Source: a virus. From it: a stretch of DNA of 64,000 nt. The notes under the pieces were generated by a model. The model was not told the DNA's origin and did no database searches. It saw only the letters and a program-made list of their open reading frames with translations. The stretch is from IMG/VR virus record IMGVR_UViG_3300045988_174937. One strand, 5' to 3'. The number at the start of each line of letters is the position of its first letter. The first letter of the stretch is position 1. Shown here piece by piece: positions 1-64,000 of the stretch. Made by a program: the position numbers and the translations under genes.

Positions 1-648
1 GCTCATGAGGGAGAGGTCAGCGTCGGTTCTTTGAACGACATCGAAGACGGCGATTGGATAATATGCCGTAACCTGCGCCCCCTGGTGGAGGTTTACCTGT
101 GGCTGTTGAAAAACAAGATTAAATCACGTGTCCGCGGTAAGGACATCGGTCGCAGTTTGGTGGATTTGGTAGACAAGACGGGAGCCCGTACTATCGACGA
201 GTTGGAAAAGCTACTTTGGAAAGAAGCCGATAAACTGGCCCAGAAACTGCGTGCTAAGGGTTGGAAGAACCCCGACGCGTCGCCGAAGATGGATGAACTC
301 TTGGAGAAAATCGAAGTGTTACGCGCGTTGGCCGTTGAAGCCGATACGGTAGTAGAACTGCGTGAAATAATCGAGGGAATTTTTACCGACGACCTGGAGG
401 GAATCCTGTTGATGACTATACATAAGTCCAAGGGTCTTGAAAACGACAACGTGTTCTTTCTGGCCCCGGAACTTATCCCGTCGCGTTTCGCTACACAGCC
501 GTGGCAGTTAGAGCAAGAATCAAACCTGAAATATGTGGCCATTACACGCGCCAAGAATTCACTAATATACGTTCCCTTAAATCAAGCAAAATATGACACC
601 AGCCAACCATTCAACGGAAGATATCCAATCCAAGGTTCACGACGATGA
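1..648 (+). CDS. SF1 (UvrD/PcrA/Rep-like) DNA helicase, C-terminal part; 5' end lies upstream of the window
   Basis: Frame 1 is open from nt 1. It carries helicase C-terminal motifs LLMTIHKSKGLENDNVFF (motif V-like) and YVAITRAKNSLIYV (motif VI-like). Confidence 0.7.
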   Translation, partial: AHEGEVSVGSLNDIEDGDWIICRNLRPLVEVYLWLLKNKIKSRVRGKDIGRSLVDLVDKTGARTIDELEKLLWKEADKLAQKLRAKGWKNPDASPKMDELLEKIEVLRALAVEADTVVELREIIEGIFTDDLEGILLMTIHKSKGLENDNVFFLAPELIPSRFATQPWQLEQESNLKYVAITRAKNSLIYVPLNQAKYDTSQPFNGRYPIQGSRR

Positions 649-781
649 ACTCAATAAGGCCGAGGACCGTATTGAGGACCACGAAGAGGAAACCATCGAG
701 CGTCATTTTCCCCGCCGTGCGCCACGCCAACGGACACGAGTCCCATCGCCCAAAGAAATCGCCAACGTTTTTAAGAAATGA
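593..781 (+). CDS. hypothetical small acidic/basic protein (overlaps helicase 3' end in another frame)
   Basis: ATG start, 62 codons. Codon choice is typical of this genome (GAC/GAG/CGT/ATC), unlike the AGG-rich alternative reading 645-797. Confidence 0.3.
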   Translation: MTPANHSTEDIQSKVHDDELNKAEDRIEDHEEETIERHFPRRAPRQRTRVPSPKEIANVFKK

Positions 782-797
782 AAACTTTTTAACAACG

Positions 798-1193
798 ATG
801 AAAAATTTATACTACCTTTTGAAACGTAACGCCGATAGCGGAAAGCCCGTTTATCACCAATGGCTGCGGTCGGGATTGATAGGCCGCGGGCGTGGCTTTT
901 CGGAATCGTCCGACCCGGACTTCGCGTTCCGCACCGAAGACCCTATCGAAATCCTGGTACACTACGAATACCTCCGCACGGAAATCCATTCGCCCTACGA
1001 GTGGGAGTTGGTGGCCTATATGATGGACGACGCCCAGCGTTCGTGGGCGGACCAGAGTCCTGCGGCGGAATACAGAAACGTACTACCGCCAACTGAAAGC
1101 ATCGAGGCTTGGAAACGCCGTATGGCCTACGACCCAGCCCTGATGGAGGTTTACACCGCCAAACTGGATGAACTACGCAAAAACTACGTATAA
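798..1193 (+). CDS. hypothetical protein
   Basis: Track ORF 645..1193 trimmed to ATG 798 (MKNLYYLL...), because 645-797 is AGG-rich and competes with a better-looking frame. Confidence 0.45.
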   Translation: MKNLYYLLKRNADSGKPVYHQWLRSGLIGRGRGFSESSDPDFAFRTEDPIEILVHYEYLRTEIHSPYEWELVAYMMDDAQRSWADQSPAAEYRNVLPPTESIEAWKRRMAYDPALMEVYTAKLDELRKNYV

Positions 1194-1858
1194 TGAAAAC
1201 TGTTGAAAACTACACGAATCGCGAGTGGTATTACCGTGCTGGCTATAAGGTCGCGCGAATCTTCACTACGGGTTGTATGCCTGTTATGGAAGACACGACC
1301 GAGAGTTCCGAAATGATGGTCGTCGCCAGGAATTTCCCCGATTCCCCGAACTCGGTGCTGATTCCCCTGGAAAAGTTTCACGAGCGTTGTTTGTGTCCCG
1401 CGACGCTACTGCCGGGAGACCTCGTCGCCCGATTGAATCACGGCTCGATAGTGCAGATTTACAGGGTGGCTGAAGAGGAATCAGGAGCGGTTCTTTCTTC
1501 TGAGACGAAATATAATTTGGTGCCGTTGAATTTCGGCGACCTTACACCAACGGGTGGCGAACCTGTCCCCAACGTGGATCCCGTCGTTACCAGCGAAAAC
1601 GTCATCACGGTATCAGGCGAAACAAAGACCATCATGGGTAGTTATTTCAAGTACATTACGGCTCGCCAGCTGGACACGCTCAAGTACGACGCCCTGCGTG
1701 AAAACGTTCGGCGAATTGCCGTTAAAATCAGCGGTTTCCTTAATAAGGACCGTTGGCGTGAGTACACCGCGGACCAGTTCGCTGCGCTGGAAGACATCGA
1801 TGCGCTTATCAAATCGGCCACCAAAATAATCAAAAAAGTAGATGGTGAAGAAGAGTAA
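1193..1858 (+). CDS. hypothetical protein
   Basis: 221 aa. The ATG overlaps the preceding TAA (TAATG). No motif recognised. Confidence 0.55.
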   Translation: MKTVENYTNREWYYRAGYKVARIFTTGCMPVMEDTTESSEMMVVARNFPDSPNSVLIPLEKFHERCLCPATLLPGDLVARLNHGSIVQIYRVAEEESGAVLSSETKYNLVPLNFGDLTPTGGEPVPNVDPVVTSENVITVSGETKTIMGSYFKYITARQLDTLKYDALRENVRRIAVKISGFLNKDRWREYTADQFAALEDIDALIKSATKIIKKVDGEEE

Positions 1859-2054
1859 GGCGCGGTTCTTCCGCGTGGGGAAGAGGTATCTGTTGCCTGT
1901 AGGTACGTCGTTTGTCGTGGTAAAGATACGCCCCGAACAGAACACAATGAACGTTCAATTCATCGGTCCTGATTGCTCCACGTCGGGCGTCGAATCGGTT
2001 AATTTAGTAAACTACAAGAAAGCGCTCCAGCGAGGAGAAATTGAAGAAATCTAA
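1842..2054 (+). CDS. hypothetical small protein
   Basis: 70 aa, ATG start, 17-nt overlap with the upstream gene. Confidence 0.4.
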   Translation: MVKKSKARFFRVGKRYLLPVGTSFVVVKIRPEQNTMNVQFIGPDCSTSGVESVNLVNYKKALQRGEIEEI

Positions 2055-2060
2055 CTACCT

Positions 2061-2528
2061 ATGAAATTTACACCTGAAAATATTAATGAACTGCCAGACG
2101 ACGGCGTATTTGTGTTCGGCTCTAATACCGACGGCGAACACTGCGGTGGCGCGGCCTACACGGCGATGAAACGTTTTGGCGCCGTCAACGGTCAAGCCGA
2201 GGGTCCCCAGGGCCGAAGCTACGCCATCCCGACGATGGAGTACGTCGAAATCAACGCCGAAGACGAATTCCCGGAATATAATAAAGCAAAGGTTCCGTCC
2301 AAGGTGCTTTTGGAGGCGTGTGACCGCTTCATCCTCTACACCAGCCAACACCCCGAATTGCGTTTCTACGTAACGAAGATTGGTTGCGGAATTGCTGGTT
2401 GGAGCGTGGATGAAGTCGCTAAAACGTTTGCCACGGCCTTGGCGTCGTTTCTGGTTCCACTGCCTGATAATATCGTTTGGCCGCGCGAGTTCTACGAAAT
2501 ACTGCAGAGCCATGGCTTGGTTGGTTAG
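2061..2528 (+). CDS. A1S_2505-like conserved phage non-structural protein (function unknown)
   Basis: The N-terminal GVFVFGSNTDGEHCGGAAYTAMKRFGAVNGQAEGPQGRSYAIPT matches my memory of this widespread phage family signature. Confidence 0.45.
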   Translation: MKFTPENINELPDDGVFVFGSNTDGEHCGGAAYTAMKRFGAVNGQAEGPQGRSYAIPTMEYVEINAEDEFPEYNKAKVPSKVLLEACDRFILYTSQHPELRFYVTKIGCGIAGWSVDEVAKTFATALASFLVPLPDNIVWPREFYEILQSHGLVG

Positions 2529-3303
2529 ACACGCCGTGGAGGGGTACATCCTCACCGACCAGCACCCGATTAGGATAAAAGACCATCGGTTGTTCTTCAG
2601 CGAAGCCAAGTCCGTCGCCATTACCCCAGAGCAGGCCGCCATATTGTTGGATGGCGCCACGCTGGAGAACGGTGAGTACGTCCAACTGCGTTCTTCGTCG
2701 ATGGTAGCTATCAAGCCCGGATATTATACCGCCGATGCCGATGGTACGTTCCACTGGTTTGAACGCCGTCCGTCGTACTACGACGGCCAATGGTACACCA
2801 CTGACGGCCGTTCGGAGTTGGTCGATAAGCGCGTACTGGAAGGACGCCTACCGCGCATCCCCACCCCCGACGACCAGTATCCTACGCAGTACGGCCCCAA
2901 ACAGGCCCATACAGAGTCGTTAATCGGTACGGACGTACTACCTGCCCCGGCATCGGCAGAACTCTTGGCACGAGGCTTAAAACCGCGAAAACAACTGGGG
3001 TACGTACTGCGCCGTGGACACCATTCGGGCGTATTACTCACCACCCATCAGCCGCGGGCGTTTGAAGCCCTACGAAACCACCGCTACCAACCAGCGTTTA
3101 CTTTGGAAGACGTGTTGATGGAATTACTGACGTATGGTCGTGTGCGTCTCGAACTGTTGGACGACAACCGCGTGTTGGTAGAAATCGACCAGTCGAAGAA
3201 CCTATACATCGACCGTAATATCGCCATGGCGTTATTTGGCGCCCTGCTGTACGCTAATGCGATGTTGCGTAAAGAAGCAGAAATATGGAAAGAGAAGCGA
3301 TGA
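2512..3303 (+). CDS. hypothetical protein
   Basis: Track ORF 2380..3303 trimmed to the first ATG (2512, MAWLVRH...), which removes most of the overlap with 2061..2528. Confidence 0.5.
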   Translation: MAWLVRHAVEGYILTDQHPIRIKDHRLFFSEAKSVAITPEQAAILLDGATLENGEYVQLRSSSMVAIKPGYYTADADGTFHWFERRPSYYDGQWYTTDGRSELVDKRVLEGRLPRIPTPDDQYPTQYGPKQAHTESLIGTDVLPAPASAELLARGLKPRKQLGYVLRRGHHSGVLLTTHQPRAFEALRNHRYQPAFTLEDVLMELLTYGRVRLELLDDNRVLVEIDQSKNLYIDRNIAMALFGALLYANAMLRKEAEIWKEKR

Positions 3304-3842
3304 AATACTACGTCACGTCGGCCGGAACGGCGACTTACGACGCTATTTTTGCGTTGGCGTGGAAACGAATACAGGCCCTGAATGCCGCACGGGCGTTTGT
3401 CGCGGGCGTTGGTGGCGTAAGCTATCGACCAGCCAAAATGCTCTGGGCTGGCGGTATCTCCACCGTGGAGTTTACCACCACTCCGCCGTCAGGTTGGCGA
3501 CGCGACGGTTCACCGTTGGCTAATATGTATCGCCCTGACTCTACACCCGAGGGCCGTGCGCTTTACGAACGTATTCAGCGCCTACCACGTGTTGGCCGTA
3601 ACGAGGTGAACGCCTTGGTGGGTTATACGGACTATTTCGCTGGATGTCGTGTGGAGGTAGAGGCCAACGTTAAAATCGTTGGCGTTAAGTTCGGTTTCGC
3701 CGTGTCGAAGTGGATGGTGGAATCGGGACGCGCCAAAATACCCGCCGACTGCACCGAGGTCTCCAAGGAGGCATATGCCGACCTCACAGGCCAGAATATA
3801 CGGTTGGCGTACAAACGTAAAAAACAACAGCAGAAGATATGA
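3300..3842 (+). CDS. hypothetical protein
   Basis: ATG 3300 forms an ATGA overlap with the upstream stop. 180 aa. Confidence 0.5.
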   Translation: MKYYVTSAGTATYDAIFALAWKRIQALNAARAFVAGVGGVSYRPAKMLWAGGISTVEFTTTPPSGWRRDGSPLANMYRPDSTPEGRALYERIQRLPRVGRNEVNALVGYTDYFAGCRVEVEANVKIVGVKFGFAVSKWMVESGRAKIPADCTEVSKEAYADLTGQNIRLAYKRKKQQQKI

Positions 3843-4030
3843 GTACCGAGTTGATAGGCGTTGTAGGATTCGTCGTGTTTTTGGTGACGATAGTCCTTGT
3901 AATGATAATAGCGTTGGCGGAAGAACGTCGGAAACGTTCCGCGTCGCGTAAGCGAATCAACGCCCTACGCACCAACCGCCTGCGTTGGCTGTTGTTTAAG
4001 GAACGTGAAGAACAAAACCGCAAACGATGA
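3839..4030 (+). CDS. small membrane protein
   Basis: 63 aa. One hydrophobic helix (LIGVVGFVVFLVTIVLVMIIAL) followed by an Arg/Lys-rich tail. ATGA overlap. Confidence 0.45.
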   Translation: MSTELIGVVGFVVFLVTIVLVMIIALAEERRKRSASRKRINALRTNRLRWLLFKEREEQNRKR

Positions 4031-4067
4031 CTAAATTTGATTCCAACAGAAGAATTGGTTGACGATT

Positions 4068-4289
4068 ATGAGCAGTATGAATAAAAAGCGTCGCGGCCCT
4101 GCCGTATGTACTACGCCGCGTAACAACGTGCGGTTGGAACTCCACGAGTTGGAACTTTTGGTGAACACGTTGGAGGTTGAAGCAGGCATCAACCAAGCCG
4201 CGGTGGTCTATACCGATATGCAGTATACGGCCTTGGCGAATAAACTACGCTGGACGTTAGTACGCGAACGAGAACGCACCAAAAGATGA
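4068..4289 (+). CDS. hypothetical small protein
   Basis: Track ORF 4059..4289 trimmed to ATG 4068. Confidence 0.4.
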   Translation: MSSMNKKRRGPAVCTTPRNNVRLELHELELLVNTLEVEAGINQAAVVYTDMQYTALANKLRWTLVRERERTKR

Positions 4290-4606
4290 AATACGAAATC
4301 TATAAAACGCGTGACGGGCTCCTGATCCCTGTACTCTACCCAGAGGACGCGGGTCAGGCGTTTCGCTTAACCGTCCCCGACGCCGTAAAGGTCAGCGAGG
4401 GTACAGCGCGTAACACCATCGCCTACGGAATAGTCCCTACGCGTATGCGCCGCCAACCGTTTCCCGTCCATAACAACATTTGGCGTGACCGCGAATTGCT
4501 TGGCGCTTTGAGCGGTGACCACAACCGCTGGGCTTTTGTGGATTATCGTAACGAGGTGGCGCCAAAATACCCATTGTCGGCGCTCCATTCTAACGAAGAG
4601 CAATAA
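4286..4606 (+). CDS. hypothetical protein
   Basis: 106 aa. ATGA overlap with the upstream gene. Confidence 0.45.
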   Translation: MKYEIYKTRDGLLIPVLYPEDAGQAFRLTVPDAVKVSEGTARNTIAYGIVPTRMRRQPFPVHNNIWRDRELLGALSGDHNRWAFVDYRNEVAPKYPLSALHSNEEQ

Positions 4607-4665
4607 TCTACAATGGTGTAGAATCCTCCAAACCATTTATTATTACAAAAATTAACAAGACAAAT

Positions 4666-5907
4666 ATGGCGGAAAGTCCTAACAATCTCGGTATCAACGA
4701 TGAAATACCAGCCGATGTGGTTGATGCTGTTGCATGGCGAAAATACCAAGTTCTTCGCCATTCGATAATCGTACGACGTGTATCGGTTACGGCCAGCGAC
4801 GGAACCAGCATTAACCTTAATTGGTTTCCTGAAAAGCTACATCGCTCGATAAAACATCTCTCTCCCGAAGAACGCGAAGAAATCGAAGCGCTGTATTCCA
4901 AGCGCAAGAAAGTGGTTATGGTCGCCAGCCGCCAAAAAGCCATCGCTCGGGGTAGTTATATCGCTGGACAAAAGCGTCGTGCTGAAGCCCGTGCCGAATT
5001 CGAAAAGCTGAACGCCAGCGACCTATCTCTGGTCGAAGATATCAAGGAACTACTCGGTAAGATGTTCACCCCCAAGGAGGTTGTACGTATTATGGCCGAA
5101 AGCCGTGAATTGGAGATTACCCAGGACTACGTACAGGAAATCCTCAAGCGCCATATCACCGATATCGAGAAACGCCGCGAAGAGTTCCGTAACCGTGTAC
5201 AGGATGTGCGTCTGTATTCGAAGCGTCCTCGGTTGGAGGAATTGGCGTGGATGTATAGCCAGATGAAACTCCGTTACAAGGCCCTGCGTGGTGTGGAAGC
5301 CTACAACGCCATGTTGCGTACTTTGGAGCAAATACGAAAGGAAGCTGAGGGTGACCAAATCTTCATTAACGGCGCTGTGGACATTAACGTCGAAGCAGAG
5401 ATACGTATGCACATCCAGGAAACCATCTACAAGAGTATTAACCTCAAAGAGATTATCCTGGGACGCGTGGCGGCACGTATGAACTGGAGTCTACCAAAAC
5501 TCGTTGCTGGACTTCACAACTCGTATTACGCCCGCTTCATGCCTACCAACGAAGAGTATGACCCCAAGGCAGAAATGGAATATCCATCATCCATGAACTA
5601 CGACTTCAACCGCATACAACATGACCACGCCGTAAGCGGTATTGACGAAGTGGAGGATGTAAAGGCCGAACCCGTTACCGATAACGAACGTACTACAGCC
5701 ACCGCCATCCGCGACTTGTTCTTGCAACGTATCAAGCAACAGCGTGATGCTTTGGAAGAACCACGGCGACGTGTTGAAGCAGAAACGGAATTCTGGCGCA
5801 CAAAGTTTAACAAGACAGCGGGTGACGACCACGAATTAACCAAGGAGGAGGGACGTGTACCGCAACATAAGTTTAACAAAAAGCAAAAATCTAAATTCAA
5901 GAAGTGA
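4666..5907 (+). CDS. hypothetical protein, Lys/Arg/Glu-rich, likely coiled-coil
   Basis: 413-aa uninterrupted ORF with an ATG start. Charged heptad-like stretches. No catalytic motif seen. Confidence 0.55.
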   Translation: MAESPNNLGINDEIPADVVDAVAWRKYQVLRHSIIVRRVSVTASDGTSINLNWFPEKLHRSIKHLSPEEREEIEALYSKRKKVVMVASRQKAIARGSYIAGQKRRAEARAEFEKLNASDLSLVEDIKELLGKMFTPKEVVRIMAESRELEITQDYVQEILKRHITDIEKRREEFRNRVQDVRLYSKRPRLEELAWMYSQMKLRYKALRGVEAYNAMLRTLEQIRKEAEGDQIFINGAVDINVEAEIRMHIQETIYKSINLKEIILGRVAARMNWSLPKLVAGLHNSYYARFMPTNEEYDPKAEMEYPSSMNYDFNRIQHDHAVSGIDEVEDVKAEPVTDNERTTATAIRDLFLQRIKQQRDALEEPRRRVEAETEFWRTKFNKTAGDDHELTKEEGRVPQHKFNKKQKSKFKK

Positions 5908-6476
5908 TGGAAATTCAAGAATTCAAGCAGCGCTGGAACGGCCAGCCCATCGAACTCATCAGCACCGAGGAAGCGTGCGTGTTGGTAAATCTTCAGCGCG
6001 AACTGGAGGAGCGTGCGTCGTATGTCGCTCAAAAGGCCGCGGCCATCGGTTGGCAGGCCTCAAAGGTAGTACCCGTCGCCAACGGCTGGGCCGATCGTAC
6101 CCGTAACCTGATGTTCGTTGGCGACGACGTGGCAGGGAAGTTCGTAACTACCCCCACCGAGGTACGTTCGTTTGGCGAATTTCGGCGCGACTTCGAAAAC
6201 ATGATGTACATGCTGCAGACGCGCGTTGAGGCCTCGGACTACGTGATGGGCGCCATCCGTTCGCTGGGCTTCGACGTTCGTCCCGACACCACGGTGGAGA
6301 AGATGACGGCGATGGAAATAGCCGCCGTGGCGTCGTCCCCTGAGACAGGTGTAGTTCCGGCGTTCGCCAACACGTCAGCGGCCGTGTACATCTCCCTCAG
6401 CGAAAAGGACCGTAACGTGCGATTTGTGGCCGTGGCCGGAGTCGGGTGGTACAAGGTAACGTTCGCCGATCGATAA
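5907..6476 (+). CDS. hypothetical protein
   Basis: ATG 5907 overlaps the upstream TGA by 1 nt. GTG 5904 is an alternative start. Confidence 0.5.
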   Translation: MEIQEFKQRWNGQPIELISTEEACVLVNLQRELEERASYVAQKAAAIGWQASKVVPVANGWADRTRNLMFVGDDVAGKFVTTPTEVRSFGEFRRDFENMMYMLQTRVEASDYVMGAIRSLGFDVRPDTTVEKMTAMEIAAVASSPETGVVPAFANTSAAVYISLSEKDRNVRFVAVAGVGWYKVTFADR

Positions 6477-6494
6477 CGAAAATTCAAGACCAAA

Positions 6495-7040
6495 ATGGAC
6501 GACAAATCGACATTATTCGCCGCGCTGGTGTGCGCCTTGGCTATCGTCGTGGCGCTGATCGCGGAACACCGCCCGTCTTTCTTCTGGTGGCGGTATTTGT
6601 TCGGGTTGGAGAAAACCAGCCCTGACGAAATGGAATGGAACGAGGTGTTACAGCGTATTCGTAAACGCACTCAACGGGCCTTTGAACGCGAACCTGGCTC
6701 CAAGGTCCTTTCCAACGGCGTCTACGCTGAGTACCACGAAGAAGAATACCCTGGCGGCAACTTGCGTCAGGAATTGACACTGTGGCTGAAACGACAAAAT
6801 ATGCTCCAATTCCCGTTCGTGGTGAATATCTGTTTACTCGACGGTACGGCTGATATCACGGGCATTGGCGCCAACGAAGCCGACGACTACCAGTGGATGA
6901 TGGAGCAAATTGGTGCTGAGTCGTGCTACGAAATCGCCAAGCGGACGTATATCTGTGAGCAGGGCAGCCACCGCGGCCAAACCGAACGCGCCAAGGTCGA
7001 ACACGAGTACATCCAGTGGATAGCGCGGAAATTCATCTAA
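6495..7040 (+). CDS. hypothetical protein with N-terminal transmembrane helix
   Basis: 181 aa. N-terminal LFAALVCALAIVVALIA. It is the last gene before a strong terminator. Confidence 0.5.
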   Translation: MDDKSTLFAALVCALAIVVALIAEHRPSFFWWRYLFGLEKTSPDEMEWNEVLQRIRKRTQRAFEREPGSKVLSNGVYAEYHEEEYPGGNLRQELTLWLKRQNMLQFPFVVNICLLDGTADITGIGANEADDYQWMMEQIGAESCYEIAKRTYICEQGSHRGQTERAKVEHEYIQWIARKFI

Positions 7041-7084
7041 CAACGTTACTCCACCAGACGCCGCGAGGCGGTGTAACACTTCTT

Positions 7085-7116
7085 CCCCCAGTAGGCGAGT
7101 GCCTGCTGGGGGTTTT
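7085..7116 (+). terminator. rho-independent terminator
   Basis: 12-bp stem CCCCCAGTAGGC/GCCTGCTGGGGG (one G-U pair), 4-nt loop, then TTTT. Confidence 0.75.
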
Positions 7117-7148
7117 GTATAAAATTCGATAAATTATCGAAAAAGTCG

Positions 7149-7197
7149 CCAAAATATTTTGTAGATTGGAAAATTCGTATTACCTTTGTAGTGGAAA
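7149..7197 (+). promoter_or_regulatory. conserved promoter cassette P1 (Bacteroidota-type -33/-7)
   Basis: CCAAAATATTTTGTAGATTG is identical in P1-P3. TTTG at 7158-7161, then N19, then TACCTTTG at 7181-7188. ATG at 7198. Confidence 0.7.
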
Positions 7198-7410
7198 ATG
7201 AAACTAAACTCTGTAAAAATGGACAAGAATCGTAAACAACTGGAAGAACGCGCCGCGTGGATGCTGGTTATAATCGTCGTCGTGATAGCTTTCGTTGGCG
7301 TCAACTTGGTGTGGTACGGCGAGGGCTTGACGAAACTGTGCGGACTGCTCGTTATTGGGTATGGCGGGTATGTGATTAACCGGATTATTGAACGCTTAAA
7401 CCGTCGGTAG
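7198..7410 (+). CDS. small membrane protein
   Basis: 70 aa. Two hydrophobic stretches (WMLVIIVVVIAFVGVNLVWY, LCGLLVIGYGGYVI). It is the first gene after P1. Confidence 0.5.
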   Translation: MKLNSVKMDKNRKQLEERAAWMLVIIVVVIAFVGVNLVWYGEGLTKLCGLLVIGYGGYVINRIIERLNRR

Positions 7411-7414
7411 CCCT

Positions 7415-7522
7415 ATGACGCGTGAAATGATTATCGCTGCGGCGTATGCTGCTGGCTGGGATGGTGAAACGCCCAGCGTTACCGAGGCTGAAGCCTATTT
7501 GGCCGCCATCGTAAGATTGTAG
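7415..7522 (+). CDS. possible 35-aa micro-ORF (MTREMIIAAAYAAGWDGETPSVTEAEAYLAAIVRL)
   Basis: Read by hand in the 7411-7543 gap. It is below the ORF-track size cut-off. ATG start, TAG stop, plausible codon usage. Confidence 0.25.
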   Translation: MTREMIIAAAYAAGWDGETPSVTEAEAYLAAIVRL

Positions 7523-7543
7523 AACCGTATTGTGTTTTGAAAA

Positions 7544-7771
7544 ATGGAAAAGAATTACATCGTTAACGATCAAACTCGTTATATCCCGCGGGAAGAACTC
7601 GTCCAATTGGAAGAAACCATCTGGTGGGCTTCGCGCCTCACAAATCCTGATATTATCGTGACTAACACCGATAATTTTGAAGACGTTGACGCTTATCGTT
7701 CAGCGGCCCTCCAAGAATTAGCGCGAATTAACGTGCGCCGTCAAGAACTCTTGAAAATACTATTAGAATAG
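7544..7771 (+). CDS. hypothetical small protein
   Basis: 75 aa, ATG start. Confidence 0.45.
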   Translation: MEKNYIVNDQTRYIPREELVQLEETIWWASRLTNPDIIVTNTDNFEDVDAYRSAALQELARINVRRQELLKILLE

Positions 7772-7776
7772 CAAAT

Positions 7777-8103
7777 ATGAAATCCGAGACCCTTAAACAG
7801 TTCCTGGCTGAGAAGCGTAAGGCCTACGCCCAGTCCGCTGAGGCCGTAATGAAGACGTTGGACACGCTTACGCACGTAAGCGGTAACGCGTACTTCGGTT
7901 CGGCCGTAATTATCAACATCACCGATCTCGAAGGCAAAGTCTTAGCCGACGCCGCCATCAACGGCGAGTTCTTCGACGCCTTACGGCCTCACCTCGTTGA
8001 GGCGTATCGCCAAACGCTGGCTGAAAAGTCAATTTTCGCTGAACACAATCTCCGTAAAATGCAATGTATGATCAAGGCCCTCGACCCCGAGCGCTCTAAA
8101 TAA
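7777..8103 (+). CDS. hypothetical protein
   Basis: 108 aa, ATG start. Confidence 0.5.
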   Translation: MKSETLKQFLAEKRKAYAQSAEAVMKTLDTLTHVSGNAYFGSAVIINITDLEGKVLADAAINGEFFDALRPHLVEAYRQTLAEKSIFAEHNLRKMQCMIKALDPERSK

Positions 8104-8114
8104 CCCCCCAAACG

Positions 8115-8444
8115 ATGAATCCTCTGTACCGTATCGGCTCCCGCGTGAAGGTTAAGACGTGGCCCGAAATAGCTGAATACGTCGGTGTTGAATACGACGA
8201 ACGGACGTTCTTGGAGTTGGAAGGCGTGGTATACGATGACGCCAACGACGACCCTATCGGGTTGTTGGACGAAATGTACGACGCCGCTGGTAAGGGCGAA
8301 GACACGTGCCTTATCGTTGGCGGCGATACCGAGGACGAGTTCCCGACCTACCACCTGCGTAACCTACGCACAGGCCAGATGGTAGAACGCGAACCACGTG
8401 CGCCGTACCAGTTCCGTGATTGGATGTTAAAACTGACGCGGTGA
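8115..8444 (+). CDS. hypothetical protein (acidic)
   Basis: 109 aa, ATG start. Confidence 0.5.
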   Translation: MNPLYRIGSRVKVKTWPEIAEYVGVEYDERTFLELEGVVYDDANDDPIGLLDEMYDAAGKGEDTCLIVGGDTEDEFPTYHLRNLRTGQMVEREPRAPYQFRDWMLKLTR

Positions 8445-8677
8445 TGACTAAGGACGAAATAATACGCCAAATCGAGGATGTACGTCGTCAACGCGCCAAG
8501 ACCGAACGCCAGTTGATAGCGCGAGGACGCGGTTATCCCGTCCACAACGACGCCGAGGTAGAACTCACACTCGATGAGTACCACTACGAGGGTTCTTCGT
8601 CACGCAGCGAGGAGCGGCTGTTGGCCCTCCTGGACGAAGAACGCGCTAAATACACCACCACCCTAACTTATCTGTGA
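8444..8677 (+). CDS. hypothetical small protein
   Basis: Track ORF 8420..8677 trimmed to ATG 8444 (TGATG overlap with the upstream stop). Confidence 0.4.
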   Translation: MTKDEIIRQIEDVRRQRAKTERQLIARGRGYPVHNDAEVELTLDEYHYEGSSSRSEERLLALLDEERAKYTTTLTYL

Positions 8678-8678
8678 T

Positions 8679-9161
8679 ATGGCCCGACAACACGGTAAGC
8701 GCGACATTCTGTACGACGGCAGTGCCGCGCTCAAGGAACTTACAGAAAACTACGCCACGATGGATGTAAAGGCGTTCTGTGCTAAATGGGGGCTGTCGAT
8801 TGCTACAGTTCGCTCGACGGCCTCGCGGAGGGGTTTACACCGTCTTCGTGGGAAACAGGCTAAAATCGGCACCGCCAACACGAATAAGGGCATTCAGCGT
8901 CCCGTGCTGCCGAAGCCCGAGCCTGAAACCCCGCCCGCGCCAGCCTACGAACCGCCAAAAGATATGATTCCGCCATCGTTACTTAAACAGGTACGTGGTC
9001 GTCGCTTGCGGGCTTGGAAAGAACCCTCGTCGCGTGCCGAACTCAACACGATGCCTGTACCGTATCCGTTCAGCGAAATCGCCGACGCACCCTACAACCG
9101 CGGATTGGATGAAACACCAGAAGAAACGGGTCGCGTTATAAGACACACCAAAAACCGATAG
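8679..9161 (+). CDS. hypothetical protein, possible N-terminal HTH plus Pro-rich linker
   Basis: 160 aa. KAFCAKWGLSIATVRSTASRRG looks HTH-like. PKPEPETPPAPAYEPP forms a linker. Confidence 0.45.
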   Translation: MARQHGKRDILYDGSAALKELTENYATMDVKAFCAKWGLSIATVRSTASRRGLHRLRGKQAKIGTANTNKGIQRPVLPKPEPETPPAPAYEPPKDMIPPSLLKQVRGRRLRAWKEPSSRAELNTMPVPYPFSEIADAPYNRGLDETPEETGRVIRHTKNR

Positions 9162-9163
9162 CC

Positions 9164-9715
9164 ATGGACTACAAAGGACGTATATGCCGCCTGATCGTTG
9201 ACGAATTGCCCGTTGACGCCTACGGAATGCGGGTGTTGGCCGCGGCACGTGACCTGTGGGCCAAGCAGGGTAAGGTGTGTATTTCAACGGGTCGTGCTTT
9301 GGGTGATTCCTTTCCGGTGGTACAGATTATTGGCGGCGAACCGATGAACTACCCACAGCGCGTTATCGACGTCGTCACCGAATTGCGCCAAGCTAACCCA
9401 CGTGTGTGGGTAAAGCTATTCACCGGGTTCCCCGACACGGAGGCGTTACTGAAAATAGCACCGTTGGTGAATGCTATTTCGGTGACGCTGGCGAGTGTGG
9501 ATGATGAAAACCACTTCCGGGCTGCGCGTTTAGGGTTCCGCGACTTTGGTAAAACCAGTATGGAGATACGCTACAACTCCACCACCGGAGAAGACCCTAC
9601 AGGCCGCGTATTTCCCCAGTATTGGCGGTTGGTGGATATGGCTCGTGTTGGTGACTATCTGTTGGAATCGACAGCCTGGGTGATGAAATACGCCAACGGA
9701 ACGTTATTTAACTAA
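9164..9715 (+). CDS. hypothetical protein
   Basis: 183 aa, ATG start. It contains IIGGEP but no CX3CX2C (see the rejected list). Confidence 0.5.
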   Translation: MDYKGRICRLIVDELPVDAYGMRVLAAARDLWAKQGKVCISTGRALGDSFPVVQIIGGEPMNYPQRVIDVVTELRQANPRVWVKLFTGFPDTEALLKIAPLVNAISVTLASVDDENHFRAARLGFRDFGKTSMEIRYNSTTGEDPTGRVFPQYWRLVDMARVGDYLLESTAWVMKYANGTLFN

Positions 9716-9730
9716 AATCTCGTAAACGAT

Positions 9731-10168
9731 ATGGACCAAAAACGTAACTACGACGACCCGCGCCTCAGCGAAGAAATGCGCCGTTACGGGTGTTACACCG
9801 TACCCAGCGATGACCCTAAGCACCCGCACGACGCTCAAATCTGTCTAACGCCCGAGTTCCTGACCAACACCAAGGGGTACGCCATCACGATGGATATGGG
9901 GTTTGGAAAAGAACGTATCAACTCGTGGACGCGTAACGCCAACGGCGTACTGGAGTTTCGCCAGTTCCCCGACCGCCTTTACCTCAACGAAACACCTGGT
10001 GAGGGTAAGTACACCGCCAACATCACGCTGACGTGTGAGTGTGGCGAAAATATCTCCCTCACTCACGACCAGGCGCGAATCTTTATGCGTGGCGCGTTTG
10101 AGGACCGCTACCTACCCAAGGTTCTGCTGCGCTGTCCTAAGTGTAACAAAATGCTATTCAAACCGTGA
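9731..10168 (+). CDS. hypothetical protein with zinc-ribbon-like Cys pairs
   Basis: 145 aa. CECG and CPKC pairs lie near the C-terminus. Confidence 0.5.
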   Translation: MDQKRNYDDPRLSEEMRRYGCYTVPSDDPKHPHDAQICLTPEFLTNTKGYAITMDMGFGKERINSWTRNANGVLEFRQFPDRLYLNETPGEGKYTANITLTCECGENISLTHDQARIFMRGAFEDRYLPKVLLRCPKCNKMLFKP

Positions 10169-10191
10169 TGAAACCGTTGGTATATATACTT

Positions 10192-10230
10192 AGGTTGGTG
10201 GTCCGTGTGGTCATCAACCTCCTTTATTTT
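10192..10230 (+). terminator. probable rho-independent terminator
   Basis: Imperfect hairpin AGGTTGGTGGTC...GGTCATCAACCT with G-U pairs, followed by a T-rich CCTTTATTTTA. Confidence 0.5.
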
Positions 10231-10326
10231 ATGGCTTGGAGTGTAGTTTTGGCGTTATTGGCGATGACGATATATTCGCTTGTGTGACGTTTTGAGGATG
10301 TTGGTAAAAAAGTTGAAAAATTTTCT

Positions 10327-10380
10327 CCAAAATATTTTGTAGATTGGAGAAAAGTTACTAATTTTGCTCTTGGAAAAGAA
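10327..10380 (+). promoter_or_regulatory. conserved promoter cassette P2
   Basis: Same 20-mer as P1/P3. TTTG at 10336-10339, then N19, then TAATTTTG at 10359-10366. Downstream box CTCTTGGAAAAGAA at 10367-10380. Confidence 0.7.
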
Positions 10381-10398
10381 AACTAAACACTCAAAATT

Positions 10399-10845
10399 AT
10401 GAAAGCAACTATTGAAACTATCCGCGAAATTGTAAAGGTTCTGACCGCTGACGAACAGCAACTCCTGAAAGACACCTTCCTCTACGGAGGCTGGGGAGAC
10501 ACCGACTACGAGTTCCTTGACGAAAACGGCAAGACCGAAACCGTTGGTGCTTGGGGCTACTGCACGAACGACGCCCGTGAGGGTGGACACTTTGCTGGTC
10601 GTGTCGTGGCTACGATGTTCCGCTCAATCTACAAGAAACTCTGTACCGCTAACCGTAACCAGATTGGCGCTCACCTTTCGCACTGTAACGACTGGTGGGG
10701 TGATGGTAGCGGTGATATGCTGTTCGTGCGCTCGGCGTGGGATAAGGCGTGGATGGAATGGGCCAAGGAGCCCATCCAGCCCGCTGAAGAGCCCAAGAAC
10801 GAGGAGCGCCTGACCGACGCCATCAACGCTTTCCTCGCCAAGTAA
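10399..10845 (+). CDS. hypothetical protein
   Basis: 148 aa. It is the first gene after P2. Confidence 0.55.
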   Translation: MKATIETIREIVKVLTADEQQLLKDTFLYGGWGDTDYEFLDENGKTETVGAWGYCTNDAREGGHFAGRVVATMFRSIYKKLCTANRNQIGAHLSHCNDWWGDGSGDMLFVRSAWDKAWMEWAKEPIQPAEEPKNEERLTDAINAFLAK

Positions 10846-10875
10846 AATAGTCAAAACCGCAAAACAAATAGCACG

Positions 10876-11703
10876 ATGAAAACGTACCGTATCAACCAAT
10901 TCAAGACCAAGGAGGCCGTCATGGACGCCATCATCGAGGTCTTCAAACGCCGCGAGGATTGGACCGAAGCCGAGGCCCGCCGTACCGGCATCAATCCCGA
11001 ACCCACGTTCAAGGCCCAAAAGGCATACGACCTGGCGTTCCAATCGATGGGGGGTAATTCGTTCCGGCCGGGTGAATACCAAAAGTCGAAGCGCGAAATG
11101 GTCGATTACCTGAACAATATGGAGTCGCTGTTTCACGACGCCCGCCTGAAATGGTTCCGCTTCTACACCCAGCACACCTACCTCTCCACCGACGCCGGCA
11201 AGAGCGAACGTGAAGCCCTCTTGAAAAAGATTAACGTTTACAACGCTTCTATCGAGGGGTTGACGAACAATTTCTCCCGCGAATTGCTTGAGTTCCTGGA
11301 GAAGAATCGTAACTGCGTCGATTGGCGCGTGGCGCGGTATAGCGAGGATTCCGTAACGTTCGGGTTGGTGGATGCGGCCGATAATATCGACCAGCAGTCG
11401 CTGCTGACGTTTTACATCGATCGCGGCGTTACCGGCAACGACGAGCCTACGTTGGTAACCTCCATCCAGAATCAGGGGCGCTGGTCGTGTGAAGAGGTCG
11501 GACCGCAGTACGTCCGATATGCATGGATGGGCCTACTGCTGTTGGACGACCGCCTCAAATCGCTTAAAGAGGCGATGATAGGGTACGGGTCCGGCGTGAA
11601 GCAGATGACGACTGCCATCAGCACCGCCAACGTTCAATTGCGTGAACTCGGGTTGGCGGACTGCGAAGCCCGCTTCGAAGAGTACGAACGCCAAAACTGG
11701 TAA
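10876..11703 (+). CDS. hypothetical protein
   Basis: 275 aa, ATG start. No motif recognised. Confidence 0.55.
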   Translation: MKTYRINQFKTKEAVMDAIIEVFKRREDWTEAEARRTGINPEPTFKAQKAYDLAFQSMGGNSFRPGEYQKSKREMVDYLNNMESLFHDARLKWFRFYTQHTYLSTDAGKSEREALLKKINVYNASIEGLTNNFSRELLEFLEKNRNCVDWRVARYSEDSVTFGLVDAADNIDQQSLLTFYIDRGVTGNDEPTLVTSIQNQGRWSCEEVGPQYVRYAWMGLLLLDDRLKSLKEAMIGYGSGVKQMTTAISTANVQLRELGLADCEARFEEYERQNW

Positions 11704-11706
11704 GCC

Positions 11707-12009
11707 ATGAAACCCAAAAACCTTGTAAATCTTTACATCGTCAACGCCGACACCAACAGCGACCTGCGCGATATGCCCGACACCGAACGTCGTATCGTCG
11801 AAGAGCGACGGCTGACAATGTCGCGCGACCTGCTCCCCGCCCCTAACATCTTCACCCACGTACTTATCAACGGCGAACGGCGCAACGCCATAGCGGTGCA
11901 AAACCTTACGCACCGCGAGGCAGCCGAAGCGTGGTATCGCGTGGGGGTGACGTTCGGCGACTTCAACCCCGATCGCCAGATGTTCGAGAAAGTAGAAATT
12001 GAAGTCTAA
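11707..12009 (+). CDS. hypothetical protein
   Basis: 100 aa, ATG start. Confidence 0.5.
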   Translation: MKPKNLVNLYIVNADTNSDLRDMPDTERRIVEERRLTMSRDLLPAPNIFTHVLINGERRNAIAVQNLTHREAAEAWYRVGVTFGDFNPDRQMFEKVEIEV

Positions 12010-12028
12010 TCCCCTAATACAACGAATT

Positions 12029-12256
12029 ATGGCACCTAATCGAGTAACCCGCGCCACGGCCATGGCTACGGCCCGTGACTACGCAAAGAACCATTCCAAG
12101 GAGGCTATCCGTGTACAGGTAGCCCTGTACCGCGACCAGGTCAAATCACTCAACCGCGCTAAGGCCAACGCCAGTGAAGAAGAAGTTCGTCGGTTGTGTG
12201 AACGTATAGCCGACACCCGTGAACTGCTACGGGCATTCGAAAGGGAGGCCCAGTAA
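12029..12256 (+). CDS. hypothetical small helical protein
   Basis: Track ORF 11999..12256 trimmed to ATG 12029 (MAPNRVTRA...). Confidence 0.4.
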   Translation: MAPNRVTRATAMATARDYAKNHSKEAIRVQVALYRDQVKSLNRAKANASEEEVRRLCERIADTRELLRAFEREAQ

Positions 12257-12295
12257 CCGAATTTCCGTAAACCATTCAAATCATAGTACAACAAA

Positions 12296-13294
12296 ATGGA
12301 AACAAACGTAATTACCACCGTGTTCAACGCCCAGGAGGCGTTACCTATCAACGACGAAGCGCGTATCACCAAGGCCCAGATCCTGTTCCTGTACGCTGCG
12401 GCCAATGCCGCCGCTGACCGCCCGAGTATCATCTGCGTGGACGAGGGTCCGCTGCCTTTCACTGACGTGGCTGAAGCGGCCCCGCGTTACGGCGAAATCC
12501 GTCAATGGCTGGGGACGTTCCTGGACAACAACCTGGTATTTCGGGCGATGATGCCTATCGACGACAACGCCACGGTCGTCAGCGAAATCAAGCGTCTGTC
12601 GCACGAGTGTACCGACGCCGGGCTGTTGGAGTTTTGCGTTGACGACGACACGCTCCGCTTTACAGCGCTTGGCGTCGAGGCCATCGAAAAGTACGGCCCG
12701 GTGCTGGACGAGGAGTGGCGATTAATCGAGCGTACCGTGTTGGAGGTCGTCAACGAACGTTACGGCCACTGCGGCATAGGCGTGGAGAAAATCGCTCGCC
12801 ACGTCCCCACCACCAACCCGCGTGAACTCTACGGCCAATTCGTGTTGGTGGAACAAGACCTGATGTCCGCTGTGTATCGCCGCACCGACGGCGTACTGTT
12901 AGCCAACGTGTTTGGCGTGGGTACGTTCCTGGTAGAGAAACTGATCGCTTTCAACGTACCGCTGCTGGCTACGTTGGCCGATGAGGGTTGGCTCCGTACC
13001 AATCCCGACGGCATCCAGCGAGAGTACCACGCGCGTTTCAAGGCTCAGTCGGAGGCGTACCGCCGTGAGCACGGAATCCAAGACCCCGACGAAGAGGAAC
13101 AACCCGCCGCTGCTACCCACGACAACCCCATGGCGGCGTTGGCTGCGATGTTAGGTCGTGAACTGGGGGCCAAGGTGGGGCTGCGCCGTATCGACGTTCC
13201 TGCTGACGGTGGCGAGCCCCAGGTGACGGACCTGGACGATAAGGTGGCCGACGCCGAAGCGGTGTTGAAAGCCGAGGACAAGCCCGTATCGTAA
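12296..13294 (+). CDS. hypothetical protein
   Basis: 332 aa with an acidic C-terminus. It is the last gene of the P2 block. Confidence 0.55.
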   Translation: METNVITTVFNAQEALPINDEARITKAQILFLYAAANAAADRPSIICVDEGPLPFTDVAEAAPRYGEIRQWLGTFLDNNLVFRAMMPIDDNATVVSEIKRLSHECTDAGLLEFCVDDDTLRFTALGVEAIEKYGPVLDEEWRLIERTVLEVVNERYGHCGIGVEKIARHVPTTNPRELYGQFVLVEQDLMSAVYRRTDGVLLANVFGVGTFLVEKLIAFNVPLLATLADEGWLRTNPDGIQREYHARFKAQSEAYRREHGIQDPDEEEQPAAATHDNPMAALAAMLGRELGAKVGLRRIDVPADGGEPQVTDLDDKVADAEAVLKAEDKPVS

Positions 13295-13319
13295 CGAACC
13301 GCGTTTTCTATCTTCACAG

Positions 13320-13352
13320 AGCCACCCTAAACCCATGGGGTGGCTCATTTTG
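13320..13352 (+). terminator. rho-independent terminator
   Basis: Stem GAGCCACCC (13320-13328) / GGGTGGCTC (13339-13347), then ATTTTG. Confidence 0.7.
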
Positions 13353-13433
13353 TCGTTGTGTGCTGCTGATAATACGTTTTCGGTACACCTGGGTCACCTG
13401 CGAGGCGATACGCAGATGCCATGCCGAAAATCT

Positions 13434-13600
13434 GGTTGAAGATTTTGACTCCTTTGGCGATTTGCGTAAAACTGCTGTTGGAAGATGTTGTAGAAAAACG
13501 ATGTTTTGGCGTTTTATTTGTGCTGTTGGAAGATTTTCACACTCTTGGAAGATTTCCGCGTTATTTTGACGCTCTCCAAGACCTCTGTTGGCGATTTCCC
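13434..13600 (+). repeat. iteron-like array, six copies of TTGG(A/C)(A/G)GAT(T/G)T
   Basis: Copies at 13437, 13455, 13479, 13527, 13546 and 13589. Three are preceded by CTG. The region is non-coding. Confidence 0.6.
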
Positions 13601-13700
13601 CCTATGGTTCTCCCCCTTTCTTCCCCCTGATGGTTTTTCTCCTCCCCCCACCCCTCTACTTTTCCTTTACCCCCTATAATCCCCCTTCTCCTTACCCCCA
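13599..13700 (+). repeat. polypyrimidine tract with nine C4-C6 runs (G-runs on the - strand)
   Basis: C-runs at 13599, 13613, 13624, 13645, 13652, 13671, 13682 and 13696, among others. The ~100 nt contain almost no purines. Confidence 0.8.
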
Positions 13701-13708
13701 ATTTCCGG

Positions 13709-13740
13709 TGTAAAAGAGAAAAAACACTCTCTTTTACACT
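13709..13740. repeat. perfect 12-bp inverted repeat GTGTAAAAGAGA-N8-TCTCTTTTACAC
   Basis: Read directly: arms at 13709-13720 and 13729-13740, loop AAAAACAC. Confidence 0.85.
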
Positions 13741-13762
13741 TTCCAGGCCCTCACGTGCCCCC

Positions 13763-13786
13763 GCGCGCGTGCATGCATACATGCGA
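13763..13786. other. 24-nt perfectly alternating pyrimidine-purine tract (Z-DNA-prone), with CACGTG palindrome at 13753-13758
   Basis: CGCGCGCGTGCATGCATACATGCG, read directly. Confidence 0.8.
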
Positions 13787-13874
13787 GAACGCACATGAAA
13801 ACATCGTCTTTCCAGCACGCCAAAGCACTGCGTCGAACCGCCAACGTTATTGAGTTCGTAAAACCTACCACGAA

Positions 13875-14129
13875 ATGGAACAAGAAGCTAAACAACATCC
13901 CTACATCGGCCATATTGCCCGCAGTATGCAGCGTATGGCTCATGAATACGCCAAACAGATAATCACACGTCAACTCGACGTCAAGAGTATCACCGTCGGT
14001 AGCACCAACGGTTTTGAACTCACGCTGACCGATAAGCGCCAACAGCAAACGGCCAAAGTACAACCAGGAGTCAGGCAACTTCGCCTATTTCCAGACGACG
14101 GTCAAATGGTAAAATCCGTAACACGATGA
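13875..14129 (+). CDS. hypothetical small protein
   Basis: 84 aa, ATG start. It is the first gene after the non-coding hub. Confidence 0.45.
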   Translation: MEQEAKQHPYIGHIARSMQRMAHEYAKQIITRQLDVKSITVGSTNGFELTLTDKRQQQTAKVQPGVRQLRLFPDDGQMVKSVTR

Positions 14130-14707
14130 AACGCCTGATTCGTTGGATAATCAATTGGCTCTACGCCGAAGAAATCGCCGCCTTGGTACAAGAGGCCGTC
14201 GATGACGAATTCGAAGCCACGTGGCCCGAAGCGTTTCGCCATCAGCCGGAACACAATTCGGTAATTCCCCAGGAAATCTGGGCCGCGGTAATACTCAACC
14301 TGCCAAACCACGCCGAAATCATCCACGGCCAGTGGATGGATAATACCAACCACATTCATATCTTGACACGAACGGTAAAACTCGCCAACACTACTTACAT
14401 TCGCGAATTCCAACTCACGATGGACGCCTACCGCCTACGTTTGGACCACGCCCATAGTCGTGACGAGATATTCTGCGGCCGATACGCCCACCTGCTCCAA
14501 GTACAGATACGGCTGCCGGGCAACTACAATTCCCCCAAGGCTGATTACGTGTTGGAATTTTCGCTTATGCAGTACCACCTCGCTGGGCCTGGCGTGGAAG
14601 GAGCAGTTCCGTATTGGCGTTGTAACACAAAACCCGATATTATCCACGCCTTTACCAGCGAGACTTTGGCGGGTATCGAGCGAGGACTAAAACATTTCGA
14701 GAAATGA
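14126..14707 (+). CDS. hypothetical protein
   Basis: 193 aa, ATGA overlap. Confidence 0.5.
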   Translation: MKRLIRWIINWLYAEEIAALVQEAVDDEFEATWPEAFRHQPEHNSVIPQEIWAAVILNLPNHAEIIHGQWMDNTNHIHILTRTVKLANTTYIREFQLTMDAYRLRLDHAHSRDEIFCGRYAHLLQVQIRLPGNYNSPKADYVLEFSLMQYHLAGPGVEGAVPYWRCNTKPDIIHAFTSETLAGIERGLKHFEK

Positions 14708-15069
14708 GCGAATTCTTTCATACCGGGCGTTTCTTCCAGCAAGACGCCGAGCGTACCCGCACTGAACAGCTGGAACGCCAAAAGCAAGAACAACGTTATC
14801 TGGGTTCAGCCACGCGGCTCCCCGGTATGCGGTTGTACGAGTTCAATTATAAGACCGGAGAATGTCGGGAGATTGGTACCGAGACCACACTGGAAATAGA
14901 CGTCACCACAGGGAAACCCGTTACGCGTCGCGCCGTTAAGGTCCAATACAACCCCGATTGTGTTTATTTACAGGCCCTCAACAACCGTAACGCCATGCGT
15001 AAGTTGGTAAAGGCCGGGTACATCAAAATGGTGAAACAAGATGGTAAAGGTCCGCACGTCGAAGATTGA
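14704..15069 (+). CDS. hypothetical protein
   Basis: 121 aa, ATGA overlap. Confidence 0.5.
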   Translation: MSEFFHTGRFFQQDAERTRTEQLERQKQEQRYLGSATRLPGMRLYEFNYKTGECREIGTETTLEIDVTTGKPVTRRAVKVQYNPDCVYLQALNNRNAMRKLVKAGYIKMVKQDGKGPHVED

Positions 15070-15502
15070 CGAAAAACAACCCGCCGCTCCGGCAAAACGT
15101 ACTTTGAAGCGGCGTTACAATCCCCAGCGTAACGCTGATGACGGCGTCGACTACGACGAAGACAATGTCGACGAGGGTTCCGTCATGGGGATGGAAGAAT
15201 TTCTAACCGAGTTAATAGGTAAATCAAAGAACAAACGCTTAAACGCCGTTTTCATCGAACTTGGCGATACGTTAATTCCGTATTACATCGTCCAAACCAT
15301 CGAGAAAGTAACGATGTTTGACGAAGACGAAGAACGTATGATGTACGGAATCGCCATCAACAAGGACATCGGCGTTGGCGTTGAAGGAGGGAAGAGTGTA
15401 GCTGAGTGGTGGTACGACGCCGATATTCGTGACCGTGCTTACTTGTCACTTCGTCAGCAGTTGGCTGATGCTGGATTGACAATTATAAGACCGCAGGAAT
15501 AA
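15041..15502 (+). CDS. hypothetical acidic protein
   Basis: 153 aa, ATG start, Asp/Glu-rich N-terminal half. Confidence 0.45.
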   Translation: MVKVRTSKIDEKQPAAPAKRTLKRRYNPQRNADDGVDYDEDNVDEGSVMGMEEFLTELIGKSKNKRLNAVFIELGDTLIPYYIVQTIEKVTMFDEDEERMMYGIAINKDIGVGVEGGKSVAEWWYDADIRDRAYLSLRQQLADAGLTIIRPQE

Positions 15503-15547
15503 AGGTTTAACAACCTCATATTTATCAACAATCAAAATTATCGTACA

Positions 15548-15835
15548 ATGAAAGTGCAAGATTTTTACAGTGCGTTGGCCGCCAAGGCTGACACCACCAA
15601 GGCCCAGGCGATTGCTTTCGTCCGTGCTCTGGAAGAGATTCTCACCGAGGAGGTTCGCGACAAGGGCGAAACCGTCGCCATCGGTAAGGTAGGAAAGTTC
15701 GTCCAAAAGGACCAGCCGTCACGTATGGCGCGTAATCCGCAGACGGGCGTTACGGCCCCCACCGAGCCCTACAAGACCATCCAGTTCCGCCCGGCGTACA
15801 GTTTCCGCGCCTACGGCAAAAAGGCTAAGAAATAG
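15548..15835 (+). CDS. HU/IHF-family DNA-binding protein
   Basis: 95 aa. Typical HU layout, including the arm motif ARNPQTGV and a Lys-rich tail. Confidence 0.85.
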   Translation: MKVQDFYSALAAKADTTKAQAIAFVRALEEILTEEVRDKGETVAIGKVGKFVQKDQPSRMARNPQTGVTAPTEPYKTIQFRPAYSFRAYGKKAKK

Positions 15836-15868
15836 CCCGTAACTGGTAACGCAGTTCGCTTTCGCACG

Positions 15869-15903
15869 TCCGCCAGGGAGGTGGTTTGCCCTGGCGGATT
15901 TTT
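15869..15903 (+). terminator. rho-independent terminator
   Basis: Stem TCCGCCAGGG/CCCTGGCGGA, followed by TTTTT. Confidence 0.8.
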
Positions 15904-15904
15904 A

Positions 15905-16196
15905 GTTACTTTCGCTACAACGTTATAGTATCTGAAATGAGGGAACGCCGCTTTACGCCAAGCAACGAAGAGTTAGGTTTTCAGCGAGTGTAGTTTCTTT
16001 TCCGACCGCGGTGTTTCCTCTACCATACCCCAGGCTGGTGGGGTCGGAGTCAGGCCTCCAAACGGTATAAGCCCTGTCGCCAGCAAACAAATTGTCTCCA
16101 AGGCAGCAACGCAGACTTCCTCCATAGCGAGCGCCGGAGCGGAGGAGACAGACTCTACAAGGGGAAGAGTATAAGCGATACGTCGCGCCCCTTGAT
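15905..16196 (+). ncRNA. candidate structured non-coding RNA upstream of the tRNA (class unknown)
   Basis: 290 nt with no credible ORF. It is GC-rich with several complementary hexamers (CCGACC/GGTCGG, TCCTCC/GGAGGA, GTCTCC/GGAGAC). Confidence 0.2.
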
Positions 16197-16267
16197 TGGC
16201 CTGTGGTGTAATGGTAACACACCAGATTTTGGATCTGGCGTTGGAGGTTCGAATCCTTCCGGGCCGA
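16197..16267 (+). tRNA. tRNA-Gln (anticodon UUG)
   Basis: Hand-folded cloverleaf. Acceptor TGGCCTG/CGGGCCG. D arm GTGT-AATGGTA-ACAC. Anticodon arm CCAGA-TTTTGGA-TCTGG. T arm GGAGG-TTCGAAT-CCTTC. Discriminator A; no encoded CCA. Confidence 0.85.
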
Positions 16268-16487
16268 CTAAACCCCCAATTAAAACCGCGTGTGGCAGAC
16301 GTGGCCCGAAAGTCCATGGGTGAGGGGGTTTTTAAGAAATTTCGTTCGTTAACGTTGTGGCAGTTCGCCCGTGCCGGCAAAGGGAACACCAATAGGAACG
16401 GCAACCGACGAGCGCGGGGCGTGAAATATCGCCCCGACCTTAAAGTCTTAACAGACTTCCATCAATCAAAGGTTTAATTCACCCCCG

Positions 16488-16524
16488 ACCGCCCCACAGT
16501 AGTGATACAGCGAGGCGGTTTTTT
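16488..16524 (+). terminator. probable terminator closing the tRNA/ncRNA locus
   Basis: Stem ACCGCC/GGCGGT with a large loop, followed by TTTTTT. Confidence 0.5.
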
Positions 16525-16561
16525 AATTTTACAGCGTTACTTACGAAAAACTTAAAATGAT

Positions 16562-17230
16562 ATGAAACGTTCACCGTACCTTGTAATGGACACTGAAACC
16601 GGGGGCCTGGACCCCGCACAGAACCCCATAACGTCGTTTGCAGCCGTTGTTTTAGACTTTAACACCCTGAAAGAGGTAGACCGCTGGGAAACCTACGTAA
16701 AGCCGTACAATGGTCTCCAAATAACGAAAGAATCCATTTCTAAGACCATGGTCAATATGGCTGAGGTGAATCGAGGTATGGAGTTGGATGCGTTTATCGA
16801 AGCACTGGGGCGGTTCTGTACTCAAAATTTCTCCGACGCCAAGGGCAAAGAGCAGCGCCGCCTGATAGGTGTGGGTCACAACGTGATGTTCGACGTGGCG
16901 ATGTTATCGGCGGCGTTTGAATATTCATCCTATGGACGGAAATACGACCTATTCACCTACATCCAAGAACAGACGCTGGACACGATGTACTTTTCCAAAA
17001 TGATGTACGGCTTGACGGGCGACGAGAAAATGACTCTTGGCGCCACGTGTGAACGCGCGGGGATTATACTTACCGACGCCCATGGCGCGATGAACGACGT
17101 GGAAGCCACGGCCGAGTATTTCCGCTATTGCGTGCGGCGGTTGCGTGCTACGGGTGATATATCATCCGCCACCGAGAAAAAGTCTCGCCGTCGCGGTAAC
17201 GAGTTCTTCGAGTTCAAGTGCGCCAAGTAG
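16562..17230 (+). CDS. DEDDh (DnaQ-like) 3'-5' exonuclease
   Basis: Exo I VMDTETGG, Exo II GHNVMFDVAML, Exo III HGAMNDVEAT. Confidence 0.75.
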   Translation: MKRSPYLVMDTETGGLDPAQNPITSFAAVVLDFNTLKEVDRWETYVKPYNGLQITKESISKTMVNMAEVNRGMELDAFIEALGRFCTQNFSDAKGKEQRRLIGVGHNVMFDVAMLSAAFEYSSYGRKYDLFTYIQEQTLDTMYFSKMMYGLTGDEKMTLGATCERAGIILTDAHGAMNDVEATAEYFRYCVRRLRATGDISSATEKKSRRRGNEFFEFKCAK

Positions 17231-17277
17231 AAACAGCCAACGTTATACAGTGTGTCTAACAACAAAACTGTACAACG

Positions 17278-17661
17278 ATGAAACAAGAACTTTTCGAAAA
17301 AGGCGTCAAGGCGGCCATTGCCGACATCTTAGAACGTTCGCTTAACAAATGGGTTAGTGTGATGGAACCTGGCGCGTCGTTTGGTGCTATCCTCACTAAG
17401 AACGGCATCAGCCCCAAGGTATCGCCGGCGCTGTTCAAAGTACTTTCCAGCGTGGGTATTATCCAACGCGAAGGCGTGAAGTCAACGATCAGATATCGTT
17501 ACGTCCCCACCTCCGTCACTATCCCTGATCTCGATAAATTGGCGGCGCAGGTTTGGTTGGAGAATCAAGACTACAGCCGCGCGAAACGTGCTACTTCAAG
17601 GCAAAAACATGTAACCCCCCCCGTGCGACGTCAACCAGAACGGAAAGGCAATTCGCGTTAA
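17278..17661 (+). CDS. hypothetical protein; probably the upstream half of a gene interrupted at a C8 tract
   Basis: 127 aa. The frame runs through CCCCCCCC (17615-17622), then only 13 more codons before the stop. Confidence 0.5.
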   Translation: MKQELFEKGVKAAIADILERSLNKWVSVMEPGASFGAILTKNGISPKVSPALFKVLSSVGIIQREGVKSTIRYRYVPTSVTIPDLDKLAAQVWLENQDYSRAKRATSRQKHVTPPVRRQPERKGNSR

Positions 17662-17737
17662 GGGCAACATTCTCCCTCAAATTGGCGATTCGCGTTACAT
17701 TATCACGGGCGCAGAAGGGCCTATCGAAATCATCGAG

Positions 17738-17968
17738 GTGAAGATCGTCACCATTTATCGCGATCCTCACGACGGAAAATACAATTTCGACGTTGTGTAT
17801 CGTCTGCCTGACACCGAGGGACTGATTACGATGGAACGGGTGTTGTTACAAGAACTCCACCTCAAACCGGAAGACATTTTCGCCCATCTCCAGCGCACGA
17901 TGGTACGTTTCCGCGGTGAGTTGTTTCCAACTATAAAACGAGAAACCGTAAAACAAAATGGCAGATAA
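17738..17968 (+). CDS. hypothetical protein; reading frame is open and coding-like from 17615 with no start codon before GTG 17738
   Basis: 41 start-less codons upstream (..GKAIRVKGNILPQIGDSRYIITGAEGPIEIIE) look coding. They join the 17278 ORF if one C is removed. Confidence 0.45.
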   Translation: MKIVTIYRDPHDGKYNFDVVYRLPDTEGLITMERVLLQELHLKPEDIFAHLQRTMVRFRGELFPTIKRETVKQNGR

Positions 17969-18434
17969 CGCACGTGTCGCTCAAACGCCCGAAGAGGTAG
18001 AAGCGACAAAACAGTACACCGAAAAGGACGAAAACCGCCAACTGGCCTTTTCCAAAGCACTCGAATTGCTTCGTATTTTGTGTAAAGACGCTTTGGAACG
18101 GGAAATGATAGCCCAGCGCACTTTCACCCGTACAGAGGTTGTAAAGAAAACGACGCTGTCGCACCGTAAAGCGTTGGACCTGTTGGAGACGCTTCAGACG
18201 TTCGGTTACGTCGATATAATGGACGCCAACAAGACAAAATTCTGCTTCACTTTTAACGCCGACGACCGTGCAGCGGTCCATAAGGCCAAGATTATACAGC
18301 TGACTACGTTGCTCGGGGCAGCTATCGAGAGTTACAACTCCGTGCTCTTGAAAGAATACCCCGAAGAGGTGTACCAGCGCGAGACCCTGGAAATGGAACG
18401 TTACCTCGCCCAGGCGTTGAATTTGAAGAGATGA
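17958..18434 (+). CDS. candidate terminase small subunit (by position)
   Basis: 158 aa, immediately upstream of the large terminase. Winged-helix-like TRTEVVKKTTLSHRKALDLLETLQTFGYV. Confidence 0.3.
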   Translation: MADNARVAQTPEEVEATKQYTEKDENRQLAFSKALELLRILCKDALEREMIAQRTFTRTEVVKKTTLSHRKALDLLETLQTFGYVDIMDANKTKFCFTFNADDRAAVHKAKIIQLTTLLGAAIESYNSVLLKEYPEEVYQRETLEMERYLAQALNLKR

Positions 18435-18453
18435 GTTTTGTTGTGGACCCGGT

Positions 18454-18488
18454 AACACCCAGAGGGAATCGAGACCCCTTTGGGTGTT
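18454..18488 (+). terminator. hairpin, possible attenuator/terminator
   Basis: Stem AACACCCA/TGGGTGTT with extra inner pairing. The trailing T-run is weak. Confidence 0.4.
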
Positions 18489-18496
18489 GCTATTAA

Positions 18497-20188
18497 ATGG
18501 CTATTATGATACAACCAGCCCTCCCCCATCCTTCATTCGTTGAGCCATCGTATAACCATCGTTTGGCTTGCTTGGAACTTGTAGATGAAATAATACAAGC
18601 CATGGATGAACGCGGTCTCAACGAAATGATGAATGGCGATGTTCGTGATGTAGATGCCGTTTTCGACGCACTTATGCAGGATACCTACCGCGTTCTATAC
18701 ACAGGCGATATGTCTATTGATTTTCGTCCCAGATATGAAGAGAATCTATCAGCGGTCGTTGAAGATACCCTACGATGCGCCAATTTGACGTATTTCATCA
18801 CTTCGGTCATCCCCGATTTTCAACTATCGTGGCACCACCTGGAGTGGGGAGAGTTAGTACAGCAACACAAGAAATTGTGTATCAATGCTGCTCGTGACCA
18901 CGGAAAGTCGTTCTATTTCTCCAACGCCTACGCCGCGTGGCAGTTATATCGCTATACACGCCCGCGCACAAGGAGTTATTCAAAGCGACCCACGGCGGCT
19001 TCGTCTAACCGCGGTTTCTTGTTTTCGTTCTCTTTACAACAGGGAATCGACCTCATGGAGATTTTGAAGGGGACTATCGAGGAGAATGACATTCTGAAGG
19101 AGCGGCTGTTCCCTCAGTCTACGGCCAACAGTTGGTCTGCTACCAACATCGTATGTCGTAATGGAGCGCGGTTGACGGTAAAGGGTTTTGGCTCTTCGGT
19201 GCGTGGTGCTCACCCGTACTGGATTATCGTCGATGACGGCTTGAAGGACAACGTCATCTACTCCAGTCTTCAGCGAAATAAGTCCACCGACTATTTCCAC
19301 TCCGTGATTATGAACATGCTCGTACCCGGCGGCCAGATTATCGTCGTCGGTACGCCGTTCCACGCCGAGGACCTTTACGGCGACCTCAAGACCAAGAACG
19401 GTTGGTTCGTTATCGAGTATCCGGCCATCTTCCCCGACGGGCGAATCCTTTGGCCCCAGCGCTGGTCGTTCAAGGACCTGATGGATAAAAAGGAGACTCA
19501 GGGTTCAATCATCTTCTCGCGTGAGAACCTTTGCCGCCCGATTACCAACGAGTCGTCAATATTCCCGATGGAAATCCTCACGCGTTCGCTACTGCGGATG
19601 GAAAATTACACGTTGGTGGATTCACGCGAAGAATTCCCTGTTAAGTTCTCCAAGGTGGTGGTCGGGTGTGACTTCGCTATTTCAGCCAACGTCGGCGCCG
19701 ACTACGCCGTATTCAGCGTGTGGGGTATCGACGAGTTGACCGACGAACGCTGGTTGTTACACCTCTACCGCGAAAAAGGTGTAAAGTTCTTCGAACAGAT
19801 GAACGTCCTGCGCCGTATCAACTCCCACTTCCGGCCTGACCTTATCGTGATGGAGAATAACACATTCCAACAGATATTCGTTGAGACGGCCGACACCGAG
19901 GGGATGCCCGTTATCGGTCACACTACGGGAATTGATAAGTACGACTTGAAAACCGGGTGGCCACACCTCTCAACGCTATTCGAACGTGGCAAAATCCACA
20001 TTCCAGTGGGCAACGTCTACTCTCAGCAGGTCAAGGACCTCATATTCCAAGACCTCGGTTCCGTTGCCTTTACCGAAAAGGGGCTGGAGAGCGTCGGCAG
20101 TCACGATGATATTTCGTCGTCGTTCTGGTTGGCCGACTTGGCGGCGTCGCGTATGACCACTGGATTTAAGTTCGATTTGTTAGGATAA
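18497..20188 (+). CDS. terL: terminase large subunit
   Basis: 563 aa. Walker A-like ARDHGKSF, Walker B-like YWIIVDD, and a C-terminal RNase H-like nuclease region (VVGCDFA...). Confidence 0.8.
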   Translation: MAIMIQPALPHPSFVEPSYNHRLACLELVDEIIQAMDERGLNEMMNGDVRDVDAVFDALMQDTYRVLYTGDMSIDFRPRYEENLSAVVEDTLRCANLTYFITSVIPDFQLSWHHLEWGELVQQHKKLCINAARDHGKSFYFSNAYAAWQLYRYTRPRTRSYSKRPTAASSNRGFLFSFSLQQGIDLMEILKGTIEENDILKERLFPQSTANSWSATNIVCRNGARLTVKGFGSSVRGAHPYWIIVDDGLKDNVIYSSLQRNKSTDYFHSVIMNMLVPGGQIIVVGTPFHAEDLYGDLKTKNGWFVIEYPAIFPDGRILWPQRWSFKDLMDKKETQGSIIFSRENLCRPITNESSIFPMEILTRSLLRMENYTLVDSREEFPVKFSKVVVGCDFAISANVGADYAVFSVWGIDELTDERWLLHLYREKGVKFFEQMNVLRRINSHFRPDLIVMENNTFQQIFVETADTEGMPVIGHTTGIDKYDLKTGWPHLSTLFERGKIHIPVGNVYSQQVKDLIFQDLGSVAFTEKGLESVGSHDDISSSFWLADLAASRMTTGFKFDLLG

Positions 20189-20222
20189 CAAGGTTATTTT
20201 CGATGAATAAAACATAGAATGT

Positions 20223-20747
20223 ATGGTTGTTAAATTTAAGAAAGTGCACCCCGAAGCCGTACTGCCGGCGTATGCTCACCCTGACGGTGAGGATAACGGA
20301 CTGGACCTCGTGGCTGTGGCCGTAAAGGAAACCGAAGATTACATCGAATACGATACCGGCATCGCCGCTGAAATCCCCAAGGGGTACTGCGGCCTGCTGG
20401 TCCCGAATTCGCGTTGTTCGAAAATGGACCTGGTGATGTGTAACGCGCCGGGCGTTATCGACCCAGGCTATCGCGGTACGATGCGCGCTCGTTACAAGAA
20501 GACGTGGCACTTACCGACGTTAGTCCACAGGTTCTTCAAGAGCGTCTGCGGATTGCTTTCCAACGTCTTCGGCGAGGTCGCCGGAATGAAGCCTCAAAAC
20601 GTGAATATGAATACCAAGGAATTCAAGGTGGGTGACGTTGTGGCCCAGCTGGTCATCGTCCCCGCGCCGTATATCGAAGTGGAGGAAGCCGACACGCTGA
20701 CGCCCTCGCTGCGTGACGCCGGAGGATTCGGTTCAACGATTAAATAG
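20223..20747 (+). CDS. dut: trimeric dUTPase with ~30-aa insertion between motifs III and IV
   Basis: Motifs DNGLDL, PNSRCSK, GVIDPGYRG, GDVVAQLVI and RDAGGFGST. There are 51 residues between YRG and GDVVAQ. Confidence 0.85.
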   Translation: MVVKFKKVHPEAVLPAYAHPDGEDNGLDLVAVAVKETEDYIEYDTGIAAEIPKGYCGLLVPNSRCSKMDLVMCNAPGVIDPGYRGTMRARYKKTWHLPTLVHRFFKSVCGLLSNVFGEVAGMKPQNVNMNTKEFKVGDVVAQLVIVPAPYIEVEEADTLTPSLRDAGGFGSTIK

Positions 20748-20749
20748 CC

Positions 20750-21346
20750 ATGAAAACGATTCTCTTACACAATCCCGCCAAACAGGACAACGTCGAAGCG
20801 ATGGCCGACGCGCTGGTAGAGTCGATGCGTTACGCCAATAGCGCGGTTGATTATCCCGATGTTTCCAAGGCCAAGCCTGATGACGGCGTTCCGGCCGAGT
20901 GGTTCTACAAGGCATACGTCGGTACGGCCCCCACGTCGGAACTCACGGCCATTCTCCAGTACACGCAGCAGCGGATGATCTTTGACCAGATTGGCGAAAC
21001 GTTCCTCGGTATCGCCCTCACTGAGATGAAGCACTACGACCGATTAGGCGACTTCATTAACCGTATCGGAGGTAACGTATCGCGACCTGCGTTTTCGGCA
21101 GCCAAAGTGGACATTACGACCAAAAGCGCGGCCGAAGCCGTCCAGATCAACATCCGCGCCGAGCAGGACACCATCGCCGAGTACGAAAAACTCATTCAGC
21201 GTATTCAGGCCAACAACCCTACACCAACTGTGACCTCGGCGTTGGCCATCCAACTTATCAACAAGATTGTCGCCGACGAGCACGTACACGTCCGTCTGTT
21301 GGCGGAGTTGGCGCAATCCCTCGGCGAGGAAGACACTACGTTATGA
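20750..21346 (+). CDS. ferritin-like di-metal carboxylate protein (Mn-catalase/CotJC-like)
   Basis: Two ExxH helices (TEMKHY, ADEHVH) plus helix glutamates in SELTAILQY and IRAEQD. Confidence 0.5.
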   Translation: MKTILLHNPAKQDNVEAMADALVESMRYANSAVDYPDVSKAKPDDGVPAEWFYKAYVGTAPTSELTAILQYTQQRMIFDQIGETFLGIALTEMKHYDRLGDFINRIGGNVSRPAFSAAKVDITTKSAAEAVQINIRAEQDTIAEYEKLIQRIQANNPTPTVTSALAIQLINKIVADEHVHVRLLAELAQSLGEEDTTL

Positions 21347-21633
21347 AAGCCGACCTCCGGAAATATACCTCGCTGTTGTTAGCCGCTGTAAAGCGCATCG
21401 AAGCCGAACGCCCAGGAGTCATAGCCTGGGCGTCTCGTCAAGAACGGTGGTGGGAGTTGTGCGTCAGCGATTACGACCTTTACCGCAGTGAGGAATTTGC
21501 GCGCATAAAGAAAACCTATCGCCAGGCGTTGGCTGTTGCGGGCGGTGGTGAGTTGATATTCTGCTACGCTAAACCTGACGCCGAGCGGCTATACGAATTG
21601 GAGTTGAAAGGTAATTTGGTGATGGATTGTTAA
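21343..21633 (+). CDS. hypothetical protein
   Basis: 96 aa, ATGA overlap. Confidence 0.45.
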   Translation: MKADLRKYTSLLLAAVKRIEAERPGVIAWASRQERWWELCVSDYDLYRSEEFARIKKTYRQALAVAGGGELIFCYAKPDAERLYELELKGNLVMDC

Positions 21634-21640
21634 ATTTTCG

Positions 21641-21695
21641 CCAAAATATTTTGTAGATTGTAAAATTCGTATTACCTTTGCTCTTGGAAAAGAAT
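21641..21695 (+). promoter_or_regulatory. conserved promoter cassette P3
   Basis: Same 20-mer. TTTG at 21650-21653, then N19, then TACCTTTG at 21673-21680. CTCTTGGAAAAGAA at 21681-21694. Confidence 0.7.
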
Positions 21696-21712
21696 CGTAA
21701 AACAAAATCGTT

Positions 21713-22540
21713 ATGGAAACTACACAAGACATCAACTCCATCCTTTCGAAACTGAAGAAACTGCAGCGGCTTTACGAAGGAGCAAAAGCTATCAATTCCG
21801 AGGCTGAGGCCGCTAACGCCGCCGCTAAAATTCAGAACCTCCTCACCCAGTACAACCTTTCGATGGCCGATTTGGACTCGGTAGCCGATGACTCACAGAA
21901 AAGTAGCGTGACGGAGGACCAATTGGATGACCGTTGGTCACGTAAGACTGGCGGCGCATGGGACCAACTCCTGTTGTATGGAATTTGTAAGTACAATTTC
22001 TGCTACACAATAGTCAGCCAAAAACATACGAGCCGAATTACAAGCGGCGGCAGGCTTGTTTACGAGGTGCGTCGTAAATTCATCGTAATTGGCGAGCAAC
22101 AGAACATCGAGGTTGTTAAGTGGCTATTCGCCGTATTATCTCGGCAATTGTACGAACTCTCCAAGAAGCGTTACAAGGAGTATTTGGCCGACGATTCACA
22201 GGCGTTGATTCGGTCGTTTACGGGCGAAAAGCGCATGTCTCCAGCCAAGTTCCATCGTTCGTATCTGGCGGGAGCGGCCAAAGGTGTTCAGGACCGCCTC
22301 AAGGAGGAGCGTGACCGCGAACTCCAGGCTCAAGTGCAGGTCAACGCGCTGGTGCTTCGTACGGACCAGAAATTGAACGATTACGTGGCCGAGAATTACA
22401 AGGACTTACGCTCGTCGCGTCCGATGCATATAGGCAGTGGCCACGCTATGGCGATGGGGCGTGAAGATGGCCGCAAGGTTAATATAACCCGCGGCGGTAT
22501 CGCTGTTTCGAATACCAACCCTAACCAGATAGCGCAATGA
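21713..22540 (+). CDS. DUF2786-like domain protein
   Basis: The N-terminal ILSKLKKLQRLYEGA...EAEAANAAAKIQNLLTQYNL resembles the DUF2786 helical hairpin. Confidence 0.4.
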   Translation: METTQDINSILSKLKKLQRLYEGAKAINSEAEAANAAAKIQNLLTQYNLSMADLDSVADDSQKSSVTEDQLDDRWSRKTGGAWDQLLLYGICKYNFCYTIVSQKHTSRITSGGRLVYEVRRKFIVIGEQQNIEVVKWLFAVLSRQLYELSKKRYKEYLADDSQALIRSFTGEKRMSPAKFHRSYLAGAAKGVQDRLKEERDRELQAQVQVNALVLRTDQKLNDYVAENYKDLRSSRPMHIGSGHAMAMGREDGRKVNITRGGIAVSNTNPNQIAQ

Positions 22541-23529
22541 AAATAAACCTCGTATTTGACGGGAATTTCCTGTACCATCTGTCGTTCTCGATATTTTCGA
22601 CGTACTACCGCAACGAAGACCTCTGTGAGGTCTTGGACGACCGCGAAAAGCGCCAGGTTCTGATACGTAAATGCGTGATGAACCTGTGCGCCGCGGTACG
22701 GCGATTTGGTGATGACGTAAACCGCGTGGTGGTAGTCATCGACTCCCACTCGTGGCGACGCGAGGTGTACGACGACTACAAGTACGCCCTCACGCGGGTG
22801 AAGGAACCGTGGAGCGACGCATTTGTAGAGGTCCTGGGTGAATTTGAAGCGTTATTGCGTAAACGCGGGTTAATCGTTACCCGCGTACCGGGTGCTGAGG
22901 GTGACGACCTGATGATGTTGTGGGCTTTCGCACTGGACGAACTCCCCGACGAAGAAACCGTAATACTCACAGCCGATAGCGATATTCGCCAGTTGATAAC
23001 GCCAACGATTTCGGTCTTCAACTACAACTCCAAGTTCATGAAATTCTACGTCTTTCCGGGGAAAGATGGTTTTTGGAACGAACGCTTGGATGCCGATATC
23101 CAGGTCCTCACAACCGAGGCGCTGGAGGTCTTGCTGTATAAGGTGCTGATGGGGGATAAGTCGGATAATATCCCCAAGGTACGGCGCGGATTTGGTGATA
23201 AGGCGTTCAACCGTTTTATCGACGCGTTGAAGGGGGAACTGAACGGGCGTCTGCCGTCACCGACTGTATTCCAGGAGTACAGTTATACGAAGATGGCGTT
23301 GTGGATTCAATCCAAGTTCGAGAAATTTCTGGGTGCGCCGCTGAGTACCGAAGAAATTGGGCAAATTCTGTTCAACGTCAAGTTGACTTGGCTGTCGCCG
23401 TCGGTTTACGGCCCACGTCAGGAAGAACTGTTAATAGCGATGGCCGAGGAAATAGCCAACACGAAGGATTCGTACAACTATAAAAAGGCGTACACGCTTG
23501 AAGACTTCTACGGAATGTTAATAAAGTGA
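22537..23529 (+). CDS. FEN-family 5'-3' exonuclease / flap endonuclease (T4 RNase H-like)
   Basis: Acidic PIN/FEN motifs LVFDGN, VVVIDSHSWRRE, GAEGDDL and TADSDIRQL, plus H3TH-like GDKSDNIPKV. Confidence 0.75.
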   Translation: MKINLVFDGNFLYHLSFSIFSTYYRNEDLCEVLDDREKRQVLIRKCVMNLCAAVRRFGDDVNRVVVVIDSHSWRREVYDDYKYALTRVKEPWSDAFVEVLGEFEALLRKRGLIVTRVPGAEGDDLMMLWAFALDELPDEETVILTADSDIRQLITPTISVFNYNSKFMKFYVFPGKDGFWNERLDADIQVLTTEALEVLLYKVLMGDKSDNIPKVRRGFGDKAFNRFIDALKGELNGRLPSPTVFQEYSYTKMALWIQSKFEKFLGAPLSTEEIGQILFNVKLTWLSPSVYGPRQEELLIAMAEEIANTKDSYNYKKAYTLEDFYGMLIK

Positions 23530-23549
23530 TTAACCAAAGATAAGACGCT

Positions 23550-23750
23550 ATGAAAAAGTGGATGTGGATTCTGATTATCGCGGTGGTCTTGACGATTGCT
23601 GCGGTAGTTTACGCCCATGAGGCGAAGATTATCCACACGCTGGTGGCTATCCTCTCGTTTGTGGCGGGAGTGGTGGCTCACTGGGCGTGGGGCAAATACG
23701 TGGCCGCCAAGGCCGTTAAACAGGTAAGTGGCGATGGAAAACATTCGTGA
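23550..23750 (+). CDS. small membrane protein (two TM helices)
   Basis: 66 aa. WMWILIIAVVLTIAAVVY and LVAILSFVAGVVAHWAW. Confidence 0.5.
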   Translation: MKKWMWILIIAVVLTIAAVVYAHEAKIIHTLVAILSFVAGVVAHWAWGKYVAAKAVKQVSGDGKHS

Positions 23751-24408
23751 CATCATCCTCGGTGCTCGGGCTGAACGCCAGGAGCACATGCTGAAAGGAT
23801 TCGCCCCGGTGGCCGACGAAACCGAGAGCGACAAGGTTGAAAAGGGCGATAACGTCTTCGAGAAGATGGCCGACGCCATCGAGAAGTCGTGTTCCGACGA
23901 CGCCGAAGAAGCCCTCCAGGCCGAAATCGAAAAGTCGGACATCATGAACGCCATCAGCGGTTACGATTCCAACATCAAGTTCGGTAAACTGGGTAAGGAA
24001 ATCAAGGCCAAACTCAAGGCCGATGTCCTTCCGTCGCTTAACGCCAAACTGCAGGTACTCTCGGCTGAAATCGAGAGCAAACTTGAGGATTGTGGCGGCG
24101 TACCTACCGAAAGCGTTCCCGCGTGGTGGACATCCGAAATCAAGATGGAATTGCCGTTCCGTATCTTCAGCTGGAAAGACCGCGATTGCAGTCCCGGTCC
24201 TCAACTGGCTGGCACGCTTGTCGGTGAGGAAAAGGAGAACCCGGTTACTCCCGAAATGTGCCGTTGCCGCGAGGAGTACAACGAAAAGGTACGCGAATAC
24301 GCCAATGTGGCTACTGACGTCAAGGCGTGTGAAATCCTCGAGACCAATCTTTCCGACAACGAACGCTACCAGCTGTCACCTCGTCAGCTGACGGTGTTCG
24401 GGTTTTAG
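23734..24408 (+). CDS. acidic protein carrying the shared N-terminal leader (GARAERQEHMLKGF...VEKG)
   Basis: Track ORF 23728 (GTG) trimmed to ATG 23734. The leader resembles those of the 31513 and 34263 proteins. Confidence 0.5.
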   Translation: MENIRDIILGARAERQEHMLKGFAPVADETESDKVEKGDNVFEKMADAIEKSCSDDAEEALQAEIEKSDIMNAISGYDSNIKFGKLGKEIKAKLKADVLPSLNAKLQVLSAEIESKLEDCGGVPTESVPAWWTSEIKMELPFRIFSWKDRDCSPGPQLAGTLVGEEKENPVTPEMCRCREEYNEKVREYANVATDVKACEILETNLSDNERYQLSPRQLTVFGF

Positions 24409-24448
24409 TTTCTTTTCTGTTTCCATTTTGTTAGGTAGTTAGGACAGC

Positions 24449-24485
24449 GGCCCCGATTCGTAAGCGTTTCGGGGCCAAAGTTTTT
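24449..24485 (+). terminator. rho-independent terminator
   Basis: Stem GGCCCCGA/TCGGGGCC, then AAAGTTTTT. Confidence 0.7.
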
Positions 24486-24491
24486 AACCGT

Positions 24492-24806
24492 ATGAACGCA
24501 TGGAGATATTTCAAAATAGGTGACATCGTGACGGACCCCGAGGTGTGGGGCCGGACGACTTTTGTAATACGCTCGTTTCACGGCAACGACTACTGCCCAT
24601 TAATCGCTGCAGAGTCCCTGAAACCAATCCGCGGTAAACGCATAAGGGTAAACCTCGGCGTACCTGAAACGCGACTTGTAAACGCCCCAAAACGTCCGTT
24701 GATGAAGATTGCGGATGATACGTTACGGAGGTTGGTCGGAAAAAGCACGGAAGCACGGCGTGAATTGTTAATTAGAACTTATCGTAAGCAAAATGGCGAC
24801 ATTTGA
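24492..24806 (+). CDS. hypothetical protein
   Basis: 104 aa, ATG start. Confidence 0.45.
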   Translation: MNAWRYFKIGDIVTDPEVWGRTTFVIRSFHGNDYCPLIAAESLKPIRGKRIRVNLGVPETRLVNAPKRPLMKIADDTLRRLVGKSTEARRELLIRTYRKQNGDI

Positions 24807-25803
24807 CCATTACCCCTGGGCTGATAAACTACCTGCTGCCACACTTGACGTCAGCGAGGAGCACTATCACGATTTCTTCCGGACTATGTTTGAGCGTCAG
24901 ATGATATGGAAGCGGCGGTTCCTGGACCAGAAGCCGCGTCCGTGGACTGATGACCCCATATTACGCGACTACAAATTCACCAACGTATATCGCGAACTGG
25001 ACCGTAATTCACAGTGGCAGATACGCAACATCCTCCTGGACGACGAACTGACGTTGACGAATATGGTATGGAAGATGATGGTGTTCCGGTATTTCAACAA
25101 TCCCCCGACGTTTGAATACGCACGTGAAAAGTACGGCTGGGGTGCAGGTATTCCGGATTACAACCAGTACGACGAGAAGACTTTTGCTGAAATGGTAGCG
25201 TCGTATCGGTTGTCGGGGCATAACCCCTTCACTACGGCTTATCTTATCAACTCGATGGCTGCGCCCGGTAAGACACGCGATGAATGTTACACAGGAACGG
25301 TCGTTCCTACGTTACATCGCCGTTTGTATGAGCTGATGCGCGTTGTATTAACGGCAAAAACCCCTGAGGACATTATTCAGTTCCTAAGAACACTTCCAGC
25401 GTCAGCGGCGTTTATCGCTCATGAGTTCTATCAGGATTTCACCTATATACCGCGCTACACTTATCGTCGTTTTATGCGCTTTACCCAGGATGACTACACT
25501 AACGTGGGTCCAGGTGCATCAACAGGATTACGTTTGATATTTCCATCACTAAAATGTCAAGTAGATGGTATATATCGCCTGCGCGACGAAGCCGCAAAAG
25601 CGTTGTCTGTTTATGGAGATTTCCCTTATCTGCACTGGCACAAACTGGAGAACGGGTACTACACTACACCGAATGGCGAATTAACGCTTCACCAAGTAGA
25701 GATGTGGTTGTGTGAGTATCAAAAGTATTGGAAAGTCAAAATCGGCCAAGGAAAGCAGCGGAGCCTTTTCCAGCCGCATACAAAAAGTGATGCATTTCAA
25801 TGA
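24793..25803 (+). CDS. candidate DNA base-hypermodification protein (all-alpha 5-hmdU DNA kinase helical / aGPT-pyrophosphorylase-like family)
   Basis: The N-terminal FERQMIWKRRFLDQKPRPWTDDPILRDYKFTNVYRELDRNSQW matches my recollection of that family signature. This was not verified by any search. Confidence 0.4.
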   Translation: MATFDHYPWADKLPAATLDVSEEHYHDFFRTMFERQMIWKRRFLDQKPRPWTDDPILRDYKFTNVYRELDRNSQWQIRNILLDDELTLTNMVWKMMVFRYFNNPPTFEYAREKYGWGAGIPDYNQYDEKTFAEMVASYRLSGHNPFTTAYLINSMAAPGKTRDECYTGTVVPTLHRRLYELMRVVLTAKTPEDIIQFLRTLPASAAFIAHEFYQDFTYIPRYTYRRFMRFTQDDYTNVGPGASTGLRLIFPSLKCQVDGIYRLRDEAAKALSVYGDFPYLHWHKLENGYYTTPNGELTLHQVEMWLCEYQKYWKVKIGQGKQRSLFQPHTKSDAFQ

Positions 25804-26123
25804 TAACGTTCCATCGACCAATAGAGGTGAAAGAATTCATGGGTATTGATTTTCAGTCTTTGGCTGAAGACCTTACTACGAGTGCCGCTAAACTTTGTGT
25901 TATAGGCACTTTTATTACTCCAATGACCGTTGATGAGGTTAAGATATTCAAACGGTTGTTGGAGTATATTCGTTTTGATGGCGAGTGGCAGGGAGCCTAT
26001 GATGACCAGACCGATTATTACTACTGGAATGGCCGAACGATTGTTATTTGGGGCGATATCGCAAACCAGGCGTTGATTTTGCAGCGCAATCAACGAAACG
26101 ACGTTTTGGCATTCTTCCCCTAA
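25800..26123 (+). CDS. hypothetical protein
   Basis: 107 aa, ATGA overlap. G+C is lower than in neighbouring genes. Confidence 0.45.
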   Translation: MITFHRPIEVKEFMGIDFQSLAEDLTTSAAKLCVIGTFITPMTVDEVKIFKRLLEYIRFDGEWQGAYDDQTDYYYWNGRTIVIWGDIANQALILQRNQRNDVLAFFP

Positions 26124-26156
26124 CACCAATTATAGCAAAGCAAATTGGATAATATC

Positions 26157-27926
26157 ATGCTCGGCATAAAAGAAAGACTCGAAATGGTGGACCGCGCTCA
26201 GCAGACATTAGCAGTACGCAAGTCGTTACTGCTGGAAAGTGCTATGCGCAGCGATAATCCGTCCGACATAATCAAAGCCGCCCAAATATTCAACCAGCAA
26301 TCTAAGCCTGGAAATTCGGCTCCGCGGGCGTACTTGATTGACCCCCTGGAGTTCAACTCATTTTTGGGATATAAGGATAAGCCGTTTTCGCTTTCGTACG
26401 AAACGTTGCGCCGGATGAGCCGTACCCCCATCATCAACTCGATTATCAAGACCCGTAAGAACCAGATAGCCGACTTCGCTGAACCGCAGGCCGACCGCTA
26501 TTCGACGGGTTTTGTTATTCGGCGTAAACCCAAGTTCGGCCAGGAGCAGAAGATGGACACGCAGGACCGCAAAATTGCGTCTTCCATCACCGACTTCATC
26601 CTCAACTGTGGTGATACCGCTACATGGGGCGGCGACGAGTTTGACGAGTTCATCCGTAAGATTGTGGACGACTCGCTGACGTTCGACCAGATGACGTTTG
26701 AGTGTATTCGTAACCGCCGCGGCAAACTGGTCCGCTTCCAGGCGGTTGATGCCGCTACGTTCCGTCTGGCGGAATCGTATTTCGACGGCGAGTACAACAA
26801 CCCCTACTTTGAGGGAGCGATGATGGACGACCGCCAGAACTGGGGACCCAAGGTCGATGGCTATTATCCGGCCTACGTCCAGGTGTACCAAACGGCCAAG
26901 GTAGCGCAGTTCTACCCCTGGGAGTTGTGCTTCGGCATCCGCAACCCAACCACGTCGATTTACGCCAATGGGTACGGAAACTCGGAGTTGGAAGAATTAA
27001 TCAACGTCGTAACATCGATGCTTTGGGGCGACGAGTACAACCGCCGCTTCTTCTCGCAGGGTTCGGCCCCGAAAGGTCTTCTGCGTATCAAAGGTAACGT
27101 GAACGAGGCTTCGTTACAGCAGTTCAAGCAGCAGTGGCAAGCCATGATATCGGGCGTTATGCAGTCGTGGAAGACGCCCGTCGTTGAGGGTGATATCGAC
27201 TGGGTTGACCTCCAGAAGAACAACCGCGATATGGAGTACAACTCGTGGATGGAATACCTGATTAAAATCGCCTGTGCGGTGTTCTGTATCGACCCTACAG
27301 AAATCGGCTGGGATATTTCGCGTTCCAACGGAAGCGGCCTAACGTTCGGCGACGGCCAAAAGCAGCGCATGGAGCAGTCGAAGGACAAGGGCCTTTACCC
27401 GATGCTGAAATTCATCCAGCGTAAGGTTAACAAGTTCATCGTCGAGCAAATCAACCCCGACTTCGAATTCGTATTCATGGGCCTCAACGGAATGACCATT
27501 TCTGAGGAGCTGGATATGGACATCAAACGCCTCCAGGCTTTCCAGACCGTGGATGAAATTCGCGAGAAATGGGACCTCCCGGCTATCGGCGAAGAAAAGG
27601 GCGGCGATACTATCGAAAACTCCGTTATTCAGCAAGCCATCAGCGCCAAACAGCAACAACAGCAACAGGCCGCGATGGGCGGTATGGGCATGGGCGGAGG
27701 CAATCCGTTCGAAGAGGCCGCGGGTATGGGTATGGAGGGCGGAGGCCCCGCTGACCAGCCTGTGGCCGGAGGCGACGGCGAAGAAGACGCCGCCGCTCAG
27801 CCGGGAAACCCGTTCGACCTTTACGCCGAGGGTGACCAAGAAGAAACCATGAAGGCACGCGAGTCTAACCCCCTCGTGGCTGCATTCGACGAATACTTAC
27901 AAAAAGCAATACACCATGACGAGTAA
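26157..27926 (+). CDS. portal protein
   Basis: ~590 aa. Track start TTG 26145 trimmed to ATG 26157. The core is portal-like in size and sequence character. The C-terminal tail is poly-Q plus Gly/Met-rich and acidic. Confidence 0.6.
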   Translation: MLGIKERLEMVDRAQQTLAVRKSLLLESAMRSDNPSDIIKAAQIFNQQSKPGNSAPRAYLIDPLEFNSFLGYKDKPFSLSYETLRRMSRTPIINSIIKTRKNQIADFAEPQADRYSTGFVIRRKPKFGQEQKMDTQDRKIASSITDFILNCGDTATWGGDEFDEFIRKIVDDSLTFDQMTFECIRNRRGKLVRFQAVDAATFRLAESYFDGEYNNPYFEGAMMDDRQNWGPKVDGYYPAYVQVYQTAKVAQFYPWELCFGIRNPTTSIYANGYGNSELEELINVVTSMLWGDEYNRRFFSQGSAPKGLLRIKGNVNEASLQQFKQQWQAMISGVMQSWKTPVVEGDIDWVDLQKNNRDMEYNSWMEYLIKIACAVFCIDPTEIGWDISRSNGSGLTFGDGQKQRMEQSKDKGLYPMLKFIQRKVNKFIVEQINPDFEFVFMGLNGMTISEELDMDIKRLQAFQTVDEIREKWDLPAIGEEKGGDTIENSVIQQAISAKQQQQQQAAMGGMGMGGGNPFEEAAGMGMEGGGPADQPVAGGDGEEDAAAQPGNPFDLYAEGDQEETMKARESNPLVAAFDEYLQKAIHHDE

Positions 27927-28173
27927 CGAGAAAAACACCGCGCCTATTGTCCAGTTGCTGGCTGACGCTATGCCGAAACCGATTGTTGACGCCTCGGGTG
28001 GCGACGTTATCTACCGCGGCTACGCGCCTATCGGTACGGGTCAAGGCGAGGCCGGGTGGCGCATCGAACGGGAAACCACCGCCGACGGTATCACCATCAC
28101 CGAGTATCCCCAGGGGGATATGAGTTACAATTTCGTGTGGGACGACCGCAAGACCTACGTATATTCACGCTAA
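27916..28173 (+). CDS. hypothetical small protein
   Basis: 85 aa, ATG start, directly downstream of the portal. Confidence 0.45.
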   Translation: MTSNEKNTAPIVQLLADAMPKPIVDASGGDVIYRGYAPIGTGQGEAGWRIERETTADGITITEYPQGDMSYNFVWDDRKTYVYSR

Positions 28174-28184
28174 CAAAGTTCAAA

Positions 28185-29822
28185 ATGGCAACTATTGACG
28201 TCGGAACTGTAGCAGGTATTTCCATCGGCACGACGCCTCCGTCGAACCCGGCGATTATCTGGTACGATACTACCGACAAACTCCACAAAAGTTACGATGC
28301 CTCGCTCGGGCAGTGGGTTCCGATGTCGCAGGCAATTGTGACCCAGATAAACGACTTCAACGACCTTATCAATAAGGCCAATCTCCCCGGCGGTTTACCT
28401 ATCGCGGCGTTCTACAACGTCCTGAAGCGTGACTCCGACCCGTTCTGGAGCACCATGGTGTGGGTAGTAGGCCAAACACGTATTCAGTACGTCGATAAGC
28501 AAAACAACATCATCGTCGAAGACCTCGCGGGTCAGGGTACGACCACGCAATACGTTGCTTCGACGAACTATTTCTTCGATAATATCGTGGCGACTTTCGA
28601 CCAGAAGACGTCACAACTCAATTTCGATTTTCAACAGTTGGCTGATAACCCGGCATTGGCCGACGTGTTGTACGGTATGCGGGTTGTTAATGATAACCCC
28701 ACGCTGGTTAAGCGCACTGTGAAGTCGTTACTTTCGACGTCACCCAAGAACTCGTTAGGATTCGTAAACGGTTTGTTCTTTGACTTTGGCGCGGCGATGA
28801 GCGGCATTATCGTTTCCGAGCAAGCCAACGATACCCAGGTAGTCGGGTACAAGCAGTACACGGCCGATTATGCCGCGATGGATAAAACATTCCAGGAGGT
28901 TCAGAGAATCATCAACGACTGGCAAAACGGCTCGCAACAGATGATCTTCAGCGCCCGGCTGATTGAGGTGAATCCTGTTACGGCTACTATTGCCGCACCG
29001 CAAGACCTTACTACGACCGACGATTTGAAAATGGCGCTCAACAAGATTCAAGGCTGGTACAACCGCTTGAAACTGGCTACCGGAATGAGCCTGTCGTCGG
29101 CGTATAAAGCTGATCCCGCCACCAAGGGTGTTATGCCTGCTGGCGGCGATCCTGTTGAAAAAGCCATCGCGCTGCTTCACCAAGCCATTTTGGATGTCGA
29201 TTTTTCGCAGTACGGCGATTCCAGTAACATCAAGATAGGCGGTTCACAAGACGACTTCCCTGACATACCTTATATGTCTTTTATCGACGTTGAAGGTTCG
29301 GTTCGTCAAGCGTTTGAGGTAGTGTGGAGTGCGTTGGGTAATATCATTACGGGTGACGATACTGGCGAAATACTGAAGAAACTCGTTGTTTCGTCTTCCA
29401 TATTCGAGCGCAACGTGCTGAAAAGCCACTTGGCCAGAGGTATTGTTGGCGGCTTCGACGATTACAGCATTCTGTCTGGCGGCAGTACTTACAACGTCGA
29501 GTTGGGGAAGCGCTATTTTTACACTTTGAATGCGTCGGAAATTTCTTCATCGACTTGGACTCTTAATTTGGGTACGCTTACCAACCCGTCGGCGTTGGAG
29601 GCATACACACAAGAAAGTGTCGGCGGAACTATCGAAGTGCTCGTCTATTGTAATGTCGCTAACGGCCAGACTCTGCGTGTTGTTGACGGTAATGGCATTA
29701 AGGCGAATTACAATATGTCGCAAAAGGGGTATTATCTTCTCACGGCTTGGGCTACGCAGTTTATATCCCGAAGCAGTCTTGGTTTTGAGTGTTTCATCAC
29801 GCGGCCGGAATATTTAGGATAG
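28185..29822 (+). CDS. fibre-like / virion surface protein
   Basis: Track ORF 28056 trimmed to ATG 28185. The N-terminal PPSNPAIIWYDTTDKLHKSYDASLGQWVPM is a motif common at phage fibre N-termini. Confidence 0.45.
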   Translation: MATIDVGTVAGISIGTTPPSNPAIIWYDTTDKLHKSYDASLGQWVPMSQAIVTQINDFNDLINKANLPGGLPIAAFYNVLKRDSDPFWSTMVWVVGQTRIQYVDKQNNIIVEDLAGQGTTTQYVASTNYFFDNIVATFDQKTSQLNFDFQQLADNPALADVLYGMRVVNDNPTLVKRTVKSLLSTSPKNSLGFVNGLFFDFGAAMSGIIVSEQANDTQVVGYKQYTADYAAMDKTFQEVQRIINDWQNGSQQMIFSARLIEVNPVTATIAAPQDLTTTDDLKMALNKIQGWYNRLKLATGMSLSSAYKADPATKGVMPAGGDPVEKAIALLHQAILDVDFSQYGDSSNIKIGGSQDDFPDIPYMSFIDVEGSVRQAFEVVWSALGNIITGDDTGEILKKLVVSSSIFERNVLKSHLARGIVGGFDDYSILSGGSTYNVELGKRYFYTLNASEISSSTWTLNLGTLTNPSALEAYTQESVGGTIEVLVYCNVANGQTLRVVDGNGIKANYNMSQKGYYLLTAWATQFISRSSLGFECFITRPEYLG

Positions 29823-29823
29823 T

Positions 29824-30393
29824 ATGTGTAAGGTGGTCTATTTAACATCGCGGCGTTTTAACGCTGAAGCACGGCGCTTCATCCAAGCGCTGGCTGAAGA
29901 ATTACGTCGCCGACGTATCGAAGTGGTGGTTGGCAACGCTTACGATGTTTGGAACTACTTCAGACCCCATCGAACTTATGGTATCGCGTTGGCGATTGAC
30001 TTTTTCACCGACCGTAAGGACGGTTGCAGTTTAACACTAAACCAGGTTTGTCCGGCGTTGACGCGCGACTTCGCCTACAACCTTTCAAACCACTATGACC
30101 TCTTAACGCCTCAAATCCGTTGGCGGTCGTTCTCGTTTGTTGATTCGTACGATCCTCAGTGGTATCGTTTCTTCAATCGTGTAAGTGCCGAGGTGAAACT
30201 CATTATCTACCCGGCTACGCTTACCAACGAGGGAGACATGGATGCTTACAAAAGCGCTCAGCCCGATATTATAAAGGCGTTCGCTGACGAAATATTGAGG
30301 TGTCTTCGCTCTAATTACGATTCCCACGCGTATGCCCGTTCCGCTAAGGCCGCGCGCATACGTATTAACGAAAGAATGAAACGCAATGGCTGA
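29824..30393 (+). CDS. Amidase_3 (MurNAc-L-Ala amidase)-like protein, possibly catalytically degenerate
   Basis: Amidase_3-like topology: AEVKLIIYPATLTNEGDMDAY...IIKAFADEILRCL. However, IALAIDFFTD sits where the SIHxNA metal-binding motif is expected. Confidence 0.35.
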   Translation: MCKVVYLTSRRFNAEARRFIQALAEELRRRRIEVVVGNAYDVWNYFRPHRTYGIALAIDFFTDRKDGCSLTLNQVCPALTRDFAYNLSNHYDLLTPQIRWRSFSFVDSYDPQWYRFFNRVSAEVKLIIYPATLTNEGDMDAYKSAQPDIIKAFADEILRCLRSNYDSHAYARSAKAARIRINERMKRNG

Positions 30394-30886
30394 CGGACTT
30401 TTCATGACCACCATCTTCCCTGTAATTTCGCTTCTATTCGGGGCGGGCGGTATTGGCTACGCCATTGTGGCGCGTATGTTGGACCGTAAGAAATACGCCC
30501 AAGAGGTGCGGTGTAGCCAGGCCGACGCCGACCTGAAAGGCGAGGAGTTTTGGAAAGGGAGATATGATACCTTAATGACGGAACTCGACAAGAAGGAATC
30601 GTGGTGGAAGGAACGGTATGATAACCTGTACCAGGAGGTTCAAAACGAACGTAAGTTGTCTAACGAGATGATGACTAACTTTCGCAATGAACTCAACAAG
30701 ATTCGCGAGGAATACGAGGCGCAACGCCAGGCAGACCGTGATAAGTACAACCGCCTGATGGAAGAGTTCCGCGCTCAGGAGTATGCAGCTAACCAGGCGG
30801 CCGAAGATTACAAGAAGCGCATCAACGAACTCGAAGCGTCCATAGTGGCTTACGAGGATATGATTAAAAGCGGCAAAAGGTCATGA
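30386..30886 (+). CDS. membrane-anchored coiled-coil protein (i-spanin-like architecture)
   Basis: N-terminal TM helix IFPVISLLFGAGGIGYAIVARML, followed by ~130 aa of charged heptad-rich sequence. Confidence 0.4.
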   Translation: MADGLFMTTIFPVISLLFGAGGIGYAIVARMLDRKKYAQEVRCSQADADLKGEEFWKGRYDTLMTELDKKESWWKERYDNLYQEVQNERKLSNEMMTNFRNELNKIREEYEAQRQADRDKYNRLMEEFRAQEYAANQAAEDYKKRINELEASIVAYEDMIKSGKRS

Positions 30887-31440
30887 AGACGGCGGCATCC
30901 ATAATTATCGTTGTAGCGGCCCTAATTTTCGCGTTCTTTCTGGGGCGGAGCAGTTATACCCCTGAACCCCCTAAAGTCGTTGAAAAGTGGCTGACAAAGT
31001 ACGACACGGTCGAATACCGTGACACGGTTAAGATTCCCGTTCCGCAGGTTATCGTCCGTGATACCACGATATACCTGCCAGGCGAAATCGACACCGCTGC
31101 CTTGCTGGCCGACTACCTGGCCCGAAAGGAATATCCCCTCGACTTTTCCAACGACAGTATCGGCGAGTTCCGGGTCGATATCACCGTCCAGCGCAACGCC
31201 CTTACAGAGGCTGTATCACACGTCAAACCGCTCATCCGTGTTCATGAGGTTGAACGCACGATTATCGACAAGCAAATTCCCTTTATACAAGGTTATGCCC
31301 AAATAGGAACCTCCGTGGATTTTGGCACACAAAAGTTTTCCGCCGGAGCCGATTTCCGTCAACGGTTTTTGGTCGGCGCGTCAGCTATAAGAGTTAATGA
31401 CCAATGGGGGTACACATTAGATTTTGGCATAAAATTTTAA
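30883..31440 (+). CDS. signal-anchored beta-rich protein ending in an OMP-like C-terminal Phe
   Basis: N-terminal SIIIVVAALIFAFFL. The C-terminus is an alternating pattern, YTLDFGIKF. ATGA coupling to the previous gene. Confidence 0.4.
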   Translation: MKTAASIIIVVAALIFAFFLGRSSYTPEPPKVVEKWLTKYDTVEYRDTVKIPVPQVIVRDTTIYLPGEIDTAALLADYLARKEYPLDFSNDSIGEFRVDITVQRNALTEAVSHVKPLIRVHEVERTIIDKQIPFIQGYAQIGTSVDFGTQKFSAGADFRQRFLVGASAIRVNDQWGYTLDFGIKF

Positions 31441-31448
31441 CAATTCTC

Positions 31449-31495
31449 TTGGCAGTTTGGAGAAAATTTACTACCTTTGTATTGGAAATGAAACT
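31449..31495 (+). promoter_or_regulatory. promoter cassette P4 (diverged copy)
   Basis: TACCTTTG at 31472-31479 with TTGG 19 nt upstream. The downstream box TATTGGAAATGAAAC parallels P1. Confidence 0.55.
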
Positions 31496-31512
31496 TATAA
31501 ACCTATAAAGTC

Positions 31513-33588
31513 ATGAAAGAAATTATCAACTACGGCGAAGCACGTCGTCAACAAATTCTGAAAGGTTTTACCAACATCGAAGAGTGTATCGAGGAAGCGC
31601 CGATTGAAAAAGCGCGTCACGGTGTTTACGCCGATAACGCTCAGAACCGCCGTCTGCAGCGCGTGGGCCAGGAGTATGGTCACGCCGCTCAGGAAAAGCC
31701 TGAGGCAGGCCAGGAAGAGGGTGGTGTACCGGAGGGCAACGTAAGTCTCCAGAACCACGCTCGTCAGGCTTCAGAAGAGGCCCTCGTAAAGGTGGCCAAC
31801 GACCCGTCGGCCGACGCTGAGATGCGTAAGGTAGCCACGGCTGAGCTGGAGCGTCGTGGCGTAAACGTTCGCGCCAAGAACAAGAAAGGCGACCAGTCGC
31901 TCCGTAATGGTTTGGCTGACGGCGACGCCAAGTCGGCTTCGACGTTCGAAGCCATGGGCTTCCGTCAGATGGACGACGAGGACCTGGCTCAGTACGCCGG
32001 AGTTGAAGACGCCGCTCACGCTTTCATCAAGCAGGTTGGCGGTGACGAAGACGGCTTTGACCTGGTAGTTACCAAGACCAGCGAGGGTTACCGTGTGGAC
32101 AAATACCCCTATGCTGACGTGGACAATTTTGAGTCCGTGACGGTCAAGAAAATCGAGGATGTCGAGGGAGCCGCTTCTAAATTTGGTGACCCCGATGCTA
32201 AGGGTGGAAAGGCTGATGCCAAGTCGCTGGTCGACAGTTTCTACTCTGCCATGGAGGATGAGGGAGATTTCGACGCTAAGTCGTTCAAATCCTATGTGAA
32301 GGAAAAGGGCGGCAAAGTCGTTAAAGAACTGGCTGCGGCCATCGGTAACTTACCCAGCGAGACGATGTCGAGTGACCCCGATGATGAGGAAATCGCCGCT
32401 GAAATCGAATCGATGTTCAAAGAGGCGGGGATGCGCGTTCCTCGCGAAGTCAAGAAAGAACTTGATAAACTCCAAGGTTCCGCTGAGGGCGTTGTGGATA
32501 AATGGAACGCTTATCTCGAAGAAGAGGACGGTGGCGAAGATTTTGCCGATTCTCTCCAGTCGCTGGTTGATAAAAAGAGCGACGCCAAGGTAATCAAGGA
32601 ACTTGCCGAAGCGTTCCGCAATCTTCCGGCAGAGACGATGTCCAGCGACCCGGATGACGGTGAGATTGCCGACGAAATCGCCAACATGTTCGAAGAGGCT
32701 GGGGTTACACTTTCGAAGAAAGGTCAGGCCGCTCTTGACAAGATGCGCGATGATTCCGACTACGAAGAAAACGCCGACGACGCCGGGGAACTGGTACGCA
32801 GTTTCGACGATATGGCCGAAAACGATACCGATTTCGATTCCGCAGGATTCAAGTCGTTCGTCAAGAAGAAAGGCGACGCCGCCGCCATCAAAGCACTTGC
32901 CCGGTATATTCGGGAAAATCCCCTGGGTGGTAACATGGAAAGCGAACTCGATGACGACGAGATTGCTGAGGTTATCGAAAACATGTATGCCGAGGCTGGC
33001 GTAAAGGTATCTGAGGATGGTCACAAGGAACTCGACGCTTTGCGCGGTGGCCAGAAAGAAAGCGATACCAAGCAAGCCGAAAAGGCTGAGCGGGCCAAGA
33101 AAGCCGCTGCAGCCGATAAGACTTCTAAGGCAAAAGGCGCCAAACTGGACGCTACTCTGAAAACCGTTGAGTCGGTGGACAAGATGGTGAAAGATGTCTT
33201 CAACGAAGACAACTCGAAGAAATTCCTCAAGAATTTTCTGAAAGACCCTGAAGCACATGCCAAGGTCCTGTCCCAGCGCATAAAGTCGGGCGACAAGAAG
33301 ACTGCTGCTGACGCTCAGTATGTTGCTAACCGTATTGCCGGCATTATCATGGACCCCGTGTCTCGCAGTCGCGGCGAGGGCGTTGGTCAGGAAATCGGCA
33401 ATCATCCGGAGTTGAAGAAATTTATCGATGCAAACGATGAGGCTAACAACATCAAGTGGAATCAGTTCGGCATGGACAAAGAGGAATCTCGGAGGTTGTT
33501 CGACGAGAAGAGGAAGAAGATGGATGCCGCACGCAAGGGATTTGTAAGCAAGTTCCTTGAGATTTACGGCGGTAACAAAGAGGAGTAA
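31513..33588 (+). CDS. large acidic protein with shared leader, NRRLQRVG motif and three ~72-aa tandem repeats; putative capsid-internal protein
   Basis: 691 aa. Leader GEARRQQILKGF...IEKA. YADNAQNRRLQRVG at 31627-31668. Repeats at 32269-32481, 32542-32757 and 32833-33051. Confidence 0.5.
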   Translation: MKEIINYGEARRQQILKGFTNIEECIEEAPIEKARHGVYADNAQNRRLQRVGQEYGHAAQEKPEAGQEEGGVPEGNVSLQNHARQASEEALVKVANDPSADAEMRKVATAELERRGVNVRAKNKKGDQSLRNGLADGDAKSASTFEAMGFRQMDDEDLAQYAGVEDAAHAFIKQVGGDEDGFDLVVTKTSEGYRVDKYPYADVDNFESVTVKKIEDVEGAASKFGDPDAKGGKADAKSLVDSFYSAMEDEGDFDAKSFKSYVKEKGGKVVKELAAAIGNLPSETMSSDPDDEEIAAEIESMFKEAGMRVPREVKKELDKLQGSAEGVVDKWNAYLEEEDGGEDFADSLQSLVDKKSDAKVIKELAEAFRNLPAETMSSDPDDGEIADEIANMFEEAGVTLSKKGQAALDKMRDDSDYEENADDAGELVRSFDDMAENDTDFDSAGFKSFVKKKGDAAAIKALARYIRENPLGGNMESELDDDEIAEVIENMYAEAGVKVSEDGHKELDALRGGQKESDTKQAEKAERAKKAAAADKTSKAKGAKLDATLKTVESVDKMVKDVFNEDNSKKFLKNFLKDPEAHAKVLSQRIKSGDKKTAADAQYVANRIAGIIMDPVSRSRGEGVGQEIGNHPELKKFIDANDEANNIKWNQFGMDKEESRRLFDEKRKKMDAARKGFVSKFLEIYGGNKEE

Positions 33589-33806
33589 TGCCTTACAACG
33601 CCAAACATACGCATTTTCTTCCGTCACCGTTCCCCACCGTTACTCAGTACGAAGACCGATTTATACGGGAATGGAACGCTAATAACGCCGCAGCGCTTGG
33701 TGATGTACTAAAATACATCGCCGACGCTACGGCTGTGGCGGTTAAAGAATTAAAGGAAGATGGACCAAAGAAAAATAATTTGGGCCGTGTCGGCAGCGAA
33801 GGCTGA
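33588..33806 (+). CDS. hypothetical small protein ending in NNLGRVG motif
   Basis: 72 aa, TAATG overlap. Motif at 33774-33794. Confidence 0.45.
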   Translation: MPYNAKHTHFLPSPFPTVTQYEDRFIREWNANNAAALGDVLKYIADATAVAVKELKEDGPKKNNLGRVGSEG

Positions 33807-34272
33807 GAAGATTTGGCATATCGGCACAACAATCGCTGCTAACAGCGCGTTGAAGGAAACGCCGCCTTACCCTGTACGAGTCATCGTTCGCGTGAAGGAT
33901 GATAGGGGGAGGGTGAGGTATAACATCGGTACGCTATCACGCGTCAGTGATGGTAAGTGTGAGGTGAATTTGTTCCCCAATGGTGCGCCGATTACAGCGT
34001 CGTTAGGGGTTAACGAAGAGGTTCGCCTCTGGCCTGATATCGATTGGTTTTGGAAAAAGATGTTTGACGAAGAAGCCATCAAGATAAAAGACTTTTCTGA
34101 ACTCACCAAGTACCGAGCTGTTATCGTCAAGTTGGGGAACGCTGAAAACGGGTTTTGTTATAAGCCTGGAAAAGTTGTTGCAATTACCGATAAGAGCGTT
34201 GAAATCGACCTTAACAACGGTAGAATTGCCGTTAAACACGGCCACGAATCACGAGTAAGATTATGGGAGTAG
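33760..34272 (+). CDS. hypothetical protein
   Basis: 170 aa. Start uncertain: ATG 33760 or GTG 33787. Confidence 0.45.
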   Translation: MDQRKIIWAVSAAKAEKIWHIGTTIAANSALKETPPYPVRVIVRVKDDRGRVRYNIGTLSRVSDGKCEVNLFPNGAPITASLGVNEEVRLWPDIDWFWKKMFDEEAIKIKDFSELTKYRAVIVKLGNAENGFCYKPGKVVAITDKSVEIDLNNGRIAVKHGHESRVRLWE

Positions 34273-34829
34273 TAGATGAAGTGACGAGGGTATTTCACGA
34301 AGCTAATCGATACCGCCACGACCACTTGCGTAAAGCCATAGGTGCTTTTGAGGGAAGCCTCACCGACGGCGATGCGCTGGAGAAGGCCCGTTCGAAGACA
34401 GGGCGGTACGCCAACACGGCCAAGAATCGGAAATTAGGGCGCGTCGGAATGCCGTATGAAAAGAAATCACGCTTCCCCGCGCCTCATCAGCGTCGAGATT
34501 CCGAGCACCGTCAAGAAGGTACGTATATTCGTACACTTACGGTGGGTGATGGCGCTGAAGCAGTCGAAATAGCCGACGATGGCGTTGCTCGTAACGATTT
34601 TTACGATAATCAAGAAGTCGGTAAATACGCCAAGCGTCATTATGAAAAAGTGAAAAACGGCGACAAGGTTCGTTATGACGGCAAGGTGAAAACCGTTTAC
34701 GCAACCAAAGAATTGACTGAAAACGGCATTACAACGCAGTACGTTCAATTTGTAGGCAGACCGTCGTATAGCGGTGCGCCACGTGGTACAGGTAAGTGGG
34801 TTCCGCGAAAAGACGTCGAGAAACTATGA
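34263..34829 (+). CDS. protein with shared leader and NRKLGRVG motif
   Basis: 188 aa. ...DALEKARSKTGRYANTAKNRKLGRVG (motif at 34407-34448). Confidence 0.5.
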   Translation: MGVVDEVTRVFHEANRYRHDHLRKAIGAFEGSLTDGDALEKARSKTGRYANTAKNRKLGRVGMPYEKKSRFPAPHQRRDSEHRQEGTYIRTLTVGDGAEAVEIADDGVARNDFYDNQEVGKYAKRHYEKVKNGDKVRYDGKVKTVYATKELTENGITTQYVQFVGRPSYSGAPRGTGKWVPRKDVEKL

Positions 34830-35758
34830 TTTTCAACAACCGCCAAATAGACGACATGGTCGGTATTCTCCGGCGCTGGCAGTACCTGTTCGTTGCCAAG
34901 CACGTCGGACTGGACTTTCTGACCCAGTCGGAGATCGACATCTTGGTGGCGTCAGGGGTCAACGTCGATAAGTACAAGAACACGAAAGGCATCATCGAAC
35001 ACGCTTTTCTGTTCGGTATCTTGGCTGAGGCACTCGGCGATCAACGCGCCAAGAAGATGAATTACAAGCAATTTCTCCAGTTCCTGAAGTCGGGAAATTT
35101 CGTACCGCTCACCGAGCAGGAGGAAAACGCGCTCAACTACCTCAAGAACCGCGCCTATACCGACATCACGTCGCTCGGCAACCGTATCGTTACCGGAACA
35201 CGGAACGCCATCCTCAAATCGAATTTCCGTCAGCAATCGGTAATACGTCAGCAAATCAAAGACAAGGCTATTCAAGCCGTTCAACTCCGTAAGGGAGCCC
35301 GGTATATAGCCAGCGAACTCGGAAACCTTACCCAAGACTGGGGACGCGATTGGCTGCGTATTGCGTACTACCTCCTGCACGAAGCCTACAACGTGGGCCG
35401 CTCTGAAAGTATTTTCAAGCAACACGGGCCTGACGCCAAAGTGTATTTCGACGTCTATCCAGGCGCGTGCGCTAAGTGCCGGGAGTTGTACTTAGAAGAC
35501 CCCGAGGACCCTACCTCGAAACCGAAACTGTTCCGTTTGGCGGACCTTATCGCTAACGGTAACAACATCGGTCGTAAGGCGGCAGAGTGGCTCCCTACGA
35601 TTAACCCGACGCACCCCTACTGCCGTTGTACGATTAATTACGTTCCTGACGGCTTTGATTGGGACCCCGCAACTCGCGCTTTCACCAAGCCCGTCAAACG
35701 CCAGTTTAAGGACCCAAAGTTAAAGAACTTGAAACTTAACATTAAAGTTACCAAATAA
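34826..35758 (+). CDS. MuF / SPP1 gp7-like minor head (head morphogenesis) protein
   Basis: C-terminal CAKCRELY...INPTHPYCRCT (the HPxCRC signature of the Phage_Mu_F family). ATG 34826 makes an ATGA overlap. Confidence 0.65.
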   Translation: MIFNNRQIDDMVGILRRWQYLFVAKHVGLDFLTQSEIDILVASGVNVDKYKNTKGIIEHAFLFGILAEALGDQRAKKMNYKQFLQFLKSGNFVPLTEQEENALNYLKNRAYTDITSLGNRIVTGTRNAILKSNFRQQSVIRQQIKDKAIQAVQLRKGARYIASELGNLTQDWGRDWLRIAYYLLHEAYNVGRSESIFKQHGPDAKVYFDVYPGACAKCRELYLEDPEDPTSKPKLFRLADLIANGNNIGRKAAEWLPTINPTHPYCRCTINYVPDGFDWDPATRAFTKPVKRQFKDPKLKNLKLNIKVTK

Positions 35759-36714
35759 TGAAAAACAAAATCGTACAAGACCCCCCGTTCACTATCCAGG
35801 TCGAGCCAACTGAGGGGTGTAACCTGGGATGTTCGTTTTGCGGTTTGCGCGGTATGCGTGAAAAAGGTACCAAACCGTGGCTCTTTATGACGCTTGAAAC
35901 TGCTGAGCGTATTGCGTCGGAAGTGGCTCGCGTGGGGTGGAAATGTAAAATCGTGTTTGCTATGCATGGCGAACCTACGTTAAACCCTAAGTTGGTTGAT
36001 ATTATCGGCGTGTTTCGTAAGTATTTGCCGAAAACCGTTTTTCACATGTACACTAACGGCTATGGCATCAACCGCACAGATGATACGGCGGCTTATCTCG
36101 ACCGTCTGTTCGAAGCAGGAATCAACGACATTTTGGTCGATTGCTATACTGCCAAGGGGGACTGGAATTTTGTGGATAAAATCGACATTGAAAAGTACAA
36201 CGTCACGGCCCTTGAACCTGGCGTTCCGTACTATCTCCCCAAGCAGGGGCGTCGTATTTTGCTGTTGCCGCCACTTACCGAGGATGACATCAACAAAGGA
36301 ACGCGTCGTCTGGCTAACCACTGCGGCGCGGCGTTCCCGCTCGACGACTCATTCAACAACAAACGCTGTACTTTCCCGTTCCGCGAACTGGATGTACGTT
36401 GGAACGGCCAGGTGTGCCTGTGCTGTGACGACTTCCGCGGCGAGTATCCTATCGCCAATATCCACGATATGCCTATCGAAGACCTCTGGAATCATCCGCG
36501 CTTCCACGCTGCCCGCGTGATGCTGTACAACAACGACCGTCGGTTCCGTCCGTGCCAGGGTTGTACACACGTCAGCGTCCGCGTCGGTTTCCTGCCTGAT
36601 AAGATGGGCAAGAAAACGCTCCCGCCTATCACGCCGGAAATTCGCCGTATGGCTGAGGACGTATCGAAGGACGGCCCCTGCGCCGAGATTTACAAACGGC
36701 CATGGGAAAAATAA
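35758..36714 (+). CDS. radical SAM enzyme with SPASM/twitch-like C-terminal Cys domain
   Basis: CNLGCSFC (CX3CX2C) near the N-terminus. GEP-type AMHGEPTLNP. C-terminal C-X12-G-X4-C plus CQGC. Confidence 0.75.
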   Translation: MKNKIVQDPPFTIQVEPTEGCNLGCSFCGLRGMREKGTKPWLFMTLETAERIASEVARVGWKCKIVFAMHGEPTLNPKLVDIIGVFRKYLPKTVFHMYTNGYGINRTDDTAAYLDRLFEAGINDILVDCYTAKGDWNFVDKIDIEKYNVTALEPGVPYYLPKQGRRILLLPPLTEDDINKGTRRLANHCGAAFPLDDSFNNKRCTFPFRELDVRWNGQVCLCCDDFRGEYPIANIHDMPIEDLWNHPRFHAARVMLYNNDRRFRPCQGCTHVSVRVGFLPDKMGKKTLPPITPEIRRMAEDVSKDGPCAEIYKRPWEK

Positions 36715-37382
36715 AGTACCTCTGTGTCGAGCCGCACGCAGGTGACCTCCTGATGAGCGCTTGTCACGTTTTAGTAGCACCCGAATATGACGTTCGGGTG
36801 CTTACTGTAGATAGCGACCCAAAACGCGTCGAGGAACAGCGCCAACTGTGTGATTTTCTTGGTATAGCTATGGACTATCTGGACCTGGAGTTAGAAGATG
36901 TCCGTTGTAGCAATTTTCAGAGCCAATGTAGGGATTTAAGCTATGAAGCGGTCTATACGTATCTTCGGAATAAATACGACTCTGACGGGCTTAATTTCGC
37001 TGAACAAACGCTTCGCGATTATTTGCGTAAGTTTATGCGCCGCAACCCCGGTTACACGTTACTGGCGCCTCTCGGTGCAGGACACCCGTTCAACCAGTTT
37101 ATCCACGATACGGTATATGACACGGCGTCCAGCGCGGAATATTATCGCGACTTCCCTTATTCGTATGCATCGCGAGGCCGTGAACAAGTACGCGTGCAAT
37201 GTTATAACAGCGAAAACCTACTGATGAAACGCCGGGTATCGTGCGACGATATGTTTGACGTTAAGTGGGAGTTGGTTATACGGTTTTATCCTTCGTTGGA
37301 AGCCACTATGGATAAATACCAGCGTTTTATAGAGCAGAACCCGCCCGAGGAAATATGGTACGAGGGTGAATTACCGTTTTGA
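36702..37382 (+). CDS. LmbE/PIG-L-like (GlcNAc-conjugate deacetylase fold) protein
   Basis: YLCVEPHAGDLLM sits where vLvvsaHPDDe is expected. TLLAPLGAGHPFNQFIHD sits where the HxDH motif is expected. 13-nt overlap with the rSAM gene. Confidence 0.4.
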   Translation: MGKIKYLCVEPHAGDLLMSACHVLVAPEYDVRVLTVDSDPKRVEEQRQLCDFLGIAMDYLDLELEDVRCSNFQSQCRDLSYEAVYTYLRNKYDSDGLNFAEQTLRDYLRKFMRRNPGYTLLAPLGAGHPFNQFIHDTVYDTASSAEYYRDFPYSYASRGREQVRVQCYNSENLLMKRRVSCDDMFDVKWELVIRFYPSLEATMDKYQRFIEQNPPEEIWYEGELPF

Positions 37383-37438
37383 CGTTGTGTTCACGTTTTC
37401 ACAAGTATATCAAACGTGTAAACCTAAAATTGCAAAAT

Positions 37439-38866
37439 ATGAAAGTTCTTATTGGTGAATTTGTAATGAGCCCTTACGGAGGCATCGCTGCCTATGTAAC
37501 GGAGATAATTAAAGGGTTCAAATCTCTGGGGTGTGATGTCGACTTGTTTCGGCTTTCCCCCAGTAAGATAACCCAAAAGGCGTATGACGCTAAATGTGCT
37601 GAGTTGAAATCTGGCGATTATAAGTATAAGTCGTCGTCGGGTTTTGAATACGACGCAAATGTTGGCTATTGGTGCAACAGCATAGAGGGCTACATGCTTC
37701 CGCCCTCTAACCGAATTCCGGTCTACGAAGAGGGGGCGCTCGAACAGTGGCATAAATTGGCGGACACGGCGGATATCGTTCTATGGAATTTCCTTCCTAC
37801 GCATAACCGCGCCTGGGAGGGTAAAAACGGACAGCCGTTCGATTATTGGTACAAATTCTTCGACTTGCCGTCCAGTGTATCACAGGTGTATATCGTGCAT
37901 GATATTTCGCCTGACAAACGCAATACATATCTTTCTGTGCTAAAGGACAAGATTCTGTTCTTGGCCGTTGCTCACCTTGTGGGATACAAATGCTGTGAGA
38001 ATATCGGCATACCGCGCTCTTTGCTTCTCAATCCACGCTTTCTTGACGAGAAGAAGAGCCCGGCTACGCCGATGAAGTCGCGCGAGGTGGATTTCTTTGC
38101 AGGGCACATTTTCAAGCCAGTTAAGCACTTGGAAGAGTACATTCGCGCTATTCCGTACATTAACGCCAAGAAGCAGCACACATGTTGGTTGGCGGGTGCA
38201 GGAATCGAACAGAACTACATGACGGCTCCGGTGAAAATTAAGCCGCGATACATATGCTCTAAAACCTATGATCCCGACTTGGACCCGGCCCTTGAGGGTA
38301 AGGTTACTATTTGGAACCGGGCCTTGGAATGCGGCATGGAGTACTTTGGGCTGTTGAGTGTTAGCCAGGTAAGCGACGTGCTGGATAACGCTAAGTTTGC
38401 CATTGACCCGCAATACAGCCCGTATGGTTCGCTTCATGGCCGTACTCACATAAATGGGTTCATCATCGAAGCACTTGTCCATGGTACATATCCCGTAATA
38501 CGAGATTATCGTGGCATTACGCCGGAAAGTCTTACAGTTGAAGACCCGATTTTCGACGTAATGGAAAAGATAGCCATTCCCTGGGATGCGACCCCAAAAC
38601 AGTTTGCTCAGATGTTAAAAGACGCTTTGCGTATGGACCCTGAAAAGTACCTCGCTGATACGGACCATAATTACAAAGTGGCTTTGGAATTGTTTAACGC
38701 TCGCGCCAATGCTGAAGAAATAATTCGTATTTGTAAGGGCGGGAAGAAATATGTCAACAAACACCTGGAATGTGGCGAAGATTCTCCAGAGGTGCAAAAG
38801 AGTACCAATAAGATGATGGAAGAATTTTTCCACATACCACTGCCTCTCAAATGGGAGAACAAGTAA
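37439..38866 (+). CDS. GT-B fold glycosyltransferase (GT4-like)
   Basis: Track start TTG 37379 trimmed to ATG 37439. N-terminal MKVLIGEFVMSPYGGIAAYV. C-terminal NGFIIEALVHGTYPVI (EX7E-like). Confidence 0.55.
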   Translation: MKVLIGEFVMSPYGGIAAYVTEIIKGFKSLGCDVDLFRLSPSKITQKAYDAKCAELKSGDYKYKSSSGFEYDANVGYWCNSIEGYMLPPSNRIPVYEEGALEQWHKLADTADIVLWNFLPTHNRAWEGKNGQPFDYWYKFFDLPSSVSQVYIVHDISPDKRNTYLSVLKDKILFLAVAHLVGYKCCENIGIPRSLLLNPRFLDEKKSPATPMKSREVDFFAGHIFKPVKHLEEYIRAIPYINAKKQHTCWLAGAGIEQNYMTAPVKIKPRYICSKTYDPDLDPALEGKVTIWNRALECGMEYFGLLSVSQVSDVLDNAKFAIDPQYSPYGSLHGRTHINGFIIEALVHGTYPVIRDYRGITPESLTVEDPIFDVMEKIAIPWDATPKQFAQMLKDALRMDPEKYLADTDHNYKVALELFNARANAEEIIRICKGGKKYVNKHLECGEDSPEVQKSTNKMMEEFFHIPLPLKWENK

Positions 38867-38867
38867 C

Positions 38868-38898
38868 AACAGGGGATGCTTTCGAGGCATCCCCTGTT
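38868..38898 (+). terminator. rho-independent terminator
   Basis: Stem AACAGGGGATGC/GCATCCCCTGTT with loop TTTCGAG. Confidence 0.75.
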
Positions 38899-38933
38899 TG
38901 TATGCCAAATATAAGTTTACAAATGCTTATTTT

Positions 38934-40688
38934 ATGGTAGAACAATTTGAAAAAGCGAAGCACAACGTCGGCGACCACCACCCTACCCAGCCGTGGGTGT
39001 GGACGGAATACAAGCCTGGCAAATTCGATTGGCGTCACGAGAAAAAGAACGCTAAACCCAAGCCCAGCGCCGATACTGGCAAAGAGTCGGGTAATTCGGG
39101 TCCTGTGACGAGTCTTGAAGCGTGGGCCAAGAAGACCAGCGACGATAACCTTTTGAAGGTTGTTAACAACCCTAAAGGCAGCGCCCAGTTGCGGCATATT
39201 GCCTACAACGAGTTGAAATCTCGTAACGCCGATATGTCGCAGGTGGACACCAGCGGAACGCTGTCCACGTTGCTGAAGATGACTACTCAACAGGACCCTG
39301 TTGCGCCTACCACCACCGGAGCCAAGGTGGACATCAACGACGGCGAGGGCGGTAACGACGATGGCGAAATCGTCGAAGACTGGTTCCTCAACCCTGAGGA
39401 CCCGCGCATTCAGAAAAAGTTCAACAAACTCCAGAGCCGTCAAGACCGTATCGCTTACGACCGCTTCGTCTATGCGATGAAGAAAAAGGACCCCGATTAC
39501 GAACCGCCCGTTGAGGTCATGTACGACCTGAACCGCCAGTATCTGGAGTTCCTCGATAACAAGGAGCAGCGGTTCATGATATCGGCTGGCGGTGCAGGTA
39601 TCGGTAAATCTTACGGTTTCAAGAAGATTGCCGAACTGCTCAACAAGCGTCCGTTCGACGCTGAAACCGACTCTCCGGGTGACGGCGACTATGACTACGT
39701 TGAACTCGGCGATATCAACTCCAAGAAGCAACTGCTGGGCGTACTGAAAGCCCACAACGGTAAGATTCTTCTGTTCGACGATACCGATTCCGTTATCACC
39801 CGCACCGACCTGGCTTCTATCATGAAGAAAGCCACCGCCGCTTCAGGTAAGCGCGTGGTCGGCGACCCGGAGGACGTCAAGTCGAATTTCGTATTCACGG
39901 GCCGTATCATTATCATGACCAACAAGGACCTCGTGAATCTTTCGAAGAACGAGGACACTAAGGCCATCATTTCGCGTGCTACGCTGACGTCGGAGGTATA
40001 TCTTACCGTCGATGAAACTATCGAGGTTCTGAAGGACCGCTACGAGGAAATGGACATCCCCCAGCAGCCGCACCTCGAAGACCCCGAAGAGGACAAGAAG
40101 GAGCGCAAGGAGCTGTACGACCTTATCGTCAAGAATAAGAACAAAATCGACCCCGCTAAGTTTACCACCCGTACCTTTGGAACCATCCTGTCGGAGAAGC
40201 GTTCTACCGACCGTTCTAACAGGATGGCCAAGATAGGCGGTGAGTGGACCAACCTCATCGGCGATAAGCAAAAGGAGTGGGAGCGGGCCGCAGTACGTGC
40301 ACTGACGAAAGGATTCGTGTACGAGGCCATCCAGCCCGTCGAAACCTCCGACGAGATAGCCAAGGCTGAAGCGCTGCTCGACTCCGCAGAATCGCTCGAA
40401 AAGGCCGATTTTACCGAAAAGCAGCGTGAGCGTCTTGCCGACAAAAAGGAGGCTCTCCCTGACGGTTCGTTCCCGATTCGTAACAAGTCCGACCTGAAGA
40501 ACGCCATCCGTCTGGCCGGCAACGCCAAGAATCCTGAACGCGCCCGGCGTTGGATTAAACGCCGCGCCAAATCGCTCGGTGCCGAGGATATGATTCCCGA
40601 TACGTGGAAAGCCCGTGCCACGGACCTCGGTGCATTACCCGCCGACGATATGTCGATTGAAAAAGCAGAAACCCTTTTGTTCGGATAG
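38934..40688 (+). CDS. P-loop AAA+-like ATPase with C-terminal LPDGSFPIRNKSDLKNAIRLAG motif
   Basis: Walker A GGAGIGKS, Walker B KILLFDDTD, sensor-like IIIMTN. Track start trimmed to ATG 38934. Confidence 0.55.
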   Translation: MVEQFEKAKHNVGDHHPTQPWVWTEYKPGKFDWRHEKKNAKPKPSADTGKESGNSGPVTSLEAWAKKTSDDNLLKVVNNPKGSAQLRHIAYNELKSRNADMSQVDTSGTLSTLLKMTTQQDPVAPTTTGAKVDINDGEGGNDDGEIVEDWFLNPEDPRIQKKFNKLQSRQDRIAYDRFVYAMKKKDPDYEPPVEVMYDLNRQYLEFLDNKEQRFMISAGGAGIGKSYGFKKIAELLNKRPFDAETDSPGDGDYDYVELGDINSKKQLLGVLKAHNGKILLFDDTDSVITRTDLASIMKKATAASGKRVVGDPEDVKSNFVFTGRIIIMTNKDLVNLSKNEDTKAIISRATLTSEVYLTVDETIEVLKDRYEEMDIPQQPHLEDPEEDKKERKELYDLIVKNKNKIDPAKFTTRTFGTILSEKRSTDRSNRMAKIGGEWTNLIGDKQKEWERAAVRALTKGFVYEAIQPVETSDEIAKAEALLDSAESLEKADFTEKQRERLADKKEALPDGSFPIRNKSDLKNAIRLAGNAKNPERARRWIKRRAKSLGAEDMIPDTWKARATDLGALPADDMSIEKAETLLFG

Positions 40689-40691
40689 TTT

Positions 40692-43073
40692 ATGGACGAA
40701 CTGAGAAAAGCGCTGGAAACTTTCGCCCTCCGTAATGCCGAGGGCGATGTTTCTGACGCCGTATTGGAGAAAGCCTGTGAAGCGTACAAGGCCCGTTCCG
40801 AGTTCGTCGATGACTACGAGTACAGCCTGTATGTAACCAAGTCGTTGTACGACCATCTCCACGGCGTTGAACAGGACCCGGATATCGTAAAGGCTATCAT
40901 GCCTGGTCAGACTAAGGTAGTCAATGGCGTGGTGTACATTTGGACGCTTACACCAAACGCCAAAACTACCTACGACTGGCGTGTGTACAAGAATCCTCAA
41001 GGCATACCTGTTGGAAAAGGGGCTTTTCGTTCCAAAGTCATGTTGGCTCAACAGGAAAAGGAGGTGAATGAAATGTTCCCCGCCGACCCCTCGCAGCTGA
41101 CCTTTGTACAGAAATTAGGCGGTTCCACGGGAGCCGTCCTGATGAAGGATGCCAAGGGCCGCGAATTTGTCGTCAAGAGTTCAAAGAACACCAATCGCGG
41201 TCACGTTGCGGCAGAGTACTACGCCGCGCAGGTGTACAGTCTCTTGGGGTTGGACACGCCGGACTATGAGTTGTATGACGACGGCACCGACCTGACGCTT
41301 ATCTCGAATTACATGCGTGGTATGTCCGAACCCCAGGTTAAGGACTATGACGCCATGGCTAAAGGTTTTGTTGTTGACGCCTTTCTGGCCAACTGGGATG
41401 TCTATCAGAACGACAACTGCCTGGTAGATGCGGCAGGAAAGGTTTACCGCGTCGATAATGGCAGTGCGTTCAATTACCGGGCACAAGGAGCCAAAAAACC
41501 GTTCAACGACCAAATCGACTGGGACGGCATGGTACGCTACAATCCCAGTATCATAGCCAACCTCAAGCCACAGGATTTTATTGACCAGATTGACGCGCTT
41601 AAAGCCCGTAAAGAAGAAATTCTGGCATTTTTCGACGCTGGAAGATTGGCGTCGAAGCCTAAGATGCGTGCCATAATCGAGGCCCGATTCAAGGACCTGG
41701 ACCGCATCCGCGGGTACTACGAGGTTGAGTTGCGCCGCACCACGCGCCAAGTTAAACCTCGGACGCTGAAATCTCAAGCGGATATGTACCGCGAATTTAC
41801 AGAGGACGAGGTGAACGATTTTTGGCAGAATCAGGACGGTGGCGCCTACTATCGAAAATTACAAAGACACGGCGGAGATACCGGGTGGGAGTTGCTTTCC
41901 ACCATTTGTGCCGCTCGTGGTTTTGATGCTCGCCCCGATGTCGTTGACGACGCTGCGTTCTGGGCCAAGGCGGCTTCGGCTAAGTATCATATGTTCCGCG
42001 GCGTTGCCCCGCGTGGAAGCGACAAAAACTACTTTGCCGACGACTTCAAATACAACGACGCCTGCTATTATGGAACTGTTGGTATCTACGGCGAGGGAAT
42101 TTATTTTCACGTCAACGACTCCAGCAACGCCGACCGCACTCCTTCGGGATACAAAAAGACTTCGGCATACCATAACGTACTCGGATACGCTGGCGCTGGC
42201 GCCGTTATTGAGGCGTGTCTCGAGGACGACGCCAAGGTCATAACCGTCGCGGACGCCATGGAGGAGGTCAGGCAGTTGGCTGCTGGTAACTCAGCAGCAC
42301 TGAAAGCCGCACAGGCCGAACTCGACAACGCTAAGGCCGAATATGACCGTGTCAGCGACGAACTCGAAAACCTTACCGATAACACCAAGAAGCAGGTTAA
42401 GTCCAGTATGCACTGGGACGATGCTTCGTATATCGACATTCCGTTGCAGATTGACCAAATAATCGACTGGGGTGCTATCGACGATGACGGCAACCCGGCG
42501 TACATGAAATTCGACGACTTCATGGACAACCACCTCCGTGGCTGGGTCACCGCTAACGGCGGCACTATCACGGAAAAGGGTAACGGTACGGGCGATTACG
42601 TTATCAAGATGCCGAATACGGCGGAACGGTTCGTGTTCTCGCGCTATCGGTACGAGAACGACGCCATCAAGCGCAAGAACGGTTTCGCCCGCCCTTACAA
42701 CTACCCCGTTCGCCAGTTCAAGGAATGGATTATGCGCGAGCACTACGGTAAAATCGAGGACGCTGTGGAAGAAGCCGTTAACAACCTCGGCGACGAAATC
42801 AAGCGTCTTCAGGGAGAGCAGCGTAAAGCGTACACCGTTTATCAGGATAAGCGCGATGCGGTGAGCAAAATCAACGTAACCTCTGTTGGCGACCCTGATA
42901 AGGATATCTATGCCGCTATTTACAAAAGCGTTCATGAGGGCCACGATAAGGAACCGTTGGGAGTTTATGCCGCTTTGAAAGGATACGACGCTCTCATCCA
43001 ACCCAACGGTAACTACTGTGGTAACTCCTTCATGATTGTGCTGAACCGCTCGAAAATCATTACTCGAAAATAG
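40692..43073 (+). CDS. large multidomain protein: protein-kinase-like domain plus ADP-ribosyltransferase-like domain
   Basis: Kinase-like features: FVVKSSK, AAEYYAAQ, ANWDVYQNDN and RVDNG (~41094-41592). ART-like features: HMFRGV...GIYGEGIYFHV...AVIEACL (~41905-42255). Confidence 0.45.
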   Translation: MDELRKALETFALRNAEGDVSDAVLEKACEAYKARSEFVDDYEYSLYVTKSLYDHLHGVEQDPDIVKAIMPGQTKVVNGVVYIWTLTPNAKTTYDWRVYKNPQGIPVGKGAFRSKVMLAQQEKEVNEMFPADPSQLTFVQKLGGSTGAVLMKDAKGREFVVKSSKNTNRGHVAAEYYAAQVYSLLGLDTPDYELYDDGTDLTLISNYMRGMSEPQVKDYDAMAKGFVVDAFLANWDVYQNDNCLVDAAGKVYRVDNGSAFNYRAQGAKKPFNDQIDWDGMVRYNPSIIANLKPQDFIDQIDALKARKEEILAFFDAGRLASKPKMRAIIEARFKDLDRIRGYYEVELRRTTRQVKPRTLKSQADMYREFTEDEVNDFWQNQDGGAYYRKLQRHGGDTGWELLSTICAARGFDARPDVVDDAAFWAKAASAKYHMFRGVAPRGSDKNYFADDFKYNDACYYGTVGIYGEGIYFHVNDSSNADRTPSGYKKTSAYHNVLGYAGAGAVIEACLEDDAKVITVADAMEEVRQLAAGNSAALKAAQAELDNAKAEYDRVSDELENLTDNTKKQVKSSMHWDDASYIDIPLQIDQIIDWGAIDDDGNPAYMKFDDFMDNHLRGWVTANGGTITEKGNGTGDYVIKMPNTAERFVFSRYRYENDAIKRKNGFARPYNYPVRQFKEWIMREHYGKIEDAVEEAVNNLGDEIKRLQGEQRKAYTVYQDKRDAVSKINVTSVGDPDKDIYAAIYKSVHEGHDKEPLGVYAALKGYDALIQPNGNYCGNSFMIVLNRSKIITRK

Positions 43074-43074
43074 T

Positions 43075-43491
43075 ATGAAAAAGAAACCACAATACGGTAT
43101 ATCGCGCATGCGGACAACCTCGGTTGTTGGCGGTATGGCGTCGCCGTATGTAAATCTTAAACAACCCTCGGAGTTGATACCGTTCAAAGGCGATTTGCCG
43201 ATGCTGAACGATATTGACGCCATAAAGTTTCGTGATACTATTCGCGAGACGCTATCGTTGGACGAGTTGAGTCCTCTGTTCCAGCGTGTGGCCATGGAGG
43301 GTCATCGTATCGCAATTATGGAGGACGGGTTCACGCGTTACCTCCGGAAGCAAGGTATTACGCCTGGCGAATTTGTAAAATTAAGCAACTCCGATAAATC
43401 GGATTACTTGCTGGATTGGATGAACATGAACTCAATCAGTTTGGAATCGCTTAAAATTACAGTACACCATGGCGAACATTACGTACAATAA
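43075..43491 (+). CDS. hypothetical protein
   Basis: 138 aa, ATG start. Confidence 0.45.
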   Translation: MKKKPQYGISRMRTTSVVGGMASPYVNLKQPSELIPFKGDLPMLNDIDAIKFRDTIRETLSLDELSPLFQRVAMEGHRIAIMEDGFTRYLRKQGITPGEFVKLSNSDKSDYLLDWMNMNSISLESLKITVHHGEHYVQ

Positions 43492-43993
43492 TCCTTCGGC
43501 ATTCGCGATTAACGACACCGTGAAGGACCTTATCAGCCGCGTGGCTGACGCTACTAAAAACCCCGACGTCGTTATCACTTCGACGTTGCGTACTCCTGAA
43601 GCCCAGGCCAAGGCCATGGCCGATAACCTTTACGCCGGCAAGCGTATTCGTTACCGCGCTCCGGGTGCGGCCGTCACCAAGGTATTCGACGACAACTGCA
43701 AGAAAATGGCCCGTTCCGAGGTTGAGAAACTGATGGTGGCTGAAATCGAACGTCAGGCCGCCATGGGTCAGCGCGTATCGCTTCATTGCACGACGGAAGA
43801 GTTGTATCGCCAGTGTAACATCATCGACCTGTCGATTGTGCGAATGAAGAATCCGCGTGACTTCACCAACGCGTTGGCCAACGAGGAAAAGTGCCGCAAG
43901 ATTATCACGCCGCTGAGCGACGTAAAGTACGCCAGCGCCAAGGTATCTGTAGACGCCAACGAACCCGCGTTGCACGTTGAAATTATGGCGTGA
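43469..43993 (+). CDS. LAS-type (peptidase M15-like) zinc peptidase candidate
   Basis: VITSTLRTPEAQAKAM, VSLHCTT...NIIDLS and the terminal EPALHVEI resemble the SxHxxGxAxD and wHxE elements of M15 peptidases. Confidence 0.35.
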   Translation: MANITYNNPSAFAINDTVKDLISRVADATKNPDVVITSTLRTPEAQAKAMADNLYAGKRIRYRAPGAAVTKVFDDNCKKMARSEVEKLMVAEIERQAAMGQRVSLHCTTEELYRQCNIIDLSIVRMKNPRDFTNALANEEKCRKIITPLSDVKYASAKVSVDANEPALHVEIMA

Positions 43994-43999
43994 CAATTA

Positions 44000-44007
44000 T
44001 AAGTTTG
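44000..44007 (+). promoter_or_regulatory. -7 box TAAGTTTG upstream of the fibre gene
   Basis: Fits TAnnTTTG, 22 nt before ATG 44030. Confidence 0.35.
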
Positions 44008-44029
44008 TAAATTTATAAATCATAACAAT

Positions 44030-45799
44030 ATGCCTACTTTTATTGACATGTCGAACCTGACGAAGCGTTCGACCCTTACCGGAAACGAGGAGTTTCAGGT
44101 ATCTGCCACCGAAAAGGTGACGTCCCAGCAGATTGCTGACTTAGCAAGTAGTGGACTTAATGTTTATACTGTATCTGAAAGTGAATTTCAGAATCAAAAG
44201 ATAGATGCTTCACGTGTAGAGGAACTTAAAAAGTCTGAATTAGTATTATTTCCTAACGAGGGAAGCTATACACCTTATTTTAAGGTTTCAGTAGATGACA
44301 GTAAAGCATATTTTATAACAGGAAATATACCTATTAATTCACAAGGCCAACCTGGACTTAATAATGGAGAAGAGCCTCCTTTTGAGCAGATTCAAACTGT
44401 GATGGTTGAAGTTGACCTTACTACTTATGATATAACAATACAGCCTTATCCTGTTATAAGTAAGAGTTGGTTTAAGGGAGATGTCTCAGTTATAGAAATT
44501 ACAGACTTTGCCATTCCCTCAGTTAATATTACTAAGGATGGTCAGAGTTTCTTATTCTATGCCAATGATGCCAGCAACATCCCTAATAACAATCATGGAG
44601 CTGCTTCATTTGTAGGTGTAGCCATTGCAAGTTCTATCTTCATAACCGGAGACCAAAGATTGCTGTATTATATGATGGTAGATACAGCAAAGGCTATGTT
44701 TTATACAGGGTATGCAAATCTGGAAGATGATACTGTAACATGGAGTGATACTCCAGTTACTCGCTTAGGACAAGCCGTACAGGTTACTGCCTTTACTGAA
44801 GGCGCATTATCGGCATTGCTTTATAGCTACAAACCGGGTGATTTTATACCGTTTTACACGGGTAACGTTACTGCTTCTACGGCTAATCAATTCCCTGAGT
44901 CAGGCATTTTCAATGGCTTTATCTCCATGGGTAGCAACGAAGGAGATTATTTCCAAATCTTTGCTTTCAAGACAGGTTCTCCCAATGCTTACATTGGAGC
45001 TTGTATTGGTAGTACCACAAGGTGGACCCAGATAGGAGGGGGCTCAAGTAATCTTATTGTCGTAGCAGATGCAGAAAATGTAGGAGAGGTAGTAGCTGCA
45101 TACAAAGGATTTGAGGGTTCGAATAAATATGGAGTATCAGTACCTATCTACATAGAAGCCACGTCCAATATTTATGATGAACTACCAGCTATAATGGATC
45201 AGAGCTTTACAAAAGATGAATCTACTATATGCGGATATGCCCAATATGTCTACGACGGAGGAGATTATTATCACATAGGGTTAAGCCTGCTTATATATCC
45301 ATCAAGTGGAGATCGTCCCAAATATAGAGCGGAGCTTGTTGTAAACAACAGCGGGGAAGTAGTTAGCAGTAGTCTTACCCCTATTGGCAGTGCACATGCT
45401 CCCATCCCGGGATTCACTAAAATTACTTCCTTGGCTGGTCAAACTGACTACTCCCTCACAAAAGGATCTATGGGCGTTATTAACTTTAGCATTGAGGTAA
45501 ATGCGTTGACCACAATGTTTATAGAAGCAGAGGTCCGATCATCTGCTGCTATATCTGCTGATGTCAGATCTGTGTGTATCCCTGTCTCTTTCTTCAATCC
45601 TAAAGAAGGTGCCACACTCATGGATTTGAATACTCGTACTTTAGCTTCTGGAACCAATATTGCTCAAGTTAAGCTAAATGTTGCTTCTGTTGTCACAGGA
45701 GCTAATGGTGTACAGGGATTAAATTGTGTAGTTACTTCGAACAATCTTGCAAATCCCTCTGATATTCTAAGAATAAAGGCTGTATATGCCAATATCTAA
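44030..45799 (+). CDS. fibre / receptor-binding-type protein with compositionally foreign body
   Basis: 589 aa. The N-terminal MSNLTKRSTLTGNEEFQVSATEKVTSQQIADL is a fibre-anchor-like motif. G+C drops sharply from ~44140 to the stop. Confidence 0.5.
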   Translation: MPTFIDMSNLTKRSTLTGNEEFQVSATEKVTSQQIADLASSGLNVYTVSESEFQNQKIDASRVEELKKSELVLFPNEGSYTPYFKVSVDDSKAYFITGNIPINSQGQPGLNNGEEPPFEQIQTVMVEVDLTTYDITIQPYPVISKSWFKGDVSVIEITDFAIPSVNITKDGQSFLFYANDASNIPNNNHGAASFVGVAIASSIFITGDQRLLYYMMVDTAKAMFYTGYANLEDDTVTWSDTPVTRLGQAVQVTAFTEGALSALLYSYKPGDFIPFYTGNVTASTANQFPESGIFNGFISMGSNEGDYFQIFAFKTGSPNAYIGACIGSTTRWTQIGGGSSNLIVVADAENVGEVVAAYKGFEGSNKYGVSVPIYIEATSNIYDELPAIMDQSFTKDESTICGYAQYVYDGGDYYHIGLSLLIYPSSGDRPKYRAELVVNNSGEVVSSSLTPIGSAHAPIPGFTKITSLAGQTDYSLTKGSMGVINFSIEVNALTTMFIEAEVRSSAAISADVRSVCIPVSFFNPKEGATLMDLNTRTLASGTNIAQVKLNVASVVTGANGVQGLNCVVTSNNLANPSDILRIKAVYANI

Positions 45800-45800
45800 G

Positions 45801-45826
45801 AAAATCCCCCAGTTACGGGGATTTTG
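45801..45826 (+). terminator. rho-independent terminator
   Basis: Stem AAAATCCCC/GGGGATTTT, ending in TTTTG. Confidence 0.75.
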
Positions 45827-45906
45827 TTAATGGGGCGCGTTTGGGCCCACGTCAACACGATTCGCCATTACAAATATAACGCTGATAACAGTACACTATC
45901 GTAAAC

Positions 45907-47466
45907 ATGTTTAAGGACGATAAATTCAATTTCTGGTGTCCCATCGGACGCATCGAGAAGGCCACCGACGAAGCGGGAGAACCCGTTATGCGTATCGGCG
46001 GTATTGCCTCTACTATGGATAAGGACGCCGACGGAGAGTATTTGGACCCCTCGGGGTTTGACGTCGAGCCGCTGAAGAACTCCGGAATGGTCAACTGGCA
46101 CCACCAGGCCAAGAACTCTCCAGCCGCTATCATTGGCGAACCGTCGAAAGTAGAACTGCGACCCGAGGGTCTTTGGATAGAAAGCGACCTTTACGCTTCG
46201 TCCCCTATGGCCAACGAGGTCTATGAATTGGCCAAAACCCTCGAAGAGGACAGTAAGACGCGCCGCCTGGGGTATTCCATCGAGGGAAAGGTTCTGAAGC
46301 GTGGTTCTAACGACAAGAAATCGCCTCTTTACAACAAAATCGTCAAGGCTGTTATTACGGGTGTCGCCGTAACACACATGCCCAAAAACCCGCATACGTT
46401 CGTTAACATCATCAAAGGTCAGGTGGACGCTGACGGTATTGAGGTTGAATTGGAGGAAGAGGACGATAACACCGAAGAGCGTGGTGGTAAAACCGAGAAA
46501 AAGGCTCTGACTACAGAGTCTGGTGCGGCGTTGGTTCCGGAGTCAGTTGATGGCCAGCCGAAGAAAACGTTTTCCAAATCTTCCGTCATGGAAGCTATCT
46601 TCCGCGATATTCCAAATATTACAATACCGAATGCGCACGAAGTGTATACACTAATCAAAAATATATCGGTTATGAACAAACGCAAATCCATCACTTCCGA
46701 GGACATCGAGAAGGCATACGATGCTCTGGGGCTCACGCCCGAGGGTAAGGCTTCCGGTGCTGAAGACGTGCAGAAAGGTGACGACGCCGACGGTCAGATG
46801 GGTAAGGAAGACGAAACCCATGACGACGAACCGCGTCACAATGCCGCCAACATGCGTAACGCTAAGGCTGGCGAGAAGGAGGAATCCGAAGAGGAGACCG
46901 AGGACGATGACGAGGGCTTCGAGCAGTGCGACAAGAACGGCGCCAAGATGAAAAAGGGTGGCAAGATGAAGAAAGGCGGCGATGTCGACCTCCTGAAAGC
47001 CATTCAGGACGTTGGTAACGATTTCAAGTCGTACATCAAAGCCACGGCCGTCTTGGTGAACGATCTTCGCCAGAAACGCGCTGAGGACGCTAAGCGTATC
47101 GCCGAACTGGAGAACATCATCAAGGGCCAGACCGATGTCATCGAGGGCTTCGCTACCAAACTGGAACGCTACGGCAGCGAGGTGCCGCGTCCGAAGTCGC
47201 TGCGCTCGGCTACGGTTATCGACCGTGCGTTTGCTAAGGGCGCCGGCAAGGGTGACATCGAAAAGGGCGGCGATACCGCTCGCATCTCGCTCCGCGAGAA
47301 CCCCCGCGCCGTTGCTTCGTTGCTCGACCAGGCGTCGTTCGCTAAGGGCTACGACAAGGAGTACGGCGATGCACTTTTGGCGTTTGAGGCACGTCCCGGT
47401 GACGGTCTCCCCAAGAACATCATCGCTCGTCTCAAGGCCGAGACCGGGTACGAGGTAGTAGAGTAA
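45907..47466 (+). CDS. prohead protease (HK97/S78-like N-terminal domain) fused to scaffold-like acidic coiled-coil region
   Basis: The N-terminal MRIGGIASTMDKDADGEYLDPSGF...VNWHHQ...IIGEP resembles S78 proteases. The C-terminal half is Glu/Lys-rich. Confidence 0.6.
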   Translation: MFKDDKFNFWCPIGRIEKATDEAGEPVMRIGGIASTMDKDADGEYLDPSGFDVEPLKNSGMVNWHHQAKNSPAAIIGEPSKVELRPEGLWIESDLYASSPMANEVYELAKTLEEDSKTRRLGYSIEGKVLKRGSNDKKSPLYNKIVKAVITGVAVTHMPKNPHTFVNIIKGQVDADGIEVELEEEDDNTEERGGKTEKKALTTESGAALVPESVDGQPKKTFSKSSVMEAIFRDIPNITIPNAHEVYTLIKNISVMNKRKSITSEDIEKAYDALGLTPEGKASGAEDVQKGDDADGQMGKEDETHDDEPRHNAANMRNAKAGEKEESEEETEDDDEGFEQCDKNGAKMKKGGKMKKGGDVDLLKAIQDVGNDFKSYIKATAVLVNDLRQKRAEDAKRIAELENIIKGQTDVIEGFATKLERYGSEVPRPKSLRSATVIDRAFAKGAGKGDIEKGGDTARISLRENPRAVASLLDQASFAKGYDKEYGDALLAFEARPGDGLPKNIIARLKAETGYEVVE

Positions 47467-47506
47467 ACACCCAAACAATTTTCCATAACATAATCAATTC
47501 CAAACC

Positions 47507-48994
47507 ATGGACAGACTTTCTATCAATCTCGCCGACTATGGCATCCAAGCGCGTGGTGCTCAGTACGGCTCGTCCAGCCAGGAAGAGGTCGCTATGCTGA
47601 ACAAAGCCCTCGAAGCAACCGACATCACGGGTCGTCAGACGACGAACCTTACCGATGCCTCGGGTGCTCCGCTGAAGGTGGAGTCGCTGGAGCGTACTCT
47701 GAAACACCTGACGTTCCGCGAGAGCGACATCGTTCTCTGGAAGAACCTGCCGAAAAAGGCCGCCTACAACACCGTTGAGGAGTACAACCAGCTGGCATCG
47801 TATGGTGCTGACCGCGGTGGCTTCACCAACGAGGGCGAACTCCCCGACGAGGAGGACTCGATCTACATCCGCCGGGCTCAGCTGGTGAAATACCTCGGCG
47901 TCACCAAGTCGGTTACGCACCAGATGACCCTCGTCAACACGATGGTGGGCAACATCATGGAGCGCACCATCAAGGACGGTACGCTGTGGATTCTCCGCAA
48001 GCTGAACAAGTCGCTGTATTTCGGCAACTCGGACATCATCCCGCAGGAGTTCAACGGTCTTCTGGCTCAGCAGTTGCAGTCGGACGCATGGAGTGGCCTC
48101 GACGCCTACCTCAACTCCGAAAACGTTATCGACCTGCGCGGTCGTGGCCTGACCGAGGACCCCATCGAGACCGCCGCCAACTCGATTGTCGAGAACTACG
48201 GCCTCGGCACGGAGCTGTACGCTCCCCCTGCCGTGCTGTCGGACTTCGTCAAAACGTTCTACGGCAACAAGTTCATCCAGCCCAACACCGCCCAGACCAG
48301 CGCCGGTATCATGGGTCAGCGCGTTCAGGCGTTCGACTCGCAGTTCGGCCGCATCGGCCTCAACTACGACGTCTTCTTCAAGAAGGCACCGTTCAAGATG
48401 GCTGGCGCTCAGTCCACGCATCCCAAGTCGCCCGCCGCTCCCGTATGGGACCCTGCTGCTGCGGCTACGGTTGTGGCTGACACGACGACCTCGAAATTCA
48501 ACTCGGAGGATGCCGGCAACTACGTTTACGCCATCGCGGCTATCAACCGCCACGGCGAGTCGTCGCTGGTAGTCAACGAGACCCCGGTTGCCGTAACGGC
48601 AGGCTCGGCCGTCGACCTCAAGTTCTCGATTACCGACAACGCTCACCCGGCTACGGGCTATCGCATTTACCGCACGAAGAAAGGCGGTACCAAGGACAGC
48701 AAGTTCTACCCGATTTTCGACATCTCGGTGGCTGAGCTGAAACTTGGCTATGCAGGCGCTGCCGGCGACCTGTGCCGTGACAACAACTATTTCCTGCCCG
48801 ACTGCGACCAGGCGTTCCTGGTACAGTTCGACAACGAGGTCATCGAGTTCGCTCAGCTGGCCCCGCTGATGAAGATGGACCTGGCGATTCTGTCGCCCGC
48901 GTACCGCTTCATGGTGCTGCTGTACGGTACGCCGTTCCTGTACGCTCCGAAGAAGATGGTTCGCCTCATCAACATCGGCCGCGCTTCCAACTAA
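47507..48994 (+). CDS. major capsid protein
   Basis: 495 aa. It lies directly after the protease-scaffold gene and is followed by a strong terminator. The call rests on position and size. Confidence 0.6.
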   Translation: MDRLSINLADYGIQARGAQYGSSSQEEVAMLNKALEATDITGRQTTNLTDASGAPLKVESLERTLKHLTFRESDIVLWKNLPKKAAYNTVEEYNQLASYGADRGGFTNEGELPDEEDSIYIRRAQLVKYLGVTKSVTHQMTLVNTMVGNIMERTIKDGTLWILRKLNKSLYFGNSDIIPQEFNGLLAQQLQSDAWSGLDAYLNSENVIDLRGRGLTEDPIETAANSIVENYGLGTELYAPPAVLSDFVKTFYGNKFIQPNTAQTSAGIMGQRVQAFDSQFGRIGLNYDVFFKKAPFKMAGAQSTHPKSPAAPVWDPAAAATVVADTTTSKFNSEDAGNYVYAIAAINRHGESSLVVNETPVAVTAGSAVDLKFSITDNAHPATGYRIYRTKKGGTKDSKFYPIFDISVAELKLGYAGAAGDLCRDNNYFLPDCDQAFLVQFDNEVIEFAQLAPLMKMDLAILSPAYRFMVLLYGTPFLYAPKKMVRLINIGRASN

Positions 48995-49025
48995 CGCAAC
49001 AATCGTTCAACCGAGAAACAGGGGT

Positions 49026-49059
49026 GGGGGTAGCCCCGCTCCTGTTTTTCATTAAATCG
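49026..49059 (+). terminator. rho-independent terminator
   Basis: GC-rich hairpin AAACAGGGG...CCCCGCTCCTGTTT, followed by a T-run. Confidence 0.7.
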
Positions 49060-49065
49060 TAAACC

Positions 49066-49440
49066 ATGAAACTGAAAACCAGTAATGCGTCCCTGTATGG
49101 TTCGCGCCTTACCGTTCCTGTTGACGGTACTATTCAAATCGACCGCAACGGCGAAATCAACGTATCCGAAGTCTGTGCTCGTCATCTGCTGACGCTCCCC
49201 GAGTGGCTGGCCGTTGGTGAGGGCGTAAAGGAAGACGCCGCTCCGGCCGCTGAAACCGCCGAGGACCAGGACAAGGCAATCATCGACCAGATTCGTGCCA
49301 TGTCGCTCGAAGAGATGCTCGAGACCGCCGCCGAGGCTGAATACCCCGAGGACGAGTACAAGAAATTCAAGAAGAACTCCAAATTGATGGCAGCCTATCT
49401 GGTAAAGAAATACAAGGCCGCTGTCGCCGTCGAGGAGTAG
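49066..49440 (+). CDS. hypothetical acidic protein (head-associated by position)
   Basis: 124 aa, ATG start. Confidence 0.45.
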   Translation: MKLKTSNASLYGSRLTVPVDGTIQIDRNGEINVSEVCARHLLTLPEWLAVGEGVKEDAAPAAETAEDQDKAIIDQIRAMSLEEMLETAAEAEYPEDEYKKFKKNSKLMAAYLVKKYKAAVAVEE

Positions 49441-49480
49441 TTTCCTCGTCTTACCGTTACGACTCGCAAAACAGACCAAA

Positions 49481-50275
49481 ATGACTCTTCAATTAGACAT
49501 CCTCTACAACAAGAACGAGGGCCTCGTGATAAGTCCTTCGGAGTTGACCGAAAACTACCTTTTCGGCATTCCGATGTGTTCGCCCGACGGCCAGCGGGTT
49601 TCGGAGTCTTCCATCAAGACCCAGATCAAGGTAGCCCAGGCCCGCGTTGAACACCTCCTTTCTATCAAACTCAAGAAGCAGGTCATTGAGGAGAGCCGCG
49701 ACTACATTCGCGAAGAGTGGAACAACTGGGGTTTCGTTCGTGCGATGTACCCCGTGGTCTGTATTCATTCGTTGTGCGGTTTCATCAATTCTGTAATGCA
49801 GACCCGCTACCCCTCGGAGTGGTTATCTATCAAGAAGATTGCTTCGGTAGCCGTGTATCGTAACATTTCGCTGATTCCCAACTCAGGCAGCGGAAAGGGC
49901 GCCATCATGACGCAGAATTCGTACGTTTACAACGGTATCGCTCCTAACTTAGGGTGGTTTGGTCAAAAGTACATCCCGAACTACTGGCGACTGAAATACG
50001 TCACCGGATGGGACGAAATACCCGCCGACCTGCTGGACTTTATATCTAAGTTGGCGTCGTTGAACGTTCTGGCGGTTCTGGGTGATGTACTATACGGCGT
50101 GGGCATGTCGTCAGTGAGTATTTCACTTGACGGGGTGTCGCAGAACACGCCGTTGACACGTTCGGCGCAGGGCGGCCTTTTCGGCGGCCGCATCAAACAA
50201 TACCTCGACGAACTGAACCAACAGTTGCCGAATTTGAAGAACCAGTACCGCGGTATAGCTTTTGAAGTCTTATAA
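49481..50275 (+). CDS. neck/head-completion region protein, unassigned
   Basis: 264 aa. It lies between the capsid and sheath genes. Confidence 0.45.
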   Translation: MTLQLDILYNKNEGLVISPSELTENYLFGIPMCSPDGQRVSESSIKTQIKVAQARVEHLLSIKLKKQVIEESRDYIREEWNNWGFVRAMYPVVCIHSLCGFINSVMQTRYPSEWLSIKKIASVAVYRNISLIPNSGSGKGAIMTQNSYVYNGIAPNLGWFGQKYIPNYWRLKYVTGWDEIPADLLDFISKLASLNVLAVLGDVLYGVGMSSVSISLDGVSQNTPLTRSAQGGLFGGRIKQYLDELNQQLPNLKNQYRGIAFEVL

Positions 50276-51108
50276 TGGCCAAGAAACAACCCATATTGAG
50301 TGTCTCGCTCGTCGATACCCCACCCGTGAGCCTGACCCCCGCACAACCGGGGCGTCCGGCCGTGGGATGGGATGTCGGGCGTTTTGAACGCCTTATTTAC
50401 GACCAGGGGTATGACGCCTACATCGACCGCGCTATGCGTTGCCCGTGCGTCGATAAGACCAGCGGCCAGGCGTCGTCCACGTGTCAAAATTGCTACGGGC
50501 GTGGATGGTTCTTCGTCAATCGCCGCGAGACGCGCCTCATCGCCCAGACCATGGGCAACCGCCGTAAGTACGAAGAGTGGAGTGAACTCAACATCGGTAC
50601 GGCGGCTATCACCGCTCGCGCCGTGGACCGTATGGGATTCATGGACCGCGTGGTGTTGCTGGATTTGGAGGGCTATTTCTCTGAGATATTGCGGCCTACT
50701 ATTTACCGTAACGAACTGTTCGCCTATCCGGTGTATGAACCACTGGAGGTAACGGACATCTTCCTCCACGTGGCCGACGGTGAACCGTTGCGGCCGCTTA
50801 CCACAGCTGAGTTCCGTTTGGATAAGAACAGGGTCGTTTTCAGCAAGGATTTAATCGGCATGGTAGAAAGTAACGACCCGAACGCTAAAGTCGGTAATTT
50901 GACCATTTCTATTCGTTACAAGCACTATCCTGTATATCACATAATCGACGTTGACCGCGAACTCATGCAGGTACGCGAGGGAAAACCTTGCGCCACGCGG
51001 CGTGAAGCGTTGACGGCGATGCCTGTAAAGGTAGTTGGCCGCAAGGCCGAGTATGTGTTCCCGCCCATGCGCTACGGTGATGTTCCGTACGATAACACCG
51101 TGAAATAA
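50275..51108 (+). CDS. neck region protein, unassigned (contains CPC...CQNC Cys pairs)
   Basis: 277 aa, TAATG coupling. Confidence 0.45.
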   Translation: MAKKQPILSVSLVDTPPVSLTPAQPGRPAVGWDVGRFERLIYDQGYDAYIDRAMRCPCVDKTSGQASSTCQNCYGRGWFFVNRRETRLIAQTMGNRRKYEEWSELNIGTAAITARAVDRMGFMDRVVLLDLEGYFSEILRPTIYRNELFAYPVYEPLEVTDIFLHVADGEPLRPLTTAEFRLDKNRVVFSKDLIGMVESNDPNAKVGNLTISIRYKHYPVYHIIDVDRELMQVREGKPCATRREALTAMPVKVVGRKAEYVFPPMRYGDVPYDNTVK

Positions 51109-51911
51109 TGGCACGGCCAATCAACATAGACGTTAGTGGTTTAGGCGCTCAGTTTGGTCTCACACAGGCCCAGATAGACGACCTAACCGAACTCTGTGTT
51201 CAAGCCGTAACGGCTGCTGTGTACGCTAACTGGCAAGCACTGGCCAAGCAGGGGCTGAATTCCACGCGCCCCGAGTACCTCCAAAATCTTAACATTATCG
51301 ACCGCGGCCGTTTCGCCAAGTCGATTGTCCTGACAGGGGAATTACCTGTGATGCTGGAGGCCGGGGCAACCCCTTTCGACCAGAAGGAGTATTTCCAGCG
51401 GTCATCGCGAGTCCGTCACACTGTACCCGTACTGCGTAAGGACGGCACGGTACTACGTCCTGGCGGCGATTGGTACTTGACCGTTCCGTTCCGTCACGGT
51501 ACGCCAGGCACGGTGGGTCAGGCAGGATTTTCTGACGAAATGCCTAAAGAGGTTTACGACGTGGTCCGCACGTTCGTAACCGGGCAGCGGCTACGCGCCT
51601 CACAGATTCCTACGCCGTACAACATCCCGACGGAGCGTCGGGCCATAGCCGCAACAGACCGTTCGCCTGCCTATGCGGCTTATTTGCGTAAGCACTCCAT
51701 CTACGAGGGCATCACCAAGCAGACAGGCGTTTACGCACGTACGACCCAGAATATGTATGTTTCGTTCCGACGCGCTTCGAAGAACAGCGACCCGCTCAGC
51801 TGGATATTCCCGGGGCTGACGGCAAGGCGGTTCTCCGACAAGGCCATCGACCAAACAGACATCGAAACCATAGTACACAACGAATCGGTAAACTTTTTGG
51901 AGAACTTATGA
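51108..51911 (+). CDS. neck/tail-joining region protein, unassigned
   Basis: 267 aa, TAATG coupling. Confidence 0.45.
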   Translation: MARPINIDVSGLGAQFGLTQAQIDDLTELCVQAVTAAVYANWQALAKQGLNSTRPEYLQNLNIIDRGRFAKSIVLTGELPVMLEAGATPFDQKEYFQRSSRVRHTVPVLRKDGTVLRPGGDWYLTVPFRHGTPGTVGQAGFSDEMPKEVYDVVRTFVTGQRLRASQIPTPYNIPTERRAIAATDRSPAYAAYLRKHSIYEGITKQTGVYARTTQNMYVSFRRASKNSDPLSWIFPGLTARRFSDKAIDQTDIETIVHNESVNFLENL

Positions 51912-52612
51912 AAGTAGATGCACTGATACTCCCCGAGGTGATTATCGCCCGCGTATTGACAGCCATCGTGAAGATGATACGCGACGATATCGCGTTAGCC
52001 ACGCCGCAAGAAGTCCGGAACACTATCCTCTTCCAGCTGCTTGGCGAGAACGAAGACGGCCACCCCATCCACATGAACGCCTACAACTATTTCCGTCAGG
52101 CGGTCAAGATATTCTCTAATCCGGCGAATTTAGAGGTCCACCTGGGATACAACGCCCAGGTCACGACCGCCCTGGCCGTTCACATCATTTTGCCTGGCGA
52201 ACAAGCCGCTAACGCCCCTCTGGGTGAAGGGCAGGAGTGGGATGCTGAGGCCGACCAGTTCATGTACACGCAGTGGATGGATGCGCAGTATCAAATTCTC
52301 ATCACGTCGGATAACGCCTCCGAGGCCATGATAGCCTACAACGTACTCAAAGCCATGCTGCTGATGTACGCCCCGAATCTCGACTTGGTAGGTTTACGCA
52401 TCCCGCGAGTATCGGGTGGCGATATTATCCTTCAACAGGACATAATTCCGCCAACGGTATTCCACAAAGCCCTCACGCTGGCGTTCAAATACGAGGTCAC
52501 TGTTCCAACAAGATTGCGCTCCCAAGTCGTAAAGGCCATCAGCTACAATTATAACATTTGCGACCCGTTTAGCGGTGAAGTGATAATCCCGGGCGACGGT
52601 AAAACCGAATAA
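51908..52612 (+). CDS. tail terminator/sheath-proximal protein, unassigned
   Basis: 234 aa, ATGA coupling. It is the last gene before the sheath. Confidence 0.4.
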   Translation: MKVDALILPEVIIARVLTAIVKMIRDDIALATPQEVRNTILFQLLGENEDGHPIHMNAYNYFRQAVKIFSNPANLEVHLGYNAQVTTALAVHIILPGEQAANAPLGEGQEWDAEADQFMYTQWMDAQYQILITSDNASEAMIAYNVLKAMLLMYAPNLDLVGLRIPRVSGGDIILQQDIIPPTVFHKALTLAFKYEVTVPTRLRSQVVKAISYNYNICDPFSGEVIIPGDGKTE

Positions 52613-52639
52613 AACCAAACTTTCTAAACATATAACATT

Positions 52640-54325
52640 ATGAGTACTGTGGTAACGATGAATGGCAAAACCTACGTTGAGCCGGGTTCGTACGCAATCA
52701 CTGTCTACCAGCCTACTTCGGTAGTCAACGTGGCCTCGTTTGGCCGCGTCATGATTATCGACACGGGCCTCTCTCAGGAGAAGGCAGGCGACGCGACGTA
52801 CGAGTTCGCTGGCGGCGCGGGTATTGCCGGCGTTGACGCTTCCGGGCGCAAGGCCATTTACGCTTTCGAGAATTTCGAAGACTTCTCAGACTTCATGGGC
52901 GGCGGCATGATTACCGACCTGGCGCAGAAACTGTTTACGCCGATTGACGGTTCGCTGGGTACGCCGCGCCTGTACTACACCCGTGCGGCCGCTACCGTTC
53001 CGGCGAAACTTACCATCGGCAGCGGTAACAACAGCATCGTCCTTACGTGCTTGAATGAGGGTGTTGTGGGTAACGGTATCGCCGAGGGTGATATGAGCGA
53101 ACTGTCGAACGGTACGCTGGAGAACCTGAAGGTCGGCTATGCCCTGGCCATTAAGGCGGGTGTTGATGATACGTCGAAGTTTATCGCTACGATTTATCGC
53201 GGTAACTACCGCGGTACGGACGCCGCAGGCGAACCTTACGGCACCTACACGCTGGCGCAGGCTTATGGCGAGATGGTGGCCCAGTCGGGTGAGATTGGCA
53301 CCTACGACGAACTCTACAACTGGCTCATCACTTCGTCGATGGTTATGGCCAATTTCCGTCCTGCTAAGGGTTCGGCGTTTGTAGGTACTACGGCTATTGA
53401 GGCCATGGAACCGACGGCGTTTGCTGGTGGAACGACCTCTTATCAGGGCTCTAAGGGCGAGAACGAGTACTACCCCGACGTGTTGGAGGCTATCCGCGAA
53501 CTGGAGGTTACGTTCTTCCTGTGTACGGACTACGGCGTGGTGAACGGAACCAAGGCTTCTTCGAATGGTAAACTGTTTACGTTCCTGAAGAACGACGCCA
53601 AGTTCGACGAGTTTATGTTCGTGGCTGGTGGCGAGGGTAAGACCGACCTGCTCACTACCAATACCGTTACGCAGACTTCGCAGGCGCTGGCCGTTCACTA
53701 CAACGACGAAAAGGTAATAATCGTCCACGGTTCGCCGACGGTGGCTCGCAAGGACGGCAACGGAACCAAGAACCTGCCGTCGATTTACCTGGCTGCCGCT
53801 ATCATGGGCCTGAATGCCGGTATGGCCGCTCAGACGCCCGTTACGTTCAAGCGTGTAGGATACGACGCCTACGCCTACGACCTTACGTTTAGCGAGCGTG
53901 TTAAGGCTCTTCAGGCTGGTATTATGCACGTCCGCGAGGTTTCAGGTTACTACCGCGTCAACCAGGGTATCACGTCGCTTCAAAACAACAAGCAAACCAT
54001 CGCCGAAGACGGCCAAACGTTCGAGTTGTCGATTGCCCTCATCAAGGCTCAACTCAACAAGGAGCTGATTCTCGACGCCCAGACGCGCTTTACCGGCAAC
54101 ACGGCTGCCCAGGCTTCGCCTAACACCGTGAAGGACTTCACTGAAACCAAACTGACGTCGCTCGTGGCTAAGGTTGGTGACGACAACCTGATTATCTCGT
54201 GGAAGAACGTGAAAGTTTCGGCCAAGAACGGCGACTACAAGGTCACGTATGACTTTGTCCCGAACGTTCCGGTTAACAAGACGTTCTTCGTCGGGAACAT
54301 GCTCGACTATGTGTTTAACTCGTAA
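52640..54325 (+). CDS. tail sheath protein
   Basis: 561 aa. It lies immediately upstream of a 166-aa tube-like gene, a chaperone pair and the tape measure. Confidence 0.6.
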   Translation: MSTVVTMNGKTYVEPGSYAITVYQPTSVVNVASFGRVMIIDTGLSQEKAGDATYEFAGGAGIAGVDASGRKAIYAFENFEDFSDFMGGGMITDLAQKLFTPIDGSLGTPRLYYTRAAATVPAKLTIGSGNNSIVLTCLNEGVVGNGIAEGDMSELSNGTLENLKVGYALAIKAGVDDTSKFIATIYRGNYRGTDAAGEPYGTYTLAQAYGEMVAQSGEIGTYDELYNWLITSSMVMANFRPAKGSAFVGTTAIEAMEPTAFAGGTTSYQGSKGENEYYPDVLEAIRELEVTFFLCTDYGVVNGTKASSNGKLFTFLKNDAKFDEFMFVAGGEGKTDLLTTNTVTQTSQALAVHYNDEKVIIVHGSPTVARKDGNGTKNLPSIYLAAAIMGLNAGMAAQTPVTFKRVGYDAYAYDLTFSERVKALQAGIMHVREVSGYYRVNQGITSLQNNKQTIAEDGQTFELSIALIKAQLNKELILDAQTRFTGNTAAQASPNTVKDFTETKLTSLVAKVGDDNLIISWKNVKVSAKNGDYKVTYDFVPNVPVNKTFFVGNMLDYVFNS

Positions 54326-54344
54326 TTAAAGAAAGGAGCGATAT

Positions 54345-54845
54345 ATGTCGAATAAAAGAGTTATGACTGCGCCGCTTGCGATTATCCGCATCAACAGCGT
54401 CGCCGTCGGTAAGATGAAGAATGTTCGCGTGACGGAGAACATCCGCCGCGGGCGTGTCGTGGGCCTCGGTAGTCTCACTCCCAGTGAGGTTCCGGCGGTG
54501 GAGTGGAGCGGGTCGCTGAGTTGCAGTTCGTACTCCATCAATTTCAACCGCCTGGCCAACGTATCTAAGAAAGGCACTTTCCGCCAGACCACCAGCGTCG
54601 AAGAGTGGGCCAACGCCATCCTGCTTCAGGAGGAGGGCCTGGAGTTCGCTATTCAGCGTAAGGTGAAGGACGGGGAAATCGACCCCGAAACGGGACTCGT
54701 AAAGGCTACCTATGAAACGTTCGCCCTGGTAAAGGGGGCGTTCGCTACGCGCGAGGGCTTCGACATCCAGGAGGGGCAAATCTCTGGTCGCGATACCGAG
54801 TTCGAGTACATCACCCCAATCCTCTTTGACGGTATCAGCGAGTAG
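54345..54845 (+). CDS. tail tube protein
   Basis: 166 aa, assigned by position after the sheath. It is preceded by a rare AAGGAG Shine-Dalgarno-like box. Confidence 0.55.
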   Translation: MSNKRVMTAPLAIIRINSVAVGKMKNVRVTENIRRGRVVGLGSLTPSEVPAVEWSGSLSCSSYSINFNRLANVSKKGTFRQTTSVEEWANAILLQEEGLEFAIQRKVKDGEIDPETGLVKATYETFALVKGAFATREGFDIQEGQISGRDTEFEYITPILFDGISE

Positions 54846-54873
54846 AACCGCGTTGTGTACCAACACCAAGTAT

Positions 54874-54914
54874 AAAGAGAGTGCTACGAAAGACCCGTGG
54901 CGCTCTCTTTATTG
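54874..54914 (+). terminator. hairpin terminator/attenuator after the tube gene
   Basis: 11-bp stem AAAGAGAGTGC/GCGCTCTCTTT (one G-U pair), 15-nt loop. Confidence 0.6.
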
Positions 54915-54935
54915 TTAAACAAAATAGTCCTAAAA

Positions 54936-55349
54936 ATGGAAGATTACAAGAAACAACTCTCCGAGGTGAAAGCGGTAGAGTTCCGGGGTGCAAAACTCAA
55001 CGTCAAGTTCCCGAACGTCGGCGAGATGATTGACATCGAGAACCTCAAAACCGCGTATTCCGGCGGCCGTTACGGTGTTATGCTGGCCAGCGGCGTGAAG
55101 AGTATGATTTATGCCGTGGACGTTATCGACGCCATGGCATTTATCGAAATCAAACTCAAGGCCGTCCGCAATATGCTGAACATCCCCGAGAGCCAGTCGA
55201 TGATGAGCGTTGATTCGGCGCTGGCGTCGGAACTCACGGCGTGGTACAAGCAGCAGATTGCTCCGTGGTACAACTCGATGATGTCGAAACTGTATGAGGC
55301 AGGAAACGCTCAGCCGTCTCTCAACGCCAAAGGCGGAGCCGACGCTTAA
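54936..55349 (+). CDS. tail assembly chaperone (gpG-like by position)
   Basis: Track start GTG 54897 lies inside the terminator hairpin, so it was trimmed to ATG 54936. Confidence 0.5.
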   Translation: MEDYKKQLSEVKAVEFRGAKLNVKFPNVGEMIDIENLKTAYSGGRYGVMLASGVKSMIYAVDVIDAMAFIEIKLKAVRNMLNIPESQSMMSVDSALASELTAWYKQQIAPWYNSMMSKLYEAGNAQPSLNAKGGADA

Positions 55350-55629
55350 CGACACGTTGGACCAGAGCGTCACGCGGTGGCTGACGCGGTTCCCGCTCGA
55401 CCTTTGGTGGCGAAGAAAACACGGCGTATCCTTCGGGTCGCCGCAACACCGGGCGATGAGTTTCTTTGACCAGTTACATGAGTACCGCGAAGAGGTATTA
55501 TTGCAACGTATGGCGCGTGAAAAACAAGAGCGTGAAGCCATGGGTGATGATTACGATTCGCGGGTTTTACAACTGAGCCAGGAAGAAATCGACGAGGACT
55601 ACGACAGTATCAACTTGGATGACTTTTAA
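55294..55629 (+). CDS. second tail chaperone ORF (gpT-like position), in the +1 frame relative to the previous gene
   Basis: Overlaps the upstream ORF by 56 nt. It has its own ATG. The frame is open from 55282. Confidence 0.4.
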   Translation: MRQETLSRLSTPKAEPTLNDTLDQSVTRWLTRFPLDLWWRRKHGVSFGSPQHRAMSFFDQLHEYREEVLLQRMAREKQEREAMGDDYDSRVLQLSQEEIDEDYDSINLDDF

Positions 55630-55640
55630 CGCAGATAACA

Positions 55641-57716
55641 ATGGCCGAAAGGGACATAACAGTTAATATCAACGGTAACGGTTCTGGAGGTACTGGCGCA
55701 CCTGCTACGCCTCCAGAACCGCCCACTACGGGAGGTGGTGATGCGCGGTTGAGTGCGTCAGTTTCAGACCTCGTAAGCGAACTCCGCAGTGCGTTATCGC
55801 AGGGCGGCGGCCCGATGTTCGGCCAAAGCGGTTTCAAAGGTTATCTCGACGACGTTGGCCGCAGTATCGTTACCCAGCGGCAGGCTGAAATCCGAAATCG
55901 CTTCGACTTGGAGCGTGAGGTGAACAGCGGCCGTTACATGGATGAAGTGGCGAAACTCGACGCTGAACGTGAAGCGCGGGTCGGCCGCTATTCTTTTGCG
56001 CCCGACGGTACGCTGTTTAACCCCGAGGGGAAACCGCTGCCGTCCGGTAAAACTATCGCCCAGGACCTCGATGCGTGGTATAATCCACGCCTGCAGGCCA
56101 TAGACCAGCAATACGGAGGAATTGACGAGCGTTTAGCTTCCGAGGAAACCAGTGAGCGGGCCGCGGTAGAACGCGAAATGGTGGACGCTCTACGGACCGT
56201 TGCGGAGGAATTGCGGAAGGAGTCACGTGAGAAGTCTTCCGGTGGTGAAGATTCTTACATAGGGCGGTTACGTCTTCAGCGAAAAGAACTCGTTGACGAC
56301 ATGGAACGTGCCGTCTCTGAAGATGACTACATGGTGGCCCGTAAACGTTTACAGGAATTCGACCAACGTCAGTCGGCTGCCGGTAATGGCGATATCTTTG
56401 AAAACGTCACAAACGCCCGTCTTGCCACTTCCGGCGCCGGTATGATAACCTCAGCCGCCAGCGGAAATCTTACAGGGATGGGGATTGGTGCCGCTGGTTT
56501 AGGAGCCGCGGCTTTGGGTGTTCCGCTTGTAGGTATTATCGCCGGAGCGGTTATTGCCGCCATAGGACAGACTGTCATAGCTACCACAAACCGCATTGAG
56601 TCGATGGGCGATATCGCTTCGATTCGCGGTATTTGGGGCGGCAATACCGGCAACGCTGCTTTGCGTAACGCTACGGCCACTGTGATTAACGCTCGTACCC
56701 AGGGAGTCTATGGTGAAGAGATAACCCGTAAGCAACTGGGATTAGAAGACGCCGAGTTCATGCAACGGGCGTTGGCGCTTATGACTACATCCGGCGTGTT
56801 AGCCAACTGGGAGAACCGAACGTTCTACAGTTACGCAAACGAAAGCCAGTTCAATCTGCGTGAAGGCAGTATATCTCAGGCCTCTCGTTACGACCGCTAC
56901 GGATTGGAATCCAATACTGCTATCGCCCGGTTGGCTTACGAATTGGAACGCCTCAACGATGAAGGCATCAATACAGGCATAGGCGGTGACTTGGGGTACA
57001 TTCGCATGCAGGAACGCTTTGATATTCAACAACAGTTGATGGGGCGTTACTATTCCGTGTACAACCGACCGAGTTACGAAGTCGCCAACGCAACCCAAGC
57101 GGCGTATTCGGCCGCTATGGACCCGCGCTTCATTCAGGATGGTCGCCTGGGGGATGTTATCGCTAAGTTAGATTCGGCGCTTGGAAATCCGAGTGGTGAG
57201 AATATGCAGGCTATTTCGTTTGACGCCTTGCGTACTTACGGAGCAGAATACGGGTTGGATAAGCTACCGAACCAGCTGTTGACCCACGTCCTCAGGAGCC
57301 CGCAGAGTTTCGGCCTCAGTGAGACGGAACGAAATTCCATGATTATTCGCCGTATAGCGGACATGGCCAATGTACGTGAAGAAGACCGTGGAGATATGAG
57401 TGCGCTGATGGGGAATATGGCGTTCATGGATATATTGAACCAGGTATTCCCCGGTATGAGTATCGAGGAGTTGGCCCAAACCATTCCAGGTCTCGCCACA
57501 GGCGAAACAACACGCCAGTATGCCCGCTCACGCCAAACCATGCGCCAAGAGGCTACCGAATCACACTACCGAATGTCGCAGAACGTAAGCGATTACGCCG
57601 GGTTCCGCACGTCGCTTGGTAAACTCTTAACCGCTACCGAAGAGTTCGCTACTCAGTTAGGTAGTACGCTGGCGAACTACAACATAGAAGAAAACGAGGT
57701 TCATCCAGGTGAGTAA
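55641..57716 (+). CDS. tail tape measure protein
   Basis: 691 aa. It follows the chaperone pair. Central Gly/Ala-rich hydrophobic segment (GMGIGAAGLGAAALGVPLVGIIAGAVIAAIG). Confidence 0.7.
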   Translation: MAERDITVNINGNGSGGTGAPATPPEPPTTGGGDARLSASVSDLVSELRSALSQGGGPMFGQSGFKGYLDDVGRSIVTQRQAEIRNRFDLEREVNSGRYMDEVAKLDAEREARVGRYSFAPDGTLFNPEGKPLPSGKTIAQDLDAWYNPRLQAIDQQYGGIDERLASEETSERAAVEREMVDALRTVAEELRKESREKSSGGEDSYIGRLRLQRKELVDDMERAVSEDDYMVARKRLQEFDQRQSAAGNGDIFENVTNARLATSGAGMITSAASGNLTGMGIGAAGLGAAALGVPLVGIIAGAVIAAIGQTVIATTNRIESMGDIASIRGIWGGNTGNAALRNATATVINARTQGVYGEEITRKQLGLEDAEFMQRALALMTTSGVLANWENRTFYSYANESQFNLREGSISQASRYDRYGLESNTAIARLAYELERLNDEGINTGIGGDLGYIRMQERFDIQQQLMGRYYSVYNRPSYEVANATQAAYSAAMDPRFIQDGRLGDVIAKLDSALGNPSGENMQAISFDALRTYGAEYGLDKLPNQLLTHVLRSPQSFGLSETERNSMIIRRIADMANVREEDRGDMSALMGNMAFMDILNQVFPGMSIEELAQTIPGLATGETTRQYARSRQTMRQEATESHYRMSQNVSDYAGFRTSLGKLLTATEEFATQLGSTLANYNIEENEVHPGE

Positions 57717-59011
57717 TGGTTAAAGTTACAGGATACATCGACATCATCCACGACCAGAAGAGCGTGGTAACAATGAAGGACTTCATTGCCTTCTATCACA
57801 TTGACGAGATAACCCCTGAAAAGTTATTCGACGATAATCGTGATAATATATTGGCGGCTATGTCGTTGGCTGATAAGTACACCTACATGTTCGAACACGG
57901 GTTGACCGGAGTTTTGGACACACTTACGGCCGATAAACTGGACCCTGAAATGGCGTTGCCCCGATTCGCCAAAATACGGGTTTATTACACCAACATTCGC
58001 CAGGAGAACGTCATCTACATCAGCAACGTAAAGGCCAAGATAACTAACTACGCCAAGTGGGCTGACGAGCAATTGCTGGCCATAACGGACTCAAACGGAT
58101 TCCGGAGCGAGGGTAACGTCGTAACGAAGGAATATCGTAAGATGGCCCCTAACATTCGTGTGTGCGGATGGTTTAAGGCGTTAGAGTTCGCCAACAACGA
58201 ACGCGAAGATGCTGCTAAGACATCGGCCTTGCGCGATATATCGCGCTTCATCGGTTCGATGTCCGTTAATACTACCAAAAACGGCGGCAACTTTACTTTC
58301 AGTGTGCCTCATGTGGCGATTGAAAATGCCGTAAAGAGCGACTACTACAGTACGCGCGGTAACTACGTTGTTGGAGCGGAAATAGAGGACAAATCGTATT
58401 ACAAAACTACTTTTGCTGACGATTCTGAGCGGAACGAAGATGACTATTTTAACTGGCTTATTTCGCCAAACGATTTAATCTTCTTGCGCTTTGAAAAGAC
58501 AGTTGAAGAAATCAACGACGACCTAAACAACCGTACTGGAGAACCGCAACTCCGGGGCGACGTATGGGATATGATTGGGCTGGTAGATTCCGTATCAATA
58601 TCGACCGACGCCCAGGGGGTATCATCGAATGTTACGGTGAAAGGCCGGGATTTGATGAAACTACTGATTGACGACGGTTCGTTTTTCTTCCCTGTTGCCA
58701 TGGACTTGGGAGCCCGTGAATTGTTCTCGAATACGTCAGGTATTTCCGTAACTGGCGGAGGTGACGGTCTGGGCGTTATAAATTGCAAGAACGCCGTCAA
58801 CCGCCTTTTAGGACGAAACGTCAGTGGTGTTATATTACCTTTCATGGGTAATATGTACACGCTGGAATTTGTACTCAAAGAAGTCATCAACTGGCTGTCG
58901 AACATAGCCATAGTACCGGACTATATTTTCAACCCCTGGGAAGACGACCGTACTACGATGGTGGACATCGAACCGCCTGCCCCGGAAGACCCTAAAAAGA
59001 ACGTGAAATGA
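57716..59011 (+). CDS. tail/baseplate protein, unassigned
   Basis: 431 aa, TAATG coupling to the tape measure. Confidence 0.45.
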   Translation: MVKVTGYIDIIHDQKSVVTMKDFIAFYHIDEITPEKLFDDNRDNILAAMSLADKYTYMFEHGLTGVLDTLTADKLDPEMALPRFAKIRVYYTNIRQENVIYISNVKAKITNYAKWADEQLLAITDSNGFRSEGNVVTKEYRKMAPNIRVCGWFKALEFANNEREDAAKTSALRDISRFIGSMSVNTTKNGGNFTFSVPHVAIENAVKSDYYSTRGNYVVGAEIEDKSYYKTTFADDSERNEDDYFNWLISPNDLIFLRFEKTVEEINDDLNNRTGEPQLRGDVWDMIGLVDSVSISTDAQGVSSNVTVKGRDLMKLLIDDGSFFFPVAMDLGARELFSNTSGISVTGGGDGLGVINCKNAVNRLLGRNVSGVILPFMGNMYTLEFVLKEVINWLSNIAIVPDYIFNPWEDDRTTMVDIEPPAPEDPKKNVK

Positions 59012-60894
59012 GTATCGGAACCGGACTTGTACGCAGAGCAGACCAAAAGAAGAACGAGTTCTGGGCCTTTAAGACCTGGGACCCCGAATGGTGTGTGTAC
59101 GGTCAATCGCCGTCATCACCGCTTCAAATAACATCCATTGTCGGCAACAGAACGTTATCCATCGACGGCAAGAAGACGCGAAAATTTCATCAAGGACTGG
59201 ATATATCCATGCCCGTGGGAACCTACATCCGTGCACCGCAGTATTGCAAGTGTGTTCGTATAAGTCGTACCCCCGACGCACCGTCAGGAAACTACGTCTC
59301 GATAGTAATTCCAGCGTGGTGGTTTGGCGATTCGGGTCCTTTTGGTCAATTTCACACCAATAACCTGTTCAATAACGCTCTTTACCGTAACGACTGGGCC
59401 GAACAGGCGATAGCTTCCTACGCTTACGCCACGGTGCGTTTTATGCACCTGAGTAGTATAGCCAACATCAACGAGGGCGAATGGTTAGAACCTGGTCAAA
59501 TCATAGGCCGCTCGGGAAACACCGGGCGTTCTACAGGACCGCACCTTCATTTGGATTGCGCTGCGTTTGGCGATTGGCTTAACCCTGCGCAGATGATGAG
59601 CAAGTGTTATTTTTCGATATCAAAGAAAGAATATGCACCCGCCATCAACCCCTACGACCGACGTCGGTTTACTACCGATGTAGGTTCCAAGCCTGTGCCG
59701 AATTATCAGTGGATAGGAGACTTCCAGCGGTACAACAAAATCGACGTACCGTTTGACCCCAAGGATACAGAACCTATTGTACCTGAGGTAAAACTGGAAA
59801 ACTTACAGGCAAGCCAACGCCTGGCGCCTGGCATATGGCAAATCGTCAAACTAATTATAGACGAAAACGTCGCCAACCGACAGGTCTTCGACGGTACTAT
59901 CACCAATCAAACCGGGTCGCTGCTGAATTGGTTTAACAAGGTATGTCAGGAGCCGTTCGTTGAATTTATGGGCGAAACGTTTGGCGACCAGTATTACTTT
60001 ATTGCTCGTCGCCCGCCGTTCGACCATTTAAGCGTACTTCGGGCGTATAACTACGCTATTGGCGGCAGTGGTTTGTATCACGTCGTGTCGAAAGAGCAGG
60101 TTGTCGAAACAAGTTTCACTCAAAGCGTGTCGAACGCCTATTCGTGGTATTATCTACGGCCGCGAGTTTCGTTCGGAGGCAACAGCAATACGACGTATTA
60201 CATTCCTGCGGTGTTCTTTCCTGAAATGGCGGCGTTGTTTGGCTCCAGGGCTTGTCACGTTCAGAGTAACTACTACAACACCGTGAACGACGGCGAAGCC
60301 GATATCGACAACGCCAACGAAAAGATAAGCAAGGGTGCGCGGAGTAACTTTTCGCAGTCGTATCTGCAGATGATGCTCGATTTGAAATTCCTAATCGAAA
60401 CGACCATATATCTGCCGTTCACGCGCCAGGGGACCATCACGCTGTACGGATACCGCCAAATTAAACGCGGTATGTGGATTCACTTTGCGCCGACGGACGA
60501 GATGTATTACGTTGACGCCGTGACGAACACATTCCAGAGCGTCGGCAATCGGGTTTTCCGCTCCACCACGCTTCAGGTTTCACGGGGTATGAAAGTATCC
60601 CTGATTGATAAGCGGCGCCGACTGATAGCCGGAAGCACGAGCCTAACGGACAGAGGTGTTGAGGGCTTCGACTGGGAACGGGCTTCGTACCACGGGTATT
60701 TCGGCATTGTAGATTTTGGGGATATATCCGAGGGACATGACTATCCTGACAAGTGGGACGGCCTAATAGACGGCTCTACTACGTTCAACGAATGTATATC
60801 CGACATCAAGATTAACCAAATGGTGTTGAACGAACTCTGTAAAAAGGTGGGATTTTTACCAAACGACACAAACAATGGAAACAAAGGAATTTAG
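59008..60894 (+). CDS. baseplate hub-region protein with peptidase M23 (LytM) domain
   Basis: HQGLDISMPVGTYIRAP (HxxxD motif) and GNTGRSTGPHLHLD (HxH motif). Confidence 0.75.
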   Translation: MSIGTGLVRRADQKKNEFWAFKTWDPEWCVYGQSPSSPLQITSIVGNRTLSIDGKKTRKFHQGLDISMPVGTYIRAPQYCKCVRISRTPDAPSGNYVSIVIPAWWFGDSGPFGQFHTNNLFNNALYRNDWAEQAIASYAYATVRFMHLSSIANINEGEWLEPGQIIGRSGNTGRSTGPHLHLDCAAFGDWLNPAQMMSKCYFSISKKEYAPAINPYDRRRFTTDVGSKPVPNYQWIGDFQRYNKIDVPFDPKDTEPIVPEVKLENLQASQRLAPGIWQIVKLIIDENVANRQVFDGTITNQTGSLLNWFNKVCQEPFVEFMGETFGDQYYFIARRPPFDHLSVLRAYNYAIGGSGLYHVVSKEQVVETSFTQSVSNAYSWYYLRPRVSFGGNSNTTYYIPAVFFPEMAALFGSRACHVQSNYYNTVNDGEADIDNANEKISKGARSNFSQSYLQMMLDLKFLIETTIYLPFTRQGTITLYGYRQIKRGMWIHFAPTDEMYYVDAVTNTFQSVGNRVFRSTTLQVSRGMKVSLIDKRRRLIAGSTSLTDRGVEGFDWERASYHGYFGIVDFGDISEGHDYPDKWDGLIDGSTTFNECISDIKINQMVLNELCKKVGFLPNDTNNGNKGI

Positions 60895-61738
60895 GCGTTC
60901 TTCAGCACCTTTTGGCGTACAAATGAACCGTGCCTATATGGGGTCCGGCGGCATTGGTTATATCGTCATACCTGAGGGAGGAGAGAACCGGGAACTGTAC
61001 ATACAGAACTGCATGAGGACCAACACGGTATCTATCCAAGGCGGCCCTGGTCGTTCGATATACAACAACGTCCCCATCCCTCCGGCGGTTCTCGAAACGG
61101 TTGAATTCCCGATATCAATTGACGAGTTCGGAACCCCTATCGTTTGGATTCTCGACGAATATACCCAGTGGCCTATCGTCGTCAATTCGCTTGACCTACG
61201 AAAGTTTAACCAACAGCAGTACGGCCAGCGGACGATGCGTAAAGAGTCGAACGGCGTTATTGCCGAGGTCAAGACCGACGCTTCTCAGGGTATCATCGAC
61301 ATTTACGTGGACGGAACGGAGGATACTCCAGCGGAAATAAATATTCGCGTTCAGTCAGCGAACGTCGATTCAAAGGTAAATATTATCTCCGATTCTGACA
61401 TCATCGTTTCTGGCGACAAAAACGTCGAAATAACATCCGCAGCACGTATCACAGCTCATATTGTAAATGGAGTAGATACCGAGGCTGGAATCGAGGTAAT
61501 TCTCCAGGATGACGAACTGCAATATACCACCAAAGGGGCGAAATCCACTTTCACCGTAAAGGGTAACAAGGCTTCGTTCAACGGCGGGGAGAACCGCGGT
61601 GTGGTGAATATCGCACAAATCGAATCGCTGGTAAAGGCTCTGCAAAAGGACCTGCTGATTGCTTCGTCGGGTTCGAACCTTTCACAGTGGATGGCCAGCG
61701 AAATGCCGAAAATGGAGGATAAGAAACTATCACACTGA
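60875..61738 (+). CDS. baseplate spike-like protein (gpV/gp45-like, beta-helical C-terminus)
   Basis: Repetitive VNIISDSDIIVSGDKNVEITSAARITAHIV. Assigned by position after the hub. Confidence 0.4.
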   Translation: METKEFRRSSAPFGVQMNRAYMGSGGIGYIVIPEGGENRELYIQNCMRTNTVSIQGGPGRSIYNNVPIPPAVLETVEFPISIDEFGTPIVWILDEYTQWPIVVNSLDLRKFNQQQYGQRTMRKESNGVIAEVKTDASQGIIDIYVDGTEDTPAEINIRVQSANVDSKVNIISDSDIIVSGDKNVEITSAARITAHIVNGVDTEAGIEVILQDDELQYTTKGAKSTFTVKGNKASFNGGENRGVVNIAQIESLVKALQKDLLIASSGSNLSQWMASEMPKMEDKKLSH

Positions 61739-61743
61739 CGCTT

Positions 61744-62190
61744 ATGGGAAAATTAGGCATAGACCCCAAGATGGTCATCCGCGCTACGTGTAAGGACTAC
61801 ATCGACACGCTCTCCGCTGATGAGGCTGAAAACTACGTCAACGAGATGGAGTCGGCAGTCGGTGACGCCATACAGCAAAAAATAGACGAGGCTGAGACGT
61901 GGCTCACAGCAGCCGAAACCTCCGCTCAGAATGCCATCGACGCTTGCAGTACGTTGGCCGTTCAAGCCGTGTGTGCCGACCCTATGGCGGGTGTAGCTTC
62001 AGCGGGCGTTATCGCTTCTGCCAAGTCGGGTGCGGCTACGGCTAAGGCCACCGTCGCTACCGGCAACGCCGCAGTACAACAGGTGATACGAATCGTTGGC
62101 GGTTTCATGCTACCGCTACCTGCTCCAGTAACCGCCGCGGCGCAACTACTGAATTCGGCCGACAAAGCGTTGTCGGCGCTGCCCTTGTAA
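61744..62190 (+). CDS. hypothetical Ala-rich baseplate-region protein
   Basis: 148 aa, ATG start. Confidence 0.45.
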   Translation: MGKLGIDPKMVIRATCKDYIDTLSADEAENYVNEMESAVGDAIQQKIDEAETWLTAAETSAQNAIDACSTLAVQAVCADPMAGVASAGVIASAKSGAATAKATVATGNAAVQQVIRIVGGFMLPLPAPVTAAAQLLNSADKALSALPL

Positions 62191-62218
62191 CAAGTATAAC
62201 TGATGTAAATTTAAGACG

Positions 62219-63007
62219 ATGCCTACCATAGCAGGAACAGTTCTGAATAAAGCCAAAGGCGACTTCGCCACCGCGGCGAGCGACGCGCTCGTTACGATGG
62301 GGCGCGGGTTGGTACACGCCGTTGCACCCGACGACTATGAGTACTACATGTGTACGTTGGAGTTGCTTCGTTCGAGCGGTGAAACGGCGGCTTTCATGAA
62401 TCTGCCTGTAATGCCCAGTAACATCACCGAAAGCCGGACCTCGCTTACTACTATCACCAAAACCAACAACGTGGTAGTGTCGATGATTAATCCGTCGTTT
62501 AACCCGGTCGATATTTCACTGCGCGGGACGTTCGGTCGTAAGTTACGTATTTCGTTCGGCCAACAGCAGTTCAAAGACACGGCCGAAGATGGCGCGTCGA
62601 TACCGTTCTTCAATATCGGTATGTTCACCGGAGCGGCAGGTGTAGGTGATAATCGCGCGATGATAGCCAAAACGGGGTACGGCCTTACTAAGATGATGCA
62701 GAAAATCCTCACGGCGGCCACCAAATTGGACCCTAACGGCAAGCCCTATCGGCTGGTGTTTACCAACCACGCCTTCAACACGGCATATTACGTCGAGGTC
62801 ATCCAGGATAACTATTCGATGGACGAGAATAACAACATGATTTGGAATTACTCCATCGAATTACGCGCCGTGGCGGCCTATACTACCATCAAGTCGGTAA
62901 ACGACTTCCTGGGACAGGTCATGAATCAATCGTTGAGTAGAAGTGTAACGCGGGTACTGGGGCAGGTTAGCGACCTGTTGGCGTGCGGCGTCATGAATAT
63001 GTTTTAG
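62219..63007 (+). CDS. baseplate-region protein, unassigned
   Basis: 262 aa, ATG start. Confidence 0.45.
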   Translation: MPTIAGTVLNKAKGDFATAASDALVTMGRGLVHAVAPDDYEYYMCTLELLRSSGETAAFMNLPVMPSNITESRTSLTTITKTNNVVVSMINPSFNPVDISLRGTFGRKLRISFGQQQFKDTAEDGASIPFFNIGMFTGAAGVGDNRAMIAKTGYGLTKMMQKILTAATKLDPNGKPYRLVFTNHAFNTAYYVEVIQDNYSMDENNNMIWNYSIELRAVAAYTTIKSVNDFLGQVMNQSLSRSVTRVLGQVSDLLACGVMNMF

Positions 63008-63009
63008 CC

Positions 63010-64000
63010 ATGTTGATTCCCGAATACATAATCCGCTTTTCTAACGTCACGAAATACCGCTTGACGGATTTTCTGGAACGTTATCAGGACTTCTTTGATA
63101 ACGACTATTCGTCCATCAACCAATATTTCTCCGGACTCAGCGAAAGCGTCAACCACGACCGCTTGCGCCGTCTCCAGAAACTGCTCGATGATTGCCACGA
63201 ACTCCAGGCTCAGTTCAAGAACTACGATAACCGTTTCGACAACTGCGGCTACTGGTTACTGATGGAGTGGATAGACAACCTGGTCGTCCAGGTGGAAAAG
63301 GTTACGAAGCTACCTAAGTTCCGACGCACTACGCTTACAGCCCGTAACTACAAGCCCGTCATTCAGGTGGAATCCACTATCGGTGCACAGCGCACGATGG
63401 AGGACCTGTCTGAGGCTATCCAGTCCAACGGTATGGATCGCGTTTCATGGGAGCAACTGATGATGGATAACGACCTGGAAGAGGACCAGTGGGAAATCGA
63501 CGAGTTGAAGCCCGTAACCGCCATGGTGAATAACATAACCCCGGCGGCGGTGAAGACTATTCTCGAACCTCCGGTCGGCGAACAGGTCTATGGTAAGGAC
63601 ATCGCCCGGAAGATTACTATCGAGGTAGAAGAGGAAGTGGCAACAAAGGCCGTTTTCCGACGTTCTGGCGACGAAACGACCGTTACCTCGGCCCGGCGTA
63701 TAGGCGACCTGAAAATCGTTAAATACAAGGACAACATCGACCAAAAGGTGATGATACTCATGGGCATGAACCGCGGCACCGTTCCCGACAACCCGCTGCT
63801 GGGGGTTGACCCTAACCTGACGGCCGGAGTTACCGCAGCTCAGCTGGCCTTACCTACGGTTCGCCGCCAGATGGTGGACACGTTCCTTCAGGACGACCTG
63901 TTTGAGTCGGTCGATATGACAGCTATTGAACAGAACCAGGATTCGTTGGTTTGTACGCTGGAAATTAAGACAAAGTACAACGATAAGGTGACCAAAAAAG
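63010..64000 (+). CDS. baseplate wedge-like protein, 3' end beyond the window (possible gp25/GPW-like segment)
   Basis: Hand-translated from ATG 63010 with no stop through nt 64000. It is absent from the ORF track because it is open-ended. ...MGMNRGTVPDNPLLGVDPNL resembles the gp25-like core. Confidence 0.5.
   Translation, partial: MLIPEYIIRFSNVTKYRLTDFLERYQDFFDNDYSSINQYFSGLSESVNHDRLRRLQKLLDDCHELQAQFKNYDNRFDNCGYWLLMEWIDNLVVQVEKVTKLPKFRRTTLTARNYKPVIQVESTIGAQRTMEDLSEAIQSNGMDRVSWEQLMMDNDLEEDQWEIDELKPVTAMVNNITPAAVKTILEPPVGEQVYGKDIARKITIEVEEEVATKAVFRRSGDETTVTSARRIGDLKIVKYKDNIDQKVMILMGMNRGTVPDNPLLGVDPNLTAGVTAAQLALPTVRRQMVDTFLQDDLFESVDMTAIEQNQDSLVCTLEIKTKYNDKVTKK

Follow-up and report, generated by a model that had tools for sequence, protein, structure and literature searches.

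What is the function of the longest gene-free stretch outside the tRNA locus in the window, i.e., the whole 64,000-nt stretch of viral DNA analyzed here (IMG/VR record IMGVR_UViG_3300045988_174937)? This stretch (13295–13874, hereafter the hub) was singled out in an earlier note as the site of an iteron-like repeat array and as a candidate replication origin or landing pad for a regulator. Its rank in size and the array were confirmed, although the most informative parts of the hub, a tract of cytosine runs and a hairpin, had been overlooked. On balance, the comparative evidence described below suggests that the hub is probably a replication origin of a phage of ~98 kb. Such an origin would most likely be modular, combining repeats that confer specificity, a constant C-run module and a recognized hairpin, and its type would be partly undescribed.

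Anatomy of the hub and its setting

All long ORFs of the window lie on the + strand, and the recognizable genes are those of the large terminase, the portal, a prohead protease and the major capsid protein (Table 1). The capsid and terminase proteins share 37–49% identity with those of Bacteroides phages DAC19-23 and are more distantly related to those of SPO1/Herelleviridae-type myoviruses. The relatives of the window phage are Bacteroidota-type phages with SPO1-like myovirus kinship, many of which are represented by contigs of 97–100 kb in IMG/VR and in Logan/ENA assemblies, and nucleotide searches of GenBank phages in near and distant mode returned no match for the hub, its flanks or the window. 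A crAss-like identity, suggested by the contig size of ~100 kb, was rejected because the capsid and terminase are SPO1/Herelleviridae-like and of the Bacteroides DAC19 type.

Some features of these phages lie apart from the hub. The window encodes an HU/IHF-like DNA-binding protein, and relatives L157–L159 carry its counterpart (PF00216) as well as a TAGT (PF20691) gene and a dUTPase/dCTP-deaminase-like gene beside terL; together with the SPO1-like capsid, these genes give hints that, as SPO1 does, these phages have modified bases and a TF1-like protein. In some relatives, terL encodes 904–906 aa that include Hint/homing-endonuclease domains, i.e., an intein (9740–12454 in L158 and 16222–18942 in L159), which the 563-aa large terminase of the window lacks. 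The GC content between 43000 and 46000 is 0.41–0.44, against a window mean of ~0.52, and this region covers a 589-aa gene that may be recently acquired or fast-evolving, e.g., a receptor-binding protein. Finally, a single tRNA gene is located 2.3 kb downstream of the hub, in the other large gene-free stretch.

Table 1. Positions of the hub, its elements and other features of the 64-kb window.
Feature	Position	Strand	Remarks
332-aa gene	12296–13294	+	directly upstream of the hub; weak candidate DNA-binding partner of the array
Hub	13295–13874		gene-free
Intrinsic terminator	13319–13352	+	stem GAGCCACCC/GGGTGGCTC, then T run; closes the upstream operon
Iteron-like array	13436–13597	+	seven TTGG(C/AA)GAT(T/G)T units; sequence inspection and motif counts
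C-run module	13598–13699	+	eight C4–6 runs; abuts the array
Hairpin	13708–13739	+	12-bp stem GTGTAAAAGAGA/TCTCTTTTACAC, 8-nt loop AAAAACAC
GC-rich alternating purine/pyrimidine stretch	13752–13797	+	small palindromes CACGTG, CGCGCGCG, TGCATGCA and GCATG-CATA-CATGC
84-aa gene	13875–14129	+	first gene of the operon starting after the hub
HU/IHF-like protein gene	15548–15835		phrog_379
tRNA-Gln	16197–16268		anticodon TTG
158-aa ORF	17958–18434		just before terL
Large terminase gene (terL)	18497–20188
Portal gene	26145–27926
589-aa gene	44030–45799		in the region of low GC content
Major capsid protein gene	47507–48994
Three promoters	7133–7215, 10311–10400, 21625–21712		near-identical, ~70 nt each

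Pfam and PHROG searches with all genes flanking the hub returned no match except for an HU-like protein (15548–15835) and an exonuclease; in relatives, the genes downstream of the hub include those of an HU-like protein (PF00216) and an RNase_T-type exonuclease. None of the flanking genes was recognizable in these searches as an initiator, a helicase or a loader. The 332-aa protein encoded directly upstream belongs to a family confined to these phages and matched nothing in Pfam, PHROG or a profile search of PDB sequences. Its AlphaFold model (mean pLDDT of 58) is confident only for residues 10–150, which form a helix-helix-helix-wing arrangement, and its Foldseek list is composed mostly of winged-helix proteins (MukE/F, MarR, IclR, RTP, TubR and Cdc6), every one of them with E > 0.2. 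Judged by this winged-helix-like model, the protein is a weak candidate for binding the array.

The terminator reported upstream of the array was recovered by a terminator scan (13319–13346 plus the T run), and relatives carry a different hairpin at this position. The array itself comprises seven units in 162 bp, all on the + strand, which start at 13436 (TTGAAGATTT), 13454 and 13588 (TTGGCGATTT), 13478 (TTGGAAGATGT), 13506 (TTGGCGTTTT), and 13526 and 13545 (TTGGAAGATTT). The six copies described earlier and the CTG prefix on three of them (at 13475, 13523 and 13585) held, whereas the copy at 13506 had been missed and all coordinates were one base too high. A similar density of the motif was not seen elsewhere in the 64 kb: the earlier consensus, searched as a regular expression, matches six times within 13436–13597 and three times outside the array, always on the − strand, and 200 Markov shuffles never gave more than one match per 170-bp window. 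Moreover, TTGGAAGAT occurs three times in the 64 kb, every time inside the array, against 0.46 occurrences expected. The array is thus a unique cluster of short repeats in the same orientation, as expected of an iteron origin, for which three repeats would suffice. Tandem Repeats Finder detects only the 11-nt period of the C runs and not the array. A 69-aa ORF (13421–13630) that overlaps the array was rejected as coding, since it is not conserved and the gaps in the closest homologous array, that of relative L011, are not multiples of three.

The last copy of the array, TTGGCGATTT, extends to 13597 and directly abuts the C-run tract, which begins with its first run at 13598. The C-run tract contains the blocks CCCCCTTTCTTCCCCC (13612–13627) and CCCCCTATAATCCCCC (13670–13685), the latter being unique in the window, and the module as a whole is single-copy in the 64 kb. 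This tract reaches 86% pyrimidine, a value that lies ~8 sd above the mean and is the highest of any 100-nt segment in the window, and has a GC content of 0.55 and a GC skew of −0.8, the hexamers TATAAT and TTTCTT being its only AT-rich parts. Neither DnaA boxes nor a classical AT-rich unwinding element are found in the hub, where the tract adjacent to the array is 55% GC and C-rich.

Every relative keeps three to seven same-strand TTGG(C/A)(G/A) units, the C-run tract and the hairpin, a conservation that reaches relatives with 60% identity of the 332-aa protein, and the repeat copy abutting the C-run tract is always retained. Close relatives with 96–100% identical flanking genes have only three repeats and, thus, most of the array is dispensable or variable, yet it is never lost completely. 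The stem of the hairpin occurs in seven variants within the family, at least four positions of which show compensatory changes on both sides, and its loop, AAA(A/G)ACAC, is invariant. A stem that covaries around an unchanging loop is what a stem-loop recognized by a protein in a single strand typically displays. In addition, relatives possess GC-rich tetraloop hairpins analogous to the alternating purine/pyrimidine stretch of the window.

The C-run module in unrelated phages

The C-run tract is not restricted to the window family. A module class was defined as C5–6 TT(T/G)(C/T)TT C5–7 followed within 15–45 nt by C5–7 TATAAT C5–7, with five to eight C runs in total, and the tract of the window belongs to this class with its two blocks and eight runs. 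The fuller order of the module is C5–6, TT(T/G)(C/T)TT, C5–7, a T-rich spacer, C4–6, ACA/TACAA/TGAAA, C4–6, a TA-rich spacer, C5–7, TATAAT and C5–7, and the commonest spacing between the C runs is 11 nt. A scan of IMG/VR for CCCCTATAATCCCC returned at least 120 loci, many of them unrelated to the window phage and with the same C-run arrangement, and the stricter two-block pattern also returned at least 120 loci, those listed representing 15 families. The arrangement is common to at least 18–20 unrelated phage families from several bacterial phyla, and the order of the blocks is preserved throughout, across phyla and over carrier GC contents of 0.34–0.61. The two-block pattern also occurs in three bacterial MAGs, assigned to Ruminiclostridium, Oscillibacter and Alloprevotella. 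No contig appeared twice in the scan, neither among the relatives of the window phage nor among the other carriers, i.e., the module is single per contig. Moreover, it is found often among phage records and hardly at all in 7.3 Gb of plasmid sequence. A 70-nt query of the module gave no match among GenBank phages, for which low-complexity masking is a possible reason. The window shares further features of the class, namely family-specific repeats directly before the first C run, a C-rich strand that is the coding strand of the neighbouring genes, and a single copy.

In 50 of the 123 loci analysed, the motif is covered by an ORF (at least 100 aa) of the C-rich strand and is translated as PYNP(P) (34 loci) or as P(P)IIP (16 loci), the third frame yielding a stop codon. 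A further 63 loci have no spanning ORF, among them those of the window family and of the L108 type, which is abundant. Since the same 14–16 nt are conserved in two frames and in non-coding DNA, selection acts on the DNA. The 41 dereplicated spanning ORFs are mainly assigned by PHROG to replication initiation proteins, replisome organizers, DnaD-like helicase loaders and primosomal proteins and, in general, the module is usually located within or beside genes for replication initiators, organizers, DnaB or DnaC. For example, an O-like initiator and a DnaB-like helicase are encoded directly upstream of the module in L086 and L108, while a DnaC-like loader is encoded directly downstream in L106 and L154, the latter module lying in a typical prophage set composed of SSB, organizer, DnaC and RusA. 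In L054, L106, L154, L225, L081 and L112, the module is inside the linker-coding part of the organizer gene. Among GenBank records, the motif is present in the lambda-O homologues of Gifsy-1, Gifsy-2, SPN3UB and FSL SP-016, and that of Gifsy-1 contains six lambda-type iterons, then a purine-rich AT stretch and then ACCCCCTTTAATCCCCC.

Family-specific short repeats are found directly upstream of the module in ~17 of the 29 family representatives, according to a crude count of exact 7-mers in which these 17 fall in the top 10% of their own background; for nine of the 29, the repetition exceeds that of every background window, and ~40% of the families have no clear repeats at this position. The repeats include ATGTCACGC (at least four copies) and CGTGACA (six copies) in L122, GTTACAGTAAC in L106, TTCCGCAGA (three copies) in L131 and L143, TCCACGGAA (five copies) in L154, TTCTGAA (at least seven copies) in L261, CGTAACGTTAC in L225, and AAGCAAA (at least 12 copies) in L156. 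Several families also have purine-rich AGAAAAGAGAA tracts next to the module, and GGGCGCGCGCG-type boxes are often found downstream of it in other families.

Several individual occurrences deserve a separate mention. Firstly, the L156 locus is located in the Alloprevotella MAG (JBHAFF010000026.1, ~2560–2810 in the C-rich orientation), where the direct AAGCAAA repeats recur every ~11 nt and adjoin a complete C-run module. Its neighbours on this 183-kb contig look like ordinary host genes, one ORF being esterase-like and the other resembling a THUMP-type RNA methyltransferase; this element could be an orphan origin or the remnant of an integrated element. Secondly, L086 and L108 represent an abundant group of 55–59 kb phages in which the module follows the DnaB gene. 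In these phages, many copies of (A)CGACTAT(T/C) are scattered through a largely ORF-free region of ~1 kb (3500–4260 in L086 and 5430–6480 in L108), and a second conserved block, GGTTCTTTCCCCCTACAACCCTCTATCTCC...GCCAGCAGAGCAGACCGTA, is located downstream. Thirdly, exact 18–20 nt matches to (TT)ACCCCCTATAATCCCCCT are found in unannotated, apparently non-coding DNA of two Microviridae (MZ089768.1, 2269–2287, and PP511881.1, 4111–4133), in the mycobacteriophage Arissanae (MK468591.1, 207–224), ~200 bp from its left end, and, antisense to a gene, in phiKMV-like podoviruses (Pectobacterium Peat1-like). The matches in microviruses would fit a priming signal.

Promoters, terminase genes and mosaicism

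The position of the hub, after a terminator and before a long operon without a host-type promoter, is also what would be expected of a transcription control region. In such a region, the repeats would be operators, CCCCCTATAATCCCCC would provide a −10-like promoter for a phage-directed form of RNA polymerase, and the hairpins would belong to a structured leader or a nut-like antitermination element of the operon starting at 13875. Two features of the hub agree with this possibility: TATAAT is the universal sigma-70 −10 hexamer, and the hairpin, with its covarying stem and invariant loop, resembles RNA hairpins bound by proteins. Nevertheless, scans for sigma-70 and Bacteroidota promoters revealed no convincing promoter in the hub, an Rfam 15 covariance search of 12800–14400 gave no match even at E up to 10, and, to our knowledge, TATAAT is not used by the primary sigma factors of Bacteroidota. 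The module is also unique in the window, which argues against a promoter class, and its presence inside initiator coding sequences of dozens of unrelated phages from several phyla is not explained by a promoter for a downstream operon. A control region is thus an unlikely account of the hub.

The promoters that are recognizable in the window are of a different kind. Strongly conserved Bacteroidota-type promoters (TTTG, 19 nt, TAnnTTTG) are located at 7158, 10336 and 21650, which are the only TTTG/TAnnTTTG pairs with a spacing of 17–23 nt on the + strand; a further pair is found on the − strand at 46656 and none in the hub. They are part of three near-identical sequences (AAAATATTTTGTAGATTG, 19 nt, TAnnTTTG), each with a purine-rich start box, (C/T)T(C/A)(T/G)TGGAAAA(G/T)GAAA, behind it, and seem to represent a single class of phage promoters of Bacteroidota type; the second of them, P2, is conserved in L159, a relative at 61% protein identity. 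The earlier note had proposed that a single protein could read both the array and two of these promoters, P2 and P3. Indeed, array copy E has the 9-mer CTCTTGGAA in common with the start-site boxes at 10367 and 21681, a point in favour of transcription control. However, promoter P1 reads TAGTGGAAAATG instead and the 9-mer is not conserved in the arrays of relatives either, so that the link between the array and P2/P3 through a shared protein, proposed from this one 9-mer, is weak.

The surroundings of the module in other phages raise a second alternative, according to which the hub would be a packaging recognition site (pac/cos or the boundary of a terminal repeat), with repeats that bind the small terminase subunit and a C tract near the cut. 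In at least five families (L203, L063/L150, L068/L117, L155/L210 and L249), the module is immediately upstream of terS–terL, at a distance of 100–450 bp, and this arrangement of repeats and a conserved element recalls cosB/pac sites, where repeats upstream of terS bind the small terminase subunit. The Flavonifractor phage Chenonceau, a cultured member of the L068/L117 family, has its sole copy between an anti-repressor gene and terS, 7 kb away from its replication module, and FP_Toutatis has the module in a divergent region ~840 bp from terS. The position of the motif near the left end of Arissanae and the short metagenomic contigs that end 8–170 nt from the module in L206, L221, L122 and L210 agree with packaging as well. 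Contigs of L047 (IMG/VR) end in the same range, and contig ends at the module may reflect real DNA ends, though they are equally expected as artefacts of assemblies that stop at a C-run repeat which co-occurring phages have in common. In contrast to cosB/pac sites, the hub of the window is away from the terminase genes, 4.6 kb, ~10 genes and a tRNA upstream of terL, and neither immediately upstream of terS nor inside it, the 158-aa ORF just before terL being a terS candidate by position only, with no PHROG match. Moreover, contig breaks in the window family are scattered and do not fall at the hub, and most families carry the module inside replication genes. Packaging is accordingly a rather improbable function for the hub.

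A third alternative arises from the mosaic composition of the hub. Its first 167 nt are 98–99% identical to L001-type relatives, while the rest is closest to L011 (90%), a relative whose flanking genes are only 81–88% identical, and five relatives with 96–100% identical flanks (L003, L004, L006, L013 and L015) have a hub that is ~190 nt shorter. Together with the location of the module at domain or module junctions in other phages, this mosaicism would suit a recombination linker or a mobile regulatory cassette that marks module boundaries, comparable to the promoter–stem-loop cassettes of T4-type phages, with adjoining repeats devoid of a function of their own. Nevertheless, the mosaic breakpoints are not at the module itself, and a linker leaves unexplained both the iterons of independent families and the maintenance of the C-run block order across phyla at GC contents of 34–61%, making this explanation very improbable.

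A candidate modular origin

A replication origin at the hub is supported, firstly, by the array as a unique same-strand cluster and by its abutting a module that is single in the 64 kb and in each relative contig. Secondly, the ORFs that span the module elsewhere are mainly replication genes, genes of this kind also lie beside it in several phages, family-specific repeats precede it in ~17 of 29 representatives, and it is frequent in phages and nearly absent from plasmids. Thirdly, Gifsy-1 and the annotated lambda ori have the same order of iterons followed by a purine-rich tract. From the observations themselves, namely the structure of the hub, what relatives keep of it and the replication genes that accompany the module elsewhere, we infer that a protein binds at the hub, that the strands are unwound there and that replication begins. 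The origin is made less certain by the lack of an AT-rich unwinding element and a DnaA box in the hub, by flanking genes that include no recognizable initiator, helicase or loader, by the families with the module upstream of terS and outside the replication module, by the ~40% of families without clear upstream repeats and by the close relatives with three repeats. The origin switch in GC skew that the earlier note proposed to look for is also missing, as the skew has the same value, +0.019, to the left and to the right of the hub and dips only over the C tract and the next 1 kb, a test with little power here because all genes are on one strand. Thus, the proposed origin gained strong comparative support from the C-run module, while a skew switch is lacking and the packaging context remains as a rival.

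Origins with iterons inside or close to an initiator gene have long been known, and the closest parallels to the hub are the lambda ori in gene O and the Gifsy-1 ori, where repeats in the same orientation also precede a strand-asymmetric tract and both elements lie in or next to the initiator gene, as the module does in other phages. Gifsy-1 even carries ACCCCCTTTAATCCCCC right after its purine-rich tract, whereas the annotated lambda ori has no C5 motif. Unlike in lambda, the tract of the hub is C-rich and not AT-rich, the hub is intergenic with no recognizable O-like gene beside it, and its repeats are 10–11 bp long without dyad symmetry, whereas lambda iterons are 18-bp palindromic sequences. 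Temperate phages of Firmicutes have origins inside genes for replisome organizers or DnaD-like proteins (SPP1 oriL in gene 38, TP901-1 and Tuc2009 type), with direct repeats in the linker-coding part, the very position of the module in the six organizer genes mentioned above. We know of no C5-TTTCTT-C5 ... C5-TATAAT-C5 module in such origins and, in contrast to these temperate phages, the window phage is a large virulent-type myovirus with a Bacteroidota-like host and no recognizable organizer gene. G-rich elements are also known from origins, e.g., OGRE/G4 at metazoan origins and the R-loop primers of mitochondrial CSB II and ColE1. They share with the module a strong G/C strand asymmetry and phased G runs by the presumed start site, a likeness that is pure analogy, and no leftward promoter that would produce a G-rich RNA was found at the hub.

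In the mechanism that we propose for an origin at the hub, the TTGG(C/AA)GATTT repeats would be iterons for a phage-encoded initiator, of which the 332-aa winged-helix-like protein is one candidate. The C-run module would take the role that the purine-rich AT tract plays in lambda ori, namely strand opening and the recruitment of the helicase and/or the primase. Speculatively, its G-rich bottom strand might fold into G-quadruplexes and keep the bubble open; the loops between G runs are 5–16 nt long in the window, while L108-type phages, with loops of 5–6 nt, fit the canonical G4 pattern. An alternative, equally speculative, is that the recurrent C runs followed by TA or TG serve as primase start sites yielding unusually stable rG:dC primers. 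Bacterial DnaG primases start at the trinucleotides CTA and CTG, which the module resembles in its C runs followed by TA or TG, and starts at such sites would give rG-rich primers. In turn, the downstream hairpin with the invariant loop would be a stem-loop recognized by a protein, either in single-stranded DNA or in an origin transcript.

More generally, it can be put forward as a tentative idea that C5-TTTCTT-C5 ... C5-TATAAT-C5 is an undescribed cis-element of phage origins across phyla, a constant "engine" combined with interchangeable, initiator-specific iterons. It would act through DNA structure or priming (G-quadruplex/i-motif or rG:dC starts by primase) instead of AT-rich melting, and might be reused near terS to couple late replication to packaging. 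A literature search by sequence strings and keywords found no description of a C-run module of this form, and we are aware of none that is shared across phyla in place of an AT-rich element. Thus, the presence of a C-run module where an AT-rich element is expected appears to be new, although the principle of iteron origins is already known.

For the window phage, these results provide a concrete locus of ~400 bp for origin activity, and an origin at the hub would also explain why it is a hotspot of mosaicism among near-identical genomes. Replication origins have been located in hardly any uncultured phage, and the gut phages described here, which are abundant and have Bacteroidota or Oscillospiraceae-type hosts, are no exception. 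If the proposal is true, the module would mark the origins of uncultured phages by sequence alone, initiators could be matched to the sites that they bind, and shuttle or suicide-rescue vectors could be designed for genetically difficult hosts. Moreover, it raises the mechanistic question of how a C-run tract can replace an AT-rich unwinding element.

Follow-up and report, generated by a model that had tools for sequence, protein, structure and literature searches.

Within the head-assembly genes of a gut phage of about 100 kb we find a cassette of three enzymes which most likely puts a modified sugar on a component of the phage. This phage cassette has not been described previously, yet it is common among uncultured relatives. 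The window, i.e., the whole stretch of 64,000 nucleotides analyzed (IMG/VR record IMGVR_UViG_3300045988_174937), carries the following features in and around the cassette:

34826..35758, + strand, MuF-like minor head protein (reading frame open from GTG 34796; start in orthologues, ATG 34826)
35756..35760, + strand, TAATG stop/start overlap of the MuF-like and radical-SAM genes
35758..36714, + strand, BtrN-like radical-SAM enzyme, 318 aa (profile matches, motifs)
35818..35841, + strand, CX3CX2C motif (CNLGCSFC; C21, C25, C28) for the [4Fe-4S] cluster of the radical-SAM core; 10 orthologues show no change in it
36367..36567, + strand, twitch/SPASM auxiliary-cluster domain, residues 204-270 (SPASM 2.8e-12; N_Twi_rSAM 6.7e-10)
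36702..37382, + strand, divergent LmbE/PIG-L-family protein, 226 aa, active-site motifs degenerate
36732..36746, + strand, PHAGD, residues 11-15, replacing the family motif PHSDD, with Gly where the general-base Asp aligns
37080..37094, + strand, GHPFN, residues 127-131, replacing GHPFH (the HPDH of LmbE enzymes), with Asn where the third Zn-ligand His aligns
37383..38946, + strand, replaceable glycosyltransferase slot; DNA homology to the TAGT-carrying sisters L014 and L018 breaks exactly at the end of the LmbE-like gene and starts again a short way into the gene that follows the slot
37439..38866, + strand, glycosyltransferase with predicted GT-B fold, 475 aa (AF2 model, structural matches)
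38868..38898, no strand assigned, perfect hairpin with a 12-bp stem, closing the cassette and part of the swapped segment
38934..43073, + strand, downstream context, two conserved genes outside the cassette
38934..40688, + strand, P-loop protein (frame open from TTG 38898; ATG 38934 is the likely start)
40692..43073, + strand, 793-aa protein

Gene order and coupling are as originally predicted: the MuF-like and radical-SAM genes share TAATG, and the LmbE-like ORF overlaps the radical-SAM gene by 13 nt, up to the stop codon of the latter (36712-36714). For the glycosyltransferase gene the most likely start is ATG 37439 rather than TTG 37379. The somewhat lower G+C content of the last two genes was borne out as well (0.479 and 0.470 vs 0.517 for the window). 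The cassette is coupled to the MuF-like gene. The assignment of this neighbor is itself weak, though consistent: 6 of 21 orthologues match Pfam Phage_Mu_F (best E 1e-3). The protein contains the motif HPYCRC and is 57% identical to the orthologue of locus L002, in an alignment beginning at M11. In the relative L029 the MuF-like protein is fused at its C-terminus to a Gln_amidase toxin, and intein-bearing versions also exist.

The gene-neighborhood survey that the original prediction had called for shows that the position after the MuF-like gene is conserved. In more than 100 related uncultured phage contigs of about 100 kb the conserved core, which consists of the LmbE-like gene and the glycosyltransferase gene, directly follows the MuF-like gene in every case. 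In the LmbE-seeded survey the cassette has this position in 69 of 69 complete loci, and in the radical-SAM-seeded loci it has it in all that reach upstream of the cassette. The three genes are linked as claimed, but they are not a fixed trio, since the radical-SAM gene is an accessory present in about a third of the cassette loci and the glycosyltransferase slot is filled by either a GT-B enzyme or a TAGT. An FkbM methyltransferase is found in some cassettes, and methyltransferases in general are optional additions. The cassette lies in the gene run from portal to protease, and several members of this run have in common N-terminal motifs of the kind typical for packaged cargo. Two natural fusions in relatives, radical SAM::LmbE (P0135) and LmbE::TAGT (P0142), link all three functions. 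Synteny is kept at deep divergence, down to 32-49% identity, and the genes are under purifying selection (dN/dS 0.02-0.08 for the radical-SAM gene and 0.11-0.22 for the LmbE-like gene). Co-inherited, translationally coupled, fused in some relatives and placed in the late head/cargo region, the three genes are supported as the single functional unit that had been proposed.

The first enzyme had been predicted to be a radical-SAM protein with a SPASM/twitch domain, and both parts were recovered by profile searches: Radical_SAM (3.5e-14) and SPASM pass the curated Pfam cut-offs. Its C-terminal pattern reads C204-x12-G217-x4-C222 followed by C266-QG-C269 (36367-36564), and C204, C222, C223, C266, and C269 are invariant among orthologues. 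Against the PDB the family profile matches BtrN best (4M7S/4M7T; 2e-16 over both domains), with anSME second (4e-7). Like BtrN the phage enzyme combines a CX3CX2C core with a C-terminal auxiliary-cluster domain, and its cysteines C204, C222/223, C266, and C269 fit a single cluster of the twitch type. The similarity is, however, remote: the phage enzyme, whose activity is predicted, has an extra segment of about 65 residues between core and twitch domain and is encoded in a head module. BtrN, the 2-deoxy-scyllo-inosamine dehydrogenase of butirosin biosynthesis, has a small molecule as substrate; anSME acts on proteins. The analogy drawn earlier to the radical-SAM enzymes of thymidine hypermodification is wrong, the enzyme being BtrN-like.

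The LmbE-like protein of the window gave no direct match in Pfam, PHROG, NCBIfam, or PDB, and a Foldseek search with its model (ORF2) returned no LmbE structures. In the PDB its family profile finds nothing but LmbE-family deacetylases (Dbv21 1.4e-10; 3.1e-4 with a phage-only profile), and 21 of 47 family members match Pfam PIG-L. In the family alignments PHAGD stands opposite PHLDD and GHPFN opposite KHPDH, so that the motifs fall at the HPDD and HxDH positions as had been guessed. In the whole clade of the window, however, two active-site residues are lost, the catalytic Asp and a His that is one of three Zn ligands (PHAGD/HPFN vs PHSDD/HPFH). An amino sugar, the obvious product according to the original prediction, is therefore doubtful for this phage; the gene nevertheless remains under purifying selection.

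Pairs of a GT-B GlcNAc-transferase and an LmbE deacetylase are known (MshA/MshB, BshA/BshB, PIG-A/PIG-L, BtrM/BtrD), and Dbv21 and Orf2* (teicoplanin) reportedly deacetylate GlcNAc on a peptide scaffold. The phage core is likewise an adjacent GT-B and LmbE-family pair, the best structural matches of its glycosyltransferase include MshA and BshA, and by sequence its LmbE family matches Dbv21 and Orf2* best. It differs from these pairs by the active-site residues lost in the clade of the window, by the absence of a downstream ligase or acyltransferase, by a glycosyltransferase that can be exchanged for a GT-A-like TAGT, and by its setting in phage morphogenesis.

The glycosyltransferase of the window has no Pfam match, and its homologues match Glyco_transf_4 weakly (28/41) and Glycos_transf_1 (17/41). 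The AF2 model (pLDDT 89.5) clearly predicts a GT-B fold, in agreement with the earlier claim, and resembles glycogen synthase, PimA, MshA, BshA, and T4 alpha-glucosyltransferase as well as phage "DNA alpha-glucosyltransferase" models and models of SP-15 glycosyltransferases. Among its PDB matches the T4 enzyme (1XV5, 1Y6F, and related) has the highest query-normalised TM-scores (0.55-0.58) but is not singled out, PimA, MshA, and BshA matching about equally; its sequence similarity to the phage enzyme is undetectable (hhalign probability 2%), and the latter exceeds the T4 enzyme in length by about 75 residues and carries a conserved beta-rich insertion within its N-terminal domain. In the closest relatives the slot holds a TAGT (JGT/GREB1-type; PF20691, E 1.8e-13) instead, and the gene is clearly a discrete, horizontally exchanged slot. 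The hairpin behind it had been called a strong terminator. It is indeed the strongest in the 31-46 kb region (about -27 kcal/mol for a 73-nt segment), but the name is only partly justified because the T-tail on the + strand is short (TTTGT); the TAGT variants have a different and weaker hairpin. The L029-L031 and L036 lineage retains the cassette, with both downstream genes either truncated or missing.

As to the target, we tentatively favor a virion or ejected (cargo) protein decorated with a tailored hexosamine-type sugar, ahead of sparse DNA glycosylation and of small-molecule or host-directed roles. The cassette is placed in the head/cargo run, a relative has the MuF-toxin fusion, and there are protein precedents in anSME and in the peptide-scaffold GlcNAc deacetylated by Dbv21/Orf2*. 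In mycobacteriophages and chloroviruses, which glycosylate their virions, glycosyltransferase genes also lie in or beside structural operons and sugar-tailoring methyltransferases occur; we know of no LmbE or radical-SAM partner in these systems, and Ser/Thr-rich tracts like the glycosylated ones of mycobacteriophage capsids are absent here. Furthermore, we know of no LmbE-family enzyme with a glycoprotein substrate, and BtrN is a small-molecule enzyme. The TAGT clade includes GREB1, which O-GlcNAcylates protein (PMC7968844); thus both the use of UDP-GlcNAc and the glycosylation of a protein are within reach of the clade that occupies the slot in sister phages and also occurs fused to LmbE, but GREB1 is a eukaryotic multidomain protein and the window carries a GT-B enzyme and no TAGT.

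Several observations speak for DNA, which we regard as a possible though rather unlikely target. The glycosyltransferase, GT-B or TAGT, would then sugar a base of the phage DNA late, after replication, with the LmbE-like and radical-SAM proteins tailoring the sugar or the latter making the acceptor. DNA bases are the substrates for which the TAGT family is best known. In phage DNA, 5hmC or 5hmU is glycosylated by enzymes of the TAGT/JGT and GT-B types (PMC8256090; bioRxiv 10.1101/2023.12.21.572611). The GT-B model matches phage DNA glycosyltransferases as well as PimA, MshA, and BshA, and the sugar-hypermodification block of phage Carin-5 includes a deacetylase (PMC12686479). Distant sets of LmbE-like, GT4, and methyltransferase genes are located in phage replication modules, with genes for a helicase, a topoisomerase, and a nucleoside deoxyribosyltransferase alongside. 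In L001/L191 and in L138 the cassette has taken up a DNA N6/N4 methyltransferase, at two different positions, but these insertions may be incidental since the locus is an insertion hot spot for homing endonucleases and inteins. The cassette itself is always in the head module and never among replication genes, the TAGT clade also includes a protein O-GlcNAc transferase, and two thirds of the cassette-bearing phages lack the radical-SAM enzyme that could have made the acceptor. All DNA glycosyltransferases known to us need a hydroxylated base, and neither the window nor the remainder of a near-identical 97.6-kb contig encodes a thymidylate-synthase-like (ThyA-like) hydroxymethylase, TET/JBP, or C5-methyltransferase. 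Restriction sites are also strongly avoided in the genome (CTAG 0 vs ~106 expected, GATC 47 vs 383; 6-mer palindromes, median O/E 0.77 vs 0.91 in T4), AT-only and GC-only sites included, unlike in T4. This argues against blanket hypermodification, and any DNA modification would therefore be sparse or sequence-specific. Both findings weaken the DNA option of the original prediction. Phage clusters for 5mYOX(TET)/ThyS-linked DNA glycosylation (Burke et al. 2021, PMC8256090; bioRxiv 10.1101/2023.12.21.572611) similarly have one slot for a JGT/TAGT-like GT-A or a GT-B enzyme, a similar glycosyltransferase diversity, and optional sugar-tailoring genes; they differ in that our phage lacks TET/5mYOX, ThyS, and C5-methyltransferase, has radical-SAM and LmbE-like proteins, which neither paper mentions, instead, carries its cassette in the head module, and avoids restriction sites.

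Distinctly less probable is a role of the cassette in producing or changing a small molecule or host component, either a GlcN/GlcNAc-conjugated metabolite by the logic of MshA/MshB, BshA/BshB, or BtrM/BtrD/BtrN, or with the enzymes as host-directed effectors encoded in an island of ejected proteins. The closest characterized relatives (BtrN; Dbv21/Orf2*; MshA, BshA, PimA) all act on small molecules, butirosin biosynthesis builds paromamine with the same three enzyme families, neighboring genes resemble injected effectors (the MuF-toxin fusion), and there is no evident acceptor, DNA or protein. On the other hand, genes for a DOI synthase, an aminotransferase, a ligase, or sugar nucleotides are missing from the Pfam matches of the window and the 97.6-kb contig, the N-terminal motifs common to the putative cargo proteins do not occur in the cassette enzymes, and a metabolite pathway hardly explains a head-module position fixed at deep divergence and offers a lytic phage no obvious benefit.

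That host polysaccharide-locus genes are merely carried along as a passive moron or decaying cargo is very improbable and largely refuted: the lower G+C content, the degenerate LmbE active site, and the exchange of the glycosyltransferase would fit, but the module is phage-restricted, with >609 radical-SAM and >330 GT-B 90%-identity clusters essentially all on phage-sized contigs and a sole match (10-kb contig of a Bacteroidales MAG) among 185,579 species genomes, synteny is conserved, dN/dS is low, and homing endonucleases and inteins hit the locus as they do conserved core genes.

For the glycosylation of a virion or cargo protein we envisage a late-expressed, modular cassette embedded in the head/cargo-protein module. 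The GT-B enzyme would use a host nucleotide sugar to glycosylate an acceptor hydroxyl while the head is being assembled. UDP-HexNAc is the probable sugar, since an LmbE-family protein accompanies the glycosyltransferase in every case and the characterized relatives of that family known to us all act on GlcNAc conjugates, e.g., on GlcNAc linked to the peptide in teicoplanin-type glycopeptides. The LmbE partner of most lineages (PHSDD...HPFH) would then take off the N-acetyl group; in the clade of the window (PHAGD...HPFN) it is most likely a non-deacetylating, sugar-binding subunit for its partners. Finally the radical-SAM enzyme would tailor the sugar, its 5'-dA radical abstracting hydrogen from a C-H of the sugar and the electron passing to the single auxiliary cluster, so that either a keto-sugar, as with BtrN, or an epimer results. 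That glycosyltransferase types and tailoring enzymes are diverse suggests that the glycan is under diversifying selection.

The window belongs to a tailed-phage genome with densely packed genes, all of them on the + strand. The open reading frames, gene overlaps and sequence motifs on which the original prediction was built are all present as it had described them. The cassette of radical-SAM (rSAM), LmbE/PIG-L-like and GT-B genes is located inside an 18-kb gene run from portal to protease, in the following order:

16197-16268: tRNA-Gln (anticodon TTG), the sole tRNA
18497-20188, + strand: large terminase
26145-27926, + strand: portal
34826-35758, + strand: MuF-like minor head gene
35758-36714, + strand: rSAM gene, joined to the preceding gene by a TAATG stop/start overlap
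36702-37382, + strand: LmbE/PIG-L-like gene (ORF2)
37439-38866, + strand: GT-B glycosyltransferase gene
45907-47466, + strand: prohead protease
47507-48994, + strand: major capsid protein

Being encoded in the head-assembly module the cassette is presumably expressed late. The gene directly upstream matches PHROG 595, 'head and packaging' (2.6e-5); the window protein itself gave no Pfam match, and six of 21 orthologues match MuF (PF04233) weakly (best E 1e-3). The capsid protein shares 49% identity with its counterparts in Bacteroides phages DAC16-23 and SJC03 and about 40% with those in SPO1-like Bacillus phages. We rebuilt 33 kb beyond the window from a near-identical 97.6-kb IMG/VR contig (IMGVR_UViG_3300045988_165188), whose rSAM is 100% identical. 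The only match in genome collections was a 10-kb contig binned in a Bacteroidales MAG. A megablast search of the locus against 50,697 phage records revealed no DNA shared with any cultured phage, and tblastn against the same records gave no match for the window GT-B, for an LmbE orthologue (from the related locus L002) or for a TAGT, the JGT/GREB1-type transferase of sister phages (from L014). For the rSAM the only matches in cultured phages are Campylobacter phage 'BtrN' genes with 23% identity, situated in an unrelated multi-rSAM cluster. In phage vB_CjeM_WX1 (L006, 108.7-121.5 kb) this cluster contains no fewer than six genes of rSAM or rSAM-like type along with genes for an amidinotransferase and an aminotransferase; apart from the gene annotated as 'BtrN protein', it is unrelated to the cassette. 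One 199-kb contig (IMGVR_UViG_3300029572_000001, loci L019 and L023) carries two diverged copies of a window-type phage genome; probably two related phages were joined there during assembly.

The prediction of a radical-SAM enzyme with a SPASM/twitch domain was borne out, as both curated Pfam thresholds are passed: Radical_SAM (PF04055) with 53.8 bits against a cut-off of 29.5, and SPASM with 47.2 bits against 21.5, the entire model being covered. A further match to N_Twi_rSAM (6.7e-10) stays under the whole-protein cut-off of that model. The cysteines of the CX3CX2C motif (C21, C25 and C28) are invariant across 10 orthologues, and so are C204-x12-G-x4-C222 and C266-x2-C269; in all, the C-terminal part has five invariant cysteines and one near-invariant cysteine. 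Enzymes with one auxiliary cluster are classed as twitch and those with two as SPASM, and the cysteine pattern would fit a single twitch cluster as in BtrN. When the ten-orthologue profile was compared with solved structures, BtrN was by far the best match (E 2e-16, spanning core and auxiliary-cluster domain, so that the C-terminal domain aligns with the BtrN twitch domain), with anaerobic sulfatase maturase (anSME) as runner-up (4e-7). We regard the protein as BtrN-like and as an accessory of the cassette; by homology it is a putative dehydrogenase that would oxidise a secondary alcohol of an amino-cyclitol or sugar by two electrons. The gene is under purifying constraint with a dN/dS of 0.02-0.08. 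The analogy to phage thymidine hypermodification that had been drawn for this enzyme was dropped: such pathways require 5-hmdU, a kinase and aGPT-Pplase enzymes, and Pfam scans of the genome gave no sign of any of these.

For the second protein the family assignment is accepted from sequence profiles, with a caveat from structure comparison, and the catalytic one is doubtful. ORF2 alone gave no family match in profile searches (Pfam, PHROG, NCBIfam, PDB). An exhaustive profile search collected 90 relatives, most of which have the canonical PH(S/P)DD and HPxH motifs, and 21 of 47 family members match Pfam PIG-L (PF02585). Compared with the PDB the family profile retrieved LmbE-family deacetylases only, namely Dbv21 (1.4e-10, nearly full length) and teicoplanin Orf2* (1.1e-9); with a stricter phage-only profile the LmbE family again provided the sole matches (Dbv21, 3.1e-4). 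In the AF2 model (pLDDT 94.6) the two motifs follow beta1 and beta4, the positions that they have in LmbE enzymes. We accept from these profile matches that ORF2 belongs to the LmbE/PIG-L superfamily, even though Foldseek returned only weak generic Rossmann-like matches for the model in the PDB and no LmbE entry. In the alignment to Dbv21 the window sequence PHAGD falls on PHLDD and GHPFN on HPDH. Of the His-Asp-His zinc triad (H-x-D-D ... H-x-x-H) H12 and D15 are present, but N131 (HPFN) takes the place of the third ligand; where HxDD has its first D, the general-base aspartate, the window and all other members of its clade have a glycine (G14). All relatives whose rSAM shares 86% identity or more carry PHAGD and HPFN, or forms that have drifted on to PQAGD, QPFN and NPFN (within the clade H12 may be Q, and H128 may be Q or N), whereas all more distant clades retain PHSDD and HPFH. 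Because of the glycine at the general base and the asparagine at the third zinc-ligand position, canonical deacetylase activity of the window protein is doubtful, and so is the free amino sugar that had been predicted as product for this phage. The gene is nevertheless intact in all relatives and under purifying selection (dN/dS 0.11-0.22); an apparent disruption in six of them (L011-L013, L016, L027 and L028) was withdrawn after tblastn showed an intact gene.

Of the third assignment, a GT4-type GT-B enzyme, the fold is clear, with two Rossmann-like domains flanking a cleft. The AF2 model (41-sequence alignment) reaches a pLDDT of 89.5 and a pTM of 0.89 and has 276 PDB matches at E<=1e-3, the top 50 listed being all GT-B enzymes; glycogen synthase, PimA, MshA, T4 alpha-glucosyltransferase (T4 AGT) and BshA are among the matches. 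As to the GT4 label, homologues match the Pfam domains weakly (Glyco_transf_4 in 28 of 41, best 1.4e-5; Glycos_transf_1 in 17 of 41, best 3.6e-4), and the window protein itself has no match. A TAGT of 267-277 aa (PF20691, E 1.8e-13), an enzyme type of sister phages that does not occur in the window, takes the third-gene position in the closest relatives of the window, whose rSAM is 87-90% identical. Aligned with the DNA of these relatives, the window loses homology precisely at the LmbE stop codon (37382) and regains it at 38947. The GT gene is a replaceable slot, and its replacement explains both why the best database matches of the GT are only about 52% identical when those of the LmbE-like protein reach 74-98%, and why the swapped segment has a lower G+C.

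The proposed gene-neighbourhood survey was run on 32 rSAM-seeded loci, 80 loci seeded with canonical LmbE-like sequences and contigs found via individual proteins. The cassette lies directly 3' of the MuF-like gene wherever upstream sequence is present. Its usual downstream neighbours are a P-loop protein and a protein of about 790 aa, and one lineage lacking the latter still has the cassette. Its composition varies. Among 69 complete LmbE-seeded cassettes 45 have the arrangement MuF-LmbE-GT-B with no rSAM, 21 have rSAM, LmbE and GT-B, and three combine an LmbE::TAGT fusion with rSAM and in some cases an FkbM methyltransferase. LmbE and GT are therefore the core and the rSAM is accessory; the rSAM-seeded loci had suggested an invariant rSAM, a view that these counts overturned. 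Genes inserted between LmbE and GT-B mostly encode GIY-YIG homing endonucleases (L029/L030, L134, L149-L152, L168, L176, L188, L199 and others), and an FkbM-type methyltransferase is present in some other cassettes. TAGT was found only alongside rSAM, a co-occurrence which is only suggestive given the few independent lineages. L171 carries a second rSAM gene (312 aa) 3' of its LmbE::TAGT fusion. Fusions of rSAM to LmbE (P0135, followed by GT-B) and of LmbE to TAGT (P0142) link the three activities in a single process. The idea of one modification pathway within the head module is partly supported, with a modular set in place of a fixed trio, and the three genes probably form one functional module for sugar transfer and tailoring, whatever the target.

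Several neighbouring genes show features of their own. MuF-like orthologues of 676 aa (L016, L017, L018, L026 and L028) carry an intein (Intein_splicing/Hint with a DUF559 endonuclease domain) just 5' of HPYCRC, and those of 553 aa (L029-L031 and L036) a C-terminal papain-fold glutamine-deamidase toxin domain (PF15644, 2.9e-10), a polymorphic-toxin architecture known for MuF proteins. A 691-aa protein (31513-33588) contains three tandem repeats of about 95 aa (...SSDPDDxEIAxEIxxMFxEAG...); its length ranges from 430 to 691 aa in close relatives, which suggests a varying repeat number. It has the N-terminal motif GxYA(D/N)xAxNRxLxRVG in common with a 188-aa protein, and motif sites in the portal-to-protease block lie at 31621-31653, 34401-34436 and 38994-39035. 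Another motif, WVWTEYKPGKFDWR, is found at the N-terminus of the P-loop protein and recurs where the L029 MuF-like protein is extended at its C-terminus. Such shared N-terminal motifs, which the cassette enzymes do not have, may serve to direct packaged cargo to the capsid. The 793-aa protein (40692-43073) appears by eye to have a HipA/PI3K-type kinase region, for which the Pfam hint is weak (HipA_2, 0.0073, in the L001 orthologue), followed by a possible ADP-ribosyltransferase-like YGxGIYF region. The gene at 44030-45799 has a G+C of 0.39-0.43 compared with 0.52, encodes 296-597 aa among relatives and has no family match.

As to the target, we rank glycosylation of a virion or cargo protein first, though only as a tentative choice. 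It would agree with the fixed place of the cassette in the head/cargo module and its coupling to the MuF-like gene. The substrates of SPASM/twitch enzymes and of anSME are often proteins or peptides, and the closest solved LmbE relatives deacetylate GlcNAc on a peptide scaffold; both point to a protein. So does GREB1, an enzyme of the TAGT clade, which is a protein O-GlcNAc transferase (PMC7968844). Against a protein target stands that no acceptor is evident and that no Ser/Thr-rich tracts were detected in the structural proteins searched. We also know of no LmbE enzyme acting on a glycoprotein.

The original prediction had named the packaged DNA as the other possible target, and this option faces obstacles. 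Sparse DNA glycosylation comes second in our ranking, as a less likely option. In its favor, base J and phage 5hmC glycosylation both involve enzymes of the TAGT family (PMC8256090; bioRxiv 10.1101/2023.12.21.572611). Viral structures that match the GT-B model include models of phage 'DNA alpha-glucosyltransferases' and SP-15 transferases, the likeness to T4 AGT being no greater than that to non-DNA glycosyltransferases, and in two arrangements (L001/L191 and L138) a DNA N6/N4 methyltransferase is inserted within the cassette. Furthermore, other phage contigs (L128, L129 and L130) have a distant LmbE-like gene and a GT4 gene, in L128 and L129 together with a class-I methyltransferase, beside helicase, gyrase/topoisomerase IV, TnsA-like and nucleoside 2-deoxyribosyltransferase genes; these sets may represent a distinct form of the LmbE and GT pair that belongs to the replication module. 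Hhalign comparisons of the GT family with T4 AGT and with the L128 GT4 were uninformative at the low alignment diversity, and isoelectric points of the cassette enzymes did not discriminate DNA-binding from other roles.

To our knowledge every DNA glycosyltransferase needs a hydroxymethyl-pyrimidine-type acceptor. DNA glycosylation systems linked to TET/JBP (5mYOX) or ThyS bring their own acceptor-making enzyme, but the window phage has none: Pfam scans of 41 ORFs in the first 26 kb of the window and 28 ORFs in the 33 kb outside it identified Pol III alpha, DnaB, RecA, SbcCD, UvrD and a dUTPase/DCD-like protein, and here as well as in the structural region there was no match to TET/JBP, a thymidylate-synthase-like hydroxymethylase or a C5-methyltransferase. 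Moreover, the rSAM, a conceivable source of the acceptor, is missing from most related cassettes. The genome also shows extreme avoidance of restriction sites. In the window joined with the rest of the genome (L105 and L081) CTAG occurs 0 times with about 106 expected and GATC 47 times with 383 expected, AGCT has an observed/expected ratio of 0.47, and TTTAAA, AAGCTT and CTATAG are absent. The median ratio for 6-mer palindromes is 0.77 in the reconstructed genome, 18 of 54 are below 0.5 in the first 50 kb of the window, and the avoidance extends to AT-only and GC-only sites; T4 analyzed in the same way gave a median of 0.91 with 5 of 50 below 0.5. This pattern is expected of restriction-exposed DNA and is at odds with blanket hypermodification.

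A more speculative version of the DNA reading, to which we give little credence, would make the BtrN-like rSAM an oxygen-independent counterpart of TET/JBP. The enzyme would abstract hydrogen from the C5-methyl group of a pyrimidine (or from another position) in phage DNA and pass an electron to the auxiliary cluster; water would then be captured to give a hydroxyl group for glycosylation by TAGT or GT-B at sparse specific sites, in strictly anaerobic gut hosts. TAGT enzymes are elsewhere 'TET-associated', and this scheme would explain why TAGT turned up here only alongside rSAM (in the window clade, L003/L004, L145, L147 and L171) and why the genome has neither TET nor a hydroxymethylase.

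A small-molecule or host-directed role, which is suggested by characterised relatives of the cassette enzymes, is less probable again. BtrN, BtrM and BtrD of the butirosin pathway are the same three-family trio, but the other genes of such a pathway are missing: neither DOI synthase nor aminotransferase, the enzymes forming 2-DOS, is among the Pfam matches of the genome. That the cassette is carried as a passive moron is very improbable and comes last among the explanations considered, and what remains we reserve for explanations we have not conceived.

Our literature searches yielded nothing relevant on rSAM, LmbE and GT in phages, on rSAM with TAGT or on BtrN/BtrM/BtrD, and no description of the cassette. 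Phages bearing it, none of them cultured, are abundant in metagenomes from the human gut and elsewhere; each enzyme forms hundreds of 90%-identity clusters on contigs of about 100 kb. The cassette adds new enzymology in a phage-restricted BtrN-like rSAM family, an LmbE-family protein still under selection after loss of catalytic residues, and rSAM-associated TAGT enzymes; should the target be DNA, it would provide a modification route needing neither oxygen nor a hydroxymethylase. A conserved modular cassette among the head-assembly genes, in which transferases are exchangeable, methyltransferases are optional and a radical-SAM enzyme would serve for tailoring, implies that some virion component bears a tailored sugar, and such a sugar could influence host range, interactions with the immune system and mucus, and resistance to bacterial defences.
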